From positions 761 through 64,760 of the forward strand of contig CAZNZT010000008.1 of assembly GCA_964577685.1 (NCBI GenBank): a DNA stretch of 64,000 nucleotides. The letters are read 5' to 3'. Source of the stretch: an uncultured Methanosarcinales archaeon. Lineage in GTDB: Archaea > Nanobdellota > Nanobdellia > Woesearchaeales > JACPBV01. The notes beneath the pieces were generated by a model. The model saw only the letters and a program-made list of their open reading frames with translations. It was not told the DNA's origin and ran no database searches. A program made the position numbers and the translations under genes. This document shows, in pieces, positions 1 through 64,000 of the stretch (positions are counted from its first letter, which is position 1; every line of letters begins with the position of its first letter).

Positions 1-1
1 T

Positions 2-631
2 AAAACTAGGGGAAGTTCTCCTAATGCATTTATTCCACTTGAAGGCTTTCCTGGAGAACCTATTGTAAATATTGGTCCTACTAATTACAAGTTCAATATA
101 ACAAGAGAAAGCACTTCCATAGGTTTAGGTCCACTTGTCCATATAGGAGACCTTGTAAACAGATTATCTGGAGAGGATAGAAAATGGTTAGGTAGAGGTA
201 GATTTGATCCGTATATTATAGCAATAGTAAGTTACAATTGGTCAAACTCTGATTTTGAAAGCTATATCCGTTTGCATGGAGGAGACGTATCATCACAATT
301 AGGGCTTCCTCAAGGTAGTATCATAGTACCACCGACCGTTATAAAAGATAAATCGCATAATAGTGGTAGAGGCCCAGGTCTTGCATTAGGCTTTGGCTTT
401 AATGCTCCATTATGGGGAAACTGGGACCTCACCACAACAGCTAGATACAACTGGGTACATCTAGATGGAAGGAATGGAGTTAATTTTGACTTAGATCAAT
501 GGACAGTAGCTATAGGGTTAGTTTATCCAATAGGAGGGCCAAAAAACAAAAAAAGATGGACTATAATAAATGGGATGGTAACCCCCTCTATTGAATATTT
601 CACAAGAAAAATGAGGGCCCTATTTAAATAA
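2..631 (+). CDS. Hypothetical protein, 5'-truncated at the window edge. The open frame runs from nt 2 and is Gly-rich, possibly secreted or beta-rich.
   Basis: Frame 2 stays open from position 2 to the stop at 629-631. The listed ORF at 272-631 is only its C-terminal part. No recognisable motif. Confidence 0.4.
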   Translation, partial: KTRGSSPNAFIPLEGFPGEPIVNIGPTNYKFNITRESTSIGLGPLVHIGDLVNRLSGEDRKWLGRGRFDPYIIAIVSYNWSNSDFESYIRLHGGDVSSQLGLPQGSIIVPPTVIKDKSHNSGRGPGLALGFGFNAPLWGNWDLTTTARYNWVHLDGRNGVNFDLDQWTVAIGLVYPIGGPKNKKRWTIINGMVTPSIEYFTRKMRALFK

Positions 632-633
632 CC

Positions 634-2418
634 CTAATACCCTCCATTCCTTTTTGGCACCATGGATTTTATTAAAGCAAAAAATGACATCAAGACACTG
701 AATACAATAAGTGTATTAACGAGGAGTTGTAGCAAAGAATAGCCAATAGTTGGGTGTGGAGGTAACTCAATAAATGCATTACCCACAATGTTATAGTTGC
801 CTAAAAAATTCATATACTTTGCACTAGATAAAATAAAACTTAAAAACAAAATTACCGCAACCTCAACAGGTTTAAAAATATACTTACGCTTTATTAAATT
901 ATATTCCTTAAACGGTCCAGTATGATATGGGTACAAAAGCACATGTGGATCTGCAGCTTTTTTATCCTTAAGATAAGATTCCTTAAAACCATCATTTATC
1001 TCAATCAGTTGTCTAAGAATGGTTCTATGATATTTCTCTCTAAGTTTTTTTGATGGTTTTATACCTTTCTTGAGTTCAAATAAAAGATAAAACTTAAAAT
1101 TTTGTTTTTCATCAAATTTTGTACTTATTTTAAAGGAATTTGTAATATCATGAAGCTCTTCATCCCTACTAAGAGAAAGATATATATGAGTAGGATAAAC
1201 ATTTGCACCATCAATTGAAACAGTTTCGTCTATTCTACCACTGACAAACAAAAAAGGCAATCTTAAGATATCTTCTTTTTTGAGTCCTTGTCTTTGGAGT
1301 TCTTCCATATAACCAGGTACAAATTTTCTAAGGATCTGGAGCATTTTATCAAAACTTATTGTTTTTCCTTCATCTTCCAAGCAGTACTTTACCTTAGGAG
1401 AAGCAACAACCGGATTAAGAAGAGTTATATGGAACGTTGGTTTTCCTTTCTTTTTTATATTCTCAATATAATGTTCTGTTATATCATACTGAAAAATAAC
1501 AGGATCCACATCCAAGCTACCAAAAATCTCTTTTCTTAATACCTTATTCTTTTTTGCAAGTTTCCTTATAAATATTGAGAATGGAGTTTCAAAGGCTATT
1601 CCAATATCAATATCTGAGGCTCCATAAGAGGATATTATTATAGAATCAGGGTTTCCTATTTTCCTTCTGATGTAATCTCTCCACTCTTCTATAAAAGGTT
1701 CTCCCCCAGTAACAAAATCGATTTTATAATCTTTCCATCTTATTTTTTTAGAGCCCTCATCTACAAGCTTTTTTATGAATGGAGGGTAAGCCCCTATAAG
1801 ATAATTATATTCTTTACCAAAAGTCTTAATAGTATTTACTATTTTATCAACATCTGGACCTATGCTCTTGACAATAGAAAAATTCTCTATAATTTCTGCA
1901 AATTTAACACCAGTTGTCCAAGCACCCATGGACCAAGCACCAATAATGATATATCTTTTGTTAGTTGGATTATATGTGTATTGATATTCAAATTGAGCTG
2001 CCTTAGCTAACCTTTCAACTTCTTCTTTAGAATGAATCCAATTTACTGGGGTTCCAGAAGAACCTGAACTCTCATCTATGTTCCCATAAGGGGGAAATCT
2101 TCCCTGAATACATCTCTCTTCATAAGTATATTTTCTAATATAGTTTTCCTTGGTTGTTATTGGAACTTTTTTAAAGTCTTCTATTGTTCTTATTTCATCA
2201 GGATTTATATTATGCTCTTCTAGAAATTTCTTATATGCAGGAACATTCCTTGCTGCTATTTTGAATACTTGTAACGCCTTCTTTCTAGAGATTTCCTCTA
2301 GTATTCTTGGATTAGTACTCGTAAGAAATTTTTTTGTTCTTTTATAATTCCTAAGTAAAAAAGATTCATAGAGATAAAGCAACCTCGTGGGTATAAGCCT
2401 TACAAATCTACTGATCAT
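634..2418 (-). CDS. PaaK/CapK/F390-synthetase-like adenylate-forming enzyme (phenylacetate-CoA ligase family) with a C-terminal hydrophobic membrane anchor
   Basis: N-terminal segment 'AARNVPAYKKFLEEHNINPDEIRTIEDFKKVPITTKENY' is typical of PaaK-like ligases. P-loop 'SSGSSGTP' (AMP-binding [ST]SG[ST][ST]G.P). The last ~70 aa are two predicted TM helices (VAVILFLSFILSS..., LLQLLVNTLIVFSVLMSFFALI). Confidence 0.7.
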   Translation of the reverse strand: MISRFVRLIPTRLLYLYESFLLRNYKRTKKFLTSTNPRILEEISRKKALQVFKIAARNVPAYKKFLEEHNINPDEIRTIEDFKKVPITTKENYIRKYTYEERCIQGRFPPYGNIDESSGSSGTPVNWIHSKEEVERLAKAAQFEYQYTYNPTNKRYIIIGAWSMGAWTTGVKFAEIIENFSIVKSIGPDVDKIVNTIKTFGKEYNYLIGAYPPFIKKLVDEGSKKIRWKDYKIDFVTGGEPFIEEWRDYIRRKIGNPDSIIISSYGASDIDIGIAFETPFSIFIRKLAKKNKVLRKEIFGSLDVDPVIFQYDITEHYIENIKKKGKPTFHITLLNPVVASPKVKYCLEDEGKTISFDKMLQILRKFVPGYMEELQRQGLKKEDILRLPFLFVSGRIDETVSIDGANVYPTHIYLSLSRDEELHDITNSFKISTKFDEKQNFKFYLLFELKKGIKPSKKLREKYHRTILRQLIEINDGFKESYLKDKKAADPHVLLYPYHTGPFKEYNLIKRKYIFKPVEVAVILFLSFILSSAKYMNFLGNYNIVGNAFIELPPHPTIGYSLLQLLVNTLIVFSVLMSFFALIKSMVPKRNGGY

Positions 2419-2528
2419 AAGTATATCTTAAAAGCATATTAGATATATAAATCTTTTTGAGTTATTTCGCTATTAAAGAGTAGTAAATATAGAAAGATTT
2501 AAATAAGATAAAAAAATCCCTAAGCTAT

Positions 2529-4154
2529 ATGCCAAGCGAAATAAGAAGAAGGATTGGAAGAATAGAAGATCTGTCTAAGGCTGATGTCACTTGTGAGTAT
2601 GCCATTACAGCTCTAAAACAAGTGGCGATGCTCTTAGAGGGTGGAGATAAAATAGTACTTGATATACTGCAGAGGGATCATCTACCTGATATTGAAAGAG
2701 ATGCACTAGAATCATACCTGAGAGATGAACATAGATGGTTTAGCGGATGGGCATATATAGCCCTATTAGAGATATCAGAAGAAATAACAACTGAAGAACA
2801 AAGAGCAGGAAAAAGCTTCTATGAAATAATCGGCCAGAACACATTTACTCCAACATTTTTTCAAATAAATGTAGCACGATTACTTTACTCTGTATCTAGA
2901 TTATACAAAAGAGCTAGTATGCACGTAGGTAATTTTACTGATCTGATCACTCTCCATTGTGAAGAAATAGGAAGAGGAGAAATAGTCATAACACGAAGGA
3001 CAAAGGATAGATGGAGAAAAGAACTTAAAAAAAGATTAGGGGATTTAGCATTAACTCAACTAAGACACGACTGCGAATTGACAAGAGAATTTCTTATTTC
3101 TGTCCCAACTATCTATACTGACAAACATGGAAATCCAAAACCACCCGCTGTGCTTATTGACCACTCTAAGTGTGAAGGAAAGGGAGACGGTGCCTGTGTC
3201 TATCATCTCAGATACAAACCCCAAACATTAGAGGAAAGGGCTATTTACTTGTGGGAGTTACCAAGACGTATAAAAAGATTTTTTGATGGTGTTGCAGAGA
3301 TGAATATAAGACTTCAACAAACTCAAGAAAGATTGCGTGTAAGTTATGAAAGGGAAGTAGAAGCTAAAACTGCAAGGGCAAGAATGGAAACGCTAGTAAG
3401 TACTATAGAAGGGATGGCTCATGATGTTGGCAATAGTCTAAATCTCCTTCTGGGTGCAAATAACATAATACTCAGTGATCTAGAAGAAATGTTAAAAAAA
3501 GTTAGAAAAAGATATAGTGAAACAATGGGCGATCAAGAAAGTGTAAATAAAGCAATGCAAGAATTATACCCGTATTTTCAACGAATTGGACAAGCTGTTA
3601 ACACTATTTATAATAGGGGTCAAGAGATAGCAAGTCTTGGAGAGAATATTCTAGATATGTCAAGAGGTGCGGAATCAAAGCCAGGACAATATACACTCCA
3701 AGAGGTTATAGAAGAAGCACTTGGATCGTGTATGGAAGAAGCTTATTTAAGAAAGGATAGTGGCATAGAGGTTAAAAAAAGATATGGCAACCCAATTGAA
3801 TTATTAGGTAGAAGAGGCCTTATAAAACAGATGTTTAGGAATATTATCCAAAATTGTTGTGAAGCAATGGACTACAAGGGAAAACTAAGTATAAACGTAA
3901 ACCCGAGGGGAAATGGTGTTGAAATTAGGATAGAAGATAATGGAAGAGGAATGACAGAAGAGCAACTTAGAATGGCATTCAAAGAAAGATTCACTACTAA
4001 AGATCCATCCTTACATAAATTTAGTGGCACTGGACTAATTCAAATCGCCAATATTGTCAGATTACATAATGGCAGTATTAGATTAGAAAGCAAAGTAGGA
4101 GAAGGGACAAGCTATGTAGTATGCCTACCTTACGAAAGGAAAAAAAATGCTTGA
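2529..4154 (+). CDS. Sensor histidine kinase (cytoplasmic, no obvious TM; HisKA plus HATPase_c)
   Basis: H-box 'MAHDVGNSL'. N/G boxes 'IQNCCEAM', 'EDNGRGMTEEQ', 'GTGLIQIANIV'. Its stop overlaps the start of the next gene (ATGCTTGA). Confidence 0.8.
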   Translation: MPSEIRRRIGRIEDLSKADVTCEYAITALKQVAMLLEGGDKIVLDILQRDHLPDIERDALESYLRDEHRWFSGWAYIALLEISEEITTEEQRAGKSFYEIIGQNTFTPTFFQINVARLLYSVSRLYKRASMHVGNFTDLITLHCEEIGRGEIVITRRTKDRWRKELKKRLGDLALTQLRHDCELTREFLISVPTIYTDKHGNPKPPAVLIDHSKCEGKGDGACVYHLRYKPQTLEERAIYLWELPRRIKRFFDGVAEMNIRLQQTQERLRVSYEREVEAKTARARMETLVSTIEGMAHDVGNSLNLLLGANNIILSDLEEMLKKVRKRYSETMGDQESVNKAMQELYPYFQRIGQAVNTIYNRGQEIASLGENILDMSRGAESKPGQYTLQEVIEEALGSCMEEAYLRKDSGIEVKKRYGNPIELLGRRGLIKQMFRNIIQNCCEAMDYKGKLSINVNPRGNGVEIRIEDNGRGMTEEQLRMAFKERFTTKDPSLHKFSGTGLIQIANIVRLHNGSIRLESKVGEGTSYVVCLPYERKKNA

Positions 4155-5424
4155 AACAAAAATACTGGTTGTAGATGATGAATTATATAGTCAAACAAAT
4201 AGTAAAAGAGATTTAATCCCAGAAGAAACTGTAAAAATATTATTTGGTGAAGATATCCAGAGGACAAGAGAAAGAGTATCCCAATTAAATCTAAAAGATA
4301 TCTTAATAGGACTCTTTAAAGGCAAACCGTACCAATTATTCTTTGCTAGTAACTATGAAGAAGCTGAAAGATTACTCAGAGAACATAGAGACATAGAAAT
4401 ACTCCTAACGGATATTAGAATGCCCCACGTAGATGGTTTTCAATTAATTGAGTTATTAAGGGCTATCAATCCTGATTTAGAGGCTATTCTACTAACAGCC
4501 TATGGGAGTATACCAAAATATAGAAAAAAAGCCTTAGAAAGCGGAGTTTTTGGTTTTGTAGACAAGCCGATAGAACTTAATAAAAACAAGCTTTTTGATG
4601 CCATTGAGAGAGCACAACGAAATTATGAAAGGAGACTTGGAGAAAAAGTTAAAAGAGAACTAGCGATAGCTAGAAATATCCAAATGAGATTAAACCCAAC
4701 ACCACCAAGAGATATTGGAGGGATCGAGTTTTCATGCTTCTACAATCCAGCGGATCACATAGGGGGGGATAGTTACGCAATAACATTATTCAGCGATGGA
4801 ACTATAGGCATCATGGTCGCTGATGTCTCAGGACATGGTATAAGTTCTGCTGTTATTAATTCTGCATTTGTAAAAGCTTCAGAATCTCTAAGCAAAACAT
4901 TAAATGATCCAGAAAGAATAGTAAAAATACTATGGAGATGTTTCTATGCACCCCTTTCTGAAGAAGATAGATTCATAACAGCATTATATGCAAAGATTGA
5001 TCCAAAAGAGAGAATCTTGTATGTAGTCAATGCTGGACATCCAAACCCAATTATCTACCGCCCAAGCGAGGATAAATTCTTAGAAGTTGATGGAGACGAG
5101 TATAAAGTATGCCCTATAGGGGTTTTACCATTTGAGAGTATAGAAAAAAAAAGAATTAGCTCACCTCCCCTCAGACTACAAGAAGGAGATATCCTACTTT
5201 TTTACACAGACGGTATTCTTGAACAATATAATAAAGATGAAGAAAAACAATTTAAAGATGTTAGAAATCTCTATGACCTGGTAAAAGCAAATAGAAAATC
5301 GCCATTATCAAAACTACCACAAGAAATTTATAGAAGCTTTATTGATTTTAAAGGAGCTATGCCGCAAGAAGATGATATCACGCTTCTTGCTCTGAGAATC
5401 ACACCATATAACAAACACAACTAA
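4147..5424 (+). CDS. Response regulator: receiver domain fused to a PP2C/SpoIIE-type Ser/Thr phosphatase (RsbU-like output)
   Basis: Receiver start 'KILVVDDE' and 'LLTDIRMPHVDG'. PP2C motifs 'GGDSYAI' and 'VADVSGHGISSA', C-terminal 'FYTDGILE'. Confidence 0.8.
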   Translation: MLETKILVVDDELYSQTNSKRDLIPEETVKILFGEDIQRTRERVSQLNLKDILIGLFKGKPYQLFFASNYEEAERLLREHRDIEILLTDIRMPHVDGFQLIELLRAINPDLEAILLTAYGSIPKYRKKALESGVFGFVDKPIELNKNKLFDAIERAQRNYERRLGEKVKRELAIARNIQMRLNPTPPRDIGGIEFSCFYNPADHIGGDSYAITLFSDGTIGIMVADVSGHGISSAVINSAFVKASESLSKTLNDPERIVKILWRCFYAPLSEEDRFITALYAKIDPKERILYVVNAGHPNPIIYRPSEDKFLEVDGDEYKVCPIGVLPFESIEKKRISSPPLRLQEGDILLFYTDGILEQYNKDEEKQFKDVRNLYDLVKANRKSPLSKLPQEIYRSFIDFKGAMPQEDDITLLALRITPYNKHN

Positions 5425-6659
5425 CCCAAAAAATCTCTAAGCCTCATCTGATTCTTACTTTTTTTCAAAATAACACTCCTTCTTAACAAAATATCTAGCT
5501 TATAATCAAATTTCTTTTTAACCAATTTTCTTGCATATTGCAACATCAAATCCTCTGACGAAAATTCTATTGGCTTATTTCTTAATGTTTTCCTAACTGC
5601 TTCCCTAACAACCCATACTCCTAAAGGAACAGCATACTCTCCTGTGATGAACCTAAAAACCAAAACAGAAGCTTGTCTCTTCTTCCTAAAAAGCTTTTCT
5701 AAAACAGCAAATCTGGCCGCATAATAACCGCCCCCACAGTTCTCTGCATAACCCTTTCTTCCATAATAAGACTCATAATCAGTCATGTACTTATACTGAT
5801 TAGAAAGATTCCATTCAGCACCGGGAGAATACATCTCAAACAACTCATAAGACCACACATCAGGAAAAAACAAGACAATAAAATAGTTGCCTAAATGACC
5901 TCCAAAGTAGGCTTCATAACCACAAAAATCATAATCCCTAACCTTGCCAAGCAAATACTTAGATATAGAATCATCAGTTGCTGTAATACTCCATCTTGTA
6001 GGCACTAATTTCCTGTTAGCCTTAATACCTAAGTTGCCTGTACTTAAAAGTTTTGTTAAGAAATTCTCGTTAAAACCATGCTTATAAAGATAAACCAAAG
6101 CCTGATTGGCAACAAGGTCAATATCAGAAACAACCTTTTCAATCCTAGAATCTACTCTTGGATTTTCCACAAGTTTTGCCTTCTTTAACCTCGCATTCGG
6201 ACCAGTTGGAGCTAAATAAGCGTCTGTTTTTAATCTAAATTTTGGTTTCTCCTTAAGCTCAATCTCAATATCAACAGGCTTAGAAGCCATACCAACCTCT
6301 CGGCTTATATCCAAGAATCTATTTTTTCCTTTAATATCTGCTCTAAACCTAGAATTTATTAGACTAGACCTATAATCTAATATTGTAGGAATAGTAAGGT
6401 TCTGTTCTACCCAACAATGTGGTGCATCATAAATCCAAGCATCATCTCTATGCTCTGGTGGGCTCAGTATCCCAACATAAAGCTTCGGATAAAAATTATG
6501 TCCAATAAACACAGTTGGAGAAGAGCCAACAAAATTATCTTTTGAGATTCTCCTGCCAACCTTAAGAATAGCTTCCGCCCTAGCAAGTATCGGACAAAAC
6601 ACCCGACCACAACTTTGCATGGGGGTTGCTCCTTTACACTTAATACAAGGAATATTCAT
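5421..6659 (-). CDS. Archaeal Nre-family (NreA-like) DNA-repair-associated protein
   Basis: N-terminal Cys cluster 'CIKCKGATPMQSCGRVFCP'. Conserved 'GGGYYAARFAVLEKL...LGVWVVREAV' block. About 400 aa, as is typical for the Nre family. The assignment rests on remembered family features and is not verified. Confidence 0.5.
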   Translation of the reverse strand: MNIPCIKCKGATPMQSCGRVFCPILARAEAILKVGRRISKDNFVGSSPTVFIGHNFYPKLYVGILSPPEHRDDAWIYDAPHCWVEQNLTIPTILDYRSSLINSRFRADIKGKNRFLDISREVGMASKPVDIEIELKEKPKFRLKTDAYLAPTGPNARLKKAKLVENPRVDSRIEKVVSDIDLVANQALVYLYKHGFNENFLTKLLSTGNLGIKANRKLVPTRWSITATDDSISKYLLGKVRDYDFCGYEAYFGGHLGNYFIVLFFPDVWSYELFEMYSPGAEWNLSNQYKYMTDYESYYGRKGYAENCGGGYYAARFAVLEKLFRKKRQASVLVFRFITGEYAVPLGVWVVREAVRKTLRNKPIEFSSEDLMLQYARKLVKKKFDYKLDILLRRSVILKKSKNQMRLRDFLG

Positions 6660-6747
6660 ACTAGATAAGATATTCTAATTAAATTAAATAATTTTTCCTA
6701 AAAACAATAAAAAGGCTTAAATAATAGTAACCTGCAAAACAATAGCT

Positions 6748-7776
6748 ATGTTAGAAAAGAACCAAGTAGAAAAGATTAAAAAAGAATTAGAAAGTTGTAA
6801 AAATCCGCTTTTCTTCTTCCATGATGACCCGGATGGACTTTCATCATTTCTACTCCTATATAGGTATATAAGAGAGGGACATGGAATAGTATTCAAAGCA
6901 AAACCAAGTCTAAATGCAAACTTTGTAAGAAAAGTAAGAGAATATCAACCAGATAAGATATTTATCCTAGATATACCTATCGTAGATCAGGAATTCATAG
7001 ACAAAGCCAATGTTCCAATAATATGGATAGACCACCACCCGCCATTAGAAAGAAAAAAAGTGAATTACTTTAATCCAAGAATAAAGAATAAGAATGACAG
7101 GACTCCTGTTACAAGAATATGCTATGATGTTGTAAACAAGGATATATGGATTGCTATGGTCGGATGTATTGGGGATTGGCACATCCCAGACTTTTTTCAG
7201 GAATTTAAAAAAAGGTATGGATACATGGTAGATAAAAAAACAGAAGATATAGGAAAAATCTACTTTAAAACAAAACTCGGACTACTTGTAAGAATTTTCT
7301 CCTATATACTAAAAGGAAAAACCAGCGAAACAAACAAGTGCTTTAAAATATTAACAAGAATAGATGATCCAAAAGAAATACTAGAAAAAAAAACACCAAG
7401 AGGAATTTTTATTTACAAAAAATTTGAAAGAGTAAACAAAGAATATGAAACTCTCCTAAATGAAGCATTAAAACACAAAAAAGAAGATAAACTACTAATA
7501 TACATATACAAAGAAAACAAAATGAGTTTTAGCAGTGATTTATCAAATGAACTAATATTTAGATTTCCAGAAAAGCTAGTGATTGTAGGAAGAGAAAAGA
7601 AAGATGAAATCAGAATGAGCCTAAGATCTACAAAATTATTATTACCAAAAATCATCCAAAGGGCATTGATTGGACTGGTAGGTTATGGGGGAGGCCACGA
7701 ACATGCTTGCGGGGTAAACATAAAAAAAGAAGATTTCGACATATTCATAAAAAGAATAAGAGAACAGATAGGTTAA
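6748..7776 (+). CDS. DHH/DHHA1 family phosphoesterase (NrnA/RecJ-like nanoRNase / pAp phosphatase)
   Basis: DHH motifs 'FFFHDDPDGLSS' and 'IWIDHHPP'. DHHA1 motif 'GYGGGHEHACG'. Confidence 0.75.
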   Translation: MLEKNQVEKIKKELESCKNPLFFFHDDPDGLSSFLLLYRYIREGHGIVFKAKPSLNANFVRKVREYQPDKIFILDIPIVDQEFIDKANVPIIWIDHHPPLERKKVNYFNPRIKNKNDRTPVTRICYDVVNKDIWIAMVGCIGDWHIPDFFQEFKKRYGYMVDKKTEDIGKIYFKTKLGLLVRIFSYILKGKTSETNKCFKILTRIDDPKEILEKKTPRGIFIYKKFERVNKEYETLLNEALKHKKEDKLLIYIYKENKMSFSSDLSNELIFRFPEKLVIVGREKKDEIRMSLRSTKLLLPKIIQRALIGLVGYGGGHEHACGVNIKKEDFDIFIKRIREQIG

Positions 7777-7777
7777 T

Positions 7778-7790
7778 TTTATAAATATCC
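7778..7790 (+). promoter_or_regulatory. Putative archaeal TATA box for tRNA-Gly
   Basis: 'tttataaatat' is centred about 27 nt upstream of the tRNA 5' end at 7811. Confidence 0.35.
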
Positions 7791-7810
7791 AAAAAAATCC
7801 TCAATGCTAA

Positions 7811-7893
7811 GCGTCGGTGGTCTAATGGATATATTACCATAAATGACAACGGCCTTCCAAGCCGTTTATCCGGGTTCAAGTCCCGGCCGACGC
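7811..7893 (+). tRNA. tRNA-Gly (anticodon UCC) carrying a roughly 12-nt insertion in the D-arm region
   Basis: Acceptor GCGTCGG/CCGACGC with discriminator A. Anticodon arm ACGGC-CTTCCAA-GCCGT. T-arm CCGGG-TTCAAGT-CCCGG. The D region is 30 nt where about 18 is expected. Confidence 0.7.
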
Positions 7894-7897
7894 ATTT

Positions 7898-10800
7898 TTA
7901 AACCTTCAAACTAACAACCTTGCTAACACCATTCTCATCCATACTCACACCATAAAGACAAGAAGCTTCAGAGATAACTCCGTCATTGTGGGAGATAATA
8001 ATATACTGTGCTCGTTCTGAATATTTTCTAATTAACTTAGCAAACTTCTCAGAATTTCTTTTATCCAATGCTGCATCTACTTCATCAAAAACATAAAACG
8101 AAGCAGGTTCATGCTCTTGAATAGCAAAAATAAAAGCCAAAGCTGTTAGGGTTTTTTCACCACCAGACAAACTTCTTATATCCAAAAATTTATGCCCAGA
8201 TATCCTAACTTTTATATCTAAGCCACCCTCAAACGGATTTTGTTTATTTTCCAAATCCAAATTTGCCTCCCCCTTTGTCGCTAACTGTGAAAAAATCTTT
8301 TTGAAATTATTATTAATAACCTCAAAAGTTTCCATAAAAAGGTCTCTCTTCTTTCCTTCAATTTCCTCCATCATTCTCAAGATATCATCTTTTTCTTTTT
8401 TTAGTTTGTCCTTCTTCTCCAATAAAGAATTATACTCTTTTTCAACTTCCTCGTAAATCTCCAAAGCCCTCATATTAACTGCCCCTATTTCATTCTTCAT
8501 TTTTTCAAATTTTGATATCTCATATCTTAATTGCTCTTCAGTTTTATCTGTAAACAATTGAACCCCCTCATACTGCTTGAACTCTTGTTGCAAACCAGCA
8601 AGCTCCGAAGATTTTTCTGCATGTTTTAGAGTCAGAGTATTAACCTTAATCTCAATCTTTCTACTCTCATCTATTTTCTTTAAGATTAAATTTTCATTAT
8701 TGGTAATCTCATCAGAAATCTTGTTTCTTCTTTCAAATAAAGCTTTAAACTTAGAATGAAAGTCTCTCATAATTATCTCTTTCTTTTTTAGTTCATCCTG
8801 CTTCTTTTCAATATCCTTTTTTATAAACGCAATCTCCTTTCTGAACTCTTCTTCCTCCTTTGAAATCTGCTTTTTGATTTTTTTAATCTTCTCTTTCTCA
8901 GGCACTATGATATCATTTATCTGGACATCTATACTTCTAAGCTCTCCGATAATTCTTGTAATTTCACTGTTAAGTTTGTTTCTTCTTTCCTCAAATGTCG
9001 CTAATTCAGCTAAAAGTGTGGGGTCTCTTAACTCTGCAATTTTATTTTTTAACTCCTGCTTCTTAATCCTATTACTAGTTAACTCCTTATTCTTATTTGA
9101 AATTTTCTCGGTAAGAAGCTTAATTTCTTTATCAAGATTTGAAGCTTCATTCAATAACTCCTCTTTCTTCTTTTTAGAAACATCTAAGTCTGTCGGTTCT
9201 AAATGCAAAGACCTCTCAAGCTTTATTATTTCCCCCTCTAAATTAGATTTTGAGTTTCTCAATCTTGTTATTTTTTCCTCATTCTCCTCTCTTCTTTTTT
9301 CTAAAAGACTTAACTTTTTTTCAAAATCCTTAATCTTTACACAAAGTTCATCTATATCTCTACTAAGCTTTTTTTCACTAAAACCAAAACCAGGTCTCTT
9401 TTTCCTAAACCCCCCATGAATAACTCCACTAAACTCGGCTATATCTCCATCCAAAGTAACCATCTTTGCCTTCCCGACACCCAATCTTTTTATAACATCC
9501 ACATTGTCAACAACAAGTGTATTGGCAAATACATACTCAAAAACACTCCTGAATTTCTTATCAAAATCTATTAAGTCTATTGCCAATCCATAACAACCCC
9601 TAGCGTCGCTAAGCTTCTTTACTTCAGAAGAAGTTTCAGCTTTTACCTTGTTAAGAGGTAAAAAAGTAGCAACCCCTAGCTTATTTTGTTTGAGATATTT
9701 TATCAAATCAATAGCAATTTTTTCATTTTCAACTACAATACTTTTTAATCTTTGTCCAGCTGCTATCTCTAAAGCAAGAGAATATTTTGAATTTACCTTA
9801 CCTAGCTCAGCTATAGTACCATAAACGCCTGGCTTTTTTTGCTCAAGAATCTTCTTAACAGCTAAATCAGATTTTATCATCTCCTTAATAGTAGTATGCT
9901 TAGCCTCAAGCTTTGCCAATTCATCCTTAAACTGATTTAGCTTTTTTTTGAGATTATCTATCTCTACAGCCAAGTATGAATCTTCATTTAAACACTTATT
10001 TAACTCCAAGGTTATACTCTTAAATTCCTCCTTTTTTTTCTTTAAAGAATTAATCTCCTCTCTATGTTCTTTCTCAACCTCTTCTATCTTCTTTATTTGC
10101 TCGTCTATAGTACTGATTCTATGCTCAACCAGATCTTTCTGTCTGATTAGATTATGTTGTTTTTCTCTTAAGGAATGAATTTCTTTCTGAATTTCTTCTG
10201 CTACCTTGTCCGTCTCTTCAATTTCTTTCTCTATATTTGCTAAGTCCATAAGTTTGTTTTTATCTCTAAATGCGCTTATCTTCAAAGACAACTCTTCCAT
10301 CTCCTTCTCGAGTTGTTCTTTTTTATTCTCTAACTTTTCTTTTTCTTTAGTTAAAGCATCAATTTTTTTATCTGACTCTTTTAGAGAATTATCCAAATCT
10401 ATTTTCCTTTGGTTTATTTTCCTTATTTCATTATCTAAAGTCTCTAATCTTGATTGTTTTTTTGTTAAACCAATCTTTAACCCTTCAATCTCCCTGTTTA
10501 ATGCTACTTGCTCTATCTCTCCTTTCTCTTCTATCTCTTTTGAAATTCTCTCAATTTCACTCTTTTTTTTAACATTTTTTTCTCTCAATTCATTAATTTC
10601 TTGATTTATTTTATTAAGATTCTCTTTATTCCTTTCTAATTCCTCATAAAGCTTGGATTTCTCTTTTTCTTTTTTTTCTATCTGTATCTTCAACAAAGAA
10701 GCCTTACTTTGATTTATCTTATCACTCATCTCTTTAAACTTCTTTGCTTGGTCCCTGTCTTTTTTTAATTCTTTCAAATAGGTGTTTCTCTCTGCCAAAA

Positions 10801-11362
10801 CAATTTCAGCCTCCTTTAGCCTTTCTTCTACCTTCTCCAACTGACTTAATGCTTTTTTCTTCTTCTCCTCATAAACAGAAATGCCAGATATCTCCTCAAT
10901 CAACATCCTTCTTTCAATAGGAGGCATTTCCACAAAATAAGTGATATCGCCTTGCAAGATAATATTATAACCATCTGGATTAATTTTCGCAAAACCCAAC
11001 AAATCAATAATCTCCTGCCTTGTCCTAACCTTATCATTTATTTTATATATTGATTGCCCGTTTTGCTTTACTATTCTTGTAATCTTTATTTCTGTATCAT
11101 CAGTAGGAAATTTCTTATTGGAGTTGTCAAAGTAAATTGAAACTTCTCCTTGCTTAGCTGGCTTTTTAAACTTTCCCCCATTATATATGAGATTCGAAGA
11201 CTTCTCAGCCCTCAATGATTTCGCAGAAGACTTACCTAAGACAAAACAAATAGCATCTAAAACATTAGATTTGCCTGAACCATTAGGGCCAAGAACACAA
11301 TTAAAATCTGGTCCAAACGCTATCTCTGTATACTTTGCAAAACTCTTAAATCCCCGCATCAC
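7898..11362 (-). CDS. smc: Chromosome segregation ATPase SMC
   Basis: Walker A 'GPNGSGKSN'. Very long K/E-rich coiled coils. C-terminal signature 'LSGGEKTLTALAFIFAI' and Walker B 'YVFDEVDAALD'. Confidence 0.9.
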   Translation of the reverse strand: MMRGFKSFAKYTEIAFGPDFNCVLGPNGSGKSNVLDAICFVLGKSSAKSLRAEKSSNLIYNGGKFKKPAKQGEVSIYFDNSNKKFPTDDTEIKITRIVKQNGQSIYKINDKVRTRQEIIDLLGFAKINPDGYNIILQGDITYFVEMPPIERRMLIEEISGISVYEEKKKKALSQLEKVEERLKEAEIVLAERNTYLKELKKDRDQAKKFKEMSDKINQSKASLLKIQIEKKEKEKSKLYEELERNKENLNKINQEINELREKNVKKKSEIERISKEIEEKGEIEQVALNREIEGLKIGLTKKQSRLETLDNEIRKINQRKIDLDNSLKESDKKIDALTKEKEKLENKKEQLEKEMEELSLKISAFRDKNKLMDLANIEKEIEETDKVAEEIQKEIHSLREKQHNLIRQKDLVEHRISTIDEQIKKIEEVEKEHREEINSLKKKKEEFKSITLELNKCLNEDSYLAVEIDNLKKKLNQFKDELAKLEAKHTTIKEMIKSDLAVKKILEQKKPGVYGTIAELGKVNSKYSLALEIAAGQRLKSIVVENEKIAIDLIKYLKQNKLGVATFLPLNKVKAETSSEVKKLSDARGCYGLAIDLIDFDKKFRSVFEYVFANTLVVDNVDVIKRLGVGKAKMVTLDGDIAEFSGVIHGGFRKKRPGFGFSEKKLSRDIDELCVKIKDFEKKLSLLEKRREENEEKITRLRNSKSNLEGEIIKLERSLHLEPTDLDVSKKKKEELLNEASNLDKEIKLLTEKISNKNKELTSNRIKKQELKNKIAELRDPTLLAELATFEERRNKLNSEITRIIGELRSIDVQINDIIVPEKEKIKKIKKQISKEEEEFRKEIAFIKKDIEKKQDELKKKEIIMRDFHSKFKALFERRNKISDEITNNENLILKKIDESRKIEIKVNTLTLKHAEKSSELAGLQQEFKQYEGVQLFTDKTEEQLRYEISKFEKMKNEIGAVNMRALEIYEEVEKEYNSLLEKKDKLKKEKDDILRMMEEIEGKKRDLFMETFEVINNNFKKIFSQLATKGEANLDLENKQNPFEGGLDIKVRISGHKFLDIRSLSGGEKTLTALAFIFAIQEHEPASFYVFDEVDAALDKRNSEKFAKLIRKYSERAQYIIISHNDGVISEASCLYGVSMDENGVSKVVSLKV

Positions 11363-11425
11363 AATCTTATTAATCTTGGTTATGATACATCACCTTACTA
11401 CATTTTATTGTTCTTAAATTATTTG

Positions 11426-13984
11426 TTAATAAAGCTTTTCATTTACATGAGAGTAATCCTCTACAACAAAATCTATCACTATTTTCGTTATTAAAATAGC
11501 AAGAAAATAACCTACAAGTGCTCCTATAACAAGAACTATCCATGGGTAAAATCCAAGAGAAACTACATGAAAAAACCTGTTGATAGGAGAATAAATAATT
11601 ACTAATTGCAGTAAAAACGAACAGATTAAGCTAAAAAGAAGCCATTTATTAGAAAGCCAATTTAATTTTTCTTGATGCCTTATACTTGCTACCCTTATAA
11701 ATTCATAAAAGACAAAACCCATAAAAAGAGTTGTTCTTGCCTTTTCAAATCCTAAGGGTAAAATCAAAAGGAATGTGGCGATAAGCATAAATGTCATTTC
11801 AAAACCAATAAGCACTATAATCCAGCTTAAACGCTTATCTACTATAGGCTCATCTTTTTTTCTTGGGGGGTCCTTCATAATATCTGCCCTAGCAGGATCA
11901 ATGCCTAATGCCAAAGCAGGCAGACCATCTGTCAGTAAATTAATCCACAAAAGATGTATTGGCAAGAGAATTGGTTCTTTAAGTGTTAAAAGCAAAGTAG
12001 CTAAAAACAATACCATGACCTCAGCAAGATTACATGTAAGCAGATAATTAATAAATTTCCTTATATTATCAAAAATCCGTCTACCTTCTTTTATTGCTCC
12101 TATGATTGTCACAAAGTTATCATCAAGCAAGATAATATCACTTGCCTCCTTAGCTACATCTGTTCCCCTGATTCCCATAGATATTCCCACATCAGCTTTT
12201 TTTAGTGCTAAAGCATCATTAACACCATCACCAGTCATTGCTACCCTATTCTCCTTTTTTAATATTTCAAGAATCCTCAATTTATGAAAAGGTGAAACCC
12301 TTGCAAAAATATTTACTCCTCGCTTTAGTTTTTCTTCAAGCTTACTATCACTAAGCTTATCTATATCACTACCTTGCATAATCCCCCTACTTTCTAGGCC
12401 TATTTCCTTAGCTATAGCCCTCGCTGTCAGAGGATTATCACCAGTGAGCATAATTACCCTTATACCTGCATTCCTACACTCTTGCAAAGCATTCTTAACT
12501 TCTTTCCTGGGGGGATCTATCATTGCTTGTAAACCAAGCCAGATTAGATTTGCCTCTACCTCCTTATTTAATTTTTTTACCTCTTTATAAGCAAATCCTA
12601 AAACACGCAATGCACTAGAAGCAAATTTCTTATTTTGTTTCAAAATCTTTTCTTTGTCCTTATTTGTTATTTTTCTAATCTTTCCTTTTTCATAAATCCT
12701 ATCGCATTTTTCTATTAGTACCTCAGGTGCGCCTTTTGAATAAACAAAATATTTATTATTATGACTATAAACAACACTCATCATTTTTCTCTTTGATGAA
12801 AAACTAATCTCACTTACCCTTCTATAAATCTTCTCTAAGCTTTCTTTCTCAAGTCCAAATTTTTCTGAAACCTTTCTTAAGGCTATCTCTGTTTGGTCAC
12901 CAATATATTTCTTATTCCCGTCCTTATCATAACCAACACTAGAATTATTACACAACAAACCACAAGTAAATAGTTGTTTTATCTTTTCGACCTTATTAAG
13001 TTTTGAAATATAAATAACTCTATTATCAAAAAACAACCTAGTCACTGTCATCTCGTTCTTAGTTAATGTTCCTGTCTTATCAGTACAGATGATATCAACA
13101 GCACCCATTGATTCTGAAACAGACAATCTCCTTATAAGTGCATTTTTCTTTGACATAACCCTTGCACCAACACTGAGCGTAAGAACTACAACAGCGGGTA
13201 GGCCCTCAGGAATAGCAGCAACAGCCAAAGATATTGCTGTAAGAAAAGATAAATAGAGACTATATCTAAATAAACTAACAAAAAGGATTACCAATACTAT
13301 ACCTATAATACCAAAGGCTATCTTTTTGCTTAACCTTGATAATTCACGCTGAAATGGTGTTTTTTCTTCTCTTAAACTTTGAAGTTTTCTAGCAATAGCT
13401 CCTACTCTTGTCCTCATACCAGTTCTTAAAACGATTGCCTTTGCACTACCAGTATTAATGAATGTATTCATAAACACCTCGTCACCTTCTTCTTTTTTAA
13501 TGCTTATAGATTCTCCTGTTAATATAGACTCATCAACCCTTAAGTCAAAAGACTCAACTAATCTTGCATCTGCAGGAACCACATCGCCAGACTCAATTAA
13601 AATCAAATCCCCCGGAACAATCTCTGTCGCATCTAATTGCATTTCTTTTCCATCCCTAATAACCTTCGCCTTAGGAACAGACATTCTTTGTAAGGCCTCT
13701 ATTGTCTTTTCAGCCTTATAATCCTGAAAAAAACCAGAAAGCCCAGAAATAAATACAATTAACAAAATCAAAATTGTATCAAAAATACTAGCTTCCTGCC
13801 CAGGAAGAAAACCAATCAAAGAAGAAACTATGGCAGCAATAATCAAAATAACAATCAAAGGAGAAGTAAATTGAGATATGAGTATCTTCAGTGGATTGGG
13901 CTTATAAAATCGCTTTATTTCATTCTTACCATATTCTTCTAATCTTTTTTCAGCTTCCCTAGTACTAAGCCCAGACAACCTCAT
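11426..13984 (-). CDS. P-type cation-transporting ATPase (type II, Ca2+/cation pump-like)
   Basis: Phosphorylation site 'ICTDKTGTLT', 'PEGLP', 'MLTGDNPLTA', hinge 'MTGDGVNDALALKKADVGISMG', about 8-10 TM segments. Confidence 0.9.
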   Translation of the reverse strand: MRLSGLSTREAEKRLEEYGKNEIKRFYKPNPLKILISQFTSPLIVILIIAAIVSSLIGFLPGQEASIFDTILILLIVFISGLSGFFQDYKAEKTIEALQRMSVPKAKVIRDGKEMQLDATEIVPGDLILIESGDVVPADARLVESFDLRVDESILTGESISIKKEEGDEVFMNTFINTGSAKAIVLRTGMRTRVGAIARKLQSLREEKTPFQRELSRLSKKIAFGIIGIVLVILFVSLFRYSLYLSFLTAISLAVAAIPEGLPAVVVLTLSVGARVMSKKNALIRRLSVSESMGAVDIICTDKTGTLTKNEMTVTRLFFDNRVIYISKLNKVEKIKQLFTCGLLCNNSSVGYDKDGNKKYIGDQTEIALRKVSEKFGLEKESLEKIYRRVSEISFSSKRKMMSVVYSHNNKYFVYSKGAPEVLIEKCDRIYEKGKIRKITNKDKEKILKQNKKFASSALRVLGFAYKEVKKLNKEVEANLIWLGLQAMIDPPRKEVKNALQECRNAGIRVIMLTGDNPLTARAIAKEIGLESRGIMQGSDIDKLSDSKLEEKLKRGVNIFARVSPFHKLRILEILKKENRVAMTGDGVNDALALKKADVGISMGIRGTDVAKEASDIILLDDNFVTIIGAIKEGRRIFDNIRKFINYLLTCNLAEVMVLFLATLLLTLKEPILLPIHLLWINLLTDGLPALALGIDPARADIMKDPPRKKDEPIVDKRLSWIIVLIGFEMTFMLIATFLLILPLGFEKARTTLFMGFVFYEFIRVASIRHQEKLNWLSNKWLLFSLICSFLLQLVIIYSPINRFFHVVSLGFYPWIVLVIGALVGYFLAILITKIVIDFVVEDYSHVNEKLY

Positions 13985-14129
13985 TTTACACTTATTCCTA
14001 TAAGTGAAAACTAGGATTATTTAAACCTATCCTTCAAATAAAAACCTTATTACAATAAAAAAGACAAGTTTTATAAAGATTTATAAAAAAATCTATTTTT
14101 GTTATTTACCAGCAAAAAACTTTATAAAA

Positions 14130-14693
14130 ATGTTTATCTCAATACAAGAAATAATTGATATAATAATAATGACATTTGCAATAGGTTACATTTTCTCAGA
14201 TGTGTTTAAAAAGCAACCAACAGGAAGCTATGACCCACTAGAGTATTACAAAAACCCATTATTGGAAAATATAAAATCGGGGGCAATAATAGCAGCACCA
14301 GCAATAGTATTACACGAACTAGCTCATAAATTCTCGGCAATCGCTTTCGGTGCAATAGCAACATTGCATGCCCCATACTTTTGGTATATACTTATTATAC
14401 TACTTAAACTGATGAGATTCCCAATATTATTCTTTGTAGGCGGTTATGTAAGCCATACTCCATTACCACCGCTGGAATCAGCCATAGTGGCAATAGCAGG
14501 TCCACTTGTAAATCTTCTCCTTTGGATTTTTTCTTTGATGGTAATCAAACACAACCTAATAAATAAAAAATACTATCACATCATAATACCATTCAGCAGA
14601 CTGAATATGCTCCTGTTTATTTTCAATATGCTTCCATTCCCAGGATTTGATGGATACCACTTTATCTCTGGAGTGTTAAATTATATTATTTAA
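14130..14693 (+). CDS. Minimal M50-like (site-2 protease family) membrane zinc metalloprotease
   Basis: Intramembrane 'VLHELAHKF' (HExxH) plus 'FNMLPFPGFDGYH' (the NxxPxxxLDG motif of the M50 family). About 5 TM helices. Confidence 0.55.
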   Translation: MFISIQEIIDIIIMTFAIGYIFSDVFKKQPTGSYDPLEYYKNPLLENIKSGAIIAAPAIVLHELAHKFSAIAFGAIATLHAPYFWYILIILLKLMRFPILFFVGGYVSHTPLPPLESAIVAIAGPLVNLLLWIFSLMVIKHNLINKKYYHIIIPFSRLNMLLFIFNMLPFPGFDGYHFISGVLNYII

Positions 14694-14828
14694 CTACCAC
14701 AAAAAAAGCTTTCAAACCCTATTCTGATTTGATATCCTTGATTCTTACTAGTATTATATTATAAAATATATTATATAATAGATTATAATAGAAAGTATTA
14801 TAAACTACATTTTATAATATACAAAAAG

Positions 14829-14984
14829 ATGGGCAAAAAACCAATTTCAGCTACAATTGATGAAGAACTTATAAGATGGATAAACAAAAAAATAGAAGAC
14901 AAAACAAGATTTAGGAATAAATCACATCTCATAGAAATCGCAATAAGTATGCTCAAAGAAAAAGATGAAGTAAAAAACAAATAA
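14829..14984 (+). CDS. Ribbon-helix-helix (CopG/Arc-like) small DNA-binding protein, 51 aa
   Basis: ORF not in the supplied track because it is under 60 aa. Translation MGKKPISATIDEELIRWINKKIEDKTRFRNKSHLIEIAISMLKEKDEVKNK has the RHH pattern (beta strand 'ISATID', then two helices). It lies directly upstream of the FlaI-like ATPase. Confidence 0.5.
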   Translation: MGKKPISATIDEELIRWINKKIEDKTRFRNKSHLIEIAISMLKEKDEVKNK

Positions 14985-15014
14985 AACCATCACTAAAAAA
15001 GAGCGTGATAGATT

Positions 15015-17306
15015 ATGGCTTTATTTAATAAAAAACCATTTGATTATGAAGTAATAACCCAAGGAGAAGACAGAATTCTACAAATTAATTGCGAAAATTA
15101 TACAAGGGTTCCGTCTCTAGAAGATGACCCGCAAACAATGCAAAAAACATGTGATATAATAAACGAGGTTGGAAATATTACAAAGATTACTTATTCTCAA
15201 AAAAGAAACTATGAATATGACTATCCACAAGCGATTCTAATCCAAGAAATAGCAAATCTCTATAAAAGGTTAACAAAACAAAAAGAAATATTTAACTATA
15301 GTGCGTTCATTTACAATAAAGAGTGTACAAAATGTGTTGGAAAATGGTATGCCGATGTCCAAAATATAATATCTAACCTTCTAAGATCAGACCCTATTGG
15401 TGCTTATGTAGAACTAAAAAGAATCCTAAGAGAGGAGAATATAAGATTGCAAAAAGCAATTGATTCTAGATGTAAGTTATGCGAGAAAAATTATATGTCT
15501 ATTCTAACAACACTGATAAATCTTCTAGATAAAACAAAACTGATCACCATAGCCAAACCAAACATAGCAGGATATAAAATAGGTGATAGAAACATTTACA
15601 GACAAATATTCAGCCCAATAATAAAACCAGATTTTCTATTTACAAAATTGATGGCAAAATATCCTGATGAGGGGGAAGAATTAGACTCATACACAGTCGG
15701 TTCAACAGAGGTCACCATCTTCAAACTACCAGATACAATTCAATACCTCTACCACATAATCCCTCCAGAATTTAGATTAAATGAAGAAAAATATGAAATA
15801 CTAGACACAGCAAGAAAAATAATGGCTGAATATAAACCAAAAAAAAGCGAATTTGTAGATCCAGAGAGGATGAGGTCTGTTTTCTCTAATATCGGCCGTG
15901 ATTTAATAGAAGAGCTAGCTGAATTTAAAAAAATAAGGCTAAATGAAAAAGACATTAATGAATTAACAAATATATTAGTCCGTTATACAGTTGGTTTTGG
16001 TTTAATAGAAGTATTGCTTCAAGATGAAAAGATACAAGACATAACGATAAATTCCCCAATGGGCGAAATTCCAATATTTATAGTCCATGAAGAATTCGGA
16101 GACTGCAAAACAAACATAATCCCAACAATTCCAGAAGCAGATTCTTGGGCATCAAAACTCAGAATGCTTTCCGGAAGACCATTAGACGAAGCTAATCCTG
16201 TCTTAGACACAGAATTAATACTGCCTGGGGCTACAGCTAGGGTTGCTGCAATAACTTCTCCCTTAAACCCCACTGGATTAGCTTATGCCTTTCGCAGACA
16301 CAGAGCAAAGCCATGGACTTTGCCATTATTTATACATAATAGAATGATTAATCCATTAGCAGCAGGGATTCTTAGCTTTCTTATTGATGGTTCAAGAACA
16401 ATACTAATAGCAGGAACACGGTCAGCAGGAAAGACATCACTTCTTGGAGCCCTCCTTACAGAAATTATGCGAAAATATAGGATAATAACAATTGAAGACA
16501 CACTAGAACTCCCTGCTCCTGCATTAAGAAAACTAGGCTATAATATCCAACAAATGAAAGTAGCAGCATCAATGACCAGTGGAACAACAGAAGTTCCTGC
16601 AGATGAAGGAATAAGAACAACGTTAAGAATGGGAGACTCATGCCTAATCGTAGGAGAAGTTAGAAGTACCGAAGCAAGAGCACTGTACGAAGCAATGCGT
16701 GTTGGTGCATTAGCAAATGTAGTGGCAGGAACTATACATGGAGACTCTCCATACGGTGTATTTGACAGAGTAGTTAATGACTTAGAAGTACCAAGGACAT
16801 CATTCAAAGCTACAGACATAATAGTAGTAGCAAATCCTGTAAGGTCTGCTGATGGATTACACAGATGGAGAAGAGTAACACAAATAACAGAAGTAAGAAA
16901 ACATTGGGAAAACGACCCGCTACTCGAGAATGGATTCTCAGATATAATGAAATATAACAGCAAAAGTGACGAGCTACAACCCTCAGATGACTTAATAAAT
17001 GGAGAAAGTGAAATCATAAAATCAATAGCTGGCAATGTAAAAGAATGGGCTGGGAACTGGGATATGGTTTGGGACAATATACTGCTAAGAGCCAAAATAA
17101 AAGAAACATTAGTAAATCATGCAATCAAACACAATATGCTAGATATTCTAGAAGCCCCGTTTGTCATAGCATGCAACGATGAATTCCATAGAATAAGTGA
17201 CAAAATAAAGGAAGAAGCAGGTGTCTTGGACTCAAAGAGAATCTTTTTTGAATGGAATGAATGGCTAAGAAGAAGTCTAAAGAAAAAAAGATTTGAGATT
17301 AAATGA
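15015..17306 (+). CDS. Archaeal type IV pilus/archaellum-type secretion ATPase (FlaI/PilB/GspE/VirB11 superfamily) with a long N-terminal extension
   Basis: Walker A 'LIAGTRSAGKTSLLGAL'. Typical 'IITIEDTLEL' and 'LRMGDSCLIVGEVR' (Asp box and His box regions). Confidence 0.85.
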   Translation: MALFNKKPFDYEVITQGEDRILQINCENYTRVPSLEDDPQTMQKTCDIINEVGNITKITYSQKRNYEYDYPQAILIQEIANLYKRLTKQKEIFNYSAFIYNKECTKCVGKWYADVQNIISNLLRSDPIGAYVELKRILREENIRLQKAIDSRCKLCEKNYMSILTTLINLLDKTKLITIAKPNIAGYKIGDRNIYRQIFSPIIKPDFLFTKLMAKYPDEGEELDSYTVGSTEVTIFKLPDTIQYLYHIIPPEFRLNEEKYEILDTARKIMAEYKPKKSEFVDPERMRSVFSNIGRDLIEELAEFKKIRLNEKDINELTNILVRYTVGFGLIEVLLQDEKIQDITINSPMGEIPIFIVHEEFGDCKTNIIPTIPEADSWASKLRMLSGRPLDEANPVLDTELILPGATARVAAITSPLNPTGLAYAFRRHRAKPWTLPLFIHNRMINPLAAGILSFLIDGSRTILIAGTRSAGKTSLLGALLTEIMRKYRIITIEDTLELPAPALRKLGYNIQQMKVAASMTSGTTEVPADEGIRTTLRMGDSCLIVGEVRSTEARALYEAMRVGALANVVAGTIHGDSPYGVFDRVVNDLEVPRTSFKATDIIVVANPVRSADGLHRWRRVTQITEVRKHWENDPLLENGFSDIMKYNSKSDELQPSDDLINGESEIIKSIAGNVKEWAGNWDMVWDNILLRAKIKETLVNHAIKHNMLDILEAPFVIACNDEFHRISDKIKEEAGVLDSKRIFFEWNEWLRRSLKKKRFEIK

Positions 17307-19483
17307 CCAATGAAGAAATTGTGAGGGGATTAATAGAAAAATATAAGAAAAGGCTGCAAGAAGAATTAGGTACAAAAATAGAAAAAAAACAGGAGAAGAT
17401 TAGTTCTAGGGAATATCAAGAATTCAAAAAAGCATATATGCCTGCCAAATTAACACTATATGAAAAACTATGTAACTTCAGTGAAAAGCTAGTAAAAATA
17501 ACACCAGAAAAAAATAAAGCAAACAAACTAAAAGAAGCAATAAACATATGCCACCTAAATATAACACCAACTGGTGCAACCTCATTTGCAATTGTGATAC
17601 CATTTTTTATCATCTTATTTTCTTCACTTATTTCAATAATCTTTCTAGGTTCAATTTTTTTCCCATTTTTCTTTATTATCTTAGGAATATCAATAATAAA
17701 ACCACTAGGAAACATACCAATATTTCTTGCTAACAACTGGCGTTTAAAGGCATCAAACCAAATGGTTCTATGTATATTCTACGTGGTAACCTACATGAGA
17801 CACACATCCAATTTAGAATTAGCAATTCGTTTTGCTTCAGAGCACATAGCACCTCCATTAAGTCTAGACCTCAAAAAAGTCCTATGGGATGTTCAAACAC
17901 AAAGATATTCTACAATAAAAGACTCGTTAGAAGCATATCTGCAAACATGGAAAAACTGGAACAATGAATTCATAGAGTCATTTCATCTTATAGGGGCGTC
18001 ATTGTTGGAGGGAAATGAAGAAAAAAGATTAGCTACCCTAGATAAGTCATTAGATGTTATATTAAGTGAAACTTATGAAAAAATGCTACATTACGCTCAA
18101 AATCTGAAATCACCTATTACTATGTTACACATGTTAGGAATAATATTACCAATTCTAGGCCTGGTAATACTACCTTTAGTCGTAAGCTTTCTCTCAGAAG
18201 TAAGATGGTATTATATAGCCCTTTTGTATAACATAGCACTACCAATAACAGTTTATTATCTAGGAAAAACAATACTAACAAAAAGGCCATCTGGGTATGG
18301 AAACACGGATATTAGTGAGTACCCTCAATTCAGAAAATACAAAAACATTATAATAAGAATAGGAAAATCAGAGATAAGAATAAATCCATTGGTAATAAGT
18401 GGAATAGTATTTTCCTTACTCTTTATTATAGGTATATCACCAATAATACTTCATTTATTTATTGAAGACGAAACAAATATTGGGCTTGGAGAAATAGATG
18501 AGTCCTCTACCTGCCTAAGAGAATACTGCCTATTAGACTACAGAGAAATAAACGGGGAAACAAAAGGGCCCTTCGGTCTTGGTTCTTCCATACTTAGCTT
18601 ATTTGTCACGCTTGCCTTTGGAGTTGGTTTTGGCACTTATTTCAGACTTATCTCAAAAAACTTGCTACAAATAAGAAAAAAAACAGAAACCCTTGAACAA
18701 GAGTTTGCTTCTGGACTTTTTCAATTAGGAAATAGACTTAGTGATGGATTGCCTGCAGAAACCGTGTTTGAAAAAGTAGCAACAAGTATGAAAGGAACAA
18801 TTTCTGGAGATTTCTTTAGTCTAGTCAGTAGAAATATAAAAAAAATTGGTATGGGTGTTCCAGAAGCAATATTTCATCCAAAATATGGAGCCTTGGTATA
18901 TTTCCCCTCAAACCTAATAGAAAGCTCAATGAAGGTACTAATTGAATCAATAAAAAAAGGACCAAAGATAGCTGCAATTGCATTAATAAACATTTCAAGA
19001 TACGTAAGAGAGATGCACAAAGTAAATGAAAGATTACGAGACCTGATGGCAGATGTCATATCCTCAATGACATCCCAAATAAAATTTCTGACTCCTACTA
19101 TAGCAGGAATAGTAATAGGTATTACATCAATGGTAACAAGTATTTTAGGTAAACTCTCAATACAAATGAAGCAATTTAGTGCTCTGCAGACAGAGGGAAT
19201 AAGCAGCAGTAGTATGCTAGTAGGGCAGCTAGTCAGTGAAGGGGTCCCAACCTATTACTTTCAGATAGTAGTTGGTATTTATGTCATACAGATTACATAT
19301 ATACTAACTGTATTAGCAAACGGGATTCAAAATGGCACTGATAAACTCAACGAAAGATACATGCTAGGTAAAAACCTAACAAGATCTGCTCTACTATATT
19401 GCGTAATAGCTGCTATTATAATGCTAATATTCAATTTTATAGCAACAGCGATAGTCGGAGTCGGTACTATGGAGATAACTTAA
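17303..19483 (+). CDS. Polytopic membrane protein, FlaJ/TadC/GspF-like platform partner of the secretion ATPase
   Basis: Start overlaps the stop of the FlaI-like gene (ATGA). 726 aa with many TM helices and two cytoplasmic domains, the usual organisation of FlaJ/TadC. Confidence 0.7.
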   Translation: MTNEEIVRGLIEKYKKRLQEELGTKIEKKQEKISSREYQEFKKAYMPAKLTLYEKLCNFSEKLVKITPEKNKANKLKEAINICHLNITPTGATSFAIVIPFFIILFSSLISIIFLGSIFFPFFFIILGISIIKPLGNIPIFLANNWRLKASNQMVLCIFYVVTYMRHTSNLELAIRFASEHIAPPLSLDLKKVLWDVQTQRYSTIKDSLEAYLQTWKNWNNEFIESFHLIGASLLEGNEEKRLATLDKSLDVILSETYEKMLHYAQNLKSPITMLHMLGIILPILGLVILPLVVSFLSEVRWYYIALLYNIALPITVYYLGKTILTKRPSGYGNTDISEYPQFRKYKNIIIRIGKSEIRINPLVISGIVFSLLFIIGISPIILHLFIEDETNIGLGEIDESSTCLREYCLLDYREINGETKGPFGLGSSILSLFVTLAFGVGFGTYFRLISKNLLQIRKKTETLEQEFASGLFQLGNRLSDGLPAETVFEKVATSMKGTISGDFFSLVSRNIKKIGMGVPEAIFHPKYGALVYFPSNLIESSMKVLIESIKKGPKIAAIALINISRYVREMHKVNERLRDLMADVISSMTSQIKFLTPTIAGIVIGITSMVTSILGKLSIQMKQFSALQTEGISSSSMLVGQLVSEGVPTYYFQIVVGIYVIQITYILTVLANGIQNGTDKLNERYMLGKNLTRSALLYCVIAAIIMLIFNFIATAIVGVGTMEIT

Positions 19484-19509
19484 CAAGAACTATATTAAAA
19501 ATTTAAAAA

Positions 19510-19655
19510 TGGGGACGCCGGAATTTGAATCCGGGACACCTAGATCTCCATTCTTCATTGGCCCAAAGCCTCAACAGATCATAGGAACTTCAGTCTAGCG
19601 CTCTCCCAGGCTGAGCTACGTTTATGGTTTTGGAACAATCAATTCCAAAATCCCC
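19510..19655 (-). tRNA. tRNA-Phe (GAA) with two introns: a 30-nt intron in the acceptor stem (after nt 5) and a 42-nt canonical 37/38 intron
   Basis: Minus-strand exons: GGGGA|CG TA GCTC AGCCTGGGA GAGC G CTAGA CTGAAG|A TCTAG GTGTC CCGGA TTCAAAT TCCGG CGTCCCC A. Inserts lie at plus 19621-19650 and 19546-19587. Confidence 0.75.
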
Positions 19656-19799
19656 ACAATGCCCAGCCCTAGATCGGAGAATAAAGAAACAATATATAAA
19701 TATTTTTGTTTTTATTAGATAAAGAATCGCTAATTTAAAATCAAAAGATTTAAATAACAAAAAAGACTGAAAACTAGGAAAGAAAAAAGAGGGAGATAG

Positions 19800-22190
19800 A
19801 TGGAAAAAAACAAAAGATTTATTCTTTGGTTTAATGAAATAGGTATTAATGACGTGCCTCTAGTGGGGGGCAAAAACGCTTCTTTAGGTGAAATGTATAG
19901 AAACTTAACAAAAAAAGGAGTAAATATCCCAAACGGATTTGCTATAACCTCATACGCATATAACTATTTCCTAGAAGAAGCTGGAATAAAAGAAAGACTA
20001 AGAAAAATATTGTCAAACATCCACATAAAAAGTGTTAAAAGCCTAGCTAAGTGGGGTGAAGAAGCAAGGCAACTAATCATAAACTCTGAATTTCCCCCAG
20101 TCCTAAAAGCTTCAATAACAGACGCCTATAAAAAGCTATGTAGAATATATGGAAGAAATACAGATGTAGCCGTAAGGAGTTCTGCTACAGCAGAAGACCT
20201 ACCTGATGCAAGTTTTGCAGGACAACAAGAAACATACCTAAACATAAGGGGAGAAGGAGCATTAATTGACGCTTGTAAGAAATGTTTTGCTTCACTTTTC
20301 ACAAATAGAGCGATTCACTATAGAATTGATAAGGGGTTTGACCATTTCAAGGTAGCCTTATCTATTGGTATTCAAAAAATGGTAAGAAGTGACTTAGCAT
20401 GTTCTGGGGTAATGTTTTCTATTGACACAGAAACAGGATTCAGGGATGTGGTCTTAATTAACGGTATTTATGGTCTAGGTGAAAATATCGTCCAGGGTAG
20501 AGTAAATCCAGATGAGTTCTATGTATTCAAACCTACTCTAAGAAAAGGATTCAAACCAATACTAAGTAAAGTAATAGGTGACAAAAAAATCAAAATGATT
20601 TATACCCCAGAGGGTGCTAAAAGTTCTGTAAAAAATATTGAAACAACCGAAAAAGAACAAAAAAAATTTGTTCTGGAAGATAAGGAAATATTAAAACTAG
20701 CTAAATGGGCTTGCATTATTGAGGAGTATTATAAGAGACCAATGGATATGGAATGGGCAAAAGATGGCAAATCAAAAAAATTATTCATTGTGCAAGCAAG
20801 ACCAGAAACAGTACAAAGCCAGAAAGATAGAACAATCCTAGAAGAGTATATCCTAAAAAAGAGAGGTAAGATTCTTTGTGTTGGAAGAAGCATAGGTTCA
20901 AAAATAGGACAAGGTAAAGCACAGATAATTGAGAATATACAAGAAATAGATAAATTTGATAAAGGAAATATACTAGTTACAGATATTACAGATCCAGATT
21001 GGGAACCTATAATGAAAATTGCTTCAGCAATAGTAACAAATAAAGGAGGCAGAACATGCCATGCTGCCATAGTCTCTAGAGAACTTGGAATTCCTTGTGT
21101 GGTAGGAACAAATAATGCCACTTCTATTATAAAAAACGGTCAAAAAATAACAGTAAGCTGTGCTGAGGGCGAAGAAGGATTCATTTATGATGGAATACTG
21201 CCATACCAAATAAAGAAGCACAACCTAAGGAATCTTAAGAGGCCAAGAACAAAAATAATGATGAATATAGGGAATCCAGAACAGGCGTTTGAATTAAGTT
21301 TTATACCCAATGACGGAGTTGGACTAGCAAGGGAAGAGTTCATAATCAATGAATACATAAAAATCCATCCTAAAGCACTAATCAATTTTGATAAAATTAA
21401 GAATGAAAATATAAAAAAAGAGATAGAAAAGCTGACATACGGATATAAAGACAAAAAGAAATTCTTTATAGATAAACTAGCCCAAGGAGTTGCGATGATT
21501 GCTGCGGCTTTCTATCCAAAAGATGTTATAGTAAGGCTTAGTGACTTTAAAAGCAATGAATATGCAAACCTAATAGGGGGGAACCTTTTTGAGCCAAAAG
21601 AAAGTAATCCAATGATTGGCTGGAGAGGAGCATCAAGATATTATTCTGAAGAGTATAAAGATGCTTTTGCACTGGAATGCCTAGCTATGAAAAAGGTCAG
21701 AGAAGAAATGGGTTTAACAAATGTAAAGCTTATGATACCCTTTTGCAGAACAATAGAGGAAGGAAAAAAAGTTCTAAAGGAGATGGAAAAAAATGGACTA
21801 AAAAGAGGAGTAAATCAGTTAGAGGTATATGTCATGTGTGAGATTCCATCTAATGTAATACTAGCAGATGAGTTCTGTGATATCTTTGATGGATTCTCCA
21901 TTGGAACTAATGACCTAACACAACTTACACTTGGACTAGACAGAGATTCTGAGTTAGTGAGTCATGTTTATGATGAAAGAAATGACGCCGTTAAGAGTCT
22001 CGTTTATAGTGTAATAAAAAAAGCAAAATCAAACAAGAAAAAAATAGGCATATGTGGTGAAGCTGCATCAATACCAGAATTTACTAGATTCTTAATAGAG
22101 TGCGGGATAGATTCAGTTTCTGTTGCTCCAGACTCTGTTATCAAGACAACATTAGTAGTACTGGAAGAAGAAGAAAAACTAAAAAAATAG
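19800..22190 (+). CDS. ppsA: Phosphoenolpyruvate synthase (pyruvate, water dikinase)
   Basis: 796 aa. Mobile phosphohistidine domain 'GGRTCHAAIVSRELGIPCVVG'. PEP-utilising TIM barrel at the C-terminus. The N-terminal ATP-grasp is typical of PpsA. Confidence 0.9.
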   Translation: MEKNKRFILWFNEIGINDVPLVGGKNASLGEMYRNLTKKGVNIPNGFAITSYAYNYFLEEAGIKERLRKILSNIHIKSVKSLAKWGEEARQLIINSEFPPVLKASITDAYKKLCRIYGRNTDVAVRSSATAEDLPDASFAGQQETYLNIRGEGALIDACKKCFASLFTNRAIHYRIDKGFDHFKVALSIGIQKMVRSDLACSGVMFSIDTETGFRDVVLINGIYGLGENIVQGRVNPDEFYVFKPTLRKGFKPILSKVIGDKKIKMIYTPEGAKSSVKNIETTEKEQKKFVLEDKEILKLAKWACIIEEYYKRPMDMEWAKDGKSKKLFIVQARPETVQSQKDRTILEEYILKKRGKILCVGRSIGSKIGQGKAQIIENIQEIDKFDKGNILVTDITDPDWEPIMKIASAIVTNKGGRTCHAAIVSRELGIPCVVGTNNATSIIKNGQKITVSCAEGEEGFIYDGILPYQIKKHNLRNLKRPRTKIMMNIGNPEQAFELSFIPNDGVGLAREEFIINEYIKIHPKALINFDKIKNENIKKEIEKLTYGYKDKKKFFIDKLAQGVAMIAAAFYPKDVIVRLSDFKSNEYANLIGGNLFEPKESNPMIGWRGASRYYSEEYKDAFALECLAMKKVREEMGLTNVKLMIPFCRTIEEGKKVLKEMEKNGLKRGVNQLEVYVMCEIPSNVILADEFCDIFDGFSIGTNDLTQLTLGLDRDSELVSHVYDERNDAVKSLVYSVIKKAKSNKKKIGICGEAASIPEFTRFLIECGIDSVSVAPDSVIKTTLVVLEEEEKLKK

Positions 22191-23234
22191 CTAAGACAAA
22201 ACAAGAATCTTTCTTGTCAAACTTTTATGAACAAATTGTGAAAATTCTTTTTTTATATTAAAACCAGCTTTTTTTACTAATTCCCTATATTTAACATAAT
22301 GAGGAAATAAAACTACTGCCCTCTTGCCTAAGATCCTTCTCAAATTTCTTAGGAATCTAAAATAAAAATTTTCTAGATTTTTTATTTTTTCATTTTTACC
22401 ATCTTGCTTCAAAGATATTTTTTTGTTTCTTCCATCCTCGCTAACCCAAATTGATGTATTCAATCCATATGGTAAATCAGTTACAACAAAATCATATCTT
22501 TTTTTTATACTGAGCGCATCTCCGTTAAATAGTCTATAATCCCTTATACCAAAAAAGTCAAGATTCACTCTCGCTCTTCTTAACATCTCATCATACAAGT
22601 CATAACCAACAGGCCTTAATCCCATCAAACCAGCTTCAATAAGAATTCCCCCGGCACCACAAAATGGGTCCATAACCTCGCCCCTAGCACCGCACAGATT
22701 AATCAAAGCTCTTGCTAATCTTGGGTCTAAGGCAGTTGGATGTTGTTCTGGTCTTTTATGTGCCCTTCTAGATTCAAAATCATGTTTTATCTCCATAATA
22801 AGTCTTGTAACATAAATCCTTTTATTCGTTGAAAAAAACTCAATTAATGTTTCTGGGTCCTTAAGATTAACCTTGGGTGTACTGAGTTGATTCCATATAA
22901 GCTCCCCAAGCTTACTCTCGCTTATTCTTTTCATAGATTTCTCCAATCTATAGAACCTCACACAAAAATTTTTTTTGTAAATGGGTTCCCAATCAAAATT
23001 TTTTATATCAGAGAACAAATCACCAAAAGTTGTTTCAAACAAAAGCCGATATATTCTCTTTGTATAAGATAATCTATTGGCTTCATCTATATTATCTGTC
23101 TCTAAGAACAACAAGTTATTAATCAACCTATACCTTGTTACATCTAACAAGGACAAAACCTCTTCTTTAGATAAATCCAGATTTTCCTTTGACAACAAAA
23201 ACACATATACCATACAGACAAAAATAAAAGACAA
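22191..23234 (-). CDS. THUMP-domain tRNA (guanine-N2)-methyltransferase (Trm11/Trm14 family)
   Basis: SAM-MTase motif I 'DPFCGAGGILIEAG' and motif IV 'VVTDLPYG'. N-terminal THUMP-like region. The true start may be the internal Met 'MVYVFLLSKEN'. Confidence 0.75.
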   Translation of the reverse strand: MSFIFVCMVYVFLLSKENLDLSKEEVLSLLDVTRYRLINNLLFLETDNIDEANRLSYTKRIYRLLFETTFGDLFSDIKNFDWEPIYKKNFCVRFYRLEKSMKRISESKLGELIWNQLSTPKVNLKDPETLIEFFSTNKRIYVTRLIMEIKHDFESRRAHKRPEQHPTALDPRLARALINLCGARGEVMDPFCGAGGILIEAGLMGLRPVGYDLYDEMLRRARVNLDFFGIRDYRLFNGDALSIKKRYDFVVTDLPYGLNTSIWVSEDGRNKKISLKQDGKNEKIKNLENFYFRFLRNLRRILGKRAVVLFPHYVKYRELVKKAGFNIKKEFSQFVHKSLTRKILVLS

Positions 23235-23311
23235 ATATAAAAAATTATCATTTTCACAACAATTAGATAATCACAAAAAGTATATAAAGAAAGATTATAT
23301 CCCATAAGCCT

Positions 23312-23653
23312 ATGGGAAGAGGTAGACCTCCAAAAAGCCAAATAAGACAGAATATTATTGAGATTTTATACTTCCTAAGAGAAGGATATGGATACAACAT
23401 TCATAGAATATACAACAAAATATTCCCTTCTGTCACGATGAGGGTGATATATTACCACCTCAAAAAAGGGTTAAACTTAGGTGAATTTAAAATAAAAAAA
23501 ATAGAAAAAGAAAAGGGGAACTTCTCATGGGGTTCTGAAGCTGAAAAAATTTATTATACGCTTGGAAAAGAAGCTAGACCAACCGGAAACCTAAGAGTTA
23601 AAGAGTTCCTTGAAAAAAATAAACCAGATCATCTTTCTTTTAACAAATTATAA
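23312..23653 (+). CDS. Winged helix-turn-helix DNA-binding protein (putative transcriptional regulator)
   Basis: 'IIEILYFLREGYGYNIHRIYNKIF...RVIYYHLKKGLNLGEF' fits a wHTH recognition helix plus wing. Convergent with, and 25 nt overlapping, the large Cys-rich gene. Confidence 0.45.
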   Translation: MGRGRPPKSQIRQNIIEILYFLREGYGYNIHRIYNKIFPSVTMRVIYYHLKKGLNLGEFKIKKIEKEKGNFSWGSEAEKIYYTLGKEARPTGNLRVKEFLEKNKPDHLSFNKL

Positions 23654-26600
23654 ACAAAAGAATGTTTATTTTCATTTCTTCTAATATAAGTAGTATCCTT
23701 ACATTCAATATTTATGCTTAAATCAGTAAAATTTAAAGGGATAGTTGTATTACAATAAAAAGCACCTATATCGAACTTATCAGACCCTTCACACTGACTA
23801 AATGAACCTTGCATCTTTTCAAAATGTTCTTTATCGCTTGAAAACCTACACTGCATATCATCATCAATATACATTATAAGAGTAACATTGCTAGTATTAT
23901 AATTCACAGCATAATTTGAATTCAATAAATCTCCATCGGCAGCAATAATATTTGGTGGTGTCAAATTGAAATACCTATGAAAAAGCTCCCTATTCCTACT
24001 AATACCCATATTAACTGACTTATTCATACTAAATGAAGTAGAATTGACCAAATATAACTTATATTTCCTCCTTTTGGGGGGATTATCTTTACACTTAAAA
24101 TACAACTTAAGATTATTACCAGAAAATGGAATTTCACCAGTACACTCATAGCTGCCTCCTAAAACAGGGCTTATCTTATAAGATGAAATTGGACATTCCA
24201 ATAGTCCTTGCATATAGGCATAATCCACATCATAATTACTATACCTACACTCTGATGGTTTATTTACATACAATTTAAGACTAACTTGCTTTGTATTCTT
24301 AGGTAAAATAGAATTATTCTCTGGAACTATTTTTAAAATAAGGGGTGGCTCTATATTAGCTGCCGTCCTATTAATGGTAAATTTTATAAAAAAATCCTCA
24401 GTATTCTCATTCCCTGCCATATCTTTGCACCTTACAAAAAAATAATAAGTATTTTGTTCAAAAGCAGAAAGTAAAATCCTAGACAACTCCTTGATATAAG
24501 GAAATAAATGAGAATATTTATTTACAATATTCATAACTATTGCAAAAAAGAAGTCAGCTGTGCTTAGTATGTCATTTCCTGTGAAATACTCGTATAAATC
24601 TAATTCATCCTCCAATGATGCCCTATAACTTCTATATGCAGCTTGCAAATCATCTATTATTCCGATTAAATCTACAATAGCTGTGATATTCAAATAATAG
24701 TACACCCTCTCTGGTATAACCAGACCTGCAGGCAACCTTATAGTCATATTATGAGTCAAACTAAATGTTGGCTTATCAAACCAAACAGATGGCAAAAACC
24801 GGTAGCTTATATTAGGTAAATAAGCCAACTTACATTTAGCTGGCTCGTTAGTTTTTATTCCAAATTTAAATGGCGCATATGGTTTAATGGCTGGTTCAAT
24901 CTCATAACCATCAATTGACTTATCTAGAATCTTCAACCTAGCCCTATAAGCCCTATACCCTGGGCTTAAGGCATCTGTATTAAAATCTATTTCTGGTTCT
25001 TCTTTGTCATCAGTATTAAATGGAAAACACCTACCAACACCATCAACCAGCTCAAACCTACAAAGCTGTCCTAAACTTTTACATTTATATTCCGTACATG
25101 GCTCCAAAGGATCCTCATCACATAAATAACAATCCTCACCCCCATAGGGGGCACTCCACAATGAACAAAAAGAATAGTCTAAGACCTTTATCTCGGGTGG
25201 TTCTTTAAAAGGATTAATAAAATCTGATATAGATAAATCTGAAATATAATCAAGATAATTAAAAGCAGCACTTAAAAGATAAGGTAATCTCTCCATGACC
25301 ATAGGAAATTCCACTTTTTTACTATCCCTCTTCCTCTTGTACAAATCAAGATGAAGTGGACTCCTACCTATTTCTGCTGGATTTTTATTTAATCCGTCTT
25401 GATGATAAACATAGTCTCTTACTGAATCGGTTGGATCAGAATTAAAAAAGCCTTCCTTTGTTAGTCTGTCTGCAATATTTCTATAATTACCACAATCCCC
25501 CTGAAAATAACAATACAATGCTGAATGGTCAACCCAGACATTAGGACAACTGAAATCATCACATAATGCATAATTTGTTGCTATATTACAAACCTCTTCT
25601 CCATTCCCTTCCCAAAATCTAAACCCTGGCGGAACCTTTGGGTAGCACCTAGATACATCACTATAGTCTATACCAGGGAGTGGTCTAAAAAGAAAATCTG
25701 ACCACTTACAATCTCTCACACTTGAATTTTCACAACATTCCCTTGTCTTACATAACCAGCAATCTTGCCACCTATTCGGTCTACACATGGCTTTACTTAA
25801 TCCATTTATATTCTTCTCCGTACATAATTCCTCTCTGAAATCTCTACATTCCTCAACATATTCCTTTCCATTAATGCACATATGTCTATAGTGTCTACCA
25901 CCAACATAATCCATCCCCCCATGCCCCCTCTTTGATTCCACTATACTATCATAAGCACACCATGACTCTCCATGTCTCCTTGGAGGGCCAGTAAACGACT
26001 TTGTCTCATGTTCATAAGTAGCTACACAATCCTTACAACCTCCATCTCCACATTCTCTATCGCCATAATCTAAACCGATTGCTGGACAGATACATTCTGT
26101 ATTAGGATTATAAGTCCCTCCTTTCTTCTCACACTCTTCTTTTGGTGCGTTCTTAAAACAAAATCCATCATAACTATTAAAACAACAACCATAAACCAGA
26201 CGAGTTTGCTCCAAATTGGGCAATAAGCTAACTGTATCCTCTCCCTGTAAAGCAAACAAAAATGAATAATTCTCTCTACCAATTATAGTTAATTTATAAA
26301 CTATGTCCGGGTAAGGCCTGTGTTTCTCAATCAATATATGGGCTCCATGTTTCATCATAAAATCATTCTGATCAAAAAATCCAAACTCTATTTCACTATT
26401 TACAATCTCGTTAGCAAGAGCATACAATTTTCCTAGAGGAATATCTATATTAGAACTAAACATACTTTGTTTTATCGTTGAACCAGCTTTCTTTAGTGTT
26501 ATAGGATAATCCAAGATTACTCTTACTTCTTCAACACCAATTCTGACCGTTACATTTAAAGTGCCAGTGTCTACTTTATAACCCTTTTCTCTGAAGACAT

Positions 26601-27000
26601 CAAGATTTATACAGCTCTCAAGCCCTTGCTTTATTCTATTCTGAAGCTCTTTTTCCATTTCTTGCCTTAAAAAAATAGCATTAACACAACCATGAGTATG
26701 TTGATTATAACAGAAGTACCTATATTTTTCATTGTAATACCAAACAAAATCTTTTTCTGATAAATTAAGAGTCCCTCCTTGTTCCATTAGAAGTTTAATA
26801 ATAGGATAGCTAACAATATCGATACAACTGATAACATATCTATCCAATGGCTTTTTCTCAAATCTCTTCTCATTTACTAACTCCGAATCCACCTTTACTC
26901 TTTCCAAAGAAACATTCCTGATATAATTAAGAGAAAAGAAAAATACCAACAATAGAACACCAACCAAAACAAAATAGCTTACCTGACCTCTTTTTTTCAT
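23629..27000 (-). CDS. Large (1123 aa) cysteine-rich, N-glycosylation-sequon-rich secreted/surface protein with an N-terminal signal anchor. Function unknown.
   Basis: N-terminus 'MKKRGQVSYFVLVGVLLLVFFFSL' is hydrophobic. The central ~350 aa is extremely Cys-rich (e.g. 'CICPAIGLDYGDRECGDGGCKDC', 'CWLCKTRECCENSSVRDC'). Many N-x-S/T sequons. No catalytic motif seen. Confidence 0.6.
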   Translation of the reverse strand: MKKRGQVSYFVLVGVLLLVFFFSLNYIRNVSLERVKVDSELVNEKRFEKKPLDRYVISCIDIVSYPIIKLLMEQGGTLNLSEKDFVWYYNEKYRYFCYNQHTHGCVNAIFLRQEMEKELQNRIKQGLESCINLDVFREKGYKVDTGTLNVTVRIGVEEVRVILDYPITLKKAGSTIKQSMFSSNIDIPLGKLYALANEIVNSEIEFGFFDQNDFMMKHGAHILIEKHRPYPDIVYKLTIIGRENYSFLFALQGEDTVSLLPNLEQTRLVYGCCFNSYDGFCFKNAPKEECEKKGGTYNPNTECICPAIGLDYGDRECGDGGCKDCVATYEHETKSFTGPPRRHGESWCAYDSIVESKRGHGGMDYVGGRHYRHMCINGKEYVEECRDFREELCTEKNINGLSKAMCRPNRWQDCWLCKTRECCENSSVRDCKWSDFLFRPLPGIDYSDVSRCYPKVPPGFRFWEGNGEEVCNIATNYALCDDFSCPNVWVDHSALYCYFQGDCGNYRNIADRLTKEGFFNSDPTDSVRDYVYHQDGLNKNPAEIGRSPLHLDLYKRKRDSKKVEFPMVMERLPYLLSAAFNYLDYISDLSISDFINPFKEPPEIKVLDYSFCSLWSAPYGGEDCYLCDEDPLEPCTEYKCKSLGQLCRFELVDGVGRCFPFNTDDKEEPEIDFNTDALSPGYRAYRARLKILDKSIDGYEIEPAIKPYAPFKFGIKTNEPAKCKLAYLPNISYRFLPSVWFDKPTFSLTHNMTIRLPAGLVIPERVYYYLNITAIVDLIGIIDDLQAAYRSYRASLEDELDLYEYFTGNDILSTADFFFAIVMNIVNKYSHLFPYIKELSRILLSAFEQNTYYFFVRCKDMAGNENTEDFFIKFTINRTAANIEPPLILKIVPENNSILPKNTKQVSLKLYVNKPSECRYSNYDVDYAYMQGLLECPISSYKISPVLGGSYECTGEIPFSGNNLKLYFKCKDNPPKRRKYKLYLVNSTSFSMNKSVNMGISRNRELFHRYFNLTPPNIIAADGDLLNSNYAVNYNTSNVTLIMYIDDDMQCRFSSDKEHFEKMQGSFSQCEGSDKFDIGAFYCNTTIPLNFTDLSINIECKDTTYIRRNENKHSFVYNLLKER

Positions 27001-27066
27001 TAAATGTAAAAGAAAATAATAAAGATATAAATTTTTTTGTTTTCATAGGATTAAAAACACAGAAAG

Positions 27067-27969
27067 CTAATCAATATAGGTCAACCAAGCTCTATACCTT
27101 TCATCCCTTCCATTAACTACATTCAAAAATAAATCTCTCAGATTAGATGTAATTGGCCCTGGTGCTTCTTCTCCTATTTTTTTATCATCCAATGATTCTA
27201 TTGCCGTTATCTCAGCAGCTGTTCCTGTAAAGAAAGCCTCATCTGCACTGTATATGTCATCCAGAGTAATTACTTTTTCCTCTACATTAATGCCCTGATC
27301 TCTTGCCAATTGAATTACAGAAGACCTAGTAATTCCGCTTAGAATCATACCCAGCGGAGGCGTCATTAAAGTGTTACTTTTTACTATGAAGATATTCTCG
27401 CCTGGTCCTTCTGCAACATTGCCCATATAATCTAACAATAAAGCCTCATCATAACCTGCCTCTTTTGCCTCTATTGAAGCAAAAATACTATTGACATAAT
27501 GACCACATATCTTTGCATCCGCCTTAGTAGTTTTAGGATGGATTCTAGTATAGCTTGATGTTTTAACCCTAACAGCCCCCTCTCCTAAATACTTACCCCA
27601 TGGCCAAACCGCTATTGCGCATCTAACAGGAGCGCCTTCTGGGTTTAAACCCATCTTACCATACCCAAAAAAACAGATTGGTCTTATATAACCTGATTTT
27701 AATTTATTAACCTTAACAAGCTCTTTAACAGCCTGAATAAATTCCTCCTTAGAAAAAGGAATTCTCATTCTCAATACTCCAGCAGAATAATACAATCTTT
27801 CTATATGCTCCTTCAATCTAAATACAGCAGGTCCTTCTTCGGTTTCATAAAACCTAATACCTTCAAAAACACCTGCACCATAGTGTAATGTATGGGATAA
27901 AACATGGATTTTAGCCTCATCCCAGGGAAGCAATTTACCATCAAACCATATAAACTCTGTTTTCTCCAT
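27067..27969 (-). CDS. ilvE: Branched-chain amino acid aminotransferase (class IV)
   Basis: 'FIWFDGKLLPWDEAKIHVLSHTLHYGAGVFEGIRFY', then 'EAGYDEALLLD' and 'GTAAEITAI'. Classic IlvE signature. Confidence 0.85.
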   Translation of the reverse strand: MEKTEFIWFDGKLLPWDEAKIHVLSHTLHYGAGVFEGIRFYETEEGPAVFRLKEHIERLYYSAGVLRMRIPFSKEEFIQAVKELVKVNKLKSGYIRPICFFGYGKMGLNPEGAPVRCAIAVWPWGKYLGEGAVRVKTSSYTRIHPKTTKADAKICGHYVNSIFASIEAKEAGYDEALLLDYMGNVAEGPGENIFIVKSNTLMTPPLGMILSGITRSSVIQLARDQGINVEEKVITLDDIYSADEAFFTGTAAEITAIESLDDKKIGEEAPGPITSNLRDLFLNVVNGRDERYRAWLTYID

Positions 27970-28029
27970 TTTTAAATCAACAGAAGAACCACCATATTTA
28001 AAAATTTTTTGTTAGAATCCTAACAAAAA

Positions 28030-28683
28030 CTAAAAATCACTTAGGTTTCTCTGAAAAGTTTTATTTTTTTGATTTTTATAAGAAATCCAACTATGCCTAA
28101 ATATCTCAGGATATTTTTTCCAGTTTCTCTCTAAGAAATCCTTCGTTATAGGGTTAGACATATAACCTGGGCCACAATCTCCATATTTCTCCTTCATATT
28201 ATCTATCTCCCTATCCCTGATTACTTTAGCAATAATTGAAGCTGCAGCAACATGAGGATACCTCACATCAGCTTTATGGGTACATTCCAATTTAATATCC
28301 TTATTGACTATCAATCTCTTAAGATAGTCTGAGTAGCTTTTATGATTAACAGAAGGGCTATCTACTATTGCTTTATCTGGTTTAAGTTTATTAATAATCT
28401 CAGCTGTTTTATGTGCCTCCAACAAGTTCAAGTTCATTTGTTTTGACTCTACCGCCATATCAATCTCTCTCGGACTTACAATAATAAACTCATAGGCGTT
28501 TACAATTCTTTTTACCATCTCAAACAGAGCCTCCCTTCTCTCCCTTGATAATAACTTAGAATCTTTTACCCCAATCTTCCTTAATTTCTTTATGTCCTTC
28601 TCATCTAATAAAACTCCTGCTATCACCATAGGTCCTATTACGGGACCTCTGCCAGCCTCATCAATTCCACAAATAACTACCAT
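28030..28683 (-). CDS. rnhB: Ribonuclease HII
   Basis: 'VICGIDEAGRGPVIGPMVIAGV' N-terminal active-site block and 'HKADVRYPHVAAASIIAK'. Confidence 0.9.
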   Translation of the reverse strand: MVVICGIDEAGRGPVIGPMVIAGVLLDEKDIKKLRKIGVKDSKLLSRERREALFEMVKRIVNAYEFIIVSPREIDMAVESKQMNLNLLEAHKTAEIINKLKPDKAIVDSPSVNHKSYSDYLKRLIVNKDIKLECTHKADVRYPHVAAASIIAKVIRDREIDNMKEKYGDCGPGYMSNPITKDFLERNWKKYPEIFRHSWISYKNQKNKTFQRNLSDF

Positions 28684-28745
28684 TCTAAGAAGATTATAAT
28701 AGCTAATATTTTAAATTTTGTTTTAGAAATCCACAATCTATATAA

Positions 28746-29093
28746 ATGAGTAAATTTGCTACACTTAATTTAAACAAAAAGACTACTAAAAAAGTCAAAA
28801 TGCCAACAATACAAGTAGTAGGCAAAGAAAAAATAGAAAAGGAAAAGATTGAGAGAGTAATAAGCAATCACTACAAAAGAATCAACAAGAAGATAAAGAA
28901 CATAATATCTCTAAAGGTACATGTTAAAGTCCACTCTAAAGGTGGAAAAAGAAAAAAATGGGATTTTAGGGTTAAGCTAACAACTACAAAAGGAAACTTT
29001 GAAGCTCAAGAGAGTGATTGGAATCTAACAAAAGCCTTACACAAAGTATTCACAAATATTGAAAAAGAAGTAAAGCATAAACTAAAAGAATAA
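28746..29093 (+). CDS. Ribosome hibernation factor-like protein (RaiA/HPF/YfiA, sigma-54 modulation protein family). The probable true start is the internal Met at 28800.
   Basis: From 'MPTIQVVGKEKIEKEKIERVISNHYKRINKKIKNIISLKVHVKV...EAQESDWNLTKALHKVFTNIEKEVKHKLK' the pattern lines up with E. coli HPF/RaiA: I.I.G..VE...., V.L.V.K, A....D...AID.L.DKL..QL.KHK.K. Confidence 0.45.
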   Translation: MSKFATLNLNKKTTKKVKMPTIQVVGKEKIEKEKIERVISNHYKRINKKIKNIISLKVHVKVHSKGGKRKKWDFRVKLTTTKGNFEAQESDWNLTKALHKVFTNIEKEVKHKLKE

Positions 29094-29143
29094 AAAACCA
29101 ACAAAGAATTCTAATGCTAAAAAGTAAAACATAGATAGCATAA

Positions 29144-29256
29144 TAGCGGAGGATGGATTTGAACCATCGACCTATGGGTCTCTGAGGCAATTTCCGAGCC
29201 TTATGAGCCCATCGGGCATACAGGCCTTAATGGTCTCCTGGCTGCCCCACTCCGCT
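29144..29256 (-). tRNA. tRNA-Met (CAU), initiator-like (A1:U72, GGG/CCC anticodon stem), with two introns: about 17 nt in the D-loop and 22 nt at the canonical 37/38 site
   Basis: Minus strand: AGCGGAG TG GGGC [AGCCAGG..insert..TAT] GCCC G ATGGG CTCATA|AGGCTCGGAAATTGCCTCAGAG|A CCCAT AGGTC GATGG TTCAAAT CCATC CTCCGCT A. Confidence 0.7.
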
Positions 29257-29370
29257 ATTAACAAAGACAGAAAAGAATTATTATTTATAAAACTATTGGA
29301 AATAGCCATATAAAATCTTAACGAAAAGTTTTAAATAGTCACAAAAAATTCTAAACAAGTATGCAAGTAT

Positions 29371-29518
29371 GCCGCGGTGGCACAACATAGAGTGGTGCTT
29401 CCATTTTATGTGCAATCTGGTACTGCGCGAGATTGCTAAGCACAACTAAGTGCTTATGATTCCTCCGCAGATATCTCGTGTCCGAAAGGACTTCTGGGTT
29501 CAAATCCCAGCCGCGGCG
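29371..29518 (+). tRNA. tRNA-Ser (GCU), 148 nt: a 34-nt canonical intron plus a roughly 28-nt insertion in the D-arm region. Long variable arm.
   Basis: GCCGCGG ... CGAGA TTGCTA|AGCACAACTAAGTGCTTATGATTCCTCCGCAGAT|A TCTCG TGTCCGAAAGGACTT CTGGG TTCAAAT CCCAG CCGCGGC G. Two D-arm-like hairpins (GCAC..GTGC and GCA ATCTGGTAC TGC) show that extra sequence was inserted 5' of the anticodon stem. Confidence 0.65.
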
Positions 29519-29580
29519 TTTTTTGAAAAACTACTTAGGTAACAAAAAACTTATAAACAAAAAATATTAATTCTATAAAA

Positions 29581-31554
29581 ATGAAAAAATTTTTAATATT
29601 ATTATTCTTATTAATAATTCCTGTTATTTCTGCACAGGATTGGATTTATAACTCTGAGTCTTTAACAGTAGAGTTAGATATTTCTTCTTCTTTAAGACTG
29701 ATCCAAAAAAGCCCTGACTTTAGAGTAGAATATATCTCAGTAAATCTATCGCTTGTACCACAAGATTCATCCCAGCAAGAAGTTTTAGTGCTAAAAACAA
29801 ATCCTAAAGGAGAAAAAAAAGAAGGTGTAATAGAATTCAAATGGGATAAACCAGAAAAAGAATTACTTGAATTTAAAGTTAATTCTAGAATAATAAGCCT
29901 TAACGATATAATAAAACTAAAAGAAAAAATAAAATTCCCACTAACGGAAATACCAAAAGAAATAAAAAAATACACGCAGCCCTCTAAGACTATAGACTCA
30001 AACAATGAAAACATAATAAGGCTTGCTTCAAAATTAATAGAAGGAGAAGATGATTTATATTTTGTTGTCTTTAAATTAGCAGAATGGACTAAGGAAAATA
30101 TAAGATATGACCTCACAACCTCAACAGGACAAACAACACAAAAAGCATCCTGGGTTCTAGATAACAAAGAGGGAGTATGTGATGAACTGACAAATCTATT
30201 CATAGCCTTATGTAGAGCCCTTGGCATTCCTGCAAGATTTATTTCTGGAGTTTCATATACTAATGTTGAAAGTTCAAAAGAAGGCTGGGGACCACATGGT
30301 TGGGCTGAAGTCTATTTTCCAAAATATGGATGGGTCCCTTTTGATGTAACATATGGGCAATTTGGTTTTGTTGATGCTACGCATATAAAACTAAAAGAAA
30401 GTATGGACCCGGACGAACCATCTACAAGACTACAATGGTTTGGTTCAGACATAGAAGTAGAAATGTCAAAGTTAGAGATAAAAACAAAATTAATAGAAAA
30501 AAAGGGTAAAACACTAAAACCAATCTCTATAGAAGGAAAAGCAATCAGAAATAATATAGATTTTGGTTCTTATAATATCATAGAAGCAAAAGTAAAAAAC
30601 CTAAATGACTATTACATAAGTACAGATTTAACCATATCTAAACCAAAAGAAATAGAAGTGATAGACAAAGAAATAAAAACAATCGTATTAGAACCAAATG
30701 AAGAAAAAAAAATTTATTGGATTATAAAGGTAAATGAAAACTTAGAGGAGGAATATATCTATACATTTCCTATTATGATATACTCAACAAGAAATGTTAG
30801 TTCTATCACAAGATTTGACGCAAGAAAAGGTGAAAAAAAATTAGATTTAAAGTATATAGAAGAGATACTAGAAGAAGAAAAAGAAGAAAAAAACATCTCT
30901 AAAAACATAAAATTGGACTGTCAAACAAAAGAAAAAGAAATATATGAATATCAAACATCAAAAATAAAGTGTGAAATAGAAAACACAGGCAATACTTATA
31001 TAGAAAAATTAAATGTTTGCTTAGAAGAAGATTGCAAAGAAGTAGATTTAGGAATCACACAAAAGAAAGATTTAAACTTTAATTTCTCTCCAAAAAAAAT
31101 AGGAAAACAAGAAATAAAAATAACGGCAAAAAACAAAGACCTTATCAGATCTTCTAGTTTAGATATGACTGTATATGATACCCCTTCATTAGAGATTAGA
31201 AATATTACTTTCCCAAAGAAAGTAGCCTATAAAGGAGAATACAAAATATCCTTCATATTAAAAAAGAAATCTCAATACCCACCCTACAATATCACAATAA
31301 AACTTAGTCCATTTCTTAGTGAATGGAAACTTAGTCAGTTAAATGTTGATAGGCTCTTTAATATAAACTTCTATGGGAAAGAATTAGATATTGGAGAGAA
31401 CAAATTTATCTTAACAATAAACTATCAAGACAAAAATGGAAGGAAATATACTACAAACAAAAAGTTCATAATATCTCTTTCAGATGTAAATATAATGGAG
31501 AGGATTATCATATACTTAAAAAAGATTTTAAAGAAAACTTCAAAACTACTCTAG
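29581..31554 (+). CDS. Secreted transglutaminase-like cysteine protease domain protein with a C-terminal beta-rich (Ig-like?) extension
   Basis: Signal peptide 'MKKFLILLFLLIIPVISAQ'. Transglutaminase core 'GVCDELTNLFIALCRALGIPARFISG', 'HGWAEVYF', 'PFDVTYG' (Cys-His-Asp triad). Confidence 0.75.
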   Translation: MKKFLILLFLLIIPVISAQDWIYNSESLTVELDISSSLRLIQKSPDFRVEYISVNLSLVPQDSSQQEVLVLKTNPKGEKKEGVIEFKWDKPEKELLEFKVNSRIISLNDIIKLKEKIKFPLTEIPKEIKKYTQPSKTIDSNNENIIRLASKLIEGEDDLYFVVFKLAEWTKENIRYDLTTSTGQTTQKASWVLDNKEGVCDELTNLFIALCRALGIPARFISGVSYTNVESSKEGWGPHGWAEVYFPKYGWVPFDVTYGQFGFVDATHIKLKESMDPDEPSTRLQWFGSDIEVEMSKLEIKTKLIEKKGKTLKPISIEGKAIRNNIDFGSYNIIEAKVKNLNDYYISTDLTISKPKEIEVIDKEIKTIVLEPNEEKKIYWIIKVNENLEEEYIYTFPIMIYSTRNVSSITRFDARKGEKKLDLKYIEEILEEEKEEKNISKNIKLDCQTKEKEIYEYQTSKIKCEIENTGNTYIEKLNVCLEEDCKEVDLGITQKKDLNFNFSPKKIGKQEIKITAKNKDLIRSSSLDMTVYDTPSLEIRNITFPKKVAYKGEYKISFILKKKSQYPPYNITIKLSPFLSEWKLSQLNVDRLFNINFYGKELDIGENKFILTINYQDKNGRKYTTNKKFIISLSDVNIMERIIIYLKKILKKTSKLL

Positions 31555-31562
31555 TAGTAAAT

Positions 31563-32420
31563 ATGAACATAAAAGCCAAAATAGCAACAATTATGAACAT
31601 AATAGGAAATGGGCTATTGTTCATACTAAAATTGATAGTAGGACTAGCCTATAACAGTATTGCTATAATATCTGATTCGTTAAATTCACTCATGGACATA
31701 ATTGCATCTATAATAGTATTTCTGTCTGTTAAAACATCCTATAAAAAAGCAGACAAAAAACACCCATTTGGTCACTATAGAGCAGAACCAATAGCTAGCT
31801 TAGTAGTAGCAATATTCACAGGGATTCTAGGGTTTGAAGTAATCAAGACTTCTATTGAAAGATTACTTGATGGGGAAACAATCACAAAAAGTGTTTTCCC
31901 TATAGCAGTGATGCTATTAGTATTAGCTATTAAATCAACAATGTATGTATATGCAAAAAAAGTTGGAAATATTACAAAAAGTTCTGCCATACTAGCAAGT
32001 GCTATTGACAATAGAAACGATATCTTAATTTCTAGTACCGTCTTACTAGGGGTCCTTGGCTCGTATCATGGCTATAATTTTTTAGACCCCCTATTTGCAT
32101 TATTTGTTGGTATATGGATATTATATGCTGGATACAAATTAGCTATGCAGAACTTAAAATTTCTTATTGGAGAAGCACCAAAAAAGGAATTATTAAGGAA
32201 AATAAAAGATATAGCACTAAGAATAGATGGAGTAAAAGGAGTACATGATATTAAGGCCCATTATGTTGGTACTGTCGTACAAGTAGAGATTCATATTAAT
32301 GTTAGCAAAAAATTATCAATCCAAGAAGCCCATATAATTGGCAAAAATGTAGCTAGGCAATTAGAGAAAATAGAAAAAATTGATAGGGCATTTATCCACA
32401 TAGATCCAATAGAAATATAG
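31563..32420 (+). CDS. Cation diffusion facilitator (CDF) family metal efflux transporter
   Basis: 'LIVGLAYNSIAIISDSLNSLMDIIASII' (TM2 metal-site HxxxD-like 'SDSLNSLMD'). Six TM helices plus the C-terminal cytoplasmic domain 'VHDIKAHYVG...IHID'. Confidence 0.8.
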   Translation: MNIKAKIATIMNIIGNGLLFILKLIVGLAYNSIAIISDSLNSLMDIIASIIVFLSVKTSYKKADKKHPFGHYRAEPIASLVVAIFTGILGFEVIKTSIERLLDGETITKSVFPIAVMLLVLAIKSTMYVYAKKVGNITKSSAILASAIDNRNDILISSTVLLGVLGSYHGYNFLDPLFALFVGIWILYAGYKLAMQNLKFLIGEAPKKELLRKIKDIALRIDGVKGVHDIKAHYVGTVVQVEIHINVSKKLSIQEAHIIGKNVARQLEKIEKIDRAFIHIDPIEI

Positions 32421-32491
32421 TCTCAAAACTTTAAATCACAAAATTTTTATAGGAGTTTAAATAAAAAGTTCAATAAAAGAGGAATCTGACT

Positions 32492-32785
32492 ATGAAATAT
32501 ATAGAAGGCATTTTAAAAATAGCAAATCTATTTCTAGCGTTAGTTGCAGGGACTATAGCTATTAATCTTTTTAAAATTTTAAGTAGAAAGAAGGGTAAAA
32601 AGGAAATTATAGTATGGAAGCTCCTTGCTGTTGCTTTGATCTTTTTTGCTATGCAAATGGTTTTTGGAGCCCTAAGAGCATTTAGAATATTTGAAAGTCC
32701 TTATATAACCCATATTATACCCACAGTTATACTTACATTAATTATTATAGCTATTGTTTTTCAGATAAACATACACAAAAATTAA
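32492..32785 (+). CDS. Small 3-TM membrane protein (paralog of the next gene)
   Basis: 97 aa. Shares its architecture and the central 'KK..I..WKLLAVALIFFA' block with the 32787 ORF ('KPWKILFLAILVYIV'). Translationally coupled to it (1-nt gap). Confidence 0.4.
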   Translation: MKYIEGILKIANLFLALVAGTIAINLFKILSRKKGKKEIIVWKLLAVALIFFAMQMVFGALRAFRIFESPYITHIIPTVILTLIIIAIVFQINIHKN

Positions 32786-32786
32786 A

Positions 32787-33086
32787 ATGTCAAGCATAGG
32801 ATATTGTCTAGGTATTGTAGCACCTTATTATAATCTAGCACTCGTGATAATTGTCACTATTTTATTTCTGAGGCTGTTTAGCTTATCAAACAAAGGAGTG
32901 TATATAAAACCATGGAAAATATTATTCCTAGCAATCCTAGTATATATAGTAGAAGAAATAATAAACATTATGGAAACAGCAAATCTGATTACAGTATCAA
33001 GTCTTTTATTTCCTTTTCTTGAGATGATAATAATTAGTTTATTTATATATATGCTTCTCTTACAGAAAGAGCATACAAAAAAATGA
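32787..33086 (+). CDS. Small 3-TM membrane protein (paralog of the preceding gene)
   Basis: 99 aa, tandem duplicate. Its stop overlaps the start of the pilin-like gene. Confidence 0.4.
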   Translation: MSSIGYCLGIVAPYYNLALVIIVTILFLRLFSLSNKGVYIKPWKILFLAILVYIVEEIINIMETANLITVSSLLFPFLEMIIISLFIYMLLLQKEHTKK

Positions 33087-33337
33087 ATAAAAAAGCATTG
33101 TCTCCTCTAGTAGCAACGATACTATTAGTCTTATTTTCCCTAATAATAGGCACAATAACAATGAACTGGGGAAAAAGCTATGTTGAAAAAATAGAAGAAG
33201 AACCAAAAATAAGAGAAAGTGCCATAATCATAAGCATTAAAGACATTGATACACCGCTGAAGGAATTGCAAATTCAATATATAACAGGGAAAATAACAAA
33301 AGAAGAATATCTAAAAAAAGAAAAAGAGCTAATCTAA
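33083..33337 (+). CDS. Archaeal type IV pilin-like protein (class III signal peptide) fused to a C-terminal SHOCT-like motif
   Basis: N-terminus 'MNKKALSPLVATILLVLFSLIIG' matches the archaeal prepilin pattern (KK-[GA]-x-SP-[VIL]-[VI]-ATxLL, cleavage after the K/A). C-terminus 'ITGKITKEEYLKKEKELI' resembles SHOCT. Confidence 0.5.
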   Translation: MNKKALSPLVATILLVLFSLIIGTITMNWGKSYVEKIEEEPKIRESAIIISIKDIDTPLKELQIQYITGKITKEEYLKKEKELI

Positions 33338-33588
33338 TGATTAATTTTTTCTAAGATTGAAACAACATGCCATATTTGAGTCCTTATATAGGGCTCAAGA
33401 TTATTATCATCGGAAATTTCCTCAAACTCGCTCAAAACCTTATTTACCTTTATTGGTAATTCTATATCACTTTTTAGTATAGAAACAGCTTCCTGTATTT
33501 TGTTTCTAATATTTTTCGGAAGACTACTCTCTTTATTTAACTCCTCTAGTATTACTACAGCTTCTTCAATAGACTTACCTAGATCCAT
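33334..33588 (-). CDS. UPF0147-family archaeal protein
   Basis: 'SLPKNIRNKIQEAVSIL....LEPYIRTQIWHVVSILE' matches the remembered conserved UPF0147 pattern (LP.N.R..A.EA...L......P..RT.IW). Confidence 0.55.
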   Translation of the reverse strand: MDLGKSIEEAVVILEELNKESSLPKNIRNKIQEAVSILKSDIELPIKVNKVLSEFEEISDDNNLEPYIRTQIWHVVSILEKINH

Positions 33589-33590
33589 TT

Positions 33591-33920
33591 TTATTTAATT
33601 TTTTCAGAAACTTCTTCTTGTAATTTCTTTGCTTTTTCTTTTATTTGGTTTTCTTGTTTTTCTAATGTCTTTATCCTCAATTCATTCATTTCTTTTTTTG
33701 AATTCAATTCTTTCTTTAAATCCTCCTTATTAGAAAAGACCATAATGTTACCTATTATCTTGTAAGCTTCCTTTGTTTTTTCTAACTCACTAAGAGCCGA
33801 CTGTATCTCAGCAAGCTGTGATTGGAATTGTTGTTTCTGAACTAAAATATTCTGAAGCGTCTGTTCATACAGCTGTAATTGATTTATTTTTTGTTGGGTT
33901 TCTTTAGATATTTCAGTCAT
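33591..33920 (-). CDS. pfdB: Prefoldin beta subunit
   Basis: Two heptad-repeat coiled coils flank a central beta hairpin 'YKIIGNIMVFSNKEDL'. Q-rich N-terminal helix 'QLQLYEQTLQNILVQKQQFQSQLAEIQSALSELE'. Confidence 0.75.
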   Translation of the reverse strand: MTEISKETQQKINQLQLYEQTLQNILVQKQQFQSQLAEIQSALSELEKTKEAYKIIGNIMVFSNKEDLKKELNSKKEMNELRIKTLEKQENQIKEKAKKLQEEVSEKIK

Positions 33921-33923
33921 TTT

Positions 33924-34061
33924 TTACCTCGCTTTTACTTTCGTTATAACAGTTCTTGGCTTAAACAATATCTTGCCACCACAATAAGGGCATCTCACCC
34001 TCTTCCTTATATAATCTTTACTTACCCTTTTATTACAATCAAAACATTTGTATTCTACCAT
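33924..34061 (-). CDS. rpoP: DNA-directed RNA polymerase subunit P (Rpo12/RpoP), 45 aa
   Basis: 'MVEYKCFDCNKRVSKDYIRKRVRCPYCGGKILFKPRTVITKVKAR' is a C4 zinc ribbon like RpoP. The listed 85-aa ORF (to 34181) is an upstream in-frame extension. Confidence 0.8.
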   Translation of the reverse strand: MVEYKCFDCNKRVSKDYIRKRVRCPYCGGKILFKPRTVITKVKAR

Positions 34062-34062
34062 T

Positions 34063-34332
34063 TTATTCCTCCTTCTTTTGTTCTTCTTTGGATCCCTCCT
34101 CCTTAAAAGATATCTTTTCGGTAACAGAATAAGCCTTACCGGTAAACTTAGATTTACATTTCCTACACTCCCATATGCCAATGGCCAATCTCTTCACACT
34201 AACAGAGGAACAATAGGGACACTTATGTCTTTTTCTTTGTTCCGATTCTATTTTACCGAATCTGTGCTTTACCGTCCTACCATAACGAGCCCCAAATCTT
34301 CTTATAGAACCTAATTTTTTTGTTTCTACCAT
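34063..34332 (-). CDS. rpl37ae: 50S ribosomal protein L37Ae (eL43)
   Basis: 'MVETKKLGSIRRFGARYGRTVKHRFGKIESEQRKRHKCPYCSSVSVKRLAIGIWECRKCKSKFTGKAYS' follows the eL43 consensus (KKVG..G.YG.RYG, C4 zinc ribbon). Start taken at the internal Met. Confidence 0.85.
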   Translation of the reverse strand: MVETKKLGSIRRFGARYGRTVKHRFGKIESEQRKRHKCPYCSSVSVKRLAIGIWECRKCKSKFTGKAYSVTEKISFKEEGSKEEQKKEE

Positions 34333-34363
34333 TTTTACATTGTTCTGTTGAAAAATATTCAAA

Positions 34364-34486
34364 TGGGGCTACTCGGATATTCAGTCGCTAACTTTGATTA
34401 ACGACATTTGAACCGAGGTCGTCCGCTTTTTTTTAGACAACTCTAACCCAAAGCGGAAAGGATATTCCAAGCTACCCCATAGCCCC
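34364..34486 (-). tRNA. tRNA-Pro (UGG) with two introns: 19 nt at the canonical 37/38 site and 29 nt inside the T-arm (between T-loop and 3' T-stem, about position 60/61)
   Basis: Minus strand: GGGGCTA TG GGGT AGCTTGGAATA TCC TT TCCGC TTTGGG|TTAGAGTTGTCTAAAAAAA|A GCGGA CGAC CTCGG TTCAAAT|GTCGTTAATCAAAGTTAGCGACTGAATAT|CCGAG TAGCCCC A. Confidence 0.7.
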
Positions 34487-34547
34487 ACTCTCCTTTAGAA
34501 AATAGAAACGATTTATAAATTTAACGGAATTTATTAATCAAGAAAAA

Positions 34548-34560
34548 CCTTTATAAATAT
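34548..34560 (+). promoter_or_regulatory. Putative TATA box for aRF1. The spacing implies a leaderless or near-leaderless transcript.
   Basis: 'cctttataaatat' lies 23-33 nt upstream of the ATG at 34582. Confidence 0.3.
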
Positions 34561-34581
34561 TCCTCTTTCTCTCAAGATAAT

Positions 34582-35679
34582 ATGAGCGTAACAGAACAAC
34601 AAAAATACAAACTCAGAAAATTCATAAGGGAACTTTCTCAATATAAAGGACGCCATACAGAATTAGTTAGTGTTTATATACCAGAAGGTTATAATATCAA
34701 CAAGATAATACAACATCTACAACAAGAATCAAGCACAGCCACAAACATAAAAGATTCTTCTACAAGAAAAAATGTAATTGACGCTCTAGAAAAGATGATA
34801 CAACATCTTAGACTATACAAAAAAACACCAGAGAATGGTCTAGCTGTATTTTCAGGTAATGTTGCTGCTCAAGTAGGAAAACAAAACTTTAGGGTATGGA
34901 GTATAGAACCTCCTGCTCCACTAAAAACAAGAATATATAGATGTGATAAGCAATTCGTTCTTAATCCCTTAGAAGAAATGTTAGAAACAAGAGAGGTCTA
35001 TGGCCTAGTTGTTCTAGACAGAAGAGACGCTGATATAGCATACCTTAAGGGTAAAACGATAGTTCCGATAAGAAAGACACATTCTGAGGTTCCAGGCAAA
35101 TTCAAAGCAGGGGGACAATCTGCTGCCAGATTCGCTAGAATAAGAGAAGGAGCTGCGAAAGAACATTACAAAAAAGTAGCTGAATATGTAAAAGAAGAAT
35201 TTTTGAAAAATAAAAATCTAAAAGGGATAATAATCGGAGGTCCAGGGCCAACCAAATACGAGTTCATAGAAGGAGGATACCTTACAAACGAAATTAAGAA
35301 AAAAGTGATAGCAATAAAGGATTTAAGCTATACTGGTGAATTTGGTTTACAAGAACTTGTAGATAAAAGTGAAGATGTACTAAGTAATGAGGAAATAATA
35401 GAAGAAAAAAAGATTATGGGAAGGTTTTTTGACTTACTGGCAAAGAAACCGAATCTAGTCAGCTATGGTGAAAATGAAGTCATGACGCATCTGAAAAACG
35501 GAGCTGTAGATATATTGTTACTCTCTGAGAAATTAGAAGACGAAAAAATTGAAAAATTTGAGGAAGAAGCAAGAAAAGTAAGTACAGAAGTAAGGATAAT
35601 ATCAACGGAAACAAGAGAAGGAATCCAGCTAAGAGATCTTGGAAAAGTTGCGGCTATTCTTAGATATGAGATGAAATAA
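34582..35679 (+). CDS. prf1: Peptide chain release factor aRF1 (eRF1 homolog)
   Basis: NIKS-type motif 'TATNIKDSS'. GGQ motif 'KAGGQSAARFARIRE'. Three-domain eRF1 layout. Confidence 0.9.
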   Translation: MSVTEQQKYKLRKFIRELSQYKGRHTELVSVYIPEGYNINKIIQHLQQESSTATNIKDSSTRKNVIDALEKMIQHLRLYKKTPENGLAVFSGNVAAQVGKQNFRVWSIEPPAPLKTRIYRCDKQFVLNPLEEMLETREVYGLVVLDRRDADIAYLKGKTIVPIRKTHSEVPGKFKAGGQSAARFARIREGAAKEHYKKVAEYVKEEFLKNKNLKGIIIGGPGPTKYEFIEGGYLTNEIKKKVIAIKDLSYTGEFGLQELVDKSEDVLSNEEIIEEKKIMGRFFDLLAKKPNLVSYGENEVMTHLKNGAVDILLLSEKLEDEKIEKFEEEARKVSTEVRIISTETREGIQLRDLGKVAAILRYEMK

Positions 35680-35686
35680 AGGCACG

Positions 35687-36373
35687 ATGGAGGATACAAT
35701 AGCAGAAGCCTTTAAGGAAATATATGGTAAACCACCAACATATGAAACATCCATTAGATATAGCAATAGATTTAAACCATACAATGCTTGTGTAAGTTTA
35801 AGGGGAAACAAATTAGAATTTAAACTAAGCAAGAAATGGAAAAGTATCAGTGACGATATAAAGATAGGCCTAATACAAGAGCTAATGCTAAAGATATTCA
35901 GAGAAAAAATAAGACCATTGAAAACAAAGACACAAAGAATGGAACTCTATAATATTTTTATAAAAAAAATACACATAGCAATTCCAAAAACAAAAATAGA
36001 TGTAACACTAAAAGACTCTTTTGACAGAGTTAATAAAAAATATTTTTATGGTCTAATGGAAACGCCAAACCTTGTCTGGGGGAATTATTCAACTTCTAAG
36101 CTTGGTTCCTATGAGTATGGTTCTGATACAATAACAATAAGTAAAGTCCTAAGAGATGCAGAACAAGAACTTCTTGATTATGTTATGTACCATGAAATGT
36201 TACACAAAAAATACAAATTCAAGAGAGTAGGTAACAGATGCTATCATCACACAAAAAAATTTAAAATTGAAGAAAGGTCCTTTGAAAACAGCAAAAGAAT
36301 AGAAAAAAAACTAAAGAAACTAGCAAGAAAAAAAAGATTTGAAATTCTATTCGGGTTTAATCAAAAGTTTTAA
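35687..36373 (+). CDS. YgjP/DUF45-like (M48-related) metal-dependent hydrolase
   Basis: 'LLDYVMYHEMLHKKYKFKRVGNRCYHHTKKFKIEE' is an HExxH zinc site in the usual DUF45 C-terminal position, followed by the H...F segment. Confidence 0.6.
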   Translation: MEDTIAEAFKEIYGKPPTYETSIRYSNRFKPYNACVSLRGNKLEFKLSKKWKSISDDIKIGLIQELMLKIFREKIRPLKTKTQRMELYNIFIKKIHIAIPKTKIDVTLKDSFDRVNKKYFYGLMETPNLVWGNYSTSKLGSYEYGSDTITISKVLRDAEQELLDYVMYHEMLHKKYKFKRVGNRCYHHTKKFKIEERSFENSKRIEKKLKKLARKKRFEILFGFNQKF

Positions 36374-36436
36374 ATATCACTCATATTTCCAGAAAATAAA
36401 GATAGTCTTACTTACAAGAAACAGAAGGTGATTTTC

Positions 36437-36652
36437 ATGTCAGAAAAACTATTACCTTTAGCAGCTATGGAAAAAATAATAAAGAAAGTCGGAGGCTCGG
36501 ATATAAGGGTATCCGATAAAGCAAAAGTAGCACTAAAAGAAATTGTTGAAGAGAAAGCAGAAGAGATAGCAGAAAGAGCATGGAGACTTGCAACCCATGC
36601 TGGTAGAAAAACTGTGAAAGAGAGAGATATAAAACTAGCGGCAAAGGGGTGA
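36437..36652 (+). CDS. Archaeal histone (HMf-like histone fold)
   Basis: 'LPLAAMEKIIKKVGGSDIRVSDKAKVALKEIVEEKAEEIAERAWRLATHAGRKTVKERDIKLAAK'. SD-like 'GGTGA' 7 nt upstream. The track ORF starts 9 nt earlier at a GTG. Confidence 0.85.
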   Translation: MSEKLLPLAAMEKIIKKVGGSDIRVSDKAKVALKEIVEEKAEEIAERAWRLATHAGRKTVKERDIKLAAKG

Positions 36653-36658
36653 TAGGAT

Positions 36659-37051
36659 ATGGCTACAAAACCAGTGGATGTTGGTTCACTAAAGAAAGGT
36701 AACTATGTCGTAATAGATGGAGCAGCTTGTATAGTAACAGAAACACAAGTATCAAGACCAGGTAAACATGGTCATGCAAAGGTAAGATTAAGCGCAGTTG
36801 GCATAATAGATGGTAAAAAGAGGGTGGTTGTTATGCCTGCTCATGATAAATTAGAACAACCAATAATAGAGAAAAAAACAGCACAGGTCCTATCAATAAG
36901 TGGAGACATAGCAAATGTGATGGACAATGAAACCTATGAAACATTCGACTTGAAGATTCCAGAAGAACTAAATGGGAAGGTTGTAGAGGGTGGAAAAGTA
37001 TTATACTGGATAATACTAAATGAAAAAATAATGAAATCTGTACAAGGTTAA
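36659..37051 (+). CDS. eif5a: Translation initiation factor 5A (aIF5A)
   Basis: Hypusination loop 'SRPGKHGHAKVRL'. 130 aa. Confidence 0.9.
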   Translation: MATKPVDVGSLKKGNYVVIDGAACIVTETQVSRPGKHGHAKVRLSAVGIIDGKKRVVVMPAHDKLEQPIIEKKTAQVLSISGDIANVMDNETYETFDLKIPEELNGKVVEGGKVLYWIILNEKIMKSVQG

Positions 37052-37052
37052 G

Positions 37053-37214
37053 ATGGCTAAATTCCAAGAAGCAGAAGCAAGAAAATATCGTAATGTTTTT
37101 GTTTGCAAAAGGTGCAAACAAAAGATAAGGGGTCAAAACCTCAAAATTCTTGCAGGAAAAGTAAAATGCAGGAGATGTGGTGGTAGTGCCTTTAGGCCCA
37201 TAAGAAAAAAATAG
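37053..37214 (+). CDS. rpl40e: 50S ribosomal protein L40e, 53 aa (ORF not in the supplied track)
   Basis: 'MAKFQEAEARKYRNVFVCKRCKQKIRGQNLKILAGKVKCRRCGGSAFRPIRKK' matches L40e (FPEAEAR...C.RC....R......C..CG...LRP). Exactly fills the gap between aIF5A and the next gene. Confidence 0.8.
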   Translation: MAKFQEAEARKYRNVFVCKRCKQKIRGQNLKILAGKVKCRRCGGSAFRPIRKK

Positions 37215-37215
37215 A

Positions 37216-38397
37216 ATGAACATTCAATACTTAGGTGTAATTGTATTCATTCTCTTGATGGTATTATTTCTATTGATAAAAAGAAAGAAGATAACAATCC
37301 AAAAAATCTTCTTTCCATTTATATATGTAATCATGTACAAAACCAAATCTGGAGTAAGGTTTATGGAAAACTTTGCAAAAAAGTTTTCTAAACAAATAAA
37401 ATATATAAGTTATTTATCGATTGTAATTGGATTCCTAGGGATGTTTCTAATCTCCTTTGCACTGCTTCAGAATACATATAGACTAATAACAAAATCAAAG
37501 GCAGTAGCTAGTTTTGGAATAGTATTACCTGTTGAAGCAAGAGGTGTATTCTATGTTCCATTCTTCTATTGGATAATATCGATTTTCATTGTTGCAGTAG
37601 TCCATGAATTCTCACATGGTATCTTTGCAAAGAAATACGGGATAAAAATAAAATCAAGTGGATTAGCATTTTTAAGCATTATTATTCCGATTGTACCAGC
37701 AGCTTTTGTTGAACCAGAAGAAGAAAAACTAAGAAAGAAAGAAGCAATAAAACAGCTAAGTGTTTTCTCTGCTGGTCCGTTCTCAAATATTTTGTTAGCA
37801 TTTATAGTAATAGGTGTAACAATATTGTTAAGCATACCAATCTCAAATAAAATAATTGAAGCAGATGGAGTATTAATCACAGGAGTAATAAATAATGTCT
37901 CCTACCCAGCAAAAAAAGTTGGAATCACAGAAAATGAATTAATCCAAAAAATAGACAATATCGCTGTAAATTATCTAGAAAATTTTTCTTCAATACTAGA
38001 AAACAAAAGGCCCGGGGATAAAATAACAATAGAAACAAATAAATCCTCTTACAACTTGATATTAACCGAAAATCCCAACAACAAAAGCAAACCATACCTT
38101 GGTATTTATGTACAACAACATACTAAAATAAAAAAAGAGTTTATCAGCAAATATGGAAAAATCATTCCATCAACTATTCTATGGTTTATGGGATTATTAT
38201 ATTGGCTATATGTCTTAAACTTTGGAATTGGTCTAGTCAATTTAGCACCAATGGGACCACTAGATGGTGGAAGAATGTTGCTTGTAATATTGGAAAAAAT
38301 ATTCACCAAAGAAAAAGCACGAAGATATTGGAAAAACATAGGAATCTTATTCTTATCACTTTTCCTCATCAATATAATGTTTTCTTTCTTGGGATAA
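37216..38397 (+). CDS. Site-2 protease (M50 family, RseP-like) with an internal PDZ-like domain
   Basis: 'IVAVVHEFSHGIFAKKYG' (HExxH in a TM helix). PDZ-like segment 'DGVLITGVINNVSYPAKKVGITENELIQKIDNIAV'. 'NFGIGLVNLAPMGPLDGGRML' (NxxPxxxLDGG). Confidence 0.75.
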   Translation: MNIQYLGVIVFILLMVLFLLIKRKKITIQKIFFPFIYVIMYKTKSGVRFMENFAKKFSKQIKYISYLSIVIGFLGMFLISFALLQNTYRLITKSKAVASFGIVLPVEARGVFYVPFFYWIISIFIVAVVHEFSHGIFAKKYGIKIKSSGLAFLSIIIPIVPAAFVEPEEEKLRKKEAIKQLSVFSAGPFSNILLAFIVIGVTILLSIPISNKIIEADGVLITGVINNVSYPAKKVGITENELIQKIDNIAVNYLENFSSILENKRPGDKITIETNKSSYNLILTENPNNKSKPYLGIYVQQHTKIKKEFISKYGKIIPSTILWFMGLLYWLYVLNFGIGLVNLAPMGPLDGGRMLLVILEKIFTKEKARRYWKNIGILFLSLFLINIMFSFLG

Positions 38398-38418
38398 ATA
38401 AAGCAAAAACAGACTATT

Positions 38419-39840
38419 CTAATTAGAAGAGTATCTCAAATCCGGATTTCTAGCAGCTCTAACAGCATCTAATCTACCAACTGGCATACTAAACGGAGCA
38501 TTATGTAATAGTTCTGGTTTATTCTCAGCCTCAGCCCTAATCTTCCCCATTACCCTGATAAAATAATCCAATGTTTCTTTGCTTTCAGTTTCAGTAGGTT
38601 CTATCATCATGGCTCCATGAACAATTAGCGGAAAATATATTGTCATAGGATGTATTCCATAATCAATCAATCTTTTGGCTATATCTGTGGTAGTAACACC
38701 ATTAGGTAAAGCTTCATCACTTAAGACAAATTCATGTTTACATAAGGAATTATAAGGAAGCACATAAACGTCCTTTAATTTCTCTTTTAGGTAGTTTGCA
38801 TTCAAAACAGCATTTTCTGCAACTTTTCTTAAACCATCCGAACCAACAGCCCTAATATAAGAATAGGCTTTCACCGTAACACCAAAATTACCATAAAAAG
38901 ACTTTACCTTCCCAATTGATTTGGGGTTATTAATAAGATTATATTTGCCTTCTTTAAATATAATCCTCGGATTAGGTAAAAATCTTTCTAAGGTCTTTAC
39001 AACACCTACTGGCCCAGAACCAGGACCCCCACCACCATGTGGAGTTGAAAAGGTTTTATGGAGATTTAGGTGGATAATATCTATTCCCATATCTGCTGGT
39101 TTCGTTACACCTAGAAGAGCATTCATATTTGCTCCATCCATATAAACTAGACTTCCATTTTTGTGCATAATCTTTGTTATTTCTAATATATGCTCTTCAA
39201 ATATACCCAAGGTGTTTGGTATTGTTAACATTATAGCTGCAACATCTTTGTTGATAATCTTTTTCAATTCATCCAAGTCAATTTGTCCTTTATCGTTACT
39301 TTTTAAGGTCATATTCCTAAAACCACACATAGTAGAAGATGCAGGATTTGTCCCATGAGAGCTATCTGGTGTGATTATTATTTTCCTGTCTTCCCCTTTT
39401 TCATTAAAATATGCTTTTATAATCATGAGTCCTGTTAATTCGCCATGTGCTCCTGCAGCAGGTTGTAAAGTGAAAGCGTCCATCCCAGTAATCTCACATA
39501 ACATATTCTCGAGTTCATACATCAATCGCAAACAACCCTGCGCATTCGGCTGTAATGGATGACACTCAACGAAGCCCTCTAATTTAGCAATATCTTCATT
39601 TATCTTAGGGTTATACTTCATAGTGCAAGAACCAAGTGGATAGAAACCATTATCAACCCCAAAATTTCTTCTTGACAACTCTATATAATGCCTTATCAAT
39701 GTTACCTCATCAACCTCTGGTAATTCTAATTCATCTCTTAAATTATCTTTACTTATTATACCATCTCTTTTAGGAACATCCAACTCTGGTAAAGAAACTC
39801 CTATCCTACCTGCTCTGCTTTTTTCAAATATCAATTGCAT
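38419..39840 (-). CDS. gcvPB: Glycine dehydrogenase (decarboxylating) subunit 2
   Basis: PLP-lysine region 'IIHLNLHKTFSTPHGGGGPG'. 473 aa. Confidence 0.9.
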   Translation of the reverse strand: MQLIFEKSRAGRIGVSLPELDVPKRDGIISKDNLRDELELPEVDEVTLIRHYIELSRRNFGVDNGFYPLGSCTMKYNPKINEDIAKLEGFVECHPLQPNAQGCLRLMYELENMLCEITGMDAFTLQPAAGAHGELTGLMIIKAYFNEKGEDRKIIITPDSSHGTNPASSTMCGFRNMTLKSNDKGQIDLDELKKIINKDVAAIMLTIPNTLGIFEEHILEITKIMHKNGSLVYMDGANMNALLGVTKPADMGIDIIHLNLHKTFSTPHGGGGPGSGPVGVVKTLERFLPNPRIIFKEGKYNLINNPKSIGKVKSFYGNFGVTVKAYSYIRAVGSDGLRKVAENAVLNANYLKEKLKDVYVLPYNSLCKHEFVLSDEALPNGVTTTDIAKRLIDYGIHPMTIYFPLIVHGAMMIEPTETESKETLDYFIRVMGKIRAEAENKPELLHNAPFSMPVGRLDAVRAARNPDLRYSSN

Positions 39841-41159
39841 TTTCTTATTATTTCAACAAGCCTGTCCATCTCCTCTTTTGTATTTAACTCGGTAACACAA
39901 AACAACAAACAATTATTTAGCTCTGGATAATAAACACCAATATCTAATCCCCCAAGTATACCACTATCCAAGAGCTTTTTACTAACAGTTTTAGCATCTT
40001 TTACCTTCACTAAAAACTCATTGTAAAATTCTTGTTCAAAAACTATACTACAACCTATTTCCTCCAATCTATCAGCCAAATAATGTGCCTTATATAAACA
40101 CAACTCAGCAAGTTTTCTTAACCCATTTTTTCCAAGAGCAGAAAGATAAACAGTAGCAGCCAAAGCACATAATGCCTCATTACTACATATATTTGAAGAG
40201 GCTCTCTCTCTTCTTATATGCTGTTCCCTAGCCTGTAAGGTCAGTATATATCCAATATTACCGTTTCCATCTGTTGTCTTACCAACTAACCTTCCAGGAA
40301 GCTGTCTTAGATATCTATGTTTTGTAGCCATAATACCCAAATATGGTCCTCCAAAGCTAACTGGATTACCAAGGCTTTGTCCTTCACCAACCACAATATC
40401 AGAATGCTCTCCAGGAGGTTTTAATATACCCAAAGAAGTTGGTTCAATAACACATACATTTAACAAACTTCCATTCCTATGTAGAATATCAGAGATTCCT
40501 CTAAGATTTTCTACACAACCAAAAAAATTAGGTTGCTGTAATAAAAGGGTGGCTGTCCTTTTGTTTATCTTTAATTTTAAATCATCTATAGAAGTTACTC
40601 CATCAGAATAATCCACTTCTACAAATTTAAGGTTATGTGCCCAACAGTAAGTTTTTACAACCTGTCTATAGTCTGGATGTATGGCTCTAGACACAAGTAT
40701 TTCATTTCTCTTTGTAATATTTGAAGCCATTATACAGCTCTCAGCCAAGGCTGTTGCACCGTCATATAATGAAGCATTTGAGACATCCATACCAAATAAA
40801 TTACATATCATTGTTTGATACTCGTATATAGCTTGCAATATCCCCTGAGACATCTCAGGCTGATATGGGGTGTAAGTAGTATAAAATTCACTTCTAGCTA
40901 CAATATGCTTCACAACAGAAGGGATAAAATGTTTATATGCACCAGCTCCAATAAAGTAAGAGAAATCTACTTTATTCATCTTACTTATCCCCTTCAACAA
41001 TTCAAATAATCCGACCTCAGACATAGAAGCTGGAATCTTTAGTTTATCCTTTAAAATAATCCTATCAGGTATATCCCTAAATAACTCGGATATGCTCTTT
41101 AATCCAATTTCTTTGAGCATTGCTTCTCTATCCTTATTAGTATTAGGAATAAAATCCAT
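39831..41159 (-). CDS. gcvPA: Glycine dehydrogenase (decarboxylating) subunit 1
   Basis: 'YTPYQPEMSQGILQAIYEYQTMICNLFGMDVSNASLYDGATA', typical of the GcvPA N-terminus. Overlaps gcvPB by 10 nt. Confidence 0.9.
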   Translation of the reverse strand: MDFIPNTNKDREAMLKEIGLKSISELFRDIPDRIILKDKLKIPASMSEVGLFELLKGISKMNKVDFSYFIGAGAYKHFIPSVVKHIVARSEFYTTYTPYQPEMSQGILQAIYEYQTMICNLFGMDVSNASLYDGATALAESCIMASNITKRNEILVSRAIHPDYRQVVKTYCWAHNLKFVEVDYSDGVTSIDDLKLKINKRTATLLLQQPNFFGCVENLRGISDILHRNGSLLNVCVIEPTSLGILKPPGEHSDIVVGEGQSLGNPVSFGGPYLGIMATKHRYLRQLPGRLVGKTTDGNGNIGYILTLQAREQHIRRERASSNICSNEALCALAATVYLSALGKNGLRKLAELCLYKAHYLADRLEEIGCSIVFEQEFYNEFLVKVKDAKTVSKKLLDSGILGGLDIGVYYPELNNCLLFCVTELNTKEEMDRLVEIIRKCN

Positions 41160-41172
41160 ATTACACCCAAGG

Positions 41173-41574
41173 TTATTTGTGCTCCTTTAAGAAATTTTCA
41201 TATTCTTCAGCACTCATTAGTCTTTCTATCTCTTCCTTATTCTCAATCTTTAACTTCACAATCCATCCTTTCCCGTATGGATCCTGATTGATAATTTCTG
41301 GCTTTTCTCCAAGTTCATTATTCACTTCTAAAACCTCTCCACTAACTGGAGAAAAAACATCTGAAACAGATTTTACACTTTCAATTGTAGCTATTTGTTT
41401 GCCCTGCTCTACTCTCTTACCTTTTTCTGGCAACTCAACAAACACAATATCTGTAAGTTGTTTCTGAGCAAAATCAGTTATGCCTACTATTCCTATATCC
41501 TGTTCTATCCTAATCCACTCATGCTCTTTTGTATACTTCAATTCTCTTGGATTTTCCATATTACCACCCCACAC
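41173..41574 (-). CDS. gcvH: Glycine cleavage system H protein
   Basis: Lipoyl-lysine block 'IATIESVKSVSDVFSPVSGEV'. Confidence 0.9.
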   Translation of the reverse strand: MWGGNMENPRELKYTKEHEWIRIEQDIGIVGITDFAQKQLTDIVFVELPEKGKRVEQGKQIATIESVKSVSDVFSPVSGEVLEVNNELGEKPEIINQDPYGKGWIVKLKIENKEEIERLMSAEEYENFLKEHK

Positions 41575-41589
41575 AAAACCACTCAGTTA

Positions 41590-42702
41590 TTATTTATTAA
41601 GTTTTCCTTTATACTTATAAAACGGTCTTTCAACAATCTTAGCTTTATGCAGTTCTCCCCTTATTTTAATCTCAATCAAACTCCCAACATCAGCTTCAGC
41701 AATATCAAGGATAGCTAAACCAATTGGTTTTTTAAAAGTAGGGGAAAACGTTCCTGAGGTGACTAATCCTATCTTTCTATTATTCTTAAAGACATCATAG
41801 TTAAATCTGGGAATGGCTTTGTCTAAAAGCTCAAACGGAACAACAATCCTTTTTAGATCCCTCTTGGCTTCCAAAAGTGCTTCCTTACCTATAAAATCCT
41901 TAGAAAAATCAACAACAAACCCTATTCCTGCTTCAAAAGGATTTATATTTTCATTAAGCTCATGCCCGTAGAGACTATAACAAGCCTCTATTCTTAATGT
42001 ATCTCTTGCTCCAAGGCCAACAGGTTTTAATCCTAAATCTTTTCCACACTTTAGAAGCCTATTCCACACATCAATGGCTCTCCCTGAGTTAAAATATATC
42101 TCAAACCCATCCTCAGCTGTATAGCCTGTTCTTGATATCACAAAATTTTCATTGAAAAAAAATTTTTCAATAAAATCAAATCTCTTCAACAAAGAAAAAT
42201 CAAAATCAAAACTATCATTGATTATCTGTTCAGAAAAAGGTCCTTGTAAATCTATCTTCGCTATGTTATTGCTTATATTAATAATAGTAACATCATCAAA
42301 AAAATCCTTATTCTTCATAAGCCAACCAAAGTCCTTGTCAACATTACTCGCGTTTACAACCAGCATAAATTTTTTATCATTAAATTTATAAACAAATAAA
42401 TCATCAATAACACCACCCATCGGATTGCATAAACAACAATAAAAAGACTTATTACAATCAAACTTACTTATGTCTCTTGTTACCATTTTTTGCAAAAAAT
42501 CATGAGCTCTCTCACCTTCAACAAGAATCTCACCCATATGGGAAACATCAAAGAGTCCTGCTTTATTTCTTGTTGTATTATGTTCTTCAATAATACTCGT
42601 ATAAGAAACAGGCATTAGCCATCCACCGAACTCTATAATTCTTGCTCCAAGTTTTAAATGTAAGTCGTACAGTGGTGTTTTCTTTAAATCAGGCATAAAC
42701 AA
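41590..42702 (-). CDS. gcvT: Aminomethyltransferase (glycine cleavage system T protein)
   Basis: 'KKTPLYDLHLKLGARIIEFGGWLMPVSY' N-terminus and GcvT folate-binding domain. Confidence 0.9.
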   Translation of the reverse strand: MFMPDLKKTPLYDLHLKLGARIIEFGGWLMPVSYTSIIEEHNTTRNKAGLFDVSHMGEILVEGERAHDFLQKMVTRDISKFDCNKSFYCCLCNPMGGVIDDLFVYKFNDKKFMLVVNASNVDKDFGWLMKNKDFFDDVTIINISNNIAKIDLQGPFSEQIINDSFDFDFSLLKRFDFIEKFFFNENFVISRTGYTAEDGFEIYFNSGRAIDVWNRLLKCGKDLGLKPVGLGARDTLRIEACYSLYGHELNENINPFEAGIGFVVDFSKDFIGKEALLEAKRDLKRIVVPFELLDKAIPRFNYDVFKNNRKIGLVTSGTFSPTFKKPIGLAILDIAEADVGSLIEIKIRGELHKAKIVERPFYKYKGKLNK

Positions 42703-42807
42703 AAAAGAAAAAAATTAAGTTTAAAAACATTATTATTCTCAAATATATGGCTCAGGTAGTATAGAAGCATCCAAAGAAATTTAAATGGTCTAAAAATAAA
42801 GTTTAAT

Positions 42808-43509
42808 ATGATAAGCGTTATCCTAATAGAACCAGAAAATCCAGGAAACATAGGGGCTATTGCAAGAGTAATGAAAAATTTTAATTTTAAGGATTTAATT
42901 CTAATCAATCCAAAATGCAATCATTTATCAAAAGAAGCACAGGATAGAGCAACACATGCAAAAAAAATACTAAAAAAAGCAAAAACAAAACCAATCTCTT
43001 ACCTAAGAGGCTTTGATTATATAATCGCCACAACAGCAAAACTAGGAACTGACTTCAATATAGCAAGGCAGCCTATAAGCCCAAAAGACTTAGCACGAAA
43101 GCTAGAAAAAATAAACAAAAACATGAAAATAGGCCTAATGTTTGGCAGAGAAGGAACAGGCTTAAGAAACAAAGAAATTTTAATGTCAGATTTTGTTGTT
43201 ACAATCAACACATCCAAAGAATATCCAACCATGAATATAAGTCATGCAGTAGCTATTGTGTTATATGAAATATTTCAAATATCAAAACAAAAGAAGATAA
43301 ATCAGCATATTCTTTTTGCAAAGAAAAAAGAGAAAGAGAACATATTAAAACTTCTAAATGAGATATTAAATAGGCTTAATTTTAAAACAGAATCAAAAAA
43401 GAAAACCCAGGTATTAGTCTGGAAAAGAGTCTTAAATAAAGCATTCCTAACGAAAAGAGAAGCATATGCCATATTCGGGTTCCTGAGAAAGTTGGAAAAG
43501 TTTAAATAA
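42808..43509 (+). CDS. SPOUT-class RNA 2'-O-methyltransferase (TrmJ/TrmH-like)
   Basis: 'ISVILIEPENPGNIGAIARVMKNFNF' N-terminus like TrmJ. Knot region 'GLMFGREGTGLRN' and 'NISHAVAIVLYEI'. Confidence 0.7.
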   Translation: MISVILIEPENPGNIGAIARVMKNFNFKDLILINPKCNHLSKEAQDRATHAKKILKKAKTKPISYLRGFDYIIATTAKLGTDFNIARQPISPKDLARKLEKINKNMKIGLMFGREGTGLRNKEILMSDFVVTINTSKEYPTMNISHAVAIVLYEIFQISKQKKINQHILFAKKKEKENILKLLNEILNRLNFKTESKKKTQVLVWKRVLNKAFLTKREAYAIFGFLRKLEKFK

Positions 43510-43531
43510 TAAAAAAATCAGCATAGTAAAA

Positions 43532-44116
43532 ATGGATTTAGTAACAAAAAATATTATAAATGGCTTTGCCAATATTAGAAAATCAATCTTCTCTGACCCA
43601 TCAATATTCTGGTTCTTAACACCAATCTTTCTCTTCTGGTTAATATTGGAAATATACTTCAGCAAGTATAAAAAAGAAAAACTTGGTTGGAATACAGCTC
43701 TCGGAAATGGATTAAGCATATTCTGGCTTTTGATAATCTGCCTTAGACATCTATTTGAAAACAGGATGGAAAATTTCAGCTGGGGTAGGTTTATAGCGCT
43801 TATCTTAATTCTTTGTTATGTAGTTTTTATAATATTCAACTCATTCACCCATAAATTAAAGGAAAGTATATCTTTCCTGCTAGCAGCACCAACATTAGTA
43901 TATTATTTATCAGCCGTAACTATACTTTGGACATTCGGAGGTCTGGAAATAACCTTTTGGGTAACAATAGACCTAATACTCATATACATAGTTATTCTCC
44001 TGATTGATTTAATATTAAGAAAGCTAATAAAAGGAAAAGAACAGAGCATAAATGGGCTTGATATTAGCCTTTTGGATAATAATTCAGTGGACCTAAATAA
44101 AAGACAAAAATTCTAA
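43532..44116 (+). CDS. Hypothetical polytopic membrane protein
   Basis: 194 aa, 5-6 predicted TM helices, no motif recognised. Confidence 0.35.
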   Translation: MDLVTKNIINGFANIRKSIFSDPSIFWFLTPIFLFWLILEIYFSKYKKEKLGWNTALGNGLSIFWLLIICLRHLFENRMENFSWGRFIALILILCYVVFIIFNSFTHKLKESISFLLAAPTLVYYLSAVTILWTFGGLEITFWVTIDLILIYIVILLIDLILRKLIKGKEQSINGLDISLLDNNSVDLNKRQKF

Positions 44117-44121
44117 GTCTC

Positions 44122-44901
44122 CTAAAAAGAAGCTCTATTTTTTTTATAAAAAACAAAAAAAGAAATAGAAAAAACAAAGATACTAACAATCTGTGATGCT
44201 GTCAAAAAACCAAACAGATACCAATTATACGACCTAAAAAACTCTATCGCAAACCTTGTAGCAGAGTAATACATTAAAACAAATAATGTCAAAAAACCAT
44301 CGTATCTCTTTTTTTTGTCCAACCACCTTAATATAAAAAATAAAACAAGTAAATTAGCTATAATATATAATCTAGCAGGATGAAGTGGCTCAGTGATAAT
44401 CTTGGTGTTAGAATATCTAACAATAGCCCATGGTAGGTTTGTTGGTTTGCCTCTACAACTATCATTCGATACAAAACAACCTAGCCGAGCAATAGACAAT
44501 ATAATAGGAAAATATAAAGCAAAAACATCAGAATATTTCCAAAAATTTATTTTTTTGAACTTACAATAAGAATAAATAGAAAGTACAGCACCCAAAAGCC
44601 CACCATAAAGAACAAGACCAGAACGCCAAAACATAAAGAACTTAATTATCCTCTGAAAAAATGTATAGCTTCTATTCCATGTCCAAGGACCAAAATAATA
44701 AAAAAGCCTTGCACCAGCTATGATACCAACTATTGAAAATAAAATAAGATAAAACATATCTCTCTTGTTAAGTTTTCTCTTTTTCGCTTCATGAAATACA
44801 AGAAAAATCCCTACTAGAGTAGCAAGATAAGCAAATGTTCTATACACCTCTATCCTAAAAAAAATAAAATCAAATCTTTTTAATTGTGGAAAATAGAACA
44901 T
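44122..44901 (-). CDS. lgt: Prolipoprotein diacylglyceryl transferase (bacterial-type Lgt)
   Basis: Lgt blocks: 'GARLFYYFGP' (G.R.GY..), 'FWRSGLVLYGGLLGAV' (W.GG...HGGLIG), signature 'ARLGCFVSNDSCRGKPTNLPWAI' (GR.G(N/C)F.N.E..G.PT.LPW), and C-terminal 'HPARLYIIANLLVLFFILRWL...GFLTLFVLMYYSATRFAIEFFR', which aligns closely with E. coli Lgt '[22 protein letters not shown]...GLFLIGYGAFRIIVEFFR'. Confidence 0.8.
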   Translation of the reverse strand: MFYFPQLKRFDFIFFRIEVYRTFAYLATLVGIFLVFHEAKKRKLNKRDMFYLILFSIVGIIAGARLFYYFGPWTWNRSYTFFQRIIKFFMFWRSGLVLYGGLLGAVLSIYSYCKFKKINFWKYSDVFALYFPIILSIARLGCFVSNDSCRGKPTNLPWAIVRYSNTKIITEPLHPARLYIIANLLVLFFILRWLDKKKRYDGFLTLFVLMYYSATRFAIEFFRSYNWYLFGFLTASQIVSIFVFSISFFVFYKKNRASF

Positions 44902-44902
44902 C

Positions 44903-45124
44903 TTAGGATTCTACTTCACTTTCATCTGTAATATTGTCTTCCTCATCATCATCATTGCAAGAATCACAACTATCACAGTCATCACAGCTATCACAGTCAT
45001 CACAGCTATCACAACCTTCACAGCCACTTAAAGTAGTTGTTATAAAGAATAAAGAGATATACAATAATATAAATACCAAAGCACACAATTTCTTGTAATC
45101 TATTTTATCTGGTTTAGCACCCAT
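44903..45124 (-). CDS. 73-aa putative lipoprotein: signal peptide plus lipobox (L-S-G-C), then a Cys/Asp repeat (CDSCDDCDSCDDCDSCDSC) and an acidic tail
   Basis: 'KKLCALVFILLYISLFFITTTLSGCEGCDSCDDCDSCDDCDSCDSCNDDDEEDNITDESEVES'. Ends 1 nt before the lgt start on the same strand. Cys-x-x-Cys repeats suggest metal binding. Confidence 0.55.
   Translation of the reverse strand: MGAKPDKIDYKKLCALVFILLYISLFFITTTLSGCEGCDSCDDCDSCDDCDSCDSCNDDDEEDNITDESEVES
44958..45020. repeat. Tandem roughly 12-nt repeats (GTCATCACAGCT-like) that encode the CDSCDD repeats of the mini-lipoprotein
   Basis: 'tatcacagtcatcacagctatcacagtcatcacagctatcaca' is directly visible. Confidence 0.5.
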
Positions 45125-45168
45125 ATTACTAAAATTGTTTATAATATTGCTTATATATAAAATTTACC

Positions 45169-46068
45169 TTAAAAAAATTGCACAACATAAAGAAAGAAGG
45201 GTATTGAAAATAAGCCAATAAGTGTGGTTACAAGAACCACTGAGGCAACTATATCTGCATTTCTTTTATATTTTTGACATAAAATCATAGACATCACTGC
45301 AGAAGGCATTGAGGCTTGAAACAATATAATCTTCCTCGCTAAACTACTTACAGAAAACAGGTTTATAACAAAAAGTGCAACTAAAAAACCAAAAAATATC
45401 CTAAATAATGAAGCAAAAAGCGATAATCTTATTGAACTCAGCCTTGTCTCTGTTAACTTATAACCCAAAACCAATAACGCCAATGGGATAGTTATAGAGC
45501 CTATCATCTGAATTGGCTTAAATATCAATTCCGGAATAGATATCTTAAGTAAACTAAAAAACAATCCAACAACAACAGAATAAATCAACGGAACTTTAAA
45601 AATTTCTTTAACTTCACTCCTATGGTGGACAATATAAATTCCAAAACTAAATAAAAGAAGAGAATTCATCATATCATAAACAACTGCCCTTGATAGCCCA
45701 GCAACTCCAAAAGAAAACAAAGCAACTGGGTACCCTAAATAACCTGTATTCCCAATCACCATCGGTAAGTATAAACCAACCTTTCCTGATTTAGTCGTCC
45801 TAAGAATCAAAAAAACAAAAAACCAAAGAATCAATGCTACAAAGACTGCGGATGATGCTATCTTAAAAAAATCTATCAAGTCTATATTGCTTCTAGATAT
45901 TGAGGAAAATATCAAACATGGTGCTGAAAGATATACAATTAAATCAACCATTGGCTGGATATTTATTTTTATAAATTTCCCAATAATATAACCTACAAGA
46001 ATAATCAAAAAAACAGGAACAATCGTCTGTAATATTGGTATAAAAACCATAAGAAAAGCAAAAAACAA
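45169..46068 (-). CDS. AEC-family (auxin efflux carrier / malate permease-like) membrane transporter
   Basis: Ten TM helices. 'MVIGNTGYLGYPVALFSFG' and N-terminal 'IVPVFLIILVGYIIGKF' are typical of PF03547. Confidence 0.7.
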   Translation of the reverse strand: MFFAFLMVFIPILQTIVPVFLIILVGYIIGKFIKINIQPMVDLIVYLSAPCLIFSSISRSNIDLIDFFKIASSAVFVALILWFFVFLILRTTKSGKVGLYLPMVIGNTGYLGYPVALFSFGVAGLSRAVVYDMMNSLLLFSFGIYIVHHRSEVKEIFKVPLIYSVVVGLFFSLLKISIPELIFKPIQMIGSITIPLALLVLGYKLTETRLSSIRLSLFASLFRIFFGFLVALFVINLFSVSSLARKIILFQASMPSAVMSMILCQKYKRNADIVASVVLVTTLIGLFSIPFFLYVVQFF

Positions 46069-46087
46069 GATTCATATTAAAAGTTTA

Positions 46088-47734
46088 TTATTTGCCATAA
46101 CAATTTTTACCTTTGAACTTTTGCCTATACGCTTCCAATAAAGGAGTAAGATTTCTTCTTGGTGGTTTTGACTCATTTAGCCTCTTCTTTATTTCCTCTT
46201 CGCTTAGTCTTACATCCAATTTTCTATTAGGTATATCAATATCTATTATATCATTGTCTCTTATTGCTGCTATTGGGCCATTGTTATACGCCTCCATCTC
46301 AACATGACCTATACATGGTCCTGAAGTCCCTCCAGAAAATCTTCCATCTGTAATCAAAGCAACCCTCTTGTAGCCAGCACCTTTTATGGCATCTGTTGGT
46401 GTTAACATCTCTGGCATTCCAGGTGCTCCAGCAGGTCCTTGATAAGGTAAAACAACAACATCCCCTTCGTTTATATCTTTTGATTCTATTGCCTCCAACA
46501 GTTCTTCTTCAGTATAAAAAACCTTTGCTGGCCCAGAATGTTTCATCATACTTGGATCAACTGCTGTTTGTTTAATAATAGCACTATTAGCAAGATTCCC
46601 CTTCAAAACAGCTATCCCTCCTTCTTTCATATATGGATTATCTAAACCCCTTATTATCTCTCCATCAAGAACTTTTCCTTCTTCTGCTATTTGTTTTATT
46701 GACTTCAAATTAACAGTAACAGAATCTTTTAATAAGCTCTTTAATCTATTCAATACAGCAGGTATTCCACCAGCTTTGTCTAAATCAGCTATTTCATATG
46801 GCCCTGCGGGAATTATCTTGCAGATATTAGGTGTTTCTCTTGATATTTTATCAAAAATTTCAACATCAATCTCAATCCCTGCTTCTCTTGCTATAGCAGG
46901 TATGTGCAATACTGTATTTGTAGAACCACCCATTGCCATATCCACCCTTATTGCATTTTCGAAGGCATTTTTAGTCATTATATCTCTTGGCTTAATATCC
47001 TTCTTAACCAACTCAACTATCCTCCTCCCGGTTTCATATGCCTGTTTCTTCTTTAGCGGATTTAAAGCTGGAGTAGTAGCACATCTTGTTAGTGACATTC
47101 CAAGTACCTCAGTAACAACAGCCATAGTATTAGCTGTATATAATCCAACACAAGAACCAGCACCACAACACATCAAAGATAACATACCCTCAGCTTCCTC
47201 TGCCTTGAGTTTACCAGCCTTAACCTCACCAACTAAACCAAAACCCTCAATCGGATGATGTTTCTTCCCCTCCACTACATTCGCTTTCATTGGCCCACCA
47301 GTAAGTATAATAGCTGGTAAATTTAATCTTCCAGCGGCCATTAACATTCCAGGTGTTATTTTATCACAATTTGTTACACCAACCCATCCATCAAGAGAAT
47401 GGGATAAAGTCATGATTTCAATATTATCAGCTATGTGTTCTCTAGAAGGCAAACTCAAACGCATTTCTACATGCATAGCGATACCATCACATACCCCAGG
47501 AACCCCCCATACAAAGGGAATACCGCCAGCATCCCTAATCCCATTCATTACCTCTTCAGTCAATTCATTTAGGTGTATGTGTCCTGGTATAATATTATTA
47601 TAGCTGTTGGCTACTCCTATAAAAGGCTTATCAGATTCCAAATCATCTTTTTTTACACCTGCAGAAAGCAATAACGCCCGATGGGGTAGTGTTTCTATTC
47701 TTTTCTTTAAAACATCTGATCGCATATTAATCAC
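46088..47734 (-). CDS. ilvD: Dihydroxy-acid dehydratase
   Basis: 'CDKITPGMLMAAGRLNLPAIILTGGPM', 'TDGRFSGGTSGPCIGHVEMEA' (IlvD/EDD signatures). Confidence 0.9.
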   Translation of the reverse strand: MINMRSDVLKKRIETLPHRALLLSAGVKKDDLESDKPFIGVANSYNNIIPGHIHLNELTEEVMNGIRDAGGIPFVWGVPGVCDGIAMHVEMRLSLPSREHIADNIEIMTLSHSLDGWVGVTNCDKITPGMLMAAGRLNLPAIILTGGPMKANVVEGKKHHPIEGFGLVGEVKAGKLKAEEAEGMLSLMCCGAGSCVGLYTANTMAVVTEVLGMSLTRCATTPALNPLKKKQAYETGRRIVELVKKDIKPRDIMTKNAFENAIRVDMAMGGSTNTVLHIPAIAREAGIEIDVEIFDKISRETPNICKIIPAGPYEIADLDKAGGIPAVLNRLKSLLKDSVTVNLKSIKQIAEEGKVLDGEIIRGLDNPYMKEGGIAVLKGNLANSAIIKQTAVDPSMMKHSGPAKVFYTEEELLEAIESKDINEGDVVVLPYQGPAGAPGMPEMLTPTDAIKGAGYKRVALITDGRFSGGTSGPCIGHVEMEAYNNGPIAAIRDNDIIDIDIPNRKLDVRLSEEEIKKRLNESKPPRRNLTPLLEAYRQKFKGKNCYGK

Positions 47735-47761
47735 CTTAATCTAATTTTTTATTAATATTAT

Positions 47762-48385
47762 TTATTTAACATAATTCTTTAGGGTCCCTATCCCCTCAAT
47801 TTTAATCTCTATTGTATCTCCTTTCTGCATTGGACCAATACCTGCAGGAGTTCCTGTAGAAATAATATCACCAGGCAATAAAGTCATTACCCTTGATATA
47901 AAAGATACCAACTCCTCAACCTTAAATATAAAATTTGAAGTACTAGAATCTTGTTTTAACTCTCCATTAAGAAAACTTTGAATTTTAAGATTATTGGGAT
48001 TTACATCCTTAACAACAGTTGGGCCAACCGGACAGAATGTATCAAAAGACTTTGCCCTTGTCCACTGTCCATCTTTTTTTTGTAAATCTCTCGCTGTTAC
48101 ATCATTTATACAGGTAAAGCCATCAATATGTTCCATAACCTCTCCTTCCCCGATATCTTTTATCCTATCTTTTATTATAACTCCAAGCTCTGCTTCATAA
48201 TCAACCCTTCTAGACATTTCTGGGTAGATTATATTTTCCTCCGGGCCTATCAGTGTTGTAGGTGGTTTAATAAATAATATTGGCTCTTCCGGCAAAGGCA
48301 TCCCTAATTCTTCAGCATGATCCCTATAATTCAAACCAACCAAAACTATCTTAGAAGGTTTATTTTTTAAAAAAGAAATATTCAT
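47762..48385 (-). CDS. Fumarylacetoacetate hydrolase (FAH) family protein
   Basis: '[17 protein letters not shown]', '[12 protein letters not shown]', '[14 protein letters not shown]' (FAH-fold metal and substrate motifs). Confidence 0.8.
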
Positions 48386-48390
48386 TTTAG

Positions 48391-49398
48391 TTATCTTTTT
48401 TTAAAGAGGTTTCTTATTTCTTCGCCGGTTATCTCAATTTGATGTTTTCCAATTTTTTCTCTGCTTTCCTTTAAAAAAGGCATTCCTTTTTTGTATTCTT
48501 CAACCCACTCCTTAGCAAATTCTCCACTCTCTATTTTCCTTAACGCCTCCTTCATCCTCTCTTTAACATCTTCCCCTATAATCCTATGTCCGACAGCCCA
48601 CATTCCATACTCTGCTGTATTGCTAATAACCTCTGCCATTCTTTTAATTCCTCCTTCCCATATAAGATCCACAATAAGTTTCATTTCATGCACGCACTCA
48701 AAGTACGCCATCTCTGGAGGATAACCAGCTTCTACCAAAACCTCAAAACCATTTTTCATTAATTCAACTAGACCTCCACATAAAACACACTGTTCACCAA
48801 ATAAATCCTCATATGTTTCCTGCTCAAAGGTACACTCCAGAACGCCTGCTTTTGTAAAATGCATAGCCTTAGCCAATGCTAAAGCCATTTCTCTCGCTTT
48901 TCCAGAAGCATTTTGGTAAACTGCAACTAGTGCTGGAACACCAAAACCTTCAAGATAGGCTTTTCTTTCTTCTGTTCCTGGAGCTTTTGGTGCAACCATG
49001 ATAACATCCACATCACTCGGAGGTATTATTCTCTTAAAACAAATATTAAAACCATGGGAAAAATAAAGCGTCTTTCCTGCTTTTACATAAGGCTTGATTT
49101 GATTTTCATAAATATCTGGTTGAACTTCATCCGGCAAAAGGATTTGGATAATATCAGCTTTTTCTGCGGCCTTGTCTATTGAAAATACCTCAAACCCATC
49201 TTCCTTTGCTTTATTCCAACTAGGATTTTGTTTCCCACCTATAACCTCCGTTTCTCCAATTATTACACTAACCCCAGAATCTCTAAGCATATTTGCTTGG
49301 GCAGACCCCTGTGCTCCGTAACCAATAGTTGCAACCACTTTACCCTTTAAAATACCTTCATCTATATCTTCATCATACAATACTTTCATAACAACCAA
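48391..49398 (-). CDS. ilvC: Ketol-acid reductoisomerase
   Basis: NADPH Rossmann '[21 protein letters not shown]'. '[39 protein letters not shown]'. Confidence 0.9.
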
Positions 49399-49601
49399 CC
49401 CCCTAGACTATTTGATTTTTTATTAAAAATTTTCTATTAGAGGTAATCATACTCCATTTATAAATATTGCTCTTACTTAAATCTCTCAAGGACATCTTCA
49501 CCCGCCATTCCTTTCCTAACACCTAGCTCTTTTGCTCCTGTTGGCTTTTGTTGAAACACCACAAAAACAAATCCCCCTAACAATCACTTTTTCTACTTTT
49601 A

Positions 49602-50729
49602 TCATTTTAATTTTTTTATTATAGCATCCCCCATTTCAGAAGTCTTCGCTGTCCCACCAAGGTCTTTTGTTTTCACTTTCCCTTCTTTTAAAACTTCTTC
49701 TATTGCTCTAATTACCTGCTTAGCTGATTCCTCCTCTCCAAGTTCTTCTAACATCATAGAACCAGCCCAAATTGTTGCTATTGGATTTGCTATACCTTTT
49801 CCCTTATATTTTGGAGCAGAACCATGTATTGGCTCAAACATTGAAATACCATCTGGGTTAATATTTCCTCCAGGAGCAAGTCCTAATCCACCCTGAATCA
49901 TAGCACCGAGGTCTGTTATTATGTCCCCGAACATATTTGGAGTCACAATCGTTTGAAACCATTCTGGATTTTTAACAAACCACATAGTTATAGCATCAAC
50001 AAAATTAAACTCATAATTTATCCCGGGATAATCCCTAGCAACTTCTTCTAAAATCTCACGCCAAAAAGAATAAACATAATCTAAAACATTTGCCTTATCA
50101 ACAGATGTAAGTTTATCCCTCTTCTTCCTCTTTGTTAATTCAAAAGCATATTTTATAACCCTCTTTGCTCCTTCTCTACTTATAACCCCAATCTGATATG
50201 CTATCTCTGAACCCTGTGTATCTATATCCAATCCAAATTTTATTTTATAAAGACTCCTTACTATTTCAAGTTCTTGTTTCGATTTTCCTATTTTGGCTCT
50301 ATTTCCAATACCGACATAAAAGTCTTCTGTATTCTCTCTAACTACATCAAAGTTTATATCAGTAGGCCCTTTATCTCTCAACGGAGTTTTAACCCCCCCT
50401 AATAGCCTCACAGGCCTTAGATTAATAAATTGATCAAAATAAAATCTCATCTTAAGTAAAATCCCCTTCTCTAGAATTCCTGGCTTAACCCTAGGATCGC
50501 CCAAAGCACCTAAGTAAATAGCATTACATTTCTGTTCAATCTCTTTTAGGGTTTCTTCCGTTATAAGTTCTCCTGTCTTTAAATATTTCTCTGCCCCATT
50601 ATCATATTCCCTCCATTCAATATCAAAACCATTAAGATCAGCTACTCTTTCTATTACCTTAACTCCTTCTGCTATTATCTCTGGACCTATACCATCCCCC
50701 GGAATTAAAGCAATTCTATATTTTTTCAT
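49602..50729 (-). CDS. leuB: 3-isopropylmalate dehydrogenase (isocitrate/isopropylmalate DH family)
   Basis: '[15 protein letters not shown]', 'NLRPVRLL', '[26 protein letters not shown]'. Operon context with leuCD. Confidence 0.8.
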
Positions 50730-51213
50730 ATTGAGTCTTTATATAGTTTAACAAACCTCCTGCCTTTATAATATCCAAAGCAAATTTAGGAAAAGGATTA
50801 AATTTAAATTCTTTCCCATTATTCAAATTTTTTATTATTCCCCTCCTTAAATCGATTTCTAAATTATCTCCATCATTGACTTTATTTACAACATCCTTAC
50901 ACTCTATGGCCAAAAATCCATTGTTAATAGCATTCCTAAAAAATATCCTTGCAAAACTTTTAGCAATTACTGCACTTATACCAGCTCCCTTCAAAGCCCA
51001 TACGGCGTGCTCTCTAGAAGAACCACAACCAAAATTTTCACCAACAACGATAAAATCTCCCTTACTAACTTTTTTAACAAAATCCCTATCCAAATCCTCC
51101 ATAGCATGTTTTGCAAGTTCTTCCTCTTTATCTATATTCAAATATCTAGCAGGGATTATCTCATCAGTATTTATATGATCCTTCTTATAAACATGTGCTT
51201 TACCTTTCATCAT
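50716..51213 (-). CDS. leuD: 3-isopropylmalate dehydratase small subunit
   Basis: '[22 protein letters not shown]', '[17 protein letters not shown]'. Overlaps the leuB start by 14 nt and the leuC stop by 4 nt. Confidence 0.8.
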
Positions 51214-52469
51214 AAGTACTCCCTCGGGTCAGTAATTTTTCCTTCTATGGCTGAGGCCGCTACTGTTGCAGGACTAGCCAAATATACCTTAGAATCTGGA
51301 TGACCCATTCTCCCAGTAAAATTTCTATTGGTTGAACTAATACAAACCTCTCCCTCAGCTAAAATACCCATATGACCACCCAAACAAGCCCCACATGTTG
51401 GAGTTGAAACTACTGCACCAAACTCTATAAATATGTCTATCAGGCCTTCCTTATTTGCTTGCTTCCATATCTCTGTTGTCGCAGGAACTATAATCATTCT
51501 TGTCCCTTTCGCTATTTTATTTCCATCTAAAATTGAAGCAGCAATCCTCAAGTCTTCAATTCTTCCATTCGTACAGCTTCCTAGATATGCTTGATCTATC
51601 TTAATATTCTTAATCTTAGAAATAGGAACCCCATTACTTGGCAAATTAGGAAAAGCCACAATAGGTTCTAAATCGGATATATCATACTCCTTAATCTCTC
51701 TATACACAGCATCTTTATCTGATTTAAACATTTCAAATTTTTCTTTTGTTCTTTCTTTAACATACTCCAAAACTTTTTTATCTGGTTCCATTATACCAGA
51801 TTTAGCACCTGCTTCTATTGCCATATTTGTTATTGTCATCCTAGCTTCTACCGAAAGTTGCTTTACGACCTCTCCAGTAAATTCCATAGCTTTGTATAAT
51901 GCCCCATCTACCCCAATATCTGATAATATGTGTAATATAATATCTTTTGAATAAACACCTTCAGGTACCTTTCCATCCAATACGAACTTTATTGACTCAG
52001 GAACCCTAAACCACAGCTTGCCAGTAGCAATAGCTGCAGCTATATCAGTCGAACCAACCCCTGTTGAGAATGCTCCAAAAGCACCATATGTACATGTATG
52101 AGAATCTGCTCCAACAATCAAACTACCAGGTACCACATACCCTTGCTCTGGCAATAGAGCATGGCATATTCCATGATTACCCACCTCATAATAATTCCTG
52201 ATATGAAACTCCTCAACCCATTTTCTTAATCTTTTGGTTAATTGTGCTGACTTTATATCCTTATTAGGCACAAAATGATCAGGTGTAACAACTATCTTAT
52301 CAGGATTAAACGCTTTCTTAATACCAAACTTATAAAGCATATCTATAGCCGGAGGAGTAGTTACATCATGACAGACTATTACATCAATATCTGCATTAAT
52401 TAATTCTCCAGGCTTGACTTTATCCTTATTCGCGTGTTTTGCAAGTATTTTCTCTGTTATTGTTTGCAT
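51210..52469 (-). CDS. leuC: 3-isopropylmalate dehydratase large subunit (aconitase family)
   Basis: '[11 protein letters not shown]', '[11 protein letters not shown]', '[11 protein letters not shown]', Fe-S ligands '[11 protein letters not shown]' and '[10 protein letters not shown]'. Confidence 0.85.
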
Positions 52470-52471
52470 TT

Positions 52472-52744
52472 TTAACCAAACTTATAATATTTTTTTACGG
52501 GCTTATTAATTTTCCATTTACATTTTAAGCCTCTAGGGAAAACAACTAAATCTCCTTTTCCAAACTTCACATGCTCGCCATCCTCTGTTATTACTTCAAC
52601 ATCTCCCTCAATTAGTAAACAAGTTTCCTTCTCATCGTACTCCCACGGAAACTCTGAAATCCCTTTCTCCCATATACCCCATGATTTTGCTTCTTCTTTT
52701 TCTTTTTCAGTTGGTTTTCTTACTTCTATCCTCACCAAAATCAC
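52472..52744 (-). CDS. Small cupin-fold protein embedded in the leu/ilv operon
   Basis: 90 aa. '[31 protein letters not shown]' is a cupin beta-barrel motif pair. Translationally coupled on both sides. Confidence 0.5.
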
Positions 52745-53226
52745 CCCCTAGATATAGCAGTTACGCCAGTTCTAGATATTTCTCTTATCCCAAATTGCTT
52801 CATTAATTCAATAAAAGCATCAATCTTAGCAGGAACACCTACTAATTCCGCTGTTACAGACTTAGGAGTTATATCTACAATCTTTGTCTTATATATTTTA
52901 GTATAACGTAAAATATCCTCTTTTGCTTTCTTATTAGGTATGGCTATCTTAACTAAACAAAGTTCTCTTATAACTGATCTTTCCTCCGGCATTTCTATAA
53001 CTTTTATCGTATTTATTAACTTATTAATTTGTTTTTTAACTTGCTCAACTGTTTTATCATCACCAAAAACAGTAATTACCATCTTTGATATTCCAGGGGT
53101 TATTGTCTTGCCAACAGTAATCGTATCTATGTTAAAGCCCCTCCTAGCAAACATACCTGCTATTTTTGTCAACACACCAGGTTGATCTTCAACAAGCATA
53201 GCTATAACATTCCTTCTTTCCTTCAT
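52741..53226 (-). CDS. ilvN: Acetolactate synthase small (regulatory) subunit, ACT domain
   Basis: 'RNVIAMLVEDQPGVLTKIAGMFARRGFNIDTITVG' (IlvH/IlvN ACT signature). Confidence 0.8.
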   Translation of the reverse strand: MKERRNVIAMLVEDQPGVLTKIAGMFARRGFNIDTITVGKTITPGISKMVITVFGDDKTVEQVKKQINKLINTIKVIEMPEERSVIRELCLVKIAIPNKKAKEDILRYTKIYKTKIVDITPKSVTAELVGVPAKIDAFIELMKQFGIREISRTGVTAISRG

Positions 53227-53228
53227 TT

Positions 53229-54944
53229 TTATTCCCTCTCAAAAAATTTACCAGGTGCAGGCATACATCCTCCAAAAGCATCCTTCAAATGTCCTCCAGG
53301 TGCCAACATTGGTAAGATGTTCACTTCTTCTTCTACCTGAACATCAATAATTGTAGTAACATCATTACTAATTGCTTTCTTTATTGCCGGTTCAAGCTCA
53401 GATTCTCTCTCAACTCTTATTCCCTCTAATCCATAAGCTTCTGCTACCTTAACGAAATCAGGAGTTCTACCTAGATAGACATTTGAGTATCTCTTACCCA
53501 AAAAAAGTTCTAACCACTGTCTAACCATCCCTAGATACGAATTATTCATTATAATAGGTATTATCTTGATATTCTCCTCTTTTATTGTCCCCAATTCTTG
53601 TATAGTCATTTGGAAAGAACCATCACCATCTATTAAAAAAACATTTGAACTTGGTTTTGCAACTTTTGCTCCTATTGCCGCTGGTAAACCAAACCCCATC
53701 GTCCCTGCACCACCAGAGCTTATGAATGTTCTTGGTTTTGAACATTTAATAAAATGTCCTGCAAACATCTGATGCTGACCAACACCAGTAACCACAATAT
53801 CATCTGGCTTCATTATCTTATTTATATTGCTCATAACAACTCTTGGATGTATTTTCTTTGTTTTATGCAATGGAACACAACCATCACAAATTTGTTTGTA
53901 CCTCTTTATTTTATTTATCCAACCTTCTTTCTCCTTTATAGTTTTCTTTTTGATAGTATTTATTAATGCAATTAGTACCTCTTTTGCATCACCAACTATA
54001 GGTATATCCACCTCAACATTTTTTCCAATTTCAGCAGGATCAATATCTGCATGTATAATCTTTGCATTTTCTGCGTATGTCTTCAAATTTCCAGTTATCC
54101 TATCACTAAACCTACAACCGATTGCTATTAGAAGGTCTGCATTCAATGTTGCATAATTTGCTATCTTCCTTCCATGCATCCCAACCGTCCCTAAACTCAA
54201 AGGATGTCTCTCATCAAATACCCCTTTACCCATGAAGGTAGTAGTAACTGGAATCTTAGTTAAATTAACAAACTCCCTCAACTCCTTATGTGCATTTGAT
54301 ATAACAACTCCCTGACCAACCAACAATAAAGGCCTTTCTGAGTTTAATATTGCCTCTACAGCAAGTTTTATCTGGACTGGATTTGGTTTTATAGTTAATT
54401 TAAAGCCAGGGATTGCAACATCTCTAGGAATCGGTTCTGTTACTTCCTCTACCTGAATATCTTTAGGCAAATCAATATAAACAGGACCAGGCCTACCGCT
54501 TTGTGCTATCTTAAAAGCTTTCATGATAGTTTCAGCAATTTTATTTGCATTTCTAATCTGAAAATTATGTTTTGTTATTGGCAATGTTATACCCATCATA
54601 TCTGTTTCTTGGAATGCATCATTTCCAATTAGAGTTGTGGGAACCTGTCCACCAAAGGCTATTATTGGAACAGAATCCATATAAGCGTCCGCTATTCCAG
54701 TAACCAAATTACAAGCACCAGGACCAGAAGTTGCTATACATACACCTGCTTTCCCAGATGCTCTTGCATATCCTTCTGCTGCATGTGCTGCCCCTTGCTC
54801 ATGTCTCACTAAAACGTTCTTTATTTTATCTTTATGCTCTAAAAAAGCATCAAACAACGGTATAACTGCCCCACCTGGAAATCCAAATGTGACATTTGTT
54901 TTTTCCCTTATCAACATCTTAATTATCATATTTGCTCCATTCAT
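53229..54944 (-). CDS. ilvB: Acetolactate synthase large (catalytic) subunit
   Basis: TPP enzyme. 'GFPGGAVIPLFDA', TPP motif 'IDGDGSFQMTIQELGT...NNSYLGMVRQWQ'. Confidence 0.9.
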   Translation of the reverse strand: MNGANMIIKMLIREKTNVTFGFPGGAVIPLFDAFLEHKDKIKNVLVRHEQGAAHAAEGYARASGKAGVCIATSGPGACNLVTGIADAYMDSVPIIAFGGQVPTTLIGNDAFQETDMMGITLPITKHNFQIRNANKIAETIMKAFKIAQSGRPGPVYIDLPKDIQVEEVTEPIPRDVAIPGFKLTIKPNPVQIKLAVEAILNSERPLLLVGQGVVISNAHKELREFVNLTKIPVTTTFMGKGVFDERHPLSLGTVGMHGRKIANYATLNADLLIAIGCRFSDRITGNLKTYAENAKIIHADIDPAEIGKNVEVDIPIVGDAKEVLIALINTIKKKTIKEKEGWINKIKRYKQICDGCVPLHKTKKIHPRVVMSNINKIMKPDDIVVTGVGQHQMFAGHFIKCSKPRTFISSGGAGTMGFGLPAAIGAKVAKPSSNVFLIDGDGSFQMTIQELGTIKEENIKIIPIIMNNSYLGMVRQWLELFLGKRYSNVYLGRTPDFVKVAEAYGLEGIRVERESELEPAIKKAISNDVTTIIDVQVEEEVNILPMLAPGGHLKDAFGGCMPAPGKFFERE

Positions 54945-54954
54945 ACTTAATCCC

Positions 54955-56502
54955 TCACTTGAAATTATTTTTTCTCTGAAAATTAAGAGCTTTATTTATT
55001 CCTTTTATCAAAGCCCCTGCAGATGCCATAATAACATCACTATTAACAGACTCCGCTTTGAATAAATTTCCCTTATTATCCTGCACCTTTATAGAAACCT
55101 CTGCTAAGGCATCTGTTCCACCAGTTATAGCTTTCAATTCATATTCCTTTAACCTTATCGATGAACCAACTATTTTCTTGATAGCATCACTAACAGCATC
55201 AACAGGCCCTACCCCAGAGCCCTTACTAATTTTCTTTTTTCCATCAATTACTAAGACAACTATTGCCTCTGGCTTTATTTTATTTCCAGTCAAAACTTTT
55301 ATTTCCTCCAATCTTATTATTTCATCTTCTTCTAATTCACCTATGATATCAGTTGCAATTGCAATTACATCCTCCCTCATAATCTGTTTTTGTTTATCTG
55401 CTAATTCCTTAACCTTAGATGTGATTTTATTTATTTGCTCTTCATTAAGGTCGTAACCAGAATCTCTTAAAATAGCTTCAATTGCGTGTCTTCCGGAATG
55501 CTTACCAATCACAAGATTCGTACCAGTCCATCCTATATCTTCTGGATTCATAATCTCATATGTAAATTTATGGCTTAGAACACCATGCTGATGAATTCCT
55601 GCTTCATGAGCAAAAGCATTTTGACCAACAATAGCCTTATTTCTCTGCACAGCTATTCCAGTCAGAGATGAAACAAGTCTTGATGTCCTAAATATTTCTT
55701 TTGTATTTACGCTAGTATAAAATCCTCTAAAAAAGTCCTTTCTCGTCTTTATATTCATCACAACCTCTTCCAAGCTACAATTCCCTGCTCTTTCTCCAAT
55801 CCCATTTATTGTACACTCTATCTGGGTCGCTCCATTTCTTATTGCTTCCAATGAATTCGCAACAGCCAGACCTAAATCGTTATGACAATGCACACTAACC
55901 ACAACACCCCTTCTTCTTATTATATCGCCAATCTTATCAAAAACATACTTTATTCTCTTACCAAATTCTTCTGGTTCTGCATACCCTACAGTATCTGGGA
56001 TATTTATTGTATTAGCTCCAGCCTCAATTGCAGCCTTAATTACATCACACATATAATCCAAATCCGTCCTTGCTGCATCTTCTGGAGAAAACTCAATATC
56101 CCTACATAGAGATTTAGCATATTTCACAGCCCTAACAACAATATCTATTACCTCCTCCTTAGTCTTTCTTAATTTCTCTTTTATATGGATATCAGATGTA
56201 GCTATAAAAGTATGAATTCTTGGCTTTTTTGAATACATCAATGCTTCCCATGCCCGTTTAATGTCTTCTTTCTTTGTCCTAGCTAAGCCACATACTATTG
56301 GCTTCTTTATCTCCTTAGCTATAAGCCTTACTGCCTCAAAATCACCATCAGAGCTTATAGGAAACCCAGCCTCAATCACATCAACACCCAACCTCTCAAG
56401 CTGCTTAGCTATTATAAGCTTCTCTTTCACTGTAAGAGAAGCGCCAGGAGATTGTTCGCCATCCCTTAATGTAGTATCAAAAATTATTATTTTCTTCTTC
56501 AT
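54955..56502 (-). CDS. leuA: 2-isopropylmalate synthase (LeuA/CimA family, with C-terminal regulatory domain)
   Basis: 'IFDTTLRDGEQSPGASLT', 'VHCHNDLGLAVANSLEAIRNGATQIECTINGIGERAGN'. 515 aa including a LeuA dimerisation/allosteric domain. Confidence 0.85.
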   Translation of the reverse strand: MKKKIIIFDTTLRDGEQSPGASLTVKEKLIIAKQLERLGVDVIEAGFPISSDGDFEAVRLIAKEIKKPIVCGLARTKKEDIKRAWEALMYSKKPRIHTFIATSDIHIKEKLRKTKEEVIDIVVRAVKYAKSLCRDIEFSPEDAARTDLDYMCDVIKAAIEAGANTINIPDTVGYAEPEEFGKRIKYVFDKIGDIIRRRGVVVSVHCHNDLGLAVANSLEAIRNGATQIECTINGIGERAGNCSLEEVVMNIKTRKDFFRGFYTSVNTKEIFRTSRLVSSLTGIAVQRNKAIVGQNAFAHEAGIHQHGVLSHKFTYEIMNPEDIGWTGTNLVIGKHSGRHAIEAILRDSGYDLNEEQINKITSKVKELADKQKQIMREDVIAIATDIIGELEEDEIIRLEEIKVLTGNKIKPEAIVVLVIDGKKKISKGSGVGPVDAVSDAIKKIVGSSIRLKEYELKAITGGTDALAEVSIKVQDNKGNLFKAESVNSDVIMASAGALIKGINKALNFQRKNNFK

Positions 56503-56801
56503 CTCCTCACCTTAGTCCTTTTCTTTTTGTTCCATTTTAAATCTTTTTTGGTTTAAAAGTTAAAAGAACAGATAAACAATGCAATCACCCCAGAATCAAT
56601 GGGGTTAATTATAACAGCAGAAGTAGAACTAATAAAACACATAAAACATATTTATTCCTCATAGCAAACCTAAACTCACTCATATTCAAAAGGAAAATAA
56701 AAAATTATATTTAAACCTTACGATTCCTGTACAAGGATAGGGGCATAAAATCAAAAAAACAAAAACAAACTTTTTTATATATACCTAAATAACATACTTT
56801 T

Positions 56802-58052
56802 ATGCAAGAGATACTGGAAAAAGTTCTAAAAAAAATAAAACCAACAAAAGAAGAGGAACTAAAGATAAATAAAAAAATAGAAGGCCTCATAAAAAAAATA
56901 AACAAAAACCTAAAAGATGCCAAAGCAATCCTAGGGGGGTCTGGTATCAAGGGAACATGGCTAAAAAATGCCTATGACTCAGATATATTTGTAAAATTTA
57001 ACTACAAGAAATATAAGAACAGAAGCAATGAGTTATCTGATATACTAGAGAAAATTCTCAAAAAAAGAAGAATAAAATTCACAAGACTGCATGGTTCCAG
57101 AGATTATTTCCAGATTAAAGAAAAAAATTTTACATTCGAAATAGTACCCATACTAGATATTAAAAAAGTAGAAGAAGCAAAGAATATTACTGATGTAAGT
57201 CCACTACACGCAGATTGGGTGAACAAAAAAGTAAAAGGCCTCAAAGACGATGTAAGGCTATTAAAACAATTCTGCAAAGCAATAAATGTATATGGTGCAG
57301 AGAGTTATATAAAAGGGTTCTCAGGTTATGTCTGTGAAATATTAACAGCATACTACAAAGGATTTACAAATGTAATTAAAAATGCATCAAAATGGAAAGA
57401 AAAAACGATAATAGATACCGAAGGATACTGGAAAGGGAAAAACATCTTATCCGAACTTAATAAATCCAAAACAAGATCACCAATAATAATAATAGACCCT
57501 GTCCAACCAGATAGAAACGCTGCTGCTGCTGTAAGCCGAGAGAATTTCATTAAGTTTATAGAAAGATGTAGGGAATTCCTAAAAAACCCTTCAGAAGAAT
57601 TCTTTGAAATTAAGAAAATAAATAAAAAAACCTTAGAAGAGAAGTCAGGAAAAAACCACCTGATAATAATAGAAGCAAAAACAAAAGAGGGCAAAAAAGA
57701 CATCGTTGGTTGTAAATTAATAAAAGTAATAGAATTCATCAAGAAAGAATTAAAAAAACATGAATTCAATATACTAGATTATGGGTGGGAATGGAATAGA
57801 AAAGTTTTATTTTACTTTATCATTAAAAATGAAAAAAAGCCAGATACAATAAAAATAACAGGACCACCAATAAAAGAGAAATTTCATACCAAAAACTTCA
57901 AAAAAAAGCATAGAAATACATTCATAGAAAAAGGGAGAATATACGCCAAAGTAAAAAGAAAATTCAAGGAACCACATAGCCTAATCAGATTCTTATTAAA
58001 AAGTGAATATATAAAGGATAAAGTTAGCTCAATAAGGATAAAAAATGAATGA
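56802..58052 (+). CDS. cca: Archaeal class I CCA-adding enzyme (tRNA nucleotidyltransferase)
   Basis: 'AILGGSGIKGTWLKNAYDSDIFVKF' (pol-beta NT motif GS...D.D) plus a long C-terminal tRNA-binding region. Confidence 0.8.
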   Translation: MQEILEKVLKKIKPTKEEELKINKKIEGLIKKINKNLKDAKAILGGSGIKGTWLKNAYDSDIFVKFNYKKYKNRSNELSDILEKILKKRRIKFTRLHGSRDYFQIKEKNFTFEIVPILDIKKVEEAKNITDVSPLHADWVNKKVKGLKDDVRLLKQFCKAINVYGAESYIKGFSGYVCEILTAYYKGFTNVIKNASKWKEKTIIDTEGYWKGKNILSELNKSKTRSPIIIIDPVQPDRNAAAAVSRENFIKFIERCREFLKNPSEEFFEIKKINKKTLEEKSGKNHLIIIEAKTKEGKKDIVGCKLIKVIEFIKKELKKHEFNILDYGWEWNRKVLFYFIIKNEKKPDTIKITGPPIKEKFHTKNFKKKHRNTFIEKGRIYAKVKRKFKEPHSLIRFLLKSEYIKDKVSSIRIKNE

Positions 58053-58521
58053 AATAGCTGAATTGATACTTGTGACATTATTACCCTTTCTAGAACTAAG
58101 GGCATCTATACCATATGGGATATTTAAAACAAATTTAAATCTACTAACTATTTTTTCTATTTGTATAATAACGAATATAATTCTAGGAGTATTAATATAT
58201 TTGTTAATAGACTATATTATAAAAAACATTACAAAAATAAAACCAATAAAAAAGATTTGGGAGAAATACATAAAAAGAACACAAAAAAGGATACATAGCT
58301 ATGTAAACAAATACGGTGAATTTGCACTCGCCTTTTTCATAGGCATTCCTCTTCCTGGAAGCGGAGTTTACTCTGGAGCAATAGCAGCTTATCTTCTAGG
58401 TTTAAACTACAAAAAATTTGTAATTGCCAATATAATCGGTGTTTTGATTGCTGGAACAATTGTAACAATAATAAGCTTCACAGGCTTCCAAGCGCTAAGG
58501 ATATTCGTAAAAGTAATATAA
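58045..58521 (+). CDS. Small membrane protein, COG2426 / 'small multidrug export'-like
   Basis: 'LPFLELRASIPYGIF' N-terminal motif and 4 TM helices. Overlaps the cca stop. Confidence 0.4.
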   Translation: MNEIAELILVTLLPFLELRASIPYGIFKTNLNLLTIFSICIITNIILGVLIYLLIDYIIKNITKIKPIKKIWEKYIKRTQKRIHSYVNKYGEFALAFFIGIPLPGSGVYSGAIAAYLLGLNYKKFVIANIIGVLIAGTIVTIISFTGFQALRIFVKVI

Positions 58522-58548
58522 ACAAAAATAAAATTAAAACATTAAAAA

Positions 58549-59109
58549 CTATTCAAAAAAATTTGCACCTTTTTTTAATGCCTCCTTATTAATAGCAATC
58601 AAATCCTGTTTACTTTTAGAAAAAAACTTATGTAGATTATCAAGGATTGTAGCCAAATTAACAATCTTAGTTTCTTTAACAAACGCACCAACAAGAACCA
58701 TATTAGCAACCTTTGTATTTCCCATTTTATTTGCAATCTCTGTTGCAGGTATACTTAATACCTTAATATCGCTTCTCTTAGGCTCTCTCTCAATCAGGGA
58801 TTTATTTATCACCGCTAGACCATTGCTTTTTATCTTACTCTCAAATCTATCAAAAGAGGGTTGATTAAGGATTATAACTGAACTAGGAACATCAACAACA
58901 GGGCTGTATATATCACTATCAGAAATAACTACTGTACAATTGGCAGTTCCTCCTCTCATCTCAACACCATAACTAACCATAGCTGTAACATTCTTACCCT
59001 CTATTAATGCAGTCTGAGCAAGAACATTACCTGCCAAAACAACTCCTTGCCCACCAAACCCTGCTATGATTATTTTTTCTTCCATTTTATCCCCTATCCT
59101 TAAAGACAC
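58549..59109 (-). CDS. porG: 2-oxoacid:ferredoxin oxidoreductase gamma subunit (POR/VOR family)
   Basis: '[22 protein letters not shown]'. Confidence 0.8.
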
Positions 59110-59827
59110 CCAATGGAAAATACTCCATCATTTTATCAACAAAAGATAATGAATCGCTAGGAGACATCTTCCAGTTCGTAGGACACATTGACAAAACTTC
59201 AACAAAACCAAATCCTTTATTATTAAGCTGATACTCAAAAGCCTTTTTTATAGCAAACTTTGCCTTTATAACATTATTAGGCGAATTAACAGCAACTCTC
59301 TCTATATATGCTGGACCATCAAAAGTCGATAACAACTCACAAATCCTCAATGGAAATCCTTCAATATCATTCCTCCTACCAAATGGTGTTGTAGTGGTTT
59401 TTTGTTCAAGTAGGGTAGTTGGTGCCATCTGTCCCCCAGTCATGCCATAAACAGCATTATTCACAAAGATAGTAGTAAAATTTTCACCCCTATTAGCAGC
59501 ATGTATAATTTCGTTTGTACCAATCGCTGCTAAATCACCATCCCCCTGATAAGTGAATATCACTCTATCAGGCATTAACCTCTTCATTGCTGTTGCTACA
59601 GCTGGAGGCCTTCCATGTGCACACTCAATAATATCACATCTAAAATAATTATAAAGTAAGACAGCACAACCAACAGGCGCTGTCCCAATTGTCTTCTCTC
59701 TTATTCCAAGTTCATCCAAAACCTCTGCAATTAATCTATGAACTATCCCATGCCCACAACCAGCACAATAATGAGTCTCTCTTTCCCTTAAGCTGGATGG
59801 TCTTTTTAAATACATTTTAATATACAT
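59087..59827 (-). CDS. porB: 2-oxoacid:ferredoxin oxidoreductase beta subunit (TPP-binding)
   Basis: '[14 protein letters not shown]', '[39 protein letters not shown]'. Confidence 0.85.
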
Positions 59828-60872
59828 CCCTTATCTTTTTATAAATATTCTGAGGTGAAGGATACCACCCACCACCATATCCAAAGTGCTCAACAAAAAC
59901 ATTCTCCTTACCAAATAAAGAAAGCTTAACATCCTCAATAAGCTGACCATTACTCATTTCTACTACTAAAAACTTATTAGCCCTCTCCGTAGCTTTAGCT
60001 ATAACATCTGAAGGAAACGGCCACACAGTGATAGGTCTTATTAAACCAACTCTAATGCCGTCTCTCCTTGCTTCATCTATTGCTCCCTTTGCTATTCTTC
60101 CACTGATTCCATAAGCAACTATAATAAGGTCAGCATCCTCTGTTTTATATTCCTCAAACAAACACAACTCTTTTTTTATTTTCTCGTATTTTTCTGTTAA
60201 ATGAATATTATGCTTAACCAATAAGTCTGGTGGTTGCAATAACAGAGTTTTAATAACTCTTGGTTCCCTACCTTTACAGCCATCTAGTACAAAATTCTTG
60301 TTTGGAAGCTTAAATAGTGGCTTGTATGGTTTAATCTCTACAGGTTCAAACATCTGCCCCAAAATACCATCGCCAAGAATCATAACAGGGTTTCTATAAT
60401 AATCTGCATAATCAAAGGCATTCATAGTTAAATCATATAACTCTTGTAATGTTGATGGTGCAATAACAATCATATGATAATCTCCATGTCCACCCCCTTT
60501 TGTAGCTTGAAAATAATCAGCTTGAGATGCCCTGATATTACCTAATCCAGGCCCACCCCTTACCATATTCACTATAACACATGGCAATTCCGCAGCTGCA
60601 ATATAACTTATACCTTCTTGTTTTAGTGCAATACCAGGACTACTAGAAGAAGTCATACATCTAAAACCAGCAGCTGCGGCACCAAATAGCATATTTATCG
60701 CAGAAAGCTCTGCTTCCGCCTGTATAAAAACAGCATTAAAATCTGGAGCCCTTTTTGCCATATATTCTGGAGCTTCATTCTGAGGTGTTATAGGATAACC
60801 AGCATAGAACTTACAACCTGCCTGCAAAGCGGCTTCAATAAAAACCTCATTACCTTTCATTATCCTTTTCAT
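59817..60872 (-). CDS. porA: 2-oxoacid:ferredoxin oxidoreductase alpha subunit
   Basis: '[29 protein letters not shown]', '[22 protein letters not shown]'. Confidence 0.85.
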
Positions 60873-61137
60873 TTTTTATTTCTATGCACAAGTCAGGACA
60901 CATCTGAAAACACATACCGCATCCACTACAGTTCTTTTCACTTATGATTTCAGCATAGTGATAGCCCTTCTTATTAAGCTTAGAGGAAAGCCTAATATTT
61001 TTTTTAGGGCAAACTATAACACAATAACCACAGCCCTTACATTTTTCTGAATTTATATTAATCTCTACCATGACAAACGAATCAAAATCAAAAAACCAAT
61101 ATTTCATTAAAAATCTTTCGTTTAACAACCAAATCAA
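60850..61137 (-). CDS. porD: 2-oxoacid:ferredoxin oxidoreductase delta subunit (2x[4Fe-4S] ferredoxin)
   Basis: 'CKGCGYCVIVCP' and 'CSGCGMCFQMCP'. Confidence 0.85.
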   Translation of the reverse strand: MIWLLNERFLMKYWFFDFDSFVMVEININSEKCKGCGYCVIVCPKKNIRLSSKLNKKGYHYAEIISEKNCSGCGMCFQMCPDLCIEIKNEKDNER

Positions 61138-62558
61138 ATAACATGCCTAAATTTCCTCTCATAATCTATTTCCATTTGGTGCAAGAATTCATAGAACTCA
61201 TGTAACCTAACAGGCAAACTAAAGCCCTTTAGCTCTTTTATGGCATTTTTTATTTTCTTAACAAGAGCCTTAGTCTTCCTTTTACCTCTTTTAAGCTGAA
61301 ATTCAACCTTAATTCCATTCCGCGTGTCTATAATGAAATTGCCACTAATAGAGCTTGCTACATCATGATACCGATAAACAGCCTCTTTTATATCACTTGG
61401 GGATATCTTCCTTTTACCAATACTTATGATATCTTTCTTTCTTCCACCAACACAAACAACAGGTAACTTATACTTCGGAATAAGATATTTATAACCAGCC
61501 TTTATTAGAACATCTTTAAATTCCTCATATCTAAAAATCTTTCCACAATCATTTGTATTATACCTAATCAAAGGCATTTTCATTTTTGTGTCCAACATAG
61601 AAAAAACCAATTCAGAATAAAGAGAATTACTAGGTAAAGACTCAAGAAAAATTTTATTTGGAAAATATTGGAAAATAAAAGGACAAGCGTCAACATCTTC
61701 CTTGAATAGAGCATATCTTAATTTTTCATCTTTTTGTGCTATGTTTCTTATTCTTGCGGTCTCAAATGTTTCAAGAAATAACCCAATCCCACCAAGCTCT
61801 GTAACACCATATGTTGCTAAATAAAGCCCTTTACTCGGGTTTGAAAAATCCATACCCATAAGGTCCATTATGTATTCTCTAAAGCTCTCTGAAAACCAAT
61901 AGCCGCCAGTAATCACCCAAACATTAAGAGATTTCCAATCAATACCATTTTCAATTCCATCTTCCACTATTTTCTTCAAAAAACTTGAATCACCAGCTAT
62001 TATAAACTGGTCAACAACATCTTTCATTTGTTTCACTAAAGCAATTACGCTGTCACTTCTCACGCTTGTTTCTGCAAAAAGCAAACTAGTTTCAACCCTA
62101 ACTGCCATAGGCTCAAAGTTTATTAGAAAAGTTTTTTTCTCACTCGTATTACAAAACAAATCCAATAACAAATCAACTTTCTTCTTAGTCATTTTTCTAT
62201 CATCCTCAGTAACAACATTAAAAGAAAATTTTTTTGAATGACCAGAACTTAACATTATAAATTCAACATCTTTATATCCATCAATGCACAATTCCTCTAA
62301 AGGAAACCTAACAAATGTCGCTTCTTTATCAATAATCGGAACTAATTTCCTAAAGCTTGCAATATCTTTTACCTTATCTATGTCAACCTTTTTTTCTTCT
62401 AGAATTTTTCTATAAGCAGGCACATTCAATGCTGCTCTTCTAAATGACTTAATAAGTTTTTTTTCTCCTTCTTCTACTATCTTATCCGGATTGGAAGTAG
62501 TTAAAAACTTGACTAACAATTGTTTCTTTTTTTTTCTTATAAAGTCCGCTATACTCAT
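61134..62558 (-). CDS. PaaK/CapK-like adenylate-forming family protein (second copy, degenerate P-loop)
   Basis: 'AALNVPAYRKILEEKKVDIDKVKDIASFRKLVPIIDKEATF' is paralogous to the 634-2418 N-terminus. The P-loop position reads 'LSSGHSKKFSF' in place of SSGSSGTP. Confidence 0.65.
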   Translation of the reverse strand: MSIADFIRKKKKQLLVKFLTTSNPDKIVEEGEKKLIKSFRRAALNVPAYRKILEEKKVDIDKVKDIASFRKLVPIIDKEATFVRFPLEELCIDGYKDVEFIMLSSGHSKKFSFNVVTEDDRKMTKKKVDLLLDLFCNTSEKKTFLINFEPMAVRVETSLLFAETSVRSDSVIALVKQMKDVVDQFIIAGDSSFLKKIVEDGIENGIDWKSLNVWVITGGYWFSESFREYIMDLMGMDFSNPSKGLYLATYGVTELGGIGLFLETFETARIRNIAQKDEKLRYALFKEDVDACPFIFQYFPNKIFLESLPSNSLYSELVFSMLDTKMKMPLIRYNTNDCGKIFRYEEFKDVLIKAGYKYLIPKYKLPVVCVGGRKKDIISIGKRKISPSDIKEAVYRYHDVASSISGNFIIDTRNGIKVEFQLKRGKRKTKALVKKIKNAIKELKGFSLPVRLHEFYEFLHQMEIDYERKFRHVI

Positions 62559-62559
62559 T

Positions 62560-63987
62560 CTAACCTCTTTCTAAGGTAAAAAACTCAGAGGGCTTCTTAA
62601 GTGGAGGGTATTTCCCATACTTAGGTATCCTATTCTGGGTCCTTGTACTATTAAAATTTTCAATGGCAATTCTAGCAAGCTCGCTCACCATCCTCTTATA
62701 CCTAGTGCCAATACCATGATAATTAAAAAAAAGATAAGGGTATATGGTCTTGCTCTTATCAAGGTACCTATAATAAGCATGGTCAGCCCTCCTGCCACCA
62801 GTATAAGTAGAGACAGGCAAAACACCACAAAGATAAAAATTATTCTCTTCTAAAAATTTACATATAGAAGGTGCTTTTTTCTCTGTCAAATCAACAAAAA
62901 AACAACCAACACCTTTATTTTTTATCTCCTTAACTTTACTTTTTAGAGAACTATCAATTACAGGACTAGGATTTTTATATTTAACAATAAATCTTTTACA
63001 TCCAAGAATTTTATATATTAGCTTTATCATTTCATAGTCTTTGTAATAAACAAAAACAATATCAATAGAACTTCTAATGTAATCCCTAAGATCACAAAAC
63101 ATCGTCAAATAATTACTATAATCAGAATTACCAAAACCTGGTTCCGTATATCCCTGGTAGTCTTCATATCCCCCCAATTCAAAAAACAATGGCTTGTATC
63201 CTGTACGCTCTACTATATGAATCGTAATAGGATGTAAAGTGGTAGCAAAAACAACAAAGTAATCTGCATAAGTGGTATCTTTCATGATATCATAACCATA
63301 GAGATTTAAGTTTTCAGCTATTCCAAATCCCCTGTACCTTGGATCAACAATCAAATTTCCACATTCCGCAATATTTTTCCATCTTACTCCCAACTCCAAC
63401 AAAGAACCTAAACCAAAACCAACAACTTTGTCTTTATGGATGGCTAGAACACACCTAGAAGATTTTTCTTTTATTCTTTTCCTAAGATAGAAATAATTTG
63501 CAAATGGATGTTTCTTAAAGCTTTTTTTCTTAATGGCTTTTCTTGATAAAGAAAACTCCTTATAATAATCCCTAAACAAATTAGAAATCTGTTTTGTATA
63601 AGGTAAAATCTTTGATTTATCATTAGTTTTTATTACTATATACCTGATTACATAATCATCAAGCATATCTGTAACAGACTTAACATTCCTAGCTATCTTA
63701 TGCAAACATTGAAAAATCCTTACATACCATCCCTCCCCCAAAAAAGATTTTTTAAAAAAACTAAATCTAAGCATTGATTTTATAGCAAAAGCATAATCAC
63801 CAAAAGAGGTTTTTTTGATATGCTCCAAGAATGATAAAAAGGACTTGTGCCTGACAATCTTATCAATCTTATTATGAATAAATCTAACTAAATAATTCTT
63901 CTTTTCATAATAAAAAAACATTAACAAGGCATAAAAGTCCCTACTACATTCTCTAAGTGCCAATTCAACAATTTCTTTGTCAGACAT
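62560..63987 (-). CDS. GNAT-fold acyltransferase domain protein (FemAB-like size, 475 aa)
   Basis: Central 'VVGFGLGSLLELGVRWKNIAECGNLIVDPRYRGFGIAENL' carries the GNAT acyl-CoA motif A (R-x-x-G-x-G/A). Its stop is 1 nt from the start of the PaaK-like gene. Confidence 0.5.
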   Translation of the reverse strand: MSDKEIVELALRECSRDFYALLMFFYYEKKNYLVRFIHNKIDKIVRHKSFLSFLEHIKKTSFGDYAFAIKSMLRFSFFKKSFLGEGWYVRIFQCLHKIARNVKSVTDMLDDYVIRYIVIKTNDKSKILPYTKQISNLFRDYYKEFSLSRKAIKKKSFKKHPFANYFYLRKRIKEKSSRCVLAIHKDKVVGFGLGSLLELGVRWKNIAECGNLIVDPRYRGFGIAENLNLYGYDIMKDTTYADYFVVFATTLHPITIHIVERTGYKPLFFELGGYEDYQGYTEPGFGNSDYSNYLTMFCDLRDYIRSSIDIVFVYYKDYEMIKLIYKILGCKRFIVKYKNPSPVIDSSLKSKVKEIKNKGVGCFFVDLTEKKAPSICKFLEENNFYLCGVLPVSTYTGGRRADHAYYRYLDKSKTIYPYLFFNYHGIGTRYKRMVSELARIAIENFNSTRTQNRIPKYGKYPPLKKPSEFFTLERG

Positions 63988-64000
63988 TATTATTCAAATC

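Follow-up and report, generated by a model that had tools for sequence, protein, structure and literature searches.

We find that a gene for tRNA-Phe(GAA) lies, twice interrupted, on the minus strand of a 64-kb stretch of archaeal DNA (the whole stretch analyzed, hereafter the window). The ends of the gene are G1 at 19655 and the discriminator base, A73, at 19510. One insert, of 30 nt, splits the acceptor stem, and another, of 42 nt, lies at the canonical position 37/38. We put the probability at about 90% that this locus is a real, functional tRNA-Phe gene of a Woesearchaeota-type DPANN archaeon, carrying two protein-spliced introns of the bulge–helix–bulge (BHB) type.

Deleting both inserts leaves a 74-nt sequence that ARAGORN recognizes as tRNA-Phe(GAA), with all 7 bp of the acceptor stem formed. 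The same program found no tRNA in the unspliced locus or after deletion of the 42-nt insert alone, and it miscalled the gene as tRNA-Ser(GGA) when the 30-nt insert alone was deleted. Thus, the original prediction that tRNA-Phe(GAA) can be recovered only by removing two inserts holds; that prediction did not state the strand. The 30-nt insert reads TTTTGGAA-TTGATTG-TTCCAAAA-CCATAAA, letter for letter as described earlier, with a perfect 8-bp stem inside, and the 42-nt insert follows G37, as expected of the canonical intron that had been proposed. The Rfam tRNA model scored the intact locus at 32.6 bits, with an alignment confined to model positions 5–66, so acceptor positions 1–4 were not found by Rfam. 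The elements of the locus are as follows, in the direction of transcription.

19693..19700, minus strand: TATA-like box, TTTATATA, first base 45 nt upstream of G1; putative promoter element
19661..19669, minus strand: 5' leader element, GGGCUGGGC, nine bases antisense to D-arm bases 10–18, GCUCAGCCU (19616–19608)
19654..19657, minus strand: 5' strand of the central 4-bp helix of intron 1, GUGG (leader –2 and –1 plus G1 and G2), pairing with CCAU at 19627–19624
19652..19655, minus strand: exon 1, GGGG, tRNA positions 1–4
19622..19651, minus strand: intron 1, 30 nt, acceptor-stem position 4/5; 5' to 3', A, 8-bp hairpin, CCAU, AA
19650–19643 and 19635–19628, minus strand: 8-bp hairpin of intron 1, UUUUGGAA/UUCCAAAA, loop UUGAUUG
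19588..19621, minus strand: exon 2, positions 5–37 (acceptor 5–7, D arm, 5' half of the anticodon arm ending in CUGAAG, anticodon GAA), from the Rfam alignment
19546..19587, minus strand: intron 2, 42 nt, canonical position 37/38, placed by the BHB rule
19576..19585, minus strand: antisense segment of intron 2, CCUAUGAUCU, able to pair with the 3' splice junction and with the anticodon-stem 3' strand (AG|AUCUAG)
19552..19574, minus strand: K-turn-like element of intron 2 (UUGA, hairpin GGC(UUUGG)GCC, AAU bulge, GA, then AGA)
19510..19545, minus strand: exon 3, positions 38–73 (AUCUAG, variable loop, T arm, CGUCCCC-A), with discriminator A73
19505..19509, minus strand: T-run immediately following A73, probably an archaeal transcription terminator

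By sequence, both junctions are ambiguous. For the first insert, 4/5 and 5/6 are equivalent, as are 35/36, 36/37 and 37/38 for the second, with no change in the product. We placed them by the BHB rule, under which two 3-nt bulges flank a 4-bp helix and each bulge is cut after its second base; the register was checked on the plain 37/38 intron of a Nanohaloarchaea locus (L003). This rule picks 4/5 for the first insert and 37/38 for the second. Hence the acceptor stem, named in the original prediction as the site of the 30-nt insert, is indeed interrupted, at 4/5 rather than at the 5/6 junction given there. For intron 2, registers 35/36 and 36/37 were rejected, as their central helices do not pair. 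Also rejected was a cloverleaf that retains the acceptor insert, in which only 3 bp can form.

The window has a G+C content of ~33% and contains archaeal genes for Nre, an eRF1-family protein, aIF5A, a class I CCA-adding enzyme and an SMC protein. For both proteins flanking the tRNA gene, the closest homologues are named Candidatus Woesearchaeota or Nanoarchaeota, in keeping with a DPANN lineage, and identical DNA is present in two public metagenome assemblies. Two related Woesearchaeota genes (L005 and L007) came from a scan of species-representative genomes with a 25-mer of exon 2. The same 25-mer, applied to metagenomes, gave a single copy of the L007 gene (L011); all other matches were intronless tRNA-Phe genes of other lineages, which served as negative controls. 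Synteny identified tRNA-Phe downstream of the gene for a conserved 726-aa protein in L027, L029, L030 and L031. No tRNA-Phe was seen beside the downstream PEP synthase gene at six homologues of 76–81% identity, so synteny is confined to the upstream 726-aa protein. In viral contigs, exact-pattern scans gave no match. All six relatives carry BHB introns, and the seven tRNA-Phe genes show six different intron sets:

Window: 4/5 and 37/38
L005: 4/5 and 37/38, the same layout as the window gene, with a different hairpin
L007: 3/4, 16 nt
L027: 4/5, D-loop, 25/26 and 52/53
L029: D-loop and 59/60
L030: 37/38 and 59/60
L031: 4/5 and 59/60

In silico excision by the BHB rule converts all seven genes to a 74-nt tRNA-Phe(GAA), with a gap-free alignment. 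Orthologues that lack a given intron agree with the spliced product: L029 reads GGGGACG without interruption, precisely the predicted spliced junction of the window gene, and the anticodon loop is uninterrupted in L027, L029 and L031. More broadly, the rule fits 18 introns in ten genes (including a tRNA-Pro of L020 and a tRNA-Gly of the window), 15 with 4/4 and 3 with 3/4 central pairs. Across these 18 introns, the 3' bulge is almost always A-A/G|N (first base A, second A or G).

Intron 1 itself is close to a canonical BHB. It has 4/4 central pairs and two opposite-strand bulges of 3 nt each, GG|A (19653–19651) and AA|A (19623–19621). The inner helix is 8–9 bp, and a 9-bp outer helix, made of leader and D arm, exists in the window gene, where it is set off from the 3' bulge by an asymmetric 3×4 loop (AUU opposite CGUA). 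In L007 and L020, the outer helix is contiguous, giving a strict hBHBh' motif. The minimum-energy fold from RNAfold is in a neighboring register, with the AA of the 3' bulge paired to leader UU, so it is uncertain precisely how the 3' site is arranged in the free RNA.

The 4/5 intron also occurs in L005, L027 and L031, with its central helix kept and compensatory changes in its hairpin. When the four 4/5 introns were aligned, 98.8% of cells were paired in the proposed structure, and six pairs were changed on both sides. Controls slid by 1–3 columns were 27–55% paired, and the observed values were reached by 0–1 of 500 shuffles. That the same architecture is found in independent genomes, with compensatory changes, indicates more than chance. 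As judged by comparison of sequences, the acceptor-stem intron is inherited across related genomes.

These comparisons also bear on the identity of the 5' exon. Conceivably, the 5' GGGG is coincidental, and the true 5' acceptor part is supplied from elsewhere by trans-splicing or the tRNA works with a truncated acceptor stem. Split tRNAs are known in Nanoarchaeum, another DPANN archaeon (PMC4090602). Yet GGGG is positioned precisely one BHB unit upstream, with all four central pairs formed; this arrangement recurs in L005, L027 and L031; the uninterrupted L029 gene has GGGGACG; and the AUAAA preceding C6 pairs with the 3' strand no further than 3 bp. We consider a split or truncated tRNA extremely improbable.

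The leader provides a second line of comparison. In the window gene, the duplex between leader element and D arm has a predicted energy of –17.4 kcal/mol, a value reached by 4 of 500 shuffles. Equivalent leader elements are present in L005, L007, L020, L027 and L031, and nine tRNA-Phe genes that lack a 5' intron have none. Among acceptor-intron genes, all four that were tested had duplexes of –14 to –17 kcal/mol, matched by no more than 5 of 500 shuffles, whereas those of the nine genes without a 5' intron were unremarkable (–1 to –9.5 kcal/mol). The leader element probably forms the outer helix of the intron 1 splicing motif, as modeled here. The start of the TATA-like box is likewise displaced, lying 45–55 nt upstream of G1 in acceptor-intron genes versus 32–35 nt in the others; that is, the putative promoter is 10–20 nt further upstream in genes with an acceptor intron.

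Could the locus instead be a decaying tRNA pseudogene, in which both inserts are junk and never removed? Standard tools give a weak match or none, our view is limited to 64 kb of the genome, and the T arm (19531–19523) has a non-canonical feature, its stem closing with A53:U61. A second, intact tRNA-Phe gene may lie elsewhere in the genome, beyond this 64-kb view. To our knowledge, G53:C61 is nearly universal as the closing pair of the T stem. But A53:U61 is common to six of the seven tRNA-Phe genes (window, L005, L027, L029, L030 and L031; L007 has G:C), and its presence in six orthologues marks it as a lineage trait rather than a sign of decay. Moreover, several genomes retain the interrupted architecture, with compensatory hairpin changes and invariant exons; every insert obeys the 4-bp/3-nt BHB rule; and TATA-like box, leader antisense element and T-run terminator are all present. 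Decay is thus very unlikely. The shared product, the covariation, the leader duplexes and the displaced TATA-like box argue that the locus is a splicing substrate conserved under selection rather than a damaged gene.

The most heavily interrupted member of the family is the tRNA-Phe of L027 (JGI 3300031357 Ga0307435_1000002, about 4690–4900, minus strand). It has four BHB introns, none of them at 37/38 and each with a 4/4 central helix, and its spliced product equals the window tRNA at positions 1–25 and 44–73. Rfam did not detect this four-intron gene at all. The syntenic spot after the 726-aa gene in L028 (JGI 3300024259 Ga0233437_1000044, 4700–5020, minus strand) holds no recognizable tRNA-Phe. 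There, a stretch of ~150 nt between a TATA-like box and a T-run contains three copies of GGCGAGTG, has a GTAATATCAAA block in common with the T-arm intron of L027, and adjoins a LAGLIDADG-type ORF (5012–5749). At L025 (ENA ERZ28564302 scaffold_59412, 1503–1981), a 480-nt non-coding stretch upstream of a PEP synthase gene likewise contains no tRNA; it is dense with long hairpins of the form (N)n-TTTTT/AAAAA-(N)n.

Other tRNA genes are interrupted too. The window encodes a tRNA-Gly(UCC) at 7811–7894 (plus strand) with a 12-nt D-loop insert, ATATTACCATAA, at 7831–7842. ARAGORN miscalls this gene as Tyr(ATA), and Rfam gives a partial match of 22.9 bits. The insert has a 4/4 central helix, AUGG/CCAU, and its 3' motif, CCAUAA|A, is the same as that of the tRNA-Phe acceptor intron; its 5' cut would fall in a hairpin loop and not in a 3-nt bulge, giving a relaxed, BHL-like motif. 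A brute-force deletion test with ARAGORN did not discriminate among positions for this insert, almost any D-arm deletion being accepted, and the intron was placed by the BHB rule only. A tRNA-Pro(UGG), found in L020 (about 221–320, minus strand) and L021 (JGI 3300031357 Ga0307435_1000139), has a 26-nt intron at 3/4, AACG GG|A ... CGUU AA|G, and in L020 a 13-nt leader element pairs with tRNA positions 5–17. In this lineage, then, tRNA-Phe is not the only tRNA with an acceptor-stem intron.

For maturation of the tRNA-Phe, we infer the transcription start, the processing order and the enzymes. Transcription would start ~14 nt upstream of G1 (near 19670), yielding a leader-bearing RNA. The first nine leader bases would pair with the D arm, while the last two, together with G1 and G2, would pair with the CCAU near the 3' end of intron 1. 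Leader helix, central helix and 8-bp intron hairpin would then create a helix–bulge–helix–bulge–helix, with the cut sites in GG|A and AA|A. EndA would cut at 19652|19651 and 19622|19621, and an RtcB-type ligase would join G4 to A5. The 42-nt intron after G37 would be removed likewise, from a slightly relaxed motif. RNase P would then trim the leader, and CCA would be added afterwards. Because the intron 1 motif uses leader nucleotides, its splicing would have to precede trimming of the 5' end by RNase P. CCA is encoded by neither tRNA gene of the window (tRNA-Phe or tRNA-Gly), with which the gene for a class I (archaeal) CCA-adding enzyme at 56802–58052 (plus strand) is consistent.

The original prediction held that an acceptor-stem intron implies an endonuclease with relaxed BHB recognition (of the alpha2beta2 or epsilon2 type). 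Such an enzyme is not required, given the 4/4 helix, the 3-nt bulges and the outer helix built from the leader. This canonical 4-bp/3-nt geometry, together with the strict motif in L007 and L020, means that intron 1 alone does not demand relaxed specificity. Archaeal endonucleases recognize the BHB wherever it is located (PMC4090602). Relaxed recognition is better argued from the 37/38 introns of the window gene and L005, which have 3/4 central helices, and from the D-loop mini-intron of the window tRNA-Gly. The alpha4-type EndA with an extra L3 loop has been assigned to multiple DPANN lineages, in a study whose tRNA survey included one Woesearchaeota genome (PMC5829648). The same study linked L3-loop DPANN endonucleases to increased disruption of tRNA genes and incomplete tRNA sets to undetected disrupted genes (PMC5829648). 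A search for the broad-specificity EndA that had been suggested found no EndA gene in the 64-kb window, either in Pfam scans of window ORFs or by phmmer on six-frame ORFs of at least 80 aa; the phmmer query was the M. jannaschii EndA sequence. No RtcB gene was found in the window either. In the Woesearchaeota loci examined, phmmer on six-frame ORFs also found no EndA. Matches occurred only in the Nanohaloarchaea-type loci L004 and L008, where EndA homologues (E = 1e-25 to 1e-28) lie no more than a few kb from tRNA-Asn and tRNA-Phe genes without introns. These two loci are not relevant to the genome of the window.

In intron 2, the central helix, CUGA (C32–A35) with AUGG (19551–19548), has three of four pairs (C32:G, U33:G and G34:U, with A35 unpaired), and the bulges are AG|U and AG|A. 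The 37/38 introns of the window gene, L005 and L030 share a layout, 5' to 3', of GAUCUG, YUGA or AUGA, a hairpin and N-A-U-G-A. In all three, a GA-hairpin-NNN-GA pattern occupies the same place; the hairpin sequences differ, the UGA and AUGA cores are invariant, and the pair beside the tandem G.A takes three forms (U-G, C-G and A-U). Within the K-turn-like element, UUGA resembles box D' and AUGAAGA resembles box C'. The antisense segment is 100% paired in the three genes, and its invariance means that no covariation can be seen. Its complementarity amounts to 8 bp, interrupted by a 1-nt bulge in L030 and the window gene, and U39 lies opposite the fifth base upstream of the D'-like box. A box C/D guide would be expected to form ~10 bp or more with its target and to set the methylated base against the fifth base upstream of D or D'. 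Intron 2 contains no terminal pair of box C (RUGAUGA) and box D (CUGA), there being no box D after the 3' spacer and no box C before the guide; on inspection of the sequence, the anticodon-loop CUGAAG bears the sole, loose resemblance to box C. Another match to the K-turn pattern, in the Nanohaloarchaea intron of L003, was rejected, as its GA bases lie inside an ordinary Watson–Crick hairpin.

By analogy, intron 2 might be a minimal box C'/D'-type element, an L7Ae-bound K-turn plus a 9-nt antisense, that guides 2'-O-methylation of U39 of its own tRNA-Phe, acting in cis in the precursor or after excision and circularization. Such a role would supplement splicing of the two introns, not compete with it. 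It would fit the presence of GA-hairpin-NNN-GA in three of three known 37/38 introns of the family, with differing hairpins, a varying pair beside G.A and invariant UGA and AUGA cores. In all three, too, the upstream GAUCU pairs with AG|AUC, placing U39 at the fifth base upstream of the D'-like box, and a tRNA-Trp intron that guides Cm34 and Um39 sets a precedent (PMC4033218). Still, only three related sequences are involved, and their covariation measures, matched by 62 of 500 shuffles, are not statistically significant. The antisense stretch, being invariant, does not covary; about 8% of shuffled introns show the GA-hairpin-NNN-GA pattern; the terminal box C/D pair is absent; the duplex is bulged by 1 nt in the window gene and L030; and the L003 intron is a plain hairpin. 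Furthermore, two blocks, 'UGAAGA' and 'CUA.GA', look as if copied from the anticodon arm and may mark the origin of the intron rather than a function. On balance, we regard methylation guiding by intron 2 as a tentative idea, with the odds clearly against it. If true, intron-guided tRNA methylation would extend from euryarchaeal tRNA-Trp to DPANN tRNA-Phe, with a guide of half the size.

Returning to the family as a whole, Rfam gives partial, sub-threshold or no matches for these tRNA-Phe genes, and ARAGORN misses those with an acceptor-stem intron. Failure of both tools on interrupted genes explains why tRNA-Phe can seem to be missing from Woesearchaeota bins, and undetected interrupted tRNAs affect inferences about DPANN genome completeness and codon usage. 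With seven genes in six configurations, this tRNA-Phe family offers a compact natural series in which to follow how BHB introns are gained and lost outside Thermoproteales. An outer helix built from the leader implies splicing before 5' maturation, which can be tested as a constraint on the order in which archaeal tRNAs are processed. In the literature searched, we found no description of a 4/5 intron inherited across a Woesearchaeota clade, of this tRNA-Phe family, of a dedicated leader helix with a displaced promoter, or of a tRNA gene with four introns, as in L027. Reviews give three introns as the maximum for one tRNA gene (PMC8450103, PMC4033280).

The intron type is known, but its placement in the acceptor stem is rare. 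Non-canonical and multiple BHB introns of tRNA genes are known from Thermoproteales, where acceptor position 3/4 is an extreme case (PMC4090602, PMC4033280), and from some DPANN lineages (PMC4090602, PMC4033280, PMC8450103, PMC5829648). Like those of Thermoproteales, the introns described here are short and protein-spliced, have 3-nt bulges and a 4-bp helix, lie outside 37/38, sometimes beside a 37/38 intron, and turn over fast between relatives. They differ in host (DPANN/Woesearchaeota, not Crenarchaeota), in position (4/5), in having a dedicated leader antisense element and a displaced promoter, and in a 3' bulge that is almost always A-A/G|N. Disrupted tRNA genes of DPANN archaea (ARMAN-2, Nanoarchaeum, and predictions for Woesearchaeota and Pacearchaeota) come from the same superphylum, with published data consisting of genome-level counts (PMC5829648). 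The split and permuted tRNAs of Nanoarchaeum equitans, Thermofilum pendens and Cyanidioschyzon merolae resemble the window gene in that sequence outside the mature tRNA builds the BHB and the promoter is moved upstream to fit a longer leader (PMC3218864, PMC4090602). Unlike them, the window gene is contiguous and colinear, and its leader would pair in cis with its own D arm, presenting the acceptor-stem intron. Finally, intron 2 is like the box C/D intron of euryarchaeal pre-tRNA-Trp (Cm34, Um39) in its 37/38 position, its K-turn-like GA motifs and an antisense stretch that would place U39 at the fifth base upstream of a D-type box (PMC4033218). It differs in having a single C'/D'-like motif and no terminal C/D pair, in its length of 42 nt and in residing in tRNA-Phe, and we do not claim membership in that class.

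What the first reader, a model, noticed from the sequence alone, without database searches (positions are those of the whole stretch)
23629..27000. 1123-aa cysteine-rich, sequon-rich secreted protein
A single N-terminal hydrophobic anchor is followed by a domain with dozens of cysteines in irregular CxxC / CxC / CC spacings (positions ~270-520), then a long C-terminal region packed with N-x-S/T sequons. I recognise no enzymatic motif. It is a candidate major surface (S-layer-like or adhesin) glycoprotein. It is convergent with, and overlapped by, a wHTH regulator gene.
Basis: seen in the sequence. Interest (0 to 1): 0.55.

Follow-up and report, generated by a model that had tools for sequence, protein, structure and literature searches.

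The report
Pilin-signal, disulfide-rich archaeal surface protein
This gene encodes a large, disulfide-rich cell-surface protein of a tiny DPANN archaeon. It starts with a pilus-type export signal, and in related genomes it is split in two and sits in a cluster of pilin-like genes, so it is most likely a pilus-associated or membrane-tethered adhesin of a family nobody has described.

Summary
The ORF is real: 23629-27000 on the minus strand, 1123 aa. It has 46 Cys (4.1% against 1.1% in the other ORFs), 17 sequons (7.5 expected, p≈0.001) and one N-terminal hydrophobic segment.

The N-terminus is not a plain anchor. It is a conserved archaeal prepilin (class III) signal, K-[KR]-[GSA]|Q-[IV]-[TS]-x-F-I-I-x-G. 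This matches the KGQV/KGQI processing sites of Methanococcus EppA-cleaved pilins.

Variable cysteines are gained and lost in pairs across 208 homologues, which points to disulfides rather than metal sites.

AlphaFold models are confident (pLDDT 90-95). They show an α/β N-domain, a Cys-rich core and Ig-like β-sandwiches. The N-domain and core have no Pfam, NCBIfam, PDB or viral-structure match.

The family is large (1,722 cluster representatives at E≤1e-30). Among the labelled hits it is confined to Woesearchaeota and Nanoarchaeota, and no member is annotated.

In other Nanoarchaeia the protein is split into a ~255-aa prepilin-like N-domain protein and a translationally coupled ~1100-1350-aa Sec-exported body. 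These are followed by three or four small prepilin-like genes.

The window gene is therefore the fused form. It is best read as a pilus-tip or membrane-tethered adhesin, analogous to minor pilins plus PilY1. The S-layer reading is not supported. The function is inferred, not shown.

The parts
23629..27000 (-). Whole ORF, 1123 aa plus stop: the fused form of a DPANN prepilin-signal, Cys-rich surface protein family
26986..27000 (-). Leader MKKRG (aa 1-5), with the predicted prepilin-peptidase site G5|Q6
   Evidence: In 160 homologues, -2 is K/R in 94%; -1 is G in 49%, S in 28% and A in 22%; the Q at +1 is conserved in >=90% of 71 homologues. It matches the EppA sites KGQV/KGQI listed in PMC4371748.
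26908..26985 (-). Hydrophobic helix QVSYFVLVGVLLLVFFFSLNYIRNVS (aa 6-31), the H-domain of the class III signal
   Evidence: An hhalign comparison aligns it in register with the N-termini of co-operonic small pilin-like proteins.
26863..26907 (-). Variable, low-confidence linker (aa 32-46)
   Evidence: pLDDT is below 50. Length and sequence vary among homologues.
26215..26862 (-). α/β N-domain (aa 47-262), with the IEKHRPYPDIVY motif and Cys 59/97/105/130. It is a stand-alone ~255-aa protein in split-form relatives.
25411..26214 (-). Cys-rich core (aa 263-530), with 25 Cys. Conserved motifs are HGESWC, GGRHY (GSRHY in the family consensus), CRPNRW, PPGFRFWE and QGDCGNYRNI.
   Evidence: Foldseek against PDB and viral structures finds no match.
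25201..25410 (-). Poorly conserved linker ending in helix 568-587. The equivalent helix is strongly hydrophobic in split-form relatives.
25006..25200 (-). Small module with 7 invariant Cys (aa 601-665), of the form CxxWxAP...CxxC...CTEYKCKSLG
24361..25005 (-). First β-sandwich (aa 666-880), with an inserted helical bundle of about 85 aa (aa 764-848) that the split-form relatives lack
23632..24360 (-). Two or three further Ig-like β-sandwich domains (aa 881-1123). They carry 8 of the 17 sequons and the covarying Cys pairs 918-953, 1051-1100 and 1070-1083.
27025..27031 (-). TATA-like TTTATAT preceded by an A-run, 25-31 nt upstream of the ATG. This is a possible own promoter and a leaderless or short-leader mRNA (inference only).
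   Evidence: read by eye
23312..23653 (+). Convergent 113-aa gene overlapping the 3' end by 25 nt. It is a possible DNA-binding protein and is syntenic in 7 of 80 loci. Probably not part of the system.

Best explanation
The gene encodes the fused form of a two-subunit cell-surface module specific to DPANN archaea.

Inferred pathway. The precursor is inserted through the Sec pathway. A prepilin (class III) signal peptidase removes MKKRG, cutting between G5 and Q6. The remaining hydrophobic helix (aa 6-31) holds the protein in the membrane. That same helix is the element that can dock into a type IV pilus-like filament.

A flexible linker then carries a rigid ectodomain of about 120 kDa. The ectodomain has an α/β N-domain packed against a core stabilised by many disulfides, then a small Cys module, then three or four Ig-like β-sandwiches. 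These are probably N-glycosylated.

In related Nanoarchaeia the N-domain with its prepilin signal and the Cys-rich/Ig body are separate proteins. They are translationally coupled and are encoded next to three or four small prepilin-like proteins.

By analogy with bacterial minor pilins plus PilY1, and with modular pilins, I propose an adhesin. It would be displayed at the tip of a pilus, or tethered to the membrane like Sulfolobus bindosome proteins, and used to attach to partner cells or surfaces.

What is shown by computation: the signal pattern, the pairwise Cys covariation, the domain architecture, the fusion/fission, and the operon context of relatives.

What is inferred: cleavage, filament incorporation, glycosylation and the adhesive function.
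For: Signal. In 160 homologues, -3 is K in 72%, -2 is K/R in 94% and -1 is G/S/A in 99%. Position +2 is I/V, +3 is T/S, +5 is F in 90% and +9 is G in 92%, followed by about 22 uncharged residues; the Q at +1 is conserved in >=90% of 71 homologues. [quoted passage not shown] It also matches the EppA-type sites KGQV/KGQI/RAQI (PMC4371748). The motif is nearly exclusive to this family among 1180 neighbourhood ORFs. It is absent from the other 58 window ORFs.

Disulfides. 64 of 71 homologues have an even number of Cys. Variable Cys co-occur strictly in pairs, with phi 0.86-0.98 for seven pairs.

Structure. The full-length model has pLDDT 90.1 and pTM 0.82. The model of aa 47-665 has pLDDT 94.9 and pTM 0.92, which implies that the N-domain and core pack rigidly. 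The C-terminal β-sandwiches resemble tandem Ig/cadherin arrays. Homologues hit Big_13, DUF4625 and Y_Y_Y.

Fusion/fission. Stand-alone 253-258-aa N-domain proteins exist. In L083 and L084 they overlap the start of a ~1100-1216-aa protein with a Sec signal. Query aa 1-255 match the small protein and aa ~324-1119 match the large one. L078, L082 and L085 have the same arrangement.

Pilin cluster. The split operons continue with 3-4 small genes whose products start KQG|QLFGQPF.., KRG|IAPVFQYIF.., KKG|QIQMMETIMV.. and KKG|QTEIIGLLV... These are homologous across loci. Their leaders align with the family leader (hhalign E=3e-5).

Support from the organism and the literature. The window encodes a T2SSE-family ATPase and a classic prepilin-like ORF, so filament machinery exists in this organism. 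Makarova et al. 2016 (PMC4858521) describe large adhesin-like proteins and Cys-rich components in archaeal T4P loci.

Glycosylation and folding genes. A cassette of a GT-C-like gene (one member has a weak PMT_2 hit), a GT2 gene and a CxxC-protein gene recurs next to family members.
Against: No prepilin peptidase gene is in the window or in any of the 85 loci.

No T2SSE or platform gene lies within 10 kb of a family member in any locus other than the window. The proximity in the window (4 kb) is not conserved.

The small pilin-like genes of the split operons have no homologue in the 64-kb window.

Pfam Class_IIIsignal and Tad hits are not significant (E=2.6 and 0.14). Position +5 is F, not the E typical of EppA substrates.

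The AF2 model does not show a canonical pilin fold. The helix at aa 5-31 is separated from the N-domain by a disordered linker. Foldseek finds no pilin or PilY1 match.

No binding partner or ligand can be named. The conserved polar and aromatic residues could equally serve an enzyme active site.
Confidence: 0.55

Rival explanations
1. Membrane-tethered ectoprotein unrelated to any filament. The N-terminal helix, cleaved or not, simply anchors a binding protein or a novel ectoenzyme at the cell surface. The precedent is the Sulfolobus sugar-binding proteins, which use class III signals without being pilins.
For: A disordered linker separates the helix from the globular part, and there is no pilin fold. 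Fused-type genes are never next to pilin, ATPase or peptidase genes outside this window. Many polar and aromatic residues are invariant (R369, D387, N409, R410, D430, W347, W433), which would fit a catalytic or ligand-binding site. A secreted transglutaminase-like protein is syntenic with the gene.
Against: Split-form relatives sit in operons with 4-5 prepilin-like genes. The leader is shared with those genes. No enzyme family is detected by Pfam, NCBIfam, PDB sequence or Foldseek searches.
Confidence: 0.22
2. S-layer or major envelope glycoprotein forming the cell wall lattice.
For: The protein is large, secreted, enriched in sequons and carries Ig-like domains. GT2 and GT-C genes lie next to some paralogues. 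No S-layer protein of Woesearchaeota is known, so the role is vacant.
Against: There are 2-6 paralogues per genome and the sequence is strongly conserved, with about 40 invariant or near-invariant Cys. This is unlike the fast-evolving, Cys-poor archaeal S-layer proteins (my own knowledge). There is no C-terminal anchor or PGF-CTERM. The protein has a prepilin-type N-terminus, and its relatives sit in pilin clusters.
Confidence: 0.1
3. Metal-binding or redox Cys-rich protein (Fe-S, Zn or electron transfer) at the cell surface.
For: There are three CxxC, two CC and one CxC motifs, and 46 Cys in all.
Against: Cys are lost and gained in pairs, not in groups of three or four. Even Cys counts predominate. 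Few His are conserved, and no metal-domain family is hit.
Confidence: 0.03

Closest known systems
EppA-processed Epd pilins of Methanococcus maripaludis (archaeal class III signal peptides with Q at +1)
   Same: Short basic leader, G/A at -1, Q at +1, I/V at +2, and an H-domain after the cleavage site. The window has KRG|QV, against KGQV/KGQI in EpdB, EpdC and EpdE. TFF system 1 (Epd type) is reported in DPANN (bioRxiv 10.64898/2026.04.22.720090).
   Different: Position +5 is F rather than E, and S is frequent at -1. The mature protein is about 1100 aa rather than a small pilin. There is no significant match to Pfam PF04021. No EppA gene was seen.
Bacterial minor-pilin/PilY1 tip complexes, and the archaeal T4P-locus 'large adhesin' proteins (DUF2341) of Makarova et al. 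2016
   Same: Split-form relatives are encoded as a large secreted protein next to 4-5 small prepilin-like proteins. Multiple conserved cysteines occur, as noted for archaeal T4P components (PMC4858521).
   Different: No DUF2341 or PilY1 domain appears in the Pfam results. No propeller match stands out. In the window the pilin-like subunit and the body are one polypeptide, and the gene stands alone among housekeeping genes.
Modular type IV pilins (Streptococcus sanguinis PilB and PilC)
   Same: A prepilin signal and an N-terminal module are followed by grafted functional modules. These pilins were proposed to act in adhesion and, for PilC, to sit at the tip (abstracts of PMC8179133 and PMC9934059).
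   Different: The N-domain here is not a recognisable pilin fold. The graft is about 860 aa of unknown fold plus Ig-like domains. The protein is archaeal.
Sulfolobus bindosome substrate-binding proteins (class III signal on non-pilin proteins)
   Same: A class III signal leads directly, through a linker, into a large functional ectodomain (PMC4371748).
   Different: There is no solute-binding fold and no adjacent ABC transporter in the window. The leader is the Q+1 type rather than the PibD type.

Membership tests
Archaeal class III (prepilin-type) signal peptide proteins | G/A/S at -1 and a charged residue at -2 | tested here: met
   The window has R at -2 and G at -1. In the family, -2 is K/R in 94% and -1 is G/S/A in 99% of 160 sequences. 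The criteria are from PMC4371748.
Archaeal class III (prepilin-type) signal peptide proteins | The processing site precedes a hydrophobic H-domain of about 20 residues at the extreme N-terminus | tested here: met
   The leader is 3-10 residues long in most sequences. The median uncharged run after Q is 22 residues. AF2 predicts a helix at aa 5-31.
Archaeal class III (prepilin-type) signal peptide proteins | Actual cleavage by a PibD/FlaK/EppA peptidase, and presence of that peptidase in the genome | not testable with these tools
   The window ORFs scanned with Pfam gave no A24 peptidase hit, and a GxGD-motif regex on multi-TM ORFs of the window and loci found nothing. The rest of the genome is not available.
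EppA-type substrates (Epd pilins, Pfam PF04021 Class_IIIsignal) | Q at +1 | tested here: met
   Q6 is invariant or conserved in at least 90% of sequences.
EppA-type substrates (Epd pilins, Pfam PF04021 Class_IIIsignal) | E at +5 / QxSxE motif, and a significant match to PF04021 | tested here: not met
   Position +5 is F in 90% of sequences. PF04021 scores E=2.6, below its cutoff.
Type IV pilin (structural subunit) | A continuous long α1 helix packed on an antiparallel β-sheet globular domain | tested here: inconclusive
PilY1-like / DUF2341 pilus adhesins | A DUF2341 or PilY1 C-terminal domain | tested here: not met
   Neither domain appears in the Pfam results for the window protein or for 37 members. 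No convincing propeller match was found.
PilY1-like / DUF2341 pilus adhesins | Encoded together with minor pilin genes | tested here: inconclusive
   This holds for split-form relatives (L078, L082, L084, L085). It does not hold for the window gene or other fused-type loci.
Archaeal S-layer glycoprotein | A C-terminal membrane anchor (TM or PGF-CTERM) or another lattice-anchoring module | tested here: not met
   There is no hydrophobic segment outside aa 5-27, and the C-terminus ...YNLLKER is polar.
Archaeal S-layer glycoprotein | Dominant abundance and 2-D lattice formation | not testable with these tools
   This needs proteomics or cryo-ET.
Bacterial Ig-like domains (Big_13, DUF4625, Y_Y_Y) | A significant Pfam match in the C-terminal region | tested here: inconclusive
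   The window protein has no hit. Among 37 aligned members, 14 hit Big_13, 4 hit DUF4625 and 4 hit Y_Y_Y. AF2 shows β-sandwiches with weak Foldseek matches to tandem Ig/cadherin arrays (E~5e-4).

The most novel reading that the evidence does not exclude
The family would be the DPANN-specific host-contact device. In this reading a prepilin-anchored N-domain subunit carries a disulfide-locked body of a previously unseen fold at the tip of a type IV pilus-like filament. Woesearchaeota and Nanoarchaeota would use it to seize partner cells. Alternatively, through the internal hydrophobic, Gly/Ala-flanked segment seen in the split forms, it would perturb or bridge the partner's membrane. The window gene would be the single-chain version of this device.
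Probability: 0.2. Interest if true: 0.8.

Novelty: new variant of a known kind. Interest (0 to 1): 0.58.

Why it matters
[quoted passage not shown] The molecules that make that contact in Woesearchaeota are, to my knowledge, unknown.

This family is large: 1,722 cluster representatives at E≤1e-30, and 555 matching stretches in the genomes of GTDB species representatives. It is lineage-restricted, multi-copy and wholly unannotated. It has a confident predicted structure whose N-domain and Cys-rich core match nothing solved.

Linking it to prepilin-type export and to pilin-like operons gives a concrete, testable candidate for an attachment apparatus. The split/fused pair also tells experimenters which two proteins should bind each other.

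It also extends Q+1 (EppA-like) prepilin signals to very large proteins in DPANN.

Tried and rejected
Sequence searches. Pfam and NCBIfam scans of the protein gave only sub-threshold noise. PDB sequence searches with the single protein and with the 71-sequence profile gave only coiled-coil noise.

Viral origin was rejected. There are no relatives in 2.9 M viral contigs, and the gene lies in conserved housekeeping synteny.

Metal-cluster reading was rejected on pairwise Cys covariation.

Linkage to T4P machinery was tested. The window's ATPase and platform ORFs have no homologue within 10 kb of any other family member. A regex search for prepilin peptidase in all loci found nothing.

Homology between the N-domain and the small co-operonic pilin-like proteins was tested by hhalign. 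Only the leader and helix align.

A single-sequence search with the N-domain alone returned almost nothing. The profile search was needed to find the stand-alone forms.

A look-up of the contig carrying the identical protein failed, so the organism is inferred only from the labels on homologues.

Lipoprotein reading: LGT genes are often nearby. By eye the protein has no lipobox, and its first Cys is residue 59, inside a helix.
Full report
**Observation.**
The window carries an uninterrupted ORF on the minus strand at 23629-27000, encoding 1123 aa. It has 46 cysteines (4.1%, against 1.1% in the other ORFs of the window). Twenty-five of them lie in aa 270-520 and seven in aa 612-658. It has 17 N-x-S/T sequons against 7.5 expected from shuffles (p≈0.001). 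Twelve of these lie in the last 424 residues (p≈0.0007). Only one segment, aa 5-27, is hydrophobic enough for a membrane helix. A 113-aa ORF at 23312-23653 (+) converges on the gene and overlaps it by 25 nt. Only the 'wHTH regulator' label for the small gene is weakly supported: it has no Pfam hit and a Rex match at E=0.008.

**A large, unannotated, lineage-restricted family.**
Neither Pfam nor NCBIfam recognises the protein, and no PDB sequence does. It nevertheless has many relatives:
- 115 word-index homologues, most of them full length.
- With a 71-sequence profile, 12,082 representatives at E≤1e-3 and 1,722 at E≤1e-30 out of 1.84 billion.
- 555 matching stretches in the genomes of GTDB species representatives.

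Nearly all of the best 80 genome hits are labelled Woesearchaeota, Nanoarchaeota or Nanobdellota. A set of TPA MAGs labelled 'uncultured Methanosarcinales' and one 'Acidobacteriota' contig are probably mislabelled or mis-binned. Several MAGs carry 2-6 paralogues. No relative occurs in 2.9 M viral contigs.

**The N-terminus is a prepilin-type signal.**
Across 160 homologues the N-terminus reads K-[KR]-[GSA]-Q-[IV]-[TS]-x-F-I-I-x-G, followed by about 22 uncharged residues. Position -2 is K/R in 94%. Position -1 is G in 49%, S in 28% and A in 22%. Position +5 is F in 90% and +9 is G in 92%.

[quoted passage not shown] It lists the EppA-cleaved Methanococcus pilins with sites KGQV, KGQI, KGQL and RAQI, and notes that Q at +1 is required by EppA (PMC4371748). 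The window protein has KRG|QV.

The pattern is almost exclusive to this family among 1180 ORFs of the fetched neighbourhoods. It is absent from the other ORFs of the window. Two caveats apply. Position +5 is F, not E. The Pfam matches to Class_IIIsignal (E=2.6) and Tad (E=0.14) are not significant.

**Disulfides, not metal sites.**
About 40 Cys columns are invariant or nearly so. Sixty-four of 71 homologues have an even number of Cys. In a 208-sequence alignment the variable cysteines appear and disappear strictly in pairs:

| Cys pair | phi |
|---|---|
| 417-422 | 0.98 |
| 918-953 | 0.95 |
| 97-105 | 0.92 |
| 480-485 | 0.91 |
| 1070-1083 | 0.90 |
| 1051-1100 | 0.87 |
| 317-322 | 0.86 |

. This is the signature of disulfide bonds and so of an extracytoplasmic protein.

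**Architecture.**
The full-length AlphaFold2 model has pLDDT 90.1 and pTM 0.82. The model of aa 47-665 has pLDDT 94.9 and pTM 0.92. Together they give this layout:

| Residues | Element |
|---|---|
| 5-31 | helix |
| 32-46 | disordered, variable linker |
| 47-262 | α/β N-domain |
| 263-530 | Cys-rich core |
| 531-600 | poorly conserved stretch ending in a helix |
| 601-665 | module with seven Cys |
| 666-880 | β-sandwich with an inserted helical bundle of about 85 aa |
| 881-1123 | further β-sandwiches |

**Fusion and fission.**
A profile of the N-domain retrieves stand-alone proteins of 253-258 aa. Each consists of the same prepilin-like N-terminus plus the N-domain. In loci L083, L084 and L085 the small gene overlaps the start of a ~1080-1216-aa gene. 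L078 and L082 have the same small-then-large gene order, with large genes of up to 1353 aa. The large product has an ordinary Sec signal, extra Cys-rich repeats, the same Cys-rich core motifs (GESWC, GSRHY, CRPNRW, PPGFRFWE, GDCG), the CxxWxAP/CTEYxCKSLG module and the Ig-like domains. The pair is often duplicated in tandem. Query aa 1-255 align to the small protein (E 1e-20 to 1e-35). Query aa ~324-1119 align to the large one (E 1e-18 to 1e-31). The window gene is thus the fused form, which argues that the two parts work as one complex.

**A pilin-like operon in the split forms.**
Downstream of the pairs, and mostly overlapping by a few bases, lie three or four small genes. Their products begin:
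- MKQG|QLFGQPFVVILALILG (156-164 aa)
- KRG|IAPVFQYIFVAIAG (292-354 aa)
- KKG|QIQMMETIMVLIVV (163-196 aa)
- KKG|QTEIIGLLVIVVL (164-187 aa)

. These sets are homologous between loci. The leader and helix of one set aligns in register with the family's leader (hhalign E=3e-5). No similarity extends into the globular parts.

This layout, several small prepilin-like proteins next to a large secreted protein, matches bacterial minor pilins with PilY1. It also matches the archaeal T4P loci with 'large adhesin' proteins described by Makarova et al. 2016. Those authors noted that components of some of these archaeal systems carry multiple conserved cysteines (PMC4858521). A 2026 preprint reports Epd-type (system 1) filament machineries in DPANN.

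**Context of the window gene.**
The fused-type genes are not in such operons. Three recurrent contexts appear:
1. The window's own subfamily lies beside RNase HII, an S30AE-like gene and a secreted transglutaminase-like protein. The small convergent gene and a Trm14-like methyltransferase lie on the other side. This looks like local synteny.
2. A second subfamily lies beside GT2 genes, two multi-pass membrane proteins of about 490 aa and a membrane-anchored CxxC protein. The homologue of the membrane proteins in L084 has a weak PMT_2 hit.
3. A third, shorter subfamily lies beside a CARDB/Cys-rich membrane protein, LGT, a radical-SAM enzyme and an ABC ATPase.

The GT-C/GT2/CxxC cassette also occurs near split-type operons. 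This fits a glycosylated, oxidatively folded product.

The window does encode a T2SSE-family ATPase (15015-17306), followed by a 726-aa ORF with no Pfam hit, 4 kb from the gene. It also has a classic prepilin-like 84-aa ORF (33083-33337). This proximity is not conserved elsewhere. No prepilin peptidase was found in the window or the loci. The small pilin-like genes of the split operons have no homologue in the window.

**Interpretation.**
The best-supported reading is a prepilin-signal surface protein. Its hydrophobic N-terminal helix, after cleavage at G5|Q6, either tethers it to the membrane or docks it at the tip of a type IV pilus-like filament. It displays a rigid, disulfide-locked, probably glycosylated ectodomain that acts in adhesion.

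- **Shown computationally:** the signal pattern, the disulfide covariation, the architecture, the fusion/fission, and the pilin-like operon of relatives.
- **Inferred:** cleavage, filament incorporation, glycosylation and adhesion.
- **Main rival (0.22):** a purely membrane-tethered binding protein or novel ectoenzyme.
- **Other rivals:** an S-layer role (0.1) and a metal or redox role (0.03) fit the data poorly.

**Novelty.**
The kind of system is known: prepilin-type export of large adhesive proteins, and minor-pilin/adhesin clusters. This family differs in several ways. It has no sequence or detectable fold relationship to PilY1, DUF2341 or known pilins. It is restricted to DPANN. It is unannotated. 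It occurs in both fused and split forms. I therefore class it as a new variant of a known kind, with moderate to good interest. It gives a concrete candidate for the unknown cell-contact apparatus of Woesearchaeota.

Noticed in passing
window 15015-19483 (+): A T2SSE-family secretion ATPase (763 aa, Pfam E=1.8e-14) overlaps by 4 nt a 726-aa ORF that has no Pfam hit. The second ORF may be the filament platform protein. Neither has a homologue near other family members.
   Followed up: partly
window 32492-33337 (+): Three consecutive small hydrophobic ORFs of 97, 99 and 84 aa. The last starts MNKKA|LSPLVATILLV, a classic archaeal (PibD/FlaK-type) prepilin N-terminus. This organism therefore has two kinds of class III-like signals.
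   Followed up: partly
window 29581-31554 (+): A 657-aa secreted protein with a transglutaminase core (E=8e-28) and a weak CARDB match. It is syntenic with the family gene in 6 loci (window, L007, L012, L013, L016, L040), separated from it by RNase HII and an S30AE-like gene.
   Followed up: partly
window 44122-44901 (-); L003, L005, L008, L010, L031, L070 and others: Homologues of prolipoprotein diacylglyceryl transferase (LGT, E=1.6e-46 in the window) lie within 6 kb of family members in 16 of 80 loci, across different subfamilies. The family proteins themselves have no lipobox. The role of LGT in these archaea is unexplained.
   Followed up: partly
L001 3537-9997, L009, L020, L025, L044, L084 1155-4458: A recurrent cassette of a GT-C-like protein, a GT2 and a membrane-anchored protein of about 240 aa. 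The L084 GT-C-like member has a weak PMT_2 hit. The ~240-aa protein has CRKC...YPC motifs and may be a thioredoxin-like oxidoreductase. The cassette lies beside both fused-type and split-type family members.
   Followed up: partly
P0097-P0113 (split-type large subunits), about 30 aa upstream of the CxxWxAP motif; window aa 568-587 (nt 25240-25299): Split-type large proteins carry an internal hydrophobic segment, often preceded by a Gly/Ala-rich linker. Its KD19 is mostly 1.3-2.5 and reaches 3.55 in P0113. The homologous helix in the window protein is not hydrophobic. It is unknown whether this is a buried helix or a membrane-active element.
   Followed up: partly
L038 64-1083, L031, and the c2 cluster (e.g. 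L071 13125-14183): The shorter paralogues (about 870-1000 aa) are preceded on the same strand by a protein of about 350 aa. It has a cytoplasmic helical N-terminus, one TM, a CARDB-like domain and a Cys-rich tail. Sometimes a 340-aa Cys/Asp-rich repeat protein is also present. Together they suggest a multi-protein Cys-rich surface assembly.
   Followed up: no
window 38419-42702 and 46088-56502 (-): By eye these look like a glycine-cleavage operon and a full branched-chain amino-acid and leucine biosynthesis cluster (ilvB/N/C/D, leuA/B/C/D). That would be unusual for a reduced DPANN genome. Not checked with any tool.
   Followed up: no
window 23312-23653 (+): The convergent 113-aa protein starts with an AT-hook-like GRGRPPK. 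It is about 50% identical by eye (MAFFT) to the gene in the same position in L003. It has no Pfam family, and its best PDB sequence hit is Rex residues 46-110 (E=0.008).
   Followed up: partly

Follow-up and report, generated by a model that had tools for sequence, protein, structure and literature searches.

Archaeal tRNA genes with several introns are well established, and bulge-helix-bulge (BHB) introns are known at positions 3/4, 20/21, 29/30, 53/54 and 59/60 (PMC4090602; PMC4033280; PMC8450103). The archaeal splicing endonuclease recognises a 4-bp central helix set between two 3-nt bulges, each of which is cut behind its second nucleotide, and archaeal tRNA introns are 11-129 nt long with medians of 12-25 nt (PMC4090602). 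Multiple-intron tRNA genes were described in Thermoproteales by Sugahara et al. (2007/2008, as reviewed in PMC4033280, PMC4090602 and PMC8450103). The published maximum is three introns per tRNA gene (PMC4033280; PMC8450103), and no later report of more than three was found in the literature searched. The published record for intron density is 71 introns in 46 tRNA genes (PMC8450103).

Disrupted tRNA genes also occur in DPANN archaea. ARMAN-2 combines them with an epsilon2 EndA (PMC3239211). According to the main text of Kaneta et al., which gives proportions per genome and covers one Woesearchaeota and one Pacearchaeota genome, DPANN lineages carry an alpha4 EndA with an L3 loop that is associated with increased tRNA gene disruption, and DPANN tRNA sets are incomplete since disrupted genes were missed (PMC5829648). 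The initiator tRNA itself is split in Nanoarchaeum equitans (PMC4090602) and permuted in Thermofilum pendens (Chan et al. 2011, cited in PMC4090602).

Here we describe an initiator tRNA-Met (tRNAi) gene in a 64-kb window, the whole stretch of DNA that was analysed, from a Woesearchaeota-type DPANN archaeon. We consider it a functional archaeal tRNAi gene with two protein-spliced BHB introns, with a probability of about 0.88. No published account of this gene or of its D-loop intron was found in the literature searched.

The initiator tRNA gene and its uninterrupted homologs

The tRNAi gene occupies positions 29144-29256 of the minus strand and is read as a 113-nt precursor from 29256 to 29144; the plus strand of this interval is the reverse complement of the tRNA-like sequence. 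A1 lies at 29256, U72 at 29145 and the discriminator A73 at 29144. Positions 1-73 are encoded and CCA is not. The locus is intergenic: a 115-aa ORF ends at 29093 on one side, and a 657-aa ORF starts at 29581 on the other. Its segments read AGCGGAG TG GGGC AGCCAGGAG [ACCATTAAGGCCTGTA] T GCCC G ATGGG CTCATA [AGGCTCGGAAATTGCCTCAGAG] A CCCAT AGGTC GATGG TTCAAAT CCATC CTCCGCT A, where the bracketed blocks ACCATTAAGGCCTGTA (D-loop) and AGGCTCGGAAATTGCCTCAGAG (37/38) are the inserts to be removed. The features of the locus are:

29144..29256, minus strand: complete initiator tRNA-Met gene, 113 nt, positions 1-73, spliced to a 75-nt tRNA-Met(CAT)
29235..29256, minus strand: exon 1, 22 nt, acceptor 5' strand, U8 G9, D-stem 5' strand and D-loop A14-G20a (AGCCAGGAG)
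29219..29234, minus strand: D-loop intron, 16 nt, ACCAUUAAGGCCUGUA, between nucleotides 20a and 21, placed by empty-site homologs and BHB register
29202..29218, minus strand: exon 2, 17 nt, U21, D-stem 3' strand, G26, anticodon stem 5' strand and C32-A37 with the CAU anticodon
29180..29201, minus strand: 37/38 intron, 22 nt, AGGCUCGGAAAUUGCCUCAGAG, at the canonical position, top match of the blind BHB scan
29144..29179, minus strand: exon 3, 36 nt, A38, anticodon stem 3' strand, variable loop AGGUC, T-arm, acceptor 3' strand and A73
29284..29291, minus strand: putative archaeal promoter, TATA-like box TTTATAAA, 28-35 nt upstream of A1
29119..29129, minus strand: putative transcription stop, two T-runs (T4, T5), 15-25 nt downstream of A73
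29371..29518, plus strand: divergent neighbour tRNA-Ser(GCU), introns at 29387-29414 (28 nt, D-loop) and 29439-29472 (34 nt, 37/38)

Removal of 16 and 22 nt from the 113-nt precursor leaves a 75-mer typed as tRNA-Met(CAT) by ARAGORN. Excision of both inserts thus restores a canonical tRNA whose D-arm is identical to that of intron-less homologs. Folded by MFE, all 113 nt form a cloverleaf in which the D and anticodon arms are lengthened (-48.4 kcal/mol, z = -3.55), and 1 of 200 dinucleotide shuffles was equally stable. The signal of the gene is far above chance. At least three independent metagenome assemblies (L051-L053) contain the identical gene sequence, so the gene is no assembly artefact.

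By its sequence features the locus is an archaeal initiator tRNA-Met gene. The initial annotation had pointed to the A1:U72 pair and three G:C pairs in the anticodon stem; both were confirmed, as was the CAU anticodon. A1:U72 (29256 with 29145) is invariant in all ten family members and is the archaeal initiator hallmark, whereas elongators have G1:C72. Within the anticodon stem (AUGGG/CCCAU), the pairs G29-31:C39-41 are likewise invariant in 10/10. The anticodon sits in a CUCAUAA loop, with the junction of exons 2 and 3 at CUCAUA/A. Across ten spliced or intact family sequences, 99.5% of cells in the cloverleaf are paired, against 38-56% in slid controls. Compensatory changes on both sides are found at 9 of 21 pairs, a level reached by none of 500 shuffles.

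The D-loop boundaries come from homologs with an empty site. When one genome per species was scanned for the 20-nt 5' exon, four loci came up, two of them uninterrupted: L003:566-640, from a Woesearchaeota MAG, and L004:6775-6849, from another archaeal MAG. Both are 75-nt tRNA-Met(CAT) genes by ARAGORN and lie above the Rfam gathering score (58.8 and 55.8 bits, respectively). Exon 1 of the window gene is identical to both at 22/22 nt, and the spliced 75-mer shares 64/75 nt with L003 and 67/75 with L004, within a range of 64-69/75 for the other members of the family as a whole. The D-arm of the two uninterrupted genes is GGGC-AGCCAGGAGT-GCCC and reads AGCCAGGAG/UGCCC across the D-loop junction (slash). 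The window D-arm becomes the same once exactly ACCATTAAGGCCTGTA (29219-29234) is removed, leaving a D-loop of AGCCAGGAGU. Shifting the 16-nt deletion by 1 nt either way alters the D-loop sequence. Since a single register restores the homolog D-arm, the insert is 16 nt long and lies between nucleotides 20a and 21; in the sequence comparison, the splice points are fixed to the nucleotide by the uninterrupted genes. A second excised insert in the D-loop, proposed earlier at about 17 nt, therefore stands with its length corrected to exactly 16 nt, and the 22-nt 37/38 intron proposed with it was found as described at 29180-29201.

A fold that keeps a standard D-arm without D-loop excision was sought, and one candidate emerged. 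ARAGORN -i reports a tRNA-Tyr(gta) at c[29143,29257] with intron (41,28). In this reading the locus is a tRNA-Tyr(GUA) whose variable region is long and whose one intron measures 28 nt. The D-stem of this fold has only three pairs, one of them a wobble; its anticodon stem has 4 bp, and its 16-nt variable region lacks a stem. The fold also places the perfectly conserved initiator module GGGCUCAUAACCC within the intron. Archaeal tRNA-Tyr has C1:G72, whereas A1:U72 is found here. The homologs keep the initiator exon blocks in the same order with inserts at other places, which contradicts the tyrosine assignment; together with the family covariation they effectively refute it, and we give it next to no weight. 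The initiator assignment is followed below.

Bulge-helix-bulge geometry and a proposed splicing route

The precursor was scanned blindly for BHB motifs with a 4-bp helix, 3-nt bulges and cuts after the second bulge nucleotide. Where H is the central, h' the inner and h the outer helix, the two introns have the following geometry:

37/38 intron, 22 nt: H 3/4 with a C34·C mismatch; 5' bulge U36 A37/A; 3' bulge A G/A38; h' 3 bp (GGC/GCC); h 5 bp (anticodon stem)
D-loop intron, 16 nt: H 4/4 (C17 A17a G18 G19:CCUG); 5' bulge A20 G20a/A; 3' bulge U A/U21; h' 2 bp (CC/GG); h 2 bp (G15C16:G22C23)

Both lengths fall inside the known archaeal range. The scan independently recovers the D-loop intron at the boundaries defined by homologs and in strict register, both bulges being 3 nt. 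Alone, it yields many false positives and is little proof; its value lies in this agreement. Other D-loop registers from the scan were rejected, for example one in which 22 nt are excised and the D-loop shrinks to 4 nt, because they remove G18G19 and conflict with the homologs.

The segments CAGG and CCTG had been described as complementary and as flanking the D-loop insert. They are complementary, but they do not flank it. CAGG is exonic (C17 A17a G18 G19 of the mature D-loop) and CCTG is intronic (the 3' part of the insert), so the pair forms the central exon-intron helix of the BHB rather than flanking repeats.

Both motifs are relaxed rather than ideal, with short h and h' helices in the D-loop and an H mismatch at 37/38. 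The D-loop outer helix (G15C16:G22C23) is a competitor of the D-stem, and the MFE fold, in which A14 and U21 form a pair, puts the 3' splice site of the D-loop intron at the margin of a 2x2 internal loop with no clean 3-nt bulge. Imperfect motifs and a 3' site outside a clean bulge imply that an endonuclease of relaxed specificity is needed.

The insert at the tRNAi D-loop site was also sought in metagenomes, at lengths of 8-38 nt. Most of the 46 loci returned are chance matches in GC-rich bacterial DNA; new tRNAi genes are L016, L029, L031, L032 and L038. With L001 and the window gene, these five give seven distinct D-loop inserts of 15-22 nt at one site. All seven start with A and finish with CCU(G/C) plus 2 nt, in keeping with the BHB register, and their interiors differ. 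Between L001 and L016, the differences in the inner hairpin are limited to changes between G:U and G:C. Taking the tRNAi family together with the other tRNA genes of the window, all 33 inserts placed by homology have at least 3/4 H pairs, and 22 have 4/4. The empirical background is 15.9% (at least 3/4) and 2.3% (4/4), which corresponds to a binomial p of about 1e-27, a value to be read with the knowledge that some of these introns are homologous and not independent.

The short 2-bp flanking helices and the missing 3' bulge in the MFE fold could instead mean that the 37/38 intron alone is spliced and that the 16-nt insert is retained, as a 26-nt D-loop or an extra mini-hairpin. A retained insert, however, would pair with G18G19, which are required for the interaction of D-loop and T-loop in tRNA architecture. 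Its seven counterparts keep the ends that a BHB requires while the rest varies freely, and related genes lack the insert altogether. Moreover, 20/21 is a documented archaeal intron position (PMC4090602). Retention is very unlikely on these grounds, and excision of both inserts is the reading developed here.

We infer transcription, cleavage, ligation, the enzymes and any order of intron removal from the sequence, and propose the following route. The gene would be transcribed from its own TATA-type promoter into a precursor of about 113 nt with a short leader and trailer. Both inserts would lengthen their arms into hairpins that expose the splice sites. In the D-arm, the intron CCUG would pair with exon C17-A17a-G18-G19 as a 4-bp central helix, masking G18G19, whose usual docking partner is the T-loop; in the anticodon arm, the 3' part of the intron would pair with residues 32-35. 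EndA, the tRNA splicing endonuclease, would then cut after the second nucleotide of each 3-nt bulge, and an RtcB-type ligase would join the three exons. Finally, the CCA-adding enzyme encoded in the window would add CCA, giving the 75-nt tRNAi. Neither EndA nor RtcB was found among the roughly 50 ORFs scanned in the 64-kb window. Genes for tRNA maturation in the window are:

56802-58052, plus strand: class I CCA-adding enzyme, in line with tRNA genes that all lack an encoded CCA
22191-23234, minus strand: THUMP/UPF0020 methyltransferase (Trm11/Trm14-like)
42808-43509, plus strand: SpoU-family methylase

Intron load in the window and among relatives

Interruption is the rule for tRNA genes in the 64-kb window. 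All five are interrupted, by nine introns in total or 1.8 per gene:

7811-7894, plus strand: tRNA-Gly(UCC), 12-nt intron at 20a/21 (7831-7842, ATATTACCATAA)
19510-19655, minus strand: tRNA-Phe(GAA), 30-nt intron at 4/5 (19622-19651, acceptor stem) and 42-nt intron at 37/38 (19546-19587)
29144-29256, minus strand: tRNAi, 16-nt intron at 20a/21 and 22-nt intron at 37/38
29371-29518, plus strand: tRNA-Ser(GCU), 28-nt D-loop intron and 34-nt intron at 37/38
34364-34486, minus strand: tRNA-Pro(UGG), 19-nt intron at 37/38 (TTAGAGTTGTCTAAAAAAA) and 29-nt intron at 59/60

The neighbouring tRNA-Ser had been noted earlier as multiply interrupted, and its two introns bear this out; the spliced 86-mer is typed as tRNA-Ser(GCT). 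In tRNA-Gly the intron occupies the D-loop site of the tRNAi gene (20a/21), and its CCAU pairs with exon AUGG, which includes G18G19. The central BHB helix of the acceptor-stem intron in tRNA-Phe borrows two nucleotides of the 5' leader, which implies splicing before, or independent of, RNase P trimming. The T-loop intron of tRNA-Pro at 59/60 has H 4/4 and a 9-bp h', and the spliced 75-mer is typed as tRNA-Pro(tgg).

Standard tools pass over most of these genes. At the tRNAi locus, neither default ARAGORN nor Rfam, at its gathering threshold or at E ≤ 10, reports a tRNA; the hits in the region were limited to chance snoRNA-like or mascRNA-like matches. Default ARAGORN finds one of the five genes and mis-types it, calling tRNA-Gly a tRNA-Tyr(ata). 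Rfam finds part of one, 19515-19621 of tRNA-Phe, and tRNA-Pro at 34364-34486 is reported by no tool. Two further places were considered as tRNA candidates. The intergenic candidate at 52470-52740 is a small protein-coding ORF, and examination of a GC-rich island at 49496-49545 gave no tRNA features. The island lies in a 203-nt gap upstream of the ketol-acid reductoisomerase gene and is possibly a leader or regulatory RNA.

A gene that standard tools miss might be a decaying pseudogene or a non-functional duplicate, with the working tRNAi elsewhere in the genome; copies can be counted within about 65 kb only. Against this, all four stems are perfect and every initiator identity element is intact, a TATA-like box and a T-rich trailer are present, and elements like TTTATAAA or TTTAAAAA lie upstream of nearly all tRNAi homologs. 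The sequence is identical in three independent assemblies. The earlier description of the tRNA as single-copy holds within the 64-kb window, where no second tRNAi copy was found. With five of five tRNA genes interrupted in like manner, interruption is the norm here and not decay. A pseudogene is thus improbable, and we treat the locus as a working tRNAi gene.

Some relatives are predicted to carry still more introns in their tRNAi genes. BHB introns number six in L029:758-974 (plus strand), five in L038:7309-7497 (plus strand) and four in L032:2813-2975 (minus strand). Those of L029 fall at 7/8, 20a/21, 29/30, 37/38, 43/44 and 53/54. Every insert in the three genes has at least 3/4 H pairs, and the spliced products are 75-nt tRNA-Met(CAT). 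In the introns common to L032 and L038, differences are confined to loops or to changes between G:U and G:C. The intron numbers predicted for L032, L038 and L029 exceed the published maximum of three per gene. If these introns are real and spliced, a 75-nt RNA would be built from seven exons, some as short as 5-8 nt, and the family would offer a natural series for the gain and loss of BHB introns.

Several other features were seen in this family. In the initiator tRNAs of L004:6775-6849, L032 and L038, C33 (loop CCCAUAA) replaces the near-universal U33; C33 is typical of vertebrate cytoplasmic initiator tRNA. The acceptor stem of L038 has a U5·C68 mismatch. L001:3889-4016 (minus strand) lies on a contig labelled 'uncultured Methanosarcinales archaeon' with 58% GC. 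Its tRNAi has a 22-nt D-loop intron, at the same site as in the window gene, and a 31-nt intron at 59/60. It shares with the window the arrangement RNase HII, tRNAi, transglutaminase-like gene, at 41% and 28% protein identity. It looks as though either the taxonomic label of L001 is doubtful or the D-loop intron is old. A syntenic tRNAi was sought near the RNase HII homologs of close relatives and none was nearby; RNase HII adjoins SMC there. The RNase HII-tRNAi neighbourhood is common to the distant loci L001 and L004 only.

The tRNA-Pro(UGG) gene allows comparison between orthologs. Its synteny (prefoldin, L37ae, tRNA-Pro, aRF1, SprT) is kept in relatives with aRF1 identities of 77-80%. The window gene has introns at 37/38 and 59/60, and the orthologs differ in their sets:

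L056:9785-9914, minus strand: introns at 3/4 and in the D-loop
L058:9806-9907, minus strand: intron at 3/4 only
L060:9741-9848, minus strand: intron at 59/60 only
L062:9735-9870, minus strand: introns at 3/4 and 59/60

These sets indicate rapid gain and loss of tRNA-Pro introns. We lean towards the view, with some reserve, that the window's Woesearchaeota-type lineage has what may be the most intron-dense tRNA genes known, with four to six predicted introns in the tRNAi of relatives and tRNA-Pro sets that vary at about 20% aRF1 divergence.

Protein comparison identifies the host as a Woesearchaeota-type DPANN archaeon. The closest named homologs of its aRF1 (72-77% identity) all belong to Candidatus Woesearchaeota or Nanoarchaeota, and the window proteins include aRF1, aIF5A, prefoldin and Nre. 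In some Woesearchaeota-type homologs (P0087, P0103 and P0122, about 501 aa) an intein (PF14890) splits aRF1. The gene content of 38419-60872 is metabolically rich for a DPANN archaeon. The window encodes a glycine cleavage system (GcvT/H/P1/P2), PFOR subunits and a full branched-chain amino-acid cluster (ilvB/N, ilvC, ilvD, leuA, leuB and leuC/D), as well as a PEP synthase (19800-22190) and an Lgt-family prolipoprotein diacylglyceryl transferase (44122-44901), typically a bacterial enzyme.

Relation to known disrupted tRNA genes

The heavy intron load, the relatives predicted to exceed three introns per gene and the fast turnover among orthologs bear on how BHB introns spread. The pattern also bears on whether such introns are under selection, for example by shielding tRNA genes from integrating elements, or build up neutrally under a relaxed endonuclease. 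In practical terms, DPANN tRNA sets appear incomplete, and this locus is a case of default tools missing interrupted genes. Missed tRNA genes matter for estimates of genome completeness and for claims on codon usage or tRNA loss in DPANN archaea.

The gene, the exact boundaries of its inserts, their BHB-compatible geometry, the covariation of the family and the presence or absence of inserts among homologs are shown by the sequence comparison and can be set beside known systems. [quoted passage not shown] The window archaeon differs in being DPANN rather than TACK, with a mesophile-like genome of 33% GC and presumably another endonuclease architecture. Its intron density (nine in five genes) is at or above the published record of 71 in 46, as a local value for the 64-kb window, and its relatives are predicted to go beyond the three introns that are the published maximum for one gene. 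Disrupted tRNA genes of other DPANN archaea belong to the same superphylum as the window; the published descriptions connect EndA variants that bear extra loops (L2/L3) with multiple and non-canonical introns (PMC3239211; PMC5829648). The window tRNAi is missed by default tools, as were the disrupted DPANN genes of the survey (PMC5829648).

A eukaryotic nuclear tRNA gene likewise has introns in the D-arm and anticodon loop with BHB-dependent recognition; this gene and its enzyme represent a convergent or retained archaeal-like feature and no relative of the window tRNAi. Closer in kind are two disrupted initiators, the T. pendens gene and the split tRNAiMet of N. equitans, the latter reportedly described by Randau et al. 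in 2005. In both, an essential initiator tRNA exists in pieces that are joined via BHB-type processing, as predicted for the window gene. The pieces of the window tRNAi are contiguous and collinear (cis introns), whereas those of N. equitans are separate genes and those of T. pendens are in permuted order. Since multi-intron tRNAs, the 20/21 site, disruption in DPANN and disrupted initiators have all been published, the structure of the window tRNAi is of a known type. The gene is a well-resolved example of this class, its splice sites pinned by empty-site homologs.

Follow-up and report, generated by a model that had tools for sequence, protein, structure and literature searches.

A predicted D-loop intron and an anticodon intron in a tRNA-Ser(GCU) gene of a Woesearchaeota/Nanoarchaeota-type archaeon

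How does a locus whose acceptor stem, anticodon stem, variable arm, and T arm are those of a serine tRNA yield a functional molecule if its D-arm is broken by an insertion? This question is raised by 148 nt at positions 29371 to 29518 (plus strand) of the 64,000-nt stretch of archaeal DNA that we analyzed, hereafter called the window. The original prediction described the locus as a tRNA-Ser(GCU) gene with a 34-nt anticodon intron and a D-arm insertion carrying a duplicated hairpin, and interpreted the latter as a sign of intron gain by local duplication. We find that the insertion is better explained as a second intron.

Inspection of the sequence reveals an acceptor stem (GCCGCGG/CCGCGGC) with the discriminator G73, a T arm (CTGGG-TTCAAAT-CCCAG), and, as was recognized at the outset, a clear anticodon stem (CGAGA/TCTCG, enclosing the loop TTGCTA..A) and a long variable arm (TGTCCGAAAGGACTT). 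The MFE of the 148-nt stretch is −65.1 kcal/mol (z = −6.2 relative to dinucleotide shuffles), which indicates structure well beyond chance. ARAGORN makes no call at the locus with default settings. Intron-aware prediction, which had been suggested as a check, was misleading when applied directly: the intron option of ARAGORN reports a tRNA-Ile(tat) with a 74-nt intron, an assignment that we rejected because it ignores both the long variable arm and the GCU loop. The Rfam tRNA model recovers only the T arm (13 bits), even at E ≤ 10, and Rfam matches to SNORA25, mascRNA, and HtrA at the locus were dismissed as noise.

The gene becomes recognizable once two short introns, one in the D-loop and one in the anticodon loop, are taken out of the sequence. 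Removal of nucleotides 29386-29415 and 29439-29472 leaves 84 nt that ARAGORN identifies as tRNA-Ser(gct) with a full cloverleaf, in agreement with the identity first assigned to the locus, and the MFE fold of this spliced product is likewise the cloverleaf. When only the first intron is removed, ARAGORN locates unaided exactly the 34-nt anticodon intron that had been proposed. We consider it likely, with a probability of roughly 0.87, that the locus is a functional gene for tRNA-Ser(GCU), that it belongs to a Woesearchaeota/Nanoarchaeota-type (DPANN) archaeon, and that it carries two protein-spliced archaeal introns. The predicted organization of the locus is as follows.

29330..29337, plus strand: TATA-box-like element (TTTAAATA), a putative archaeal promoter, 34-41 nt upstream of tRNA position 1
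29371..29385, plus strand: exon 1, tRNA positions 1-15 (from in-silico splicing and ARAGORN; the same as in uninterrupted orthologues)
29386..29415, plus strand: intron 1, a predicted 30-nt non-canonical BHB intron in the D-loop at 15/16 (CATAGAGTGGTGCTTCCATTTTATGTGCAA)
29416..29438, plus strand: exon 2, tRNA positions 16-37 (from in-silico splicing and orthologue comparison)
29439..29472, plus strand: intron 2, 34 nt at the canonical position 37/38 (AGCACAACTAAGTGCTTATGATTCCTCCGCAGAT; from ARAGORN, the BHB frame, and homologous introns)
29473..29518, plus strand: exon 3, from A38 to the discriminator G73 (from sequence and in-silico splicing)
29519..29524, plus strand: T6 run directly after the discriminator base, a probable transcription terminator
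56802-58052: gene for a class I CCA-adding enzyme

Exon 1 comprises the acceptor 5′ strand GCCGCGG, U8, G9, the D-stem 5′ strand GCAC, A14, and A15. Exon 2 comprises the remainder of the D-loop (UCUGGUA), the D-stem 3′ strand CUGC, G26, CGAGA, and UU-GCU-A, and exon 3 provides A38, the 3′ strand of the anticodon stem, the variable arm, the T arm, the acceptor 3′ strand, and G73. After splicing, the D-arm reads GCAC-AAUCUGGUA-CUGC and has A14, A15, G18, G19, and A21 in place, and the loop UUGCUAA, G73, and the variable arm UGUCCGAAAGGACUU are those of a class II tRNA-Ser. CCA is not encoded in the gene. The TATA-like element together with the T6 run is consistent with an expressed gene, and a similar element, TTTAAA(A), precedes orthologous tRNA-Ser genes by a comparable distance (L007, L008, L012, L013, L015, L018, L019, and L020).

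To place the boundaries of the D-loop intron, all splice placements were evaluated against BHB geometry, wherein a 4-bp helix is combined with 3-nt bulges on opposite strands and each cut falls after the second bulge nucleotide. Since both junctions bear the repeat CAA, the mature sequence is identical for four boundary placements. The frames at 12/13, 13/14, and 14/15 form 1 to 3 of the 4 central-helix pairs and were rejected. The frame p15/q46 alone provides a complete central helix (4/4 pairs, all Watson-Crick) with the bulges AAC and AAT, a 9-bp inner helix, and an outer helix of only 1 bp. The 5′ strand of its central helix is the 5′ strand of the D-stem. Its elements are as follows.

29380-29383 and 29410-29413, plus strand: central BHB helix, GCAC paired with GTGC (from folds and the frame test)
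29384-29386 and 29414-29416, plus strand: bulges, AAC and AAT (from folds and the frame test)
29387-29395 and 29401-29409, plus strand: inner helix of 9 bp (ATAGAGTGG/CCATTTTAT)

This helix-bulge-helix is contained in both the unconstrained MFE and centroid folds, whether of the precursor or of the isolated region. Among 100,000 shuffles of the 30-nt insert, the complete central helix (4/4) arose in the required frame in 1%, and no shuffle combined it with an inner helix of at least 9 bp. A strict hBHBh′ motif has outer and inner helices of at least 2 bp each. Intron 1 has h′ = 9 bp and h = 1 bp, and the near absence of its outer helix makes it a motif of the relaxed HBh′ type. By its predicted geometry, the D-arm insertion is a second BHB intron, non-canonical and located in the D-loop at 15/16.

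This result changes how the hairpins near the D-arm are to be read. The insertion described in the original prediction is real, but it is a 30-nt BHB intron and not a duplicated D-arm. Similarly, the two alternative D-arm-like hairpins that had been pointed out, GCAC (29380-83)-N11-GTGC (29395-98) and GCA-ATCTGGTAC-TGC (29412-26), are both present, but neither is the D-arm, whose two halves, GCAC-AA and UCUGGUA-CUGC, are separated by the intron. The first GCAC (29380-83) is the true D-stem strand, and in the modeled precursor it is held by the GUGC at the end of the intron and not by the GTGC located 11 nt downstream. If the second hairpin is taken as the D-arm, ARAGORN accepts the resulting 82-nt tRNA, but this product lacks C13 and A14 and is contradicted by the uninterrupted D-arm of related genes.

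Indeed, alignment with related tRNA-Ser genes, which had been recommended as a means to define the exon boundaries, is informative in this respect. With the T-arm/acceptor sequence, 17 loci were found in a set comprising one genome for each prokaryotic species, nearly all of them in MAGs of Candidatus Woesearchaeota or Nanoarchaeota, and a scan of metagenomes with the exon 2 pattern returned at least 119 loci. For the segment spanning the D-arm and anticodon stem, 116 of the 124 matches listed from DPANN genomes and metagenomes carry the uninterrupted D-arm GGCACAAYCTGG, continuous across GGCACAA/YCTGG (with the slash marking the junction), which fixes the exon junction of intron 1. Of the remaining eight, two come from the contig itself (the window and L001), two have an insertion at this very junction (L006, of 41 nt, and L044, of 49 nt), and four were left unscored: two on contigs that are short upstream, one with a variant D-arm sequence, and one unrelated chance match. 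The insertions in L006 and L044 have the form GCACAA/...G(T/C)GCAA/YCTGG and the same BHB frame as in the window. Their central helices form 4/4 pairs in L006 and 3/4 pairs, with an A.C mismatch, in L044, where the inner helix extends to 15 bp. Presence and absence of intron 1 among the orthologues are therefore precise at the predicted junction. Among the matches listed, the exon sequences agree with those of about 100 orthologous Ser(GCU) genes, and 97 unique orthologues are near-identical to the spliced tRNA.

Among the matches listed, the relative closest to the window's gene is L044, which has the same anticodon stem and a homologous anticodon intron of 33 nt. The 3′ 17 nt of its D-loop intron are homologous to those of the window (p ~0.005). 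In a hand alignment of the two, the first inner pair differs by a compensatory double change (A-U to G-C), and the L044 intron has one extra base pair inserted. This partial homology with a preserved helix indicates that the D-loop intron was inherited, and its structure maintained, in the clade comprising L044 and the window. Across the three lineages in which 15/16 is occupied, the D-loop introns have largely different sequences. Such introns are rare, being present in 3 of the 97 unique orthologues among the matches listed. Of this set, 49 genes are intronless, 34 contain a single intron, 12 contain two, and 2 contain three; the sites used are the anticodon loop (in 39 genes), position 59/60 of the T-loop (in 16), and position 15/16 of the D-loop (in 3).

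The genomic setting agrees with these assignments. In many related loci the order RNase HII, a small S30AE-like ORF, tRNA-Ser, a transglutaminase-like gene, and a cation-efflux gene is conserved, which indicates that the tRNA-Ser of the window is the orthologous copy at its usual place. The transglutaminase-like protein shares no more than 56% identity with its nearest homologues, which, where named, belong to Woesearchaeota or Nanoarchaeota. Of the contigs of the closest of these, L140, L141, and L144 carry no tRNA upstream, and L142 and L143 have the tRNA without a D-loop intron. A search of viral contigs for further orthologues with a D-loop intron produced one chance match in a GC-rich coding region. 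Besides the CCA-adding enzyme, eRF1, aIF5A, and archaeal Nre are encoded in the window, and the GC content of the host is low, about 33%. From these nearest neighbors, we infer that the host is a DPANN archaeon of the Woesearchaeota/Nanoarchaeota group without a close sequenced relative. The contig that carries the window is 65,009 nt long, and its DNA also occurs in ENA ERZ27248458 (k141_654912) and JGI 3300021467.

Intron 2 has a central helix formed by TTGC (29433-36) and GCAG (29467-70), with 4/4 pairs including one G.U, and the bulges TAA (29437-39) and ATA (29471-73). Its outer helix is the anticodon stem (h = 5 bp, extendable to 8), and it contains an internal hairpin formed by GCAC (29440-43) and GTGC (29450-53). 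Because h′ is 1 bp with this local hairpin adjoining, the motif departs from strict hBHBh′ and is hBH-like; in the shuffle control, 2% of sequences had the central helix alone. Both introns of the gene are thus relaxed motifs, which form a recognized subclass. Introns homologous to intron 2 occur in L044, L114, L026, L036, L042, L061, L079, and others. The arrangement GCAC-loop-GTGCTT is the 5′ hairpin of this family of anticodon introns, found in at least 20 unique orthologous genes, and its stem covaries among them (AGCAC/GTGCT, AGTAC/GTGCT, GAAAC/GTTTC, TCGGC/GCCGG, and GGTAC/GTACT). We also considered whether the conserved UUAUGAUUAC in the anticodon intron could be a box C/D or k-turn motif, but set this aside because, judged by eye, its GA/AG arrangement does not suit such a motif.

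The window contains three other tRNA genes, which are interrupted in a similar manner.

29144-29256, minus strand: initiator tRNA-Met, with a 16-nt D-loop intron and a 22-nt intron at 37/38
19510-19655, minus strand: tRNA-Phe(GAA), with a 30-nt acceptor-stem intron at 4/5 and a 42-nt intron at 37/38
7811-7894, plus strand: tRNA-Gly(UCC), with a 12-nt D-loop intron

These are BHB introns, and splicing of the three genes in silico yields clean tRNAs. The intronless initiator tRNA-Met of L142 has the D-arm GGGCAGTCAGGAGTGCCC, which confirms the junction predicted for the initiator tRNA-Met of the window. In the 4/5 intron of tRNA-Phe, the BHB helix makes use of two leader nucleotides. Overall, all four tRNA genes of the window have non-canonical introns, with seven introns in total, and neither ARAGORN with default settings nor Rfam calls any of the four correctly. 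Default ARAGORN misses three, including the initiator tRNA-Met, and miscalls the fourth, tRNA-Gly(UCC), as Tyr(ata). The intron option adds only wrong calls, at the Ser and initiator Met genes, the latter being reported as Tyr(gta). Rfam at its gathering threshold gives one partial match, to tRNA-Phe, covering only model positions 5-66. The fact that every tRNA gene of the window is interrupted suggests that interruption is the normal state of this genome.

The proposed route to the mature tRNA-Ser begins with a rearranged precursor. In this model, GCAC (positions 10-13) would pair with GUGC at the 3′ end of intron 1 instead of with its mature partner CUGC, generating a 4-bp central helix, the bulges A14-A15-C and A-A-U16, and the 9-bp inner hairpin. 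A second motif would form at 37/38 from the central helix UUGC/GCAG, with the anticodon stem as its outer helix. EndA would then cleave at all four bulges, releasing three exons for an RtcB-type ligase to assemble into an 84-nt class II tRNA. The D-stem would form after ligation, and CCA would subsequently be added by the enzyme encoded at 56802-58052. Given the 1-bp outer helix of the D-loop motif, a strict alpha4/alpha′2-type enzyme is not expected to cut it, and by analogy with characterized enzymes the host EndA presumably accepts relaxed BHB motifs. EndA was absent from the 37 window ORFs scanned with Pfam, a set that excludes about ten large ORFs and, except for three near the locus, those below 110 aa. 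The MFE fold of the whole precursor pairs the 3′ half of the D-arm with the 3′ part of intron 2 and has no anticodon-stem BHB; a model with the cloverleaf and two BHB motifs scores −52.0 kcal/mol versus −65.1 kcal/mol for that fold.

Two other readings of the gene itself have to be weighed against this one. The locus might be a decaying or disrupted pseudogene, with an intact tRNA-Ser(GCU) elsewhere in a genome of which the window presents 64 kb, and the failure of default ARAGORN and Rfam to call it would fit such a state. We regard this as very improbable, since the stems, the identity elements (G73 and the long variable arm), and the conserved loop bases are all intact after splicing, both inserts keep BHB geometry, the orthologue occupies a conserved syntenic position, a TATA-like box and a T-run are present, and the three other tRNA genes of the window are interrupted in the same way. 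Retention of the 30-nt insert in the mature tRNA as an enlarged D-arm is hardly credible: the D-stem strand would be sequestered, A14 and A15 would be parted from the G18 and G19 with which they are needed for the tertiary fold, and neither the exact BHB geometry of the insert nor its precise absence from 116 of the 124 matches listed would be expected. A functional gene with two introns thus remains the reading that we prefer.

How the D-loop intron arose is a separate matter. GTGCTT does recur in the anticodon intron as had been observed, at 29395-29400 and 29450-29455, and the view that local duplication of D-arm or intron sequence produced the insertion and left behind a duplicated hairpin and this repeat could also draw on GCACAAC at 29380-86 and 29440-46, on the CAA repeated at both junctions of the D-loop intron, and on a local alignment of exon 1 plus intron 1 with intron 2 (p ~0.02 relative to shuffles). 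The alignment signal, however, stems from the exon bases GCACAA, which all orthologues possess; intron 1 alone shows no significant similarity to intron 2 (p = 0.18 and 0.14). The GCAC-loop-GTGCTT hairpin is conserved and covarying, and of the 20 orthologues listed with it, the D-loop intron is present in two (the window and L044) and absent in about 17, with one contig too short upstream. In intron 1, GTGCTT lies in a hairpin loop, a structurally non-equivalent place, and the D-loop introns of L006 and L044 lack it. The terminal G(T/C)GCAA is accounted for by pairing with GCAC and by bulge formation. The occurrence of the hairpin family in orthologues without a D-loop intron leaves gain by local duplication unsupported, and we judge it improbable. 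The repeat instead reflects two unrelated constraints, namely a conserved hairpin in an old anticodon intron and the requirement that the D-loop intron terminate in a sequence complementary to GCAC. A different origin, compatible with the two-intron gene, is that intron 1 was acquired by a mechanism of the kind described by Fujishima 2010. Such mechanisms are documented elsewhere (Fujishima 2010, cited in PMC4090602; PMC3293823), the intron content of Ser(GCU) genes is highly dynamic across relatives (0/1/2/3 introns in 49/34/12/2 of the genes listed), and 15/16 is filled by largely different sequences in three lineages. We nonetheless hold this origin to be rather unlikely, as intron 1 has no significant similarity to the six other introns of the window, and no recombinase or element adjoins the tRNA-Ser gene. 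None of the 21 pairwise comparisons among the seven window introns is significant after correction for multiple testing; that between the first intron of tRNA-Phe and the intron of tRNA-Gly reflects a shared 3′ end, ACCATAA, only (p = 0.017 in 21 tests). The lack of resemblance between any two introns leaves transposition from the visible genes unsupported.

The two-intron organization has counterparts in known systems. Multi-intron tRNA genes occur in Thermoproteales, other Crenarchaeota, Nanoarchaeota, and ARMAN-2, where a canonical 37/38 intron and a non-canonical intron can likewise share one gene, relaxed HBh′ and hBH motifs are seen, intron positions vary between close relatives, and standard tRNA finders miss the genes (PMC4090602, PMC3239211). 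Studies named in connection with archaeal multi-intron tRNAs include Marck and Grosjean 2003, Sugahara 2007/2008, and Fujishima 2011. The present case differs in its low-GC DPANN host, for which ARMAN-2 is a further DPANN precedent (PMC3239211), and in the use of site 15/16 in the D-loop of tRNA-Ser(GCU). In the text of reviews, full position tables aside, 20/21, 22/23, 25/26, and others are given as non-canonical sites, and 15/16 is not among them. The intron transposition described for Thermoproteales (Fujishima et al. 2010) resembles what is seen here in that non-canonical sites are occupied repeatedly and introns are gained and lost rapidly among relatives, but the near-identical introns that define it, located at distinct sites or in distinct genes, were looked for in the window and not found.

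The nearest parallel in structure is the pre-tRNA-Glu(UUC) of Methanopyrus kandleri (Kaneta et al. 2018, PMC5829648), which also combines an HBh′ D-loop intron with a strict or near-strict 37/38 intron, although the tRNA, the phylum, and the D-loop position (ending before A21) are different. In that study, EndA of broad specificity efficiently cleaved relaxed HBh′ D-loop introns accompanying a canonical intron, strict enzymes cleaved them poorly, removal of the canonical intron tended to come first, and the EndA of M. kandleri cut its own D-loop intron poorly (PMC5829648). In DPANN lineages, EndA was reported to be of the alpha4 form with an additional L3 loop, many of the tRNA genes to be disrupted, and the predicted tRNA sets to be incomplete (PMC5829648). 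The survey included one Woesearchaeota and one Pacearchaeota genome and reported more disrupted tRNA genes; the window, in which four of four tRNA genes are interrupted, is a concrete example of this pattern. By the same analogy, the tRNAs of the window may be processed by an EndA with the L3 loop.

The phenomenon is therefore already known, and the lineage has previously been reported to have disrupted tRNA genes. The annotation of the locus should be corrected to an ordinary two-intron tRNA-Ser(GCU) gene, which does not constitute evidence of intron birth by duplication. It also illustrates in detail how standard finders overlook tRNA genes in DPANN MAGs, and hidden genes of this type bear on claims of missing tRNAs in reduced genomes. 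The locus predicts that the splicing endonuclease of the host accepts relaxed BHB motifs, and it offers a concrete HBh′ substrate for examining the specificity of DPANN EndA. In a 2026 survey of Nanobdellota based on tRNAscan-SE, all 20 tRNA types were recovered in only 96 of 208 complete genomes. It is conceivable, at somewhat less than even odds, that essentially every tRNA gene is interrupted in this Woesearchaeales-like lineage. If this holds genome-wide, hidden genes with several introns, instead of losses or split genes, would account for the "missing" tRNAs reported for many complete Nanobdellota genomes, and EndA, presumably the alpha4 form with the L3 loop, would have to handle relaxed HBh′ substrates as a matter of routine. 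The Ser(GCU) gene, whose intron hot spots at 15/16, 37/38, and 59/60 are gained and lost among the orthologues listed, would then be a good natural system for the study of tRNA intron turnover, with about 100 lineages sampled.

One family of introns at 37/38 of tRNA-Ser(GCU) has two elements in common, a 5′ hairpin whose stem covaries and, after it, the conserved single-stranded motif UU(A/U)(U/A)GAUUAC(C); outside these elements the introns are variable. Its members include the intron in the window (29439-29472) and those at the matching loci L044, L114, L026, L036, L042, L061 and L079, as well as L038, L048, L050, L124 and others. When the motif was inspected by eye, neither a box C/D nor a k-turn reading fit. 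In the minimum free energy (MFE) fold, the UU that follows the hairpin is paired to A37 and to the intron's first base, an arrangement in which the 5′ splice site would be buried.

The unconstrained MFE fold of the tRNA-Ser precursor departs from the tRNA-like model. Nucleotides 29419-29427, which constitute the 3′ half of the D-arm (GGUACUGCG), pair with nucleotides 29466-29475, where the anticodon intron ends and exon 3 begins. This pairing replaces the anticodon-stem bulge-helix-bulge (BHB). The predicted energy of the fold is -65.1 kcal/mol, against -52.0 kcal/mol when the precursor is given the tRNA-like structure. The interaction may be an artefact of the folding, or it may belong to a competing conformation of the precursor.

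Further insertions occur among the tRNA-Ser loci related to the gene in the window. A T-loop intron of 29-88 nt is present at 59/60 in 16 of the 97 unique Ser(GCU) orthologues among the matches listed (L026, L036, L044, L062, L069, L079, L088, L092, L094, L109, L113, L120, L133 and others). Nearly every one of these introns ends in TTGAAAG, and this terminus provides the TGAA strand that pairs with the TTCA of the T-loop. Locus L004 carries an extra insertion of about 44 nt where the variable arm meets the T-stem, and loci L010 and L142 have an intron within the 5′ strand of the anticodon stem. In the Woesearchaeota MAG WALR01, the tRNA-Ser genes with UGA and CGA anticodons, L005 (about 4738, minus strand) and L012 (about 1886), each have 17 nt of their 5′ end (CATGCCGCGGTCGCATA) repeated 45 nt upstream. 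These copies are not BHB introns; they look like the duplicated tRNA 5′ fragments left by integrating elements.

The three other tRNA genes in the window and their predicted introns are as follows.

29144-29256, minus strand: initiator tRNA-Met(CAT), with A1-U72 and anticodon stem AUGGG/CCCAU; two introns
29219-29234, minus strand: its D-loop intron, 16 nt, helix CAGG/CCTG, bulges AGA/TAT
29180-29201, minus strand: its 37/38 intron, 22 nt, one C.C mismatch in the central helix
19510-19655, minus strand: tRNA-Phe(GAA); two introns
19622-19651, minus strand: its acceptor-stem intron at 4/5, 30 nt, central BHB helix GTGG/CCAT
19546-19587, minus strand: its 37/38 intron, 42 nt
7811-7894, plus strand: tRNA-Gly(UCC); one mini-intron
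7831-7842, plus strand: its D-loop mini-intron, 12 nt, helix ATGG/CCAT, bulges ATA/AAA

The initiator tRNA-Met gene lies 114 bp from tRNA-Ser in divergent orientation, and its D-loop junction is confirmed by an intronless orthologue at locus L142. The Tyr(gta) assignment that ARAGORN gives this gene when introns are allowed is a miscall, as is the default ARAGORN label of tRNA-Tyr(ata) for the tRNA-Gly(UCC) gene. The acceptor-stem intron of tRNA-Phe draws two nucleotides of its central BHB helix from the 5′ leader, so splicing would need to come before RNase P cleavage or be independent of it. In the 37/38 intron of the same gene, only three of the four central-helix pairs form, two of them G.U. 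The acceptor-stem intron shares the 3′ end ACCATAA with the tRNA-Gly mini-intron, a similarity (p = 0.017) that is not significant given the 21 tests.

Among its protein-coding genes, the window has a THUMP-methyltransferase at 22191-23234 and a SpoU methylase at 42808-43509. Pfam returned no match for two large ORFs, 23629-27000 (minus strand, 1123 aa) and 634-2418 (minus strand, 594 aa); homologues of the 1123-aa protein, 34-40% identical, adjoin tRNA-Ser at loci L004, L016 and L021. The regions 38419-42702 and 48391-54944 hold glycine cleavage system genes (P1, P2, H and T) together with genes for branched-chain amino acids (ketol-acid reductoisomerase, isopropylmalate dehydrogenase, aconitase-type large and small subunits, and the acetolactate synthase small subunit). 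The biosynthetic capacity of the contig exceeds the usual descriptions of DPANN archaea.
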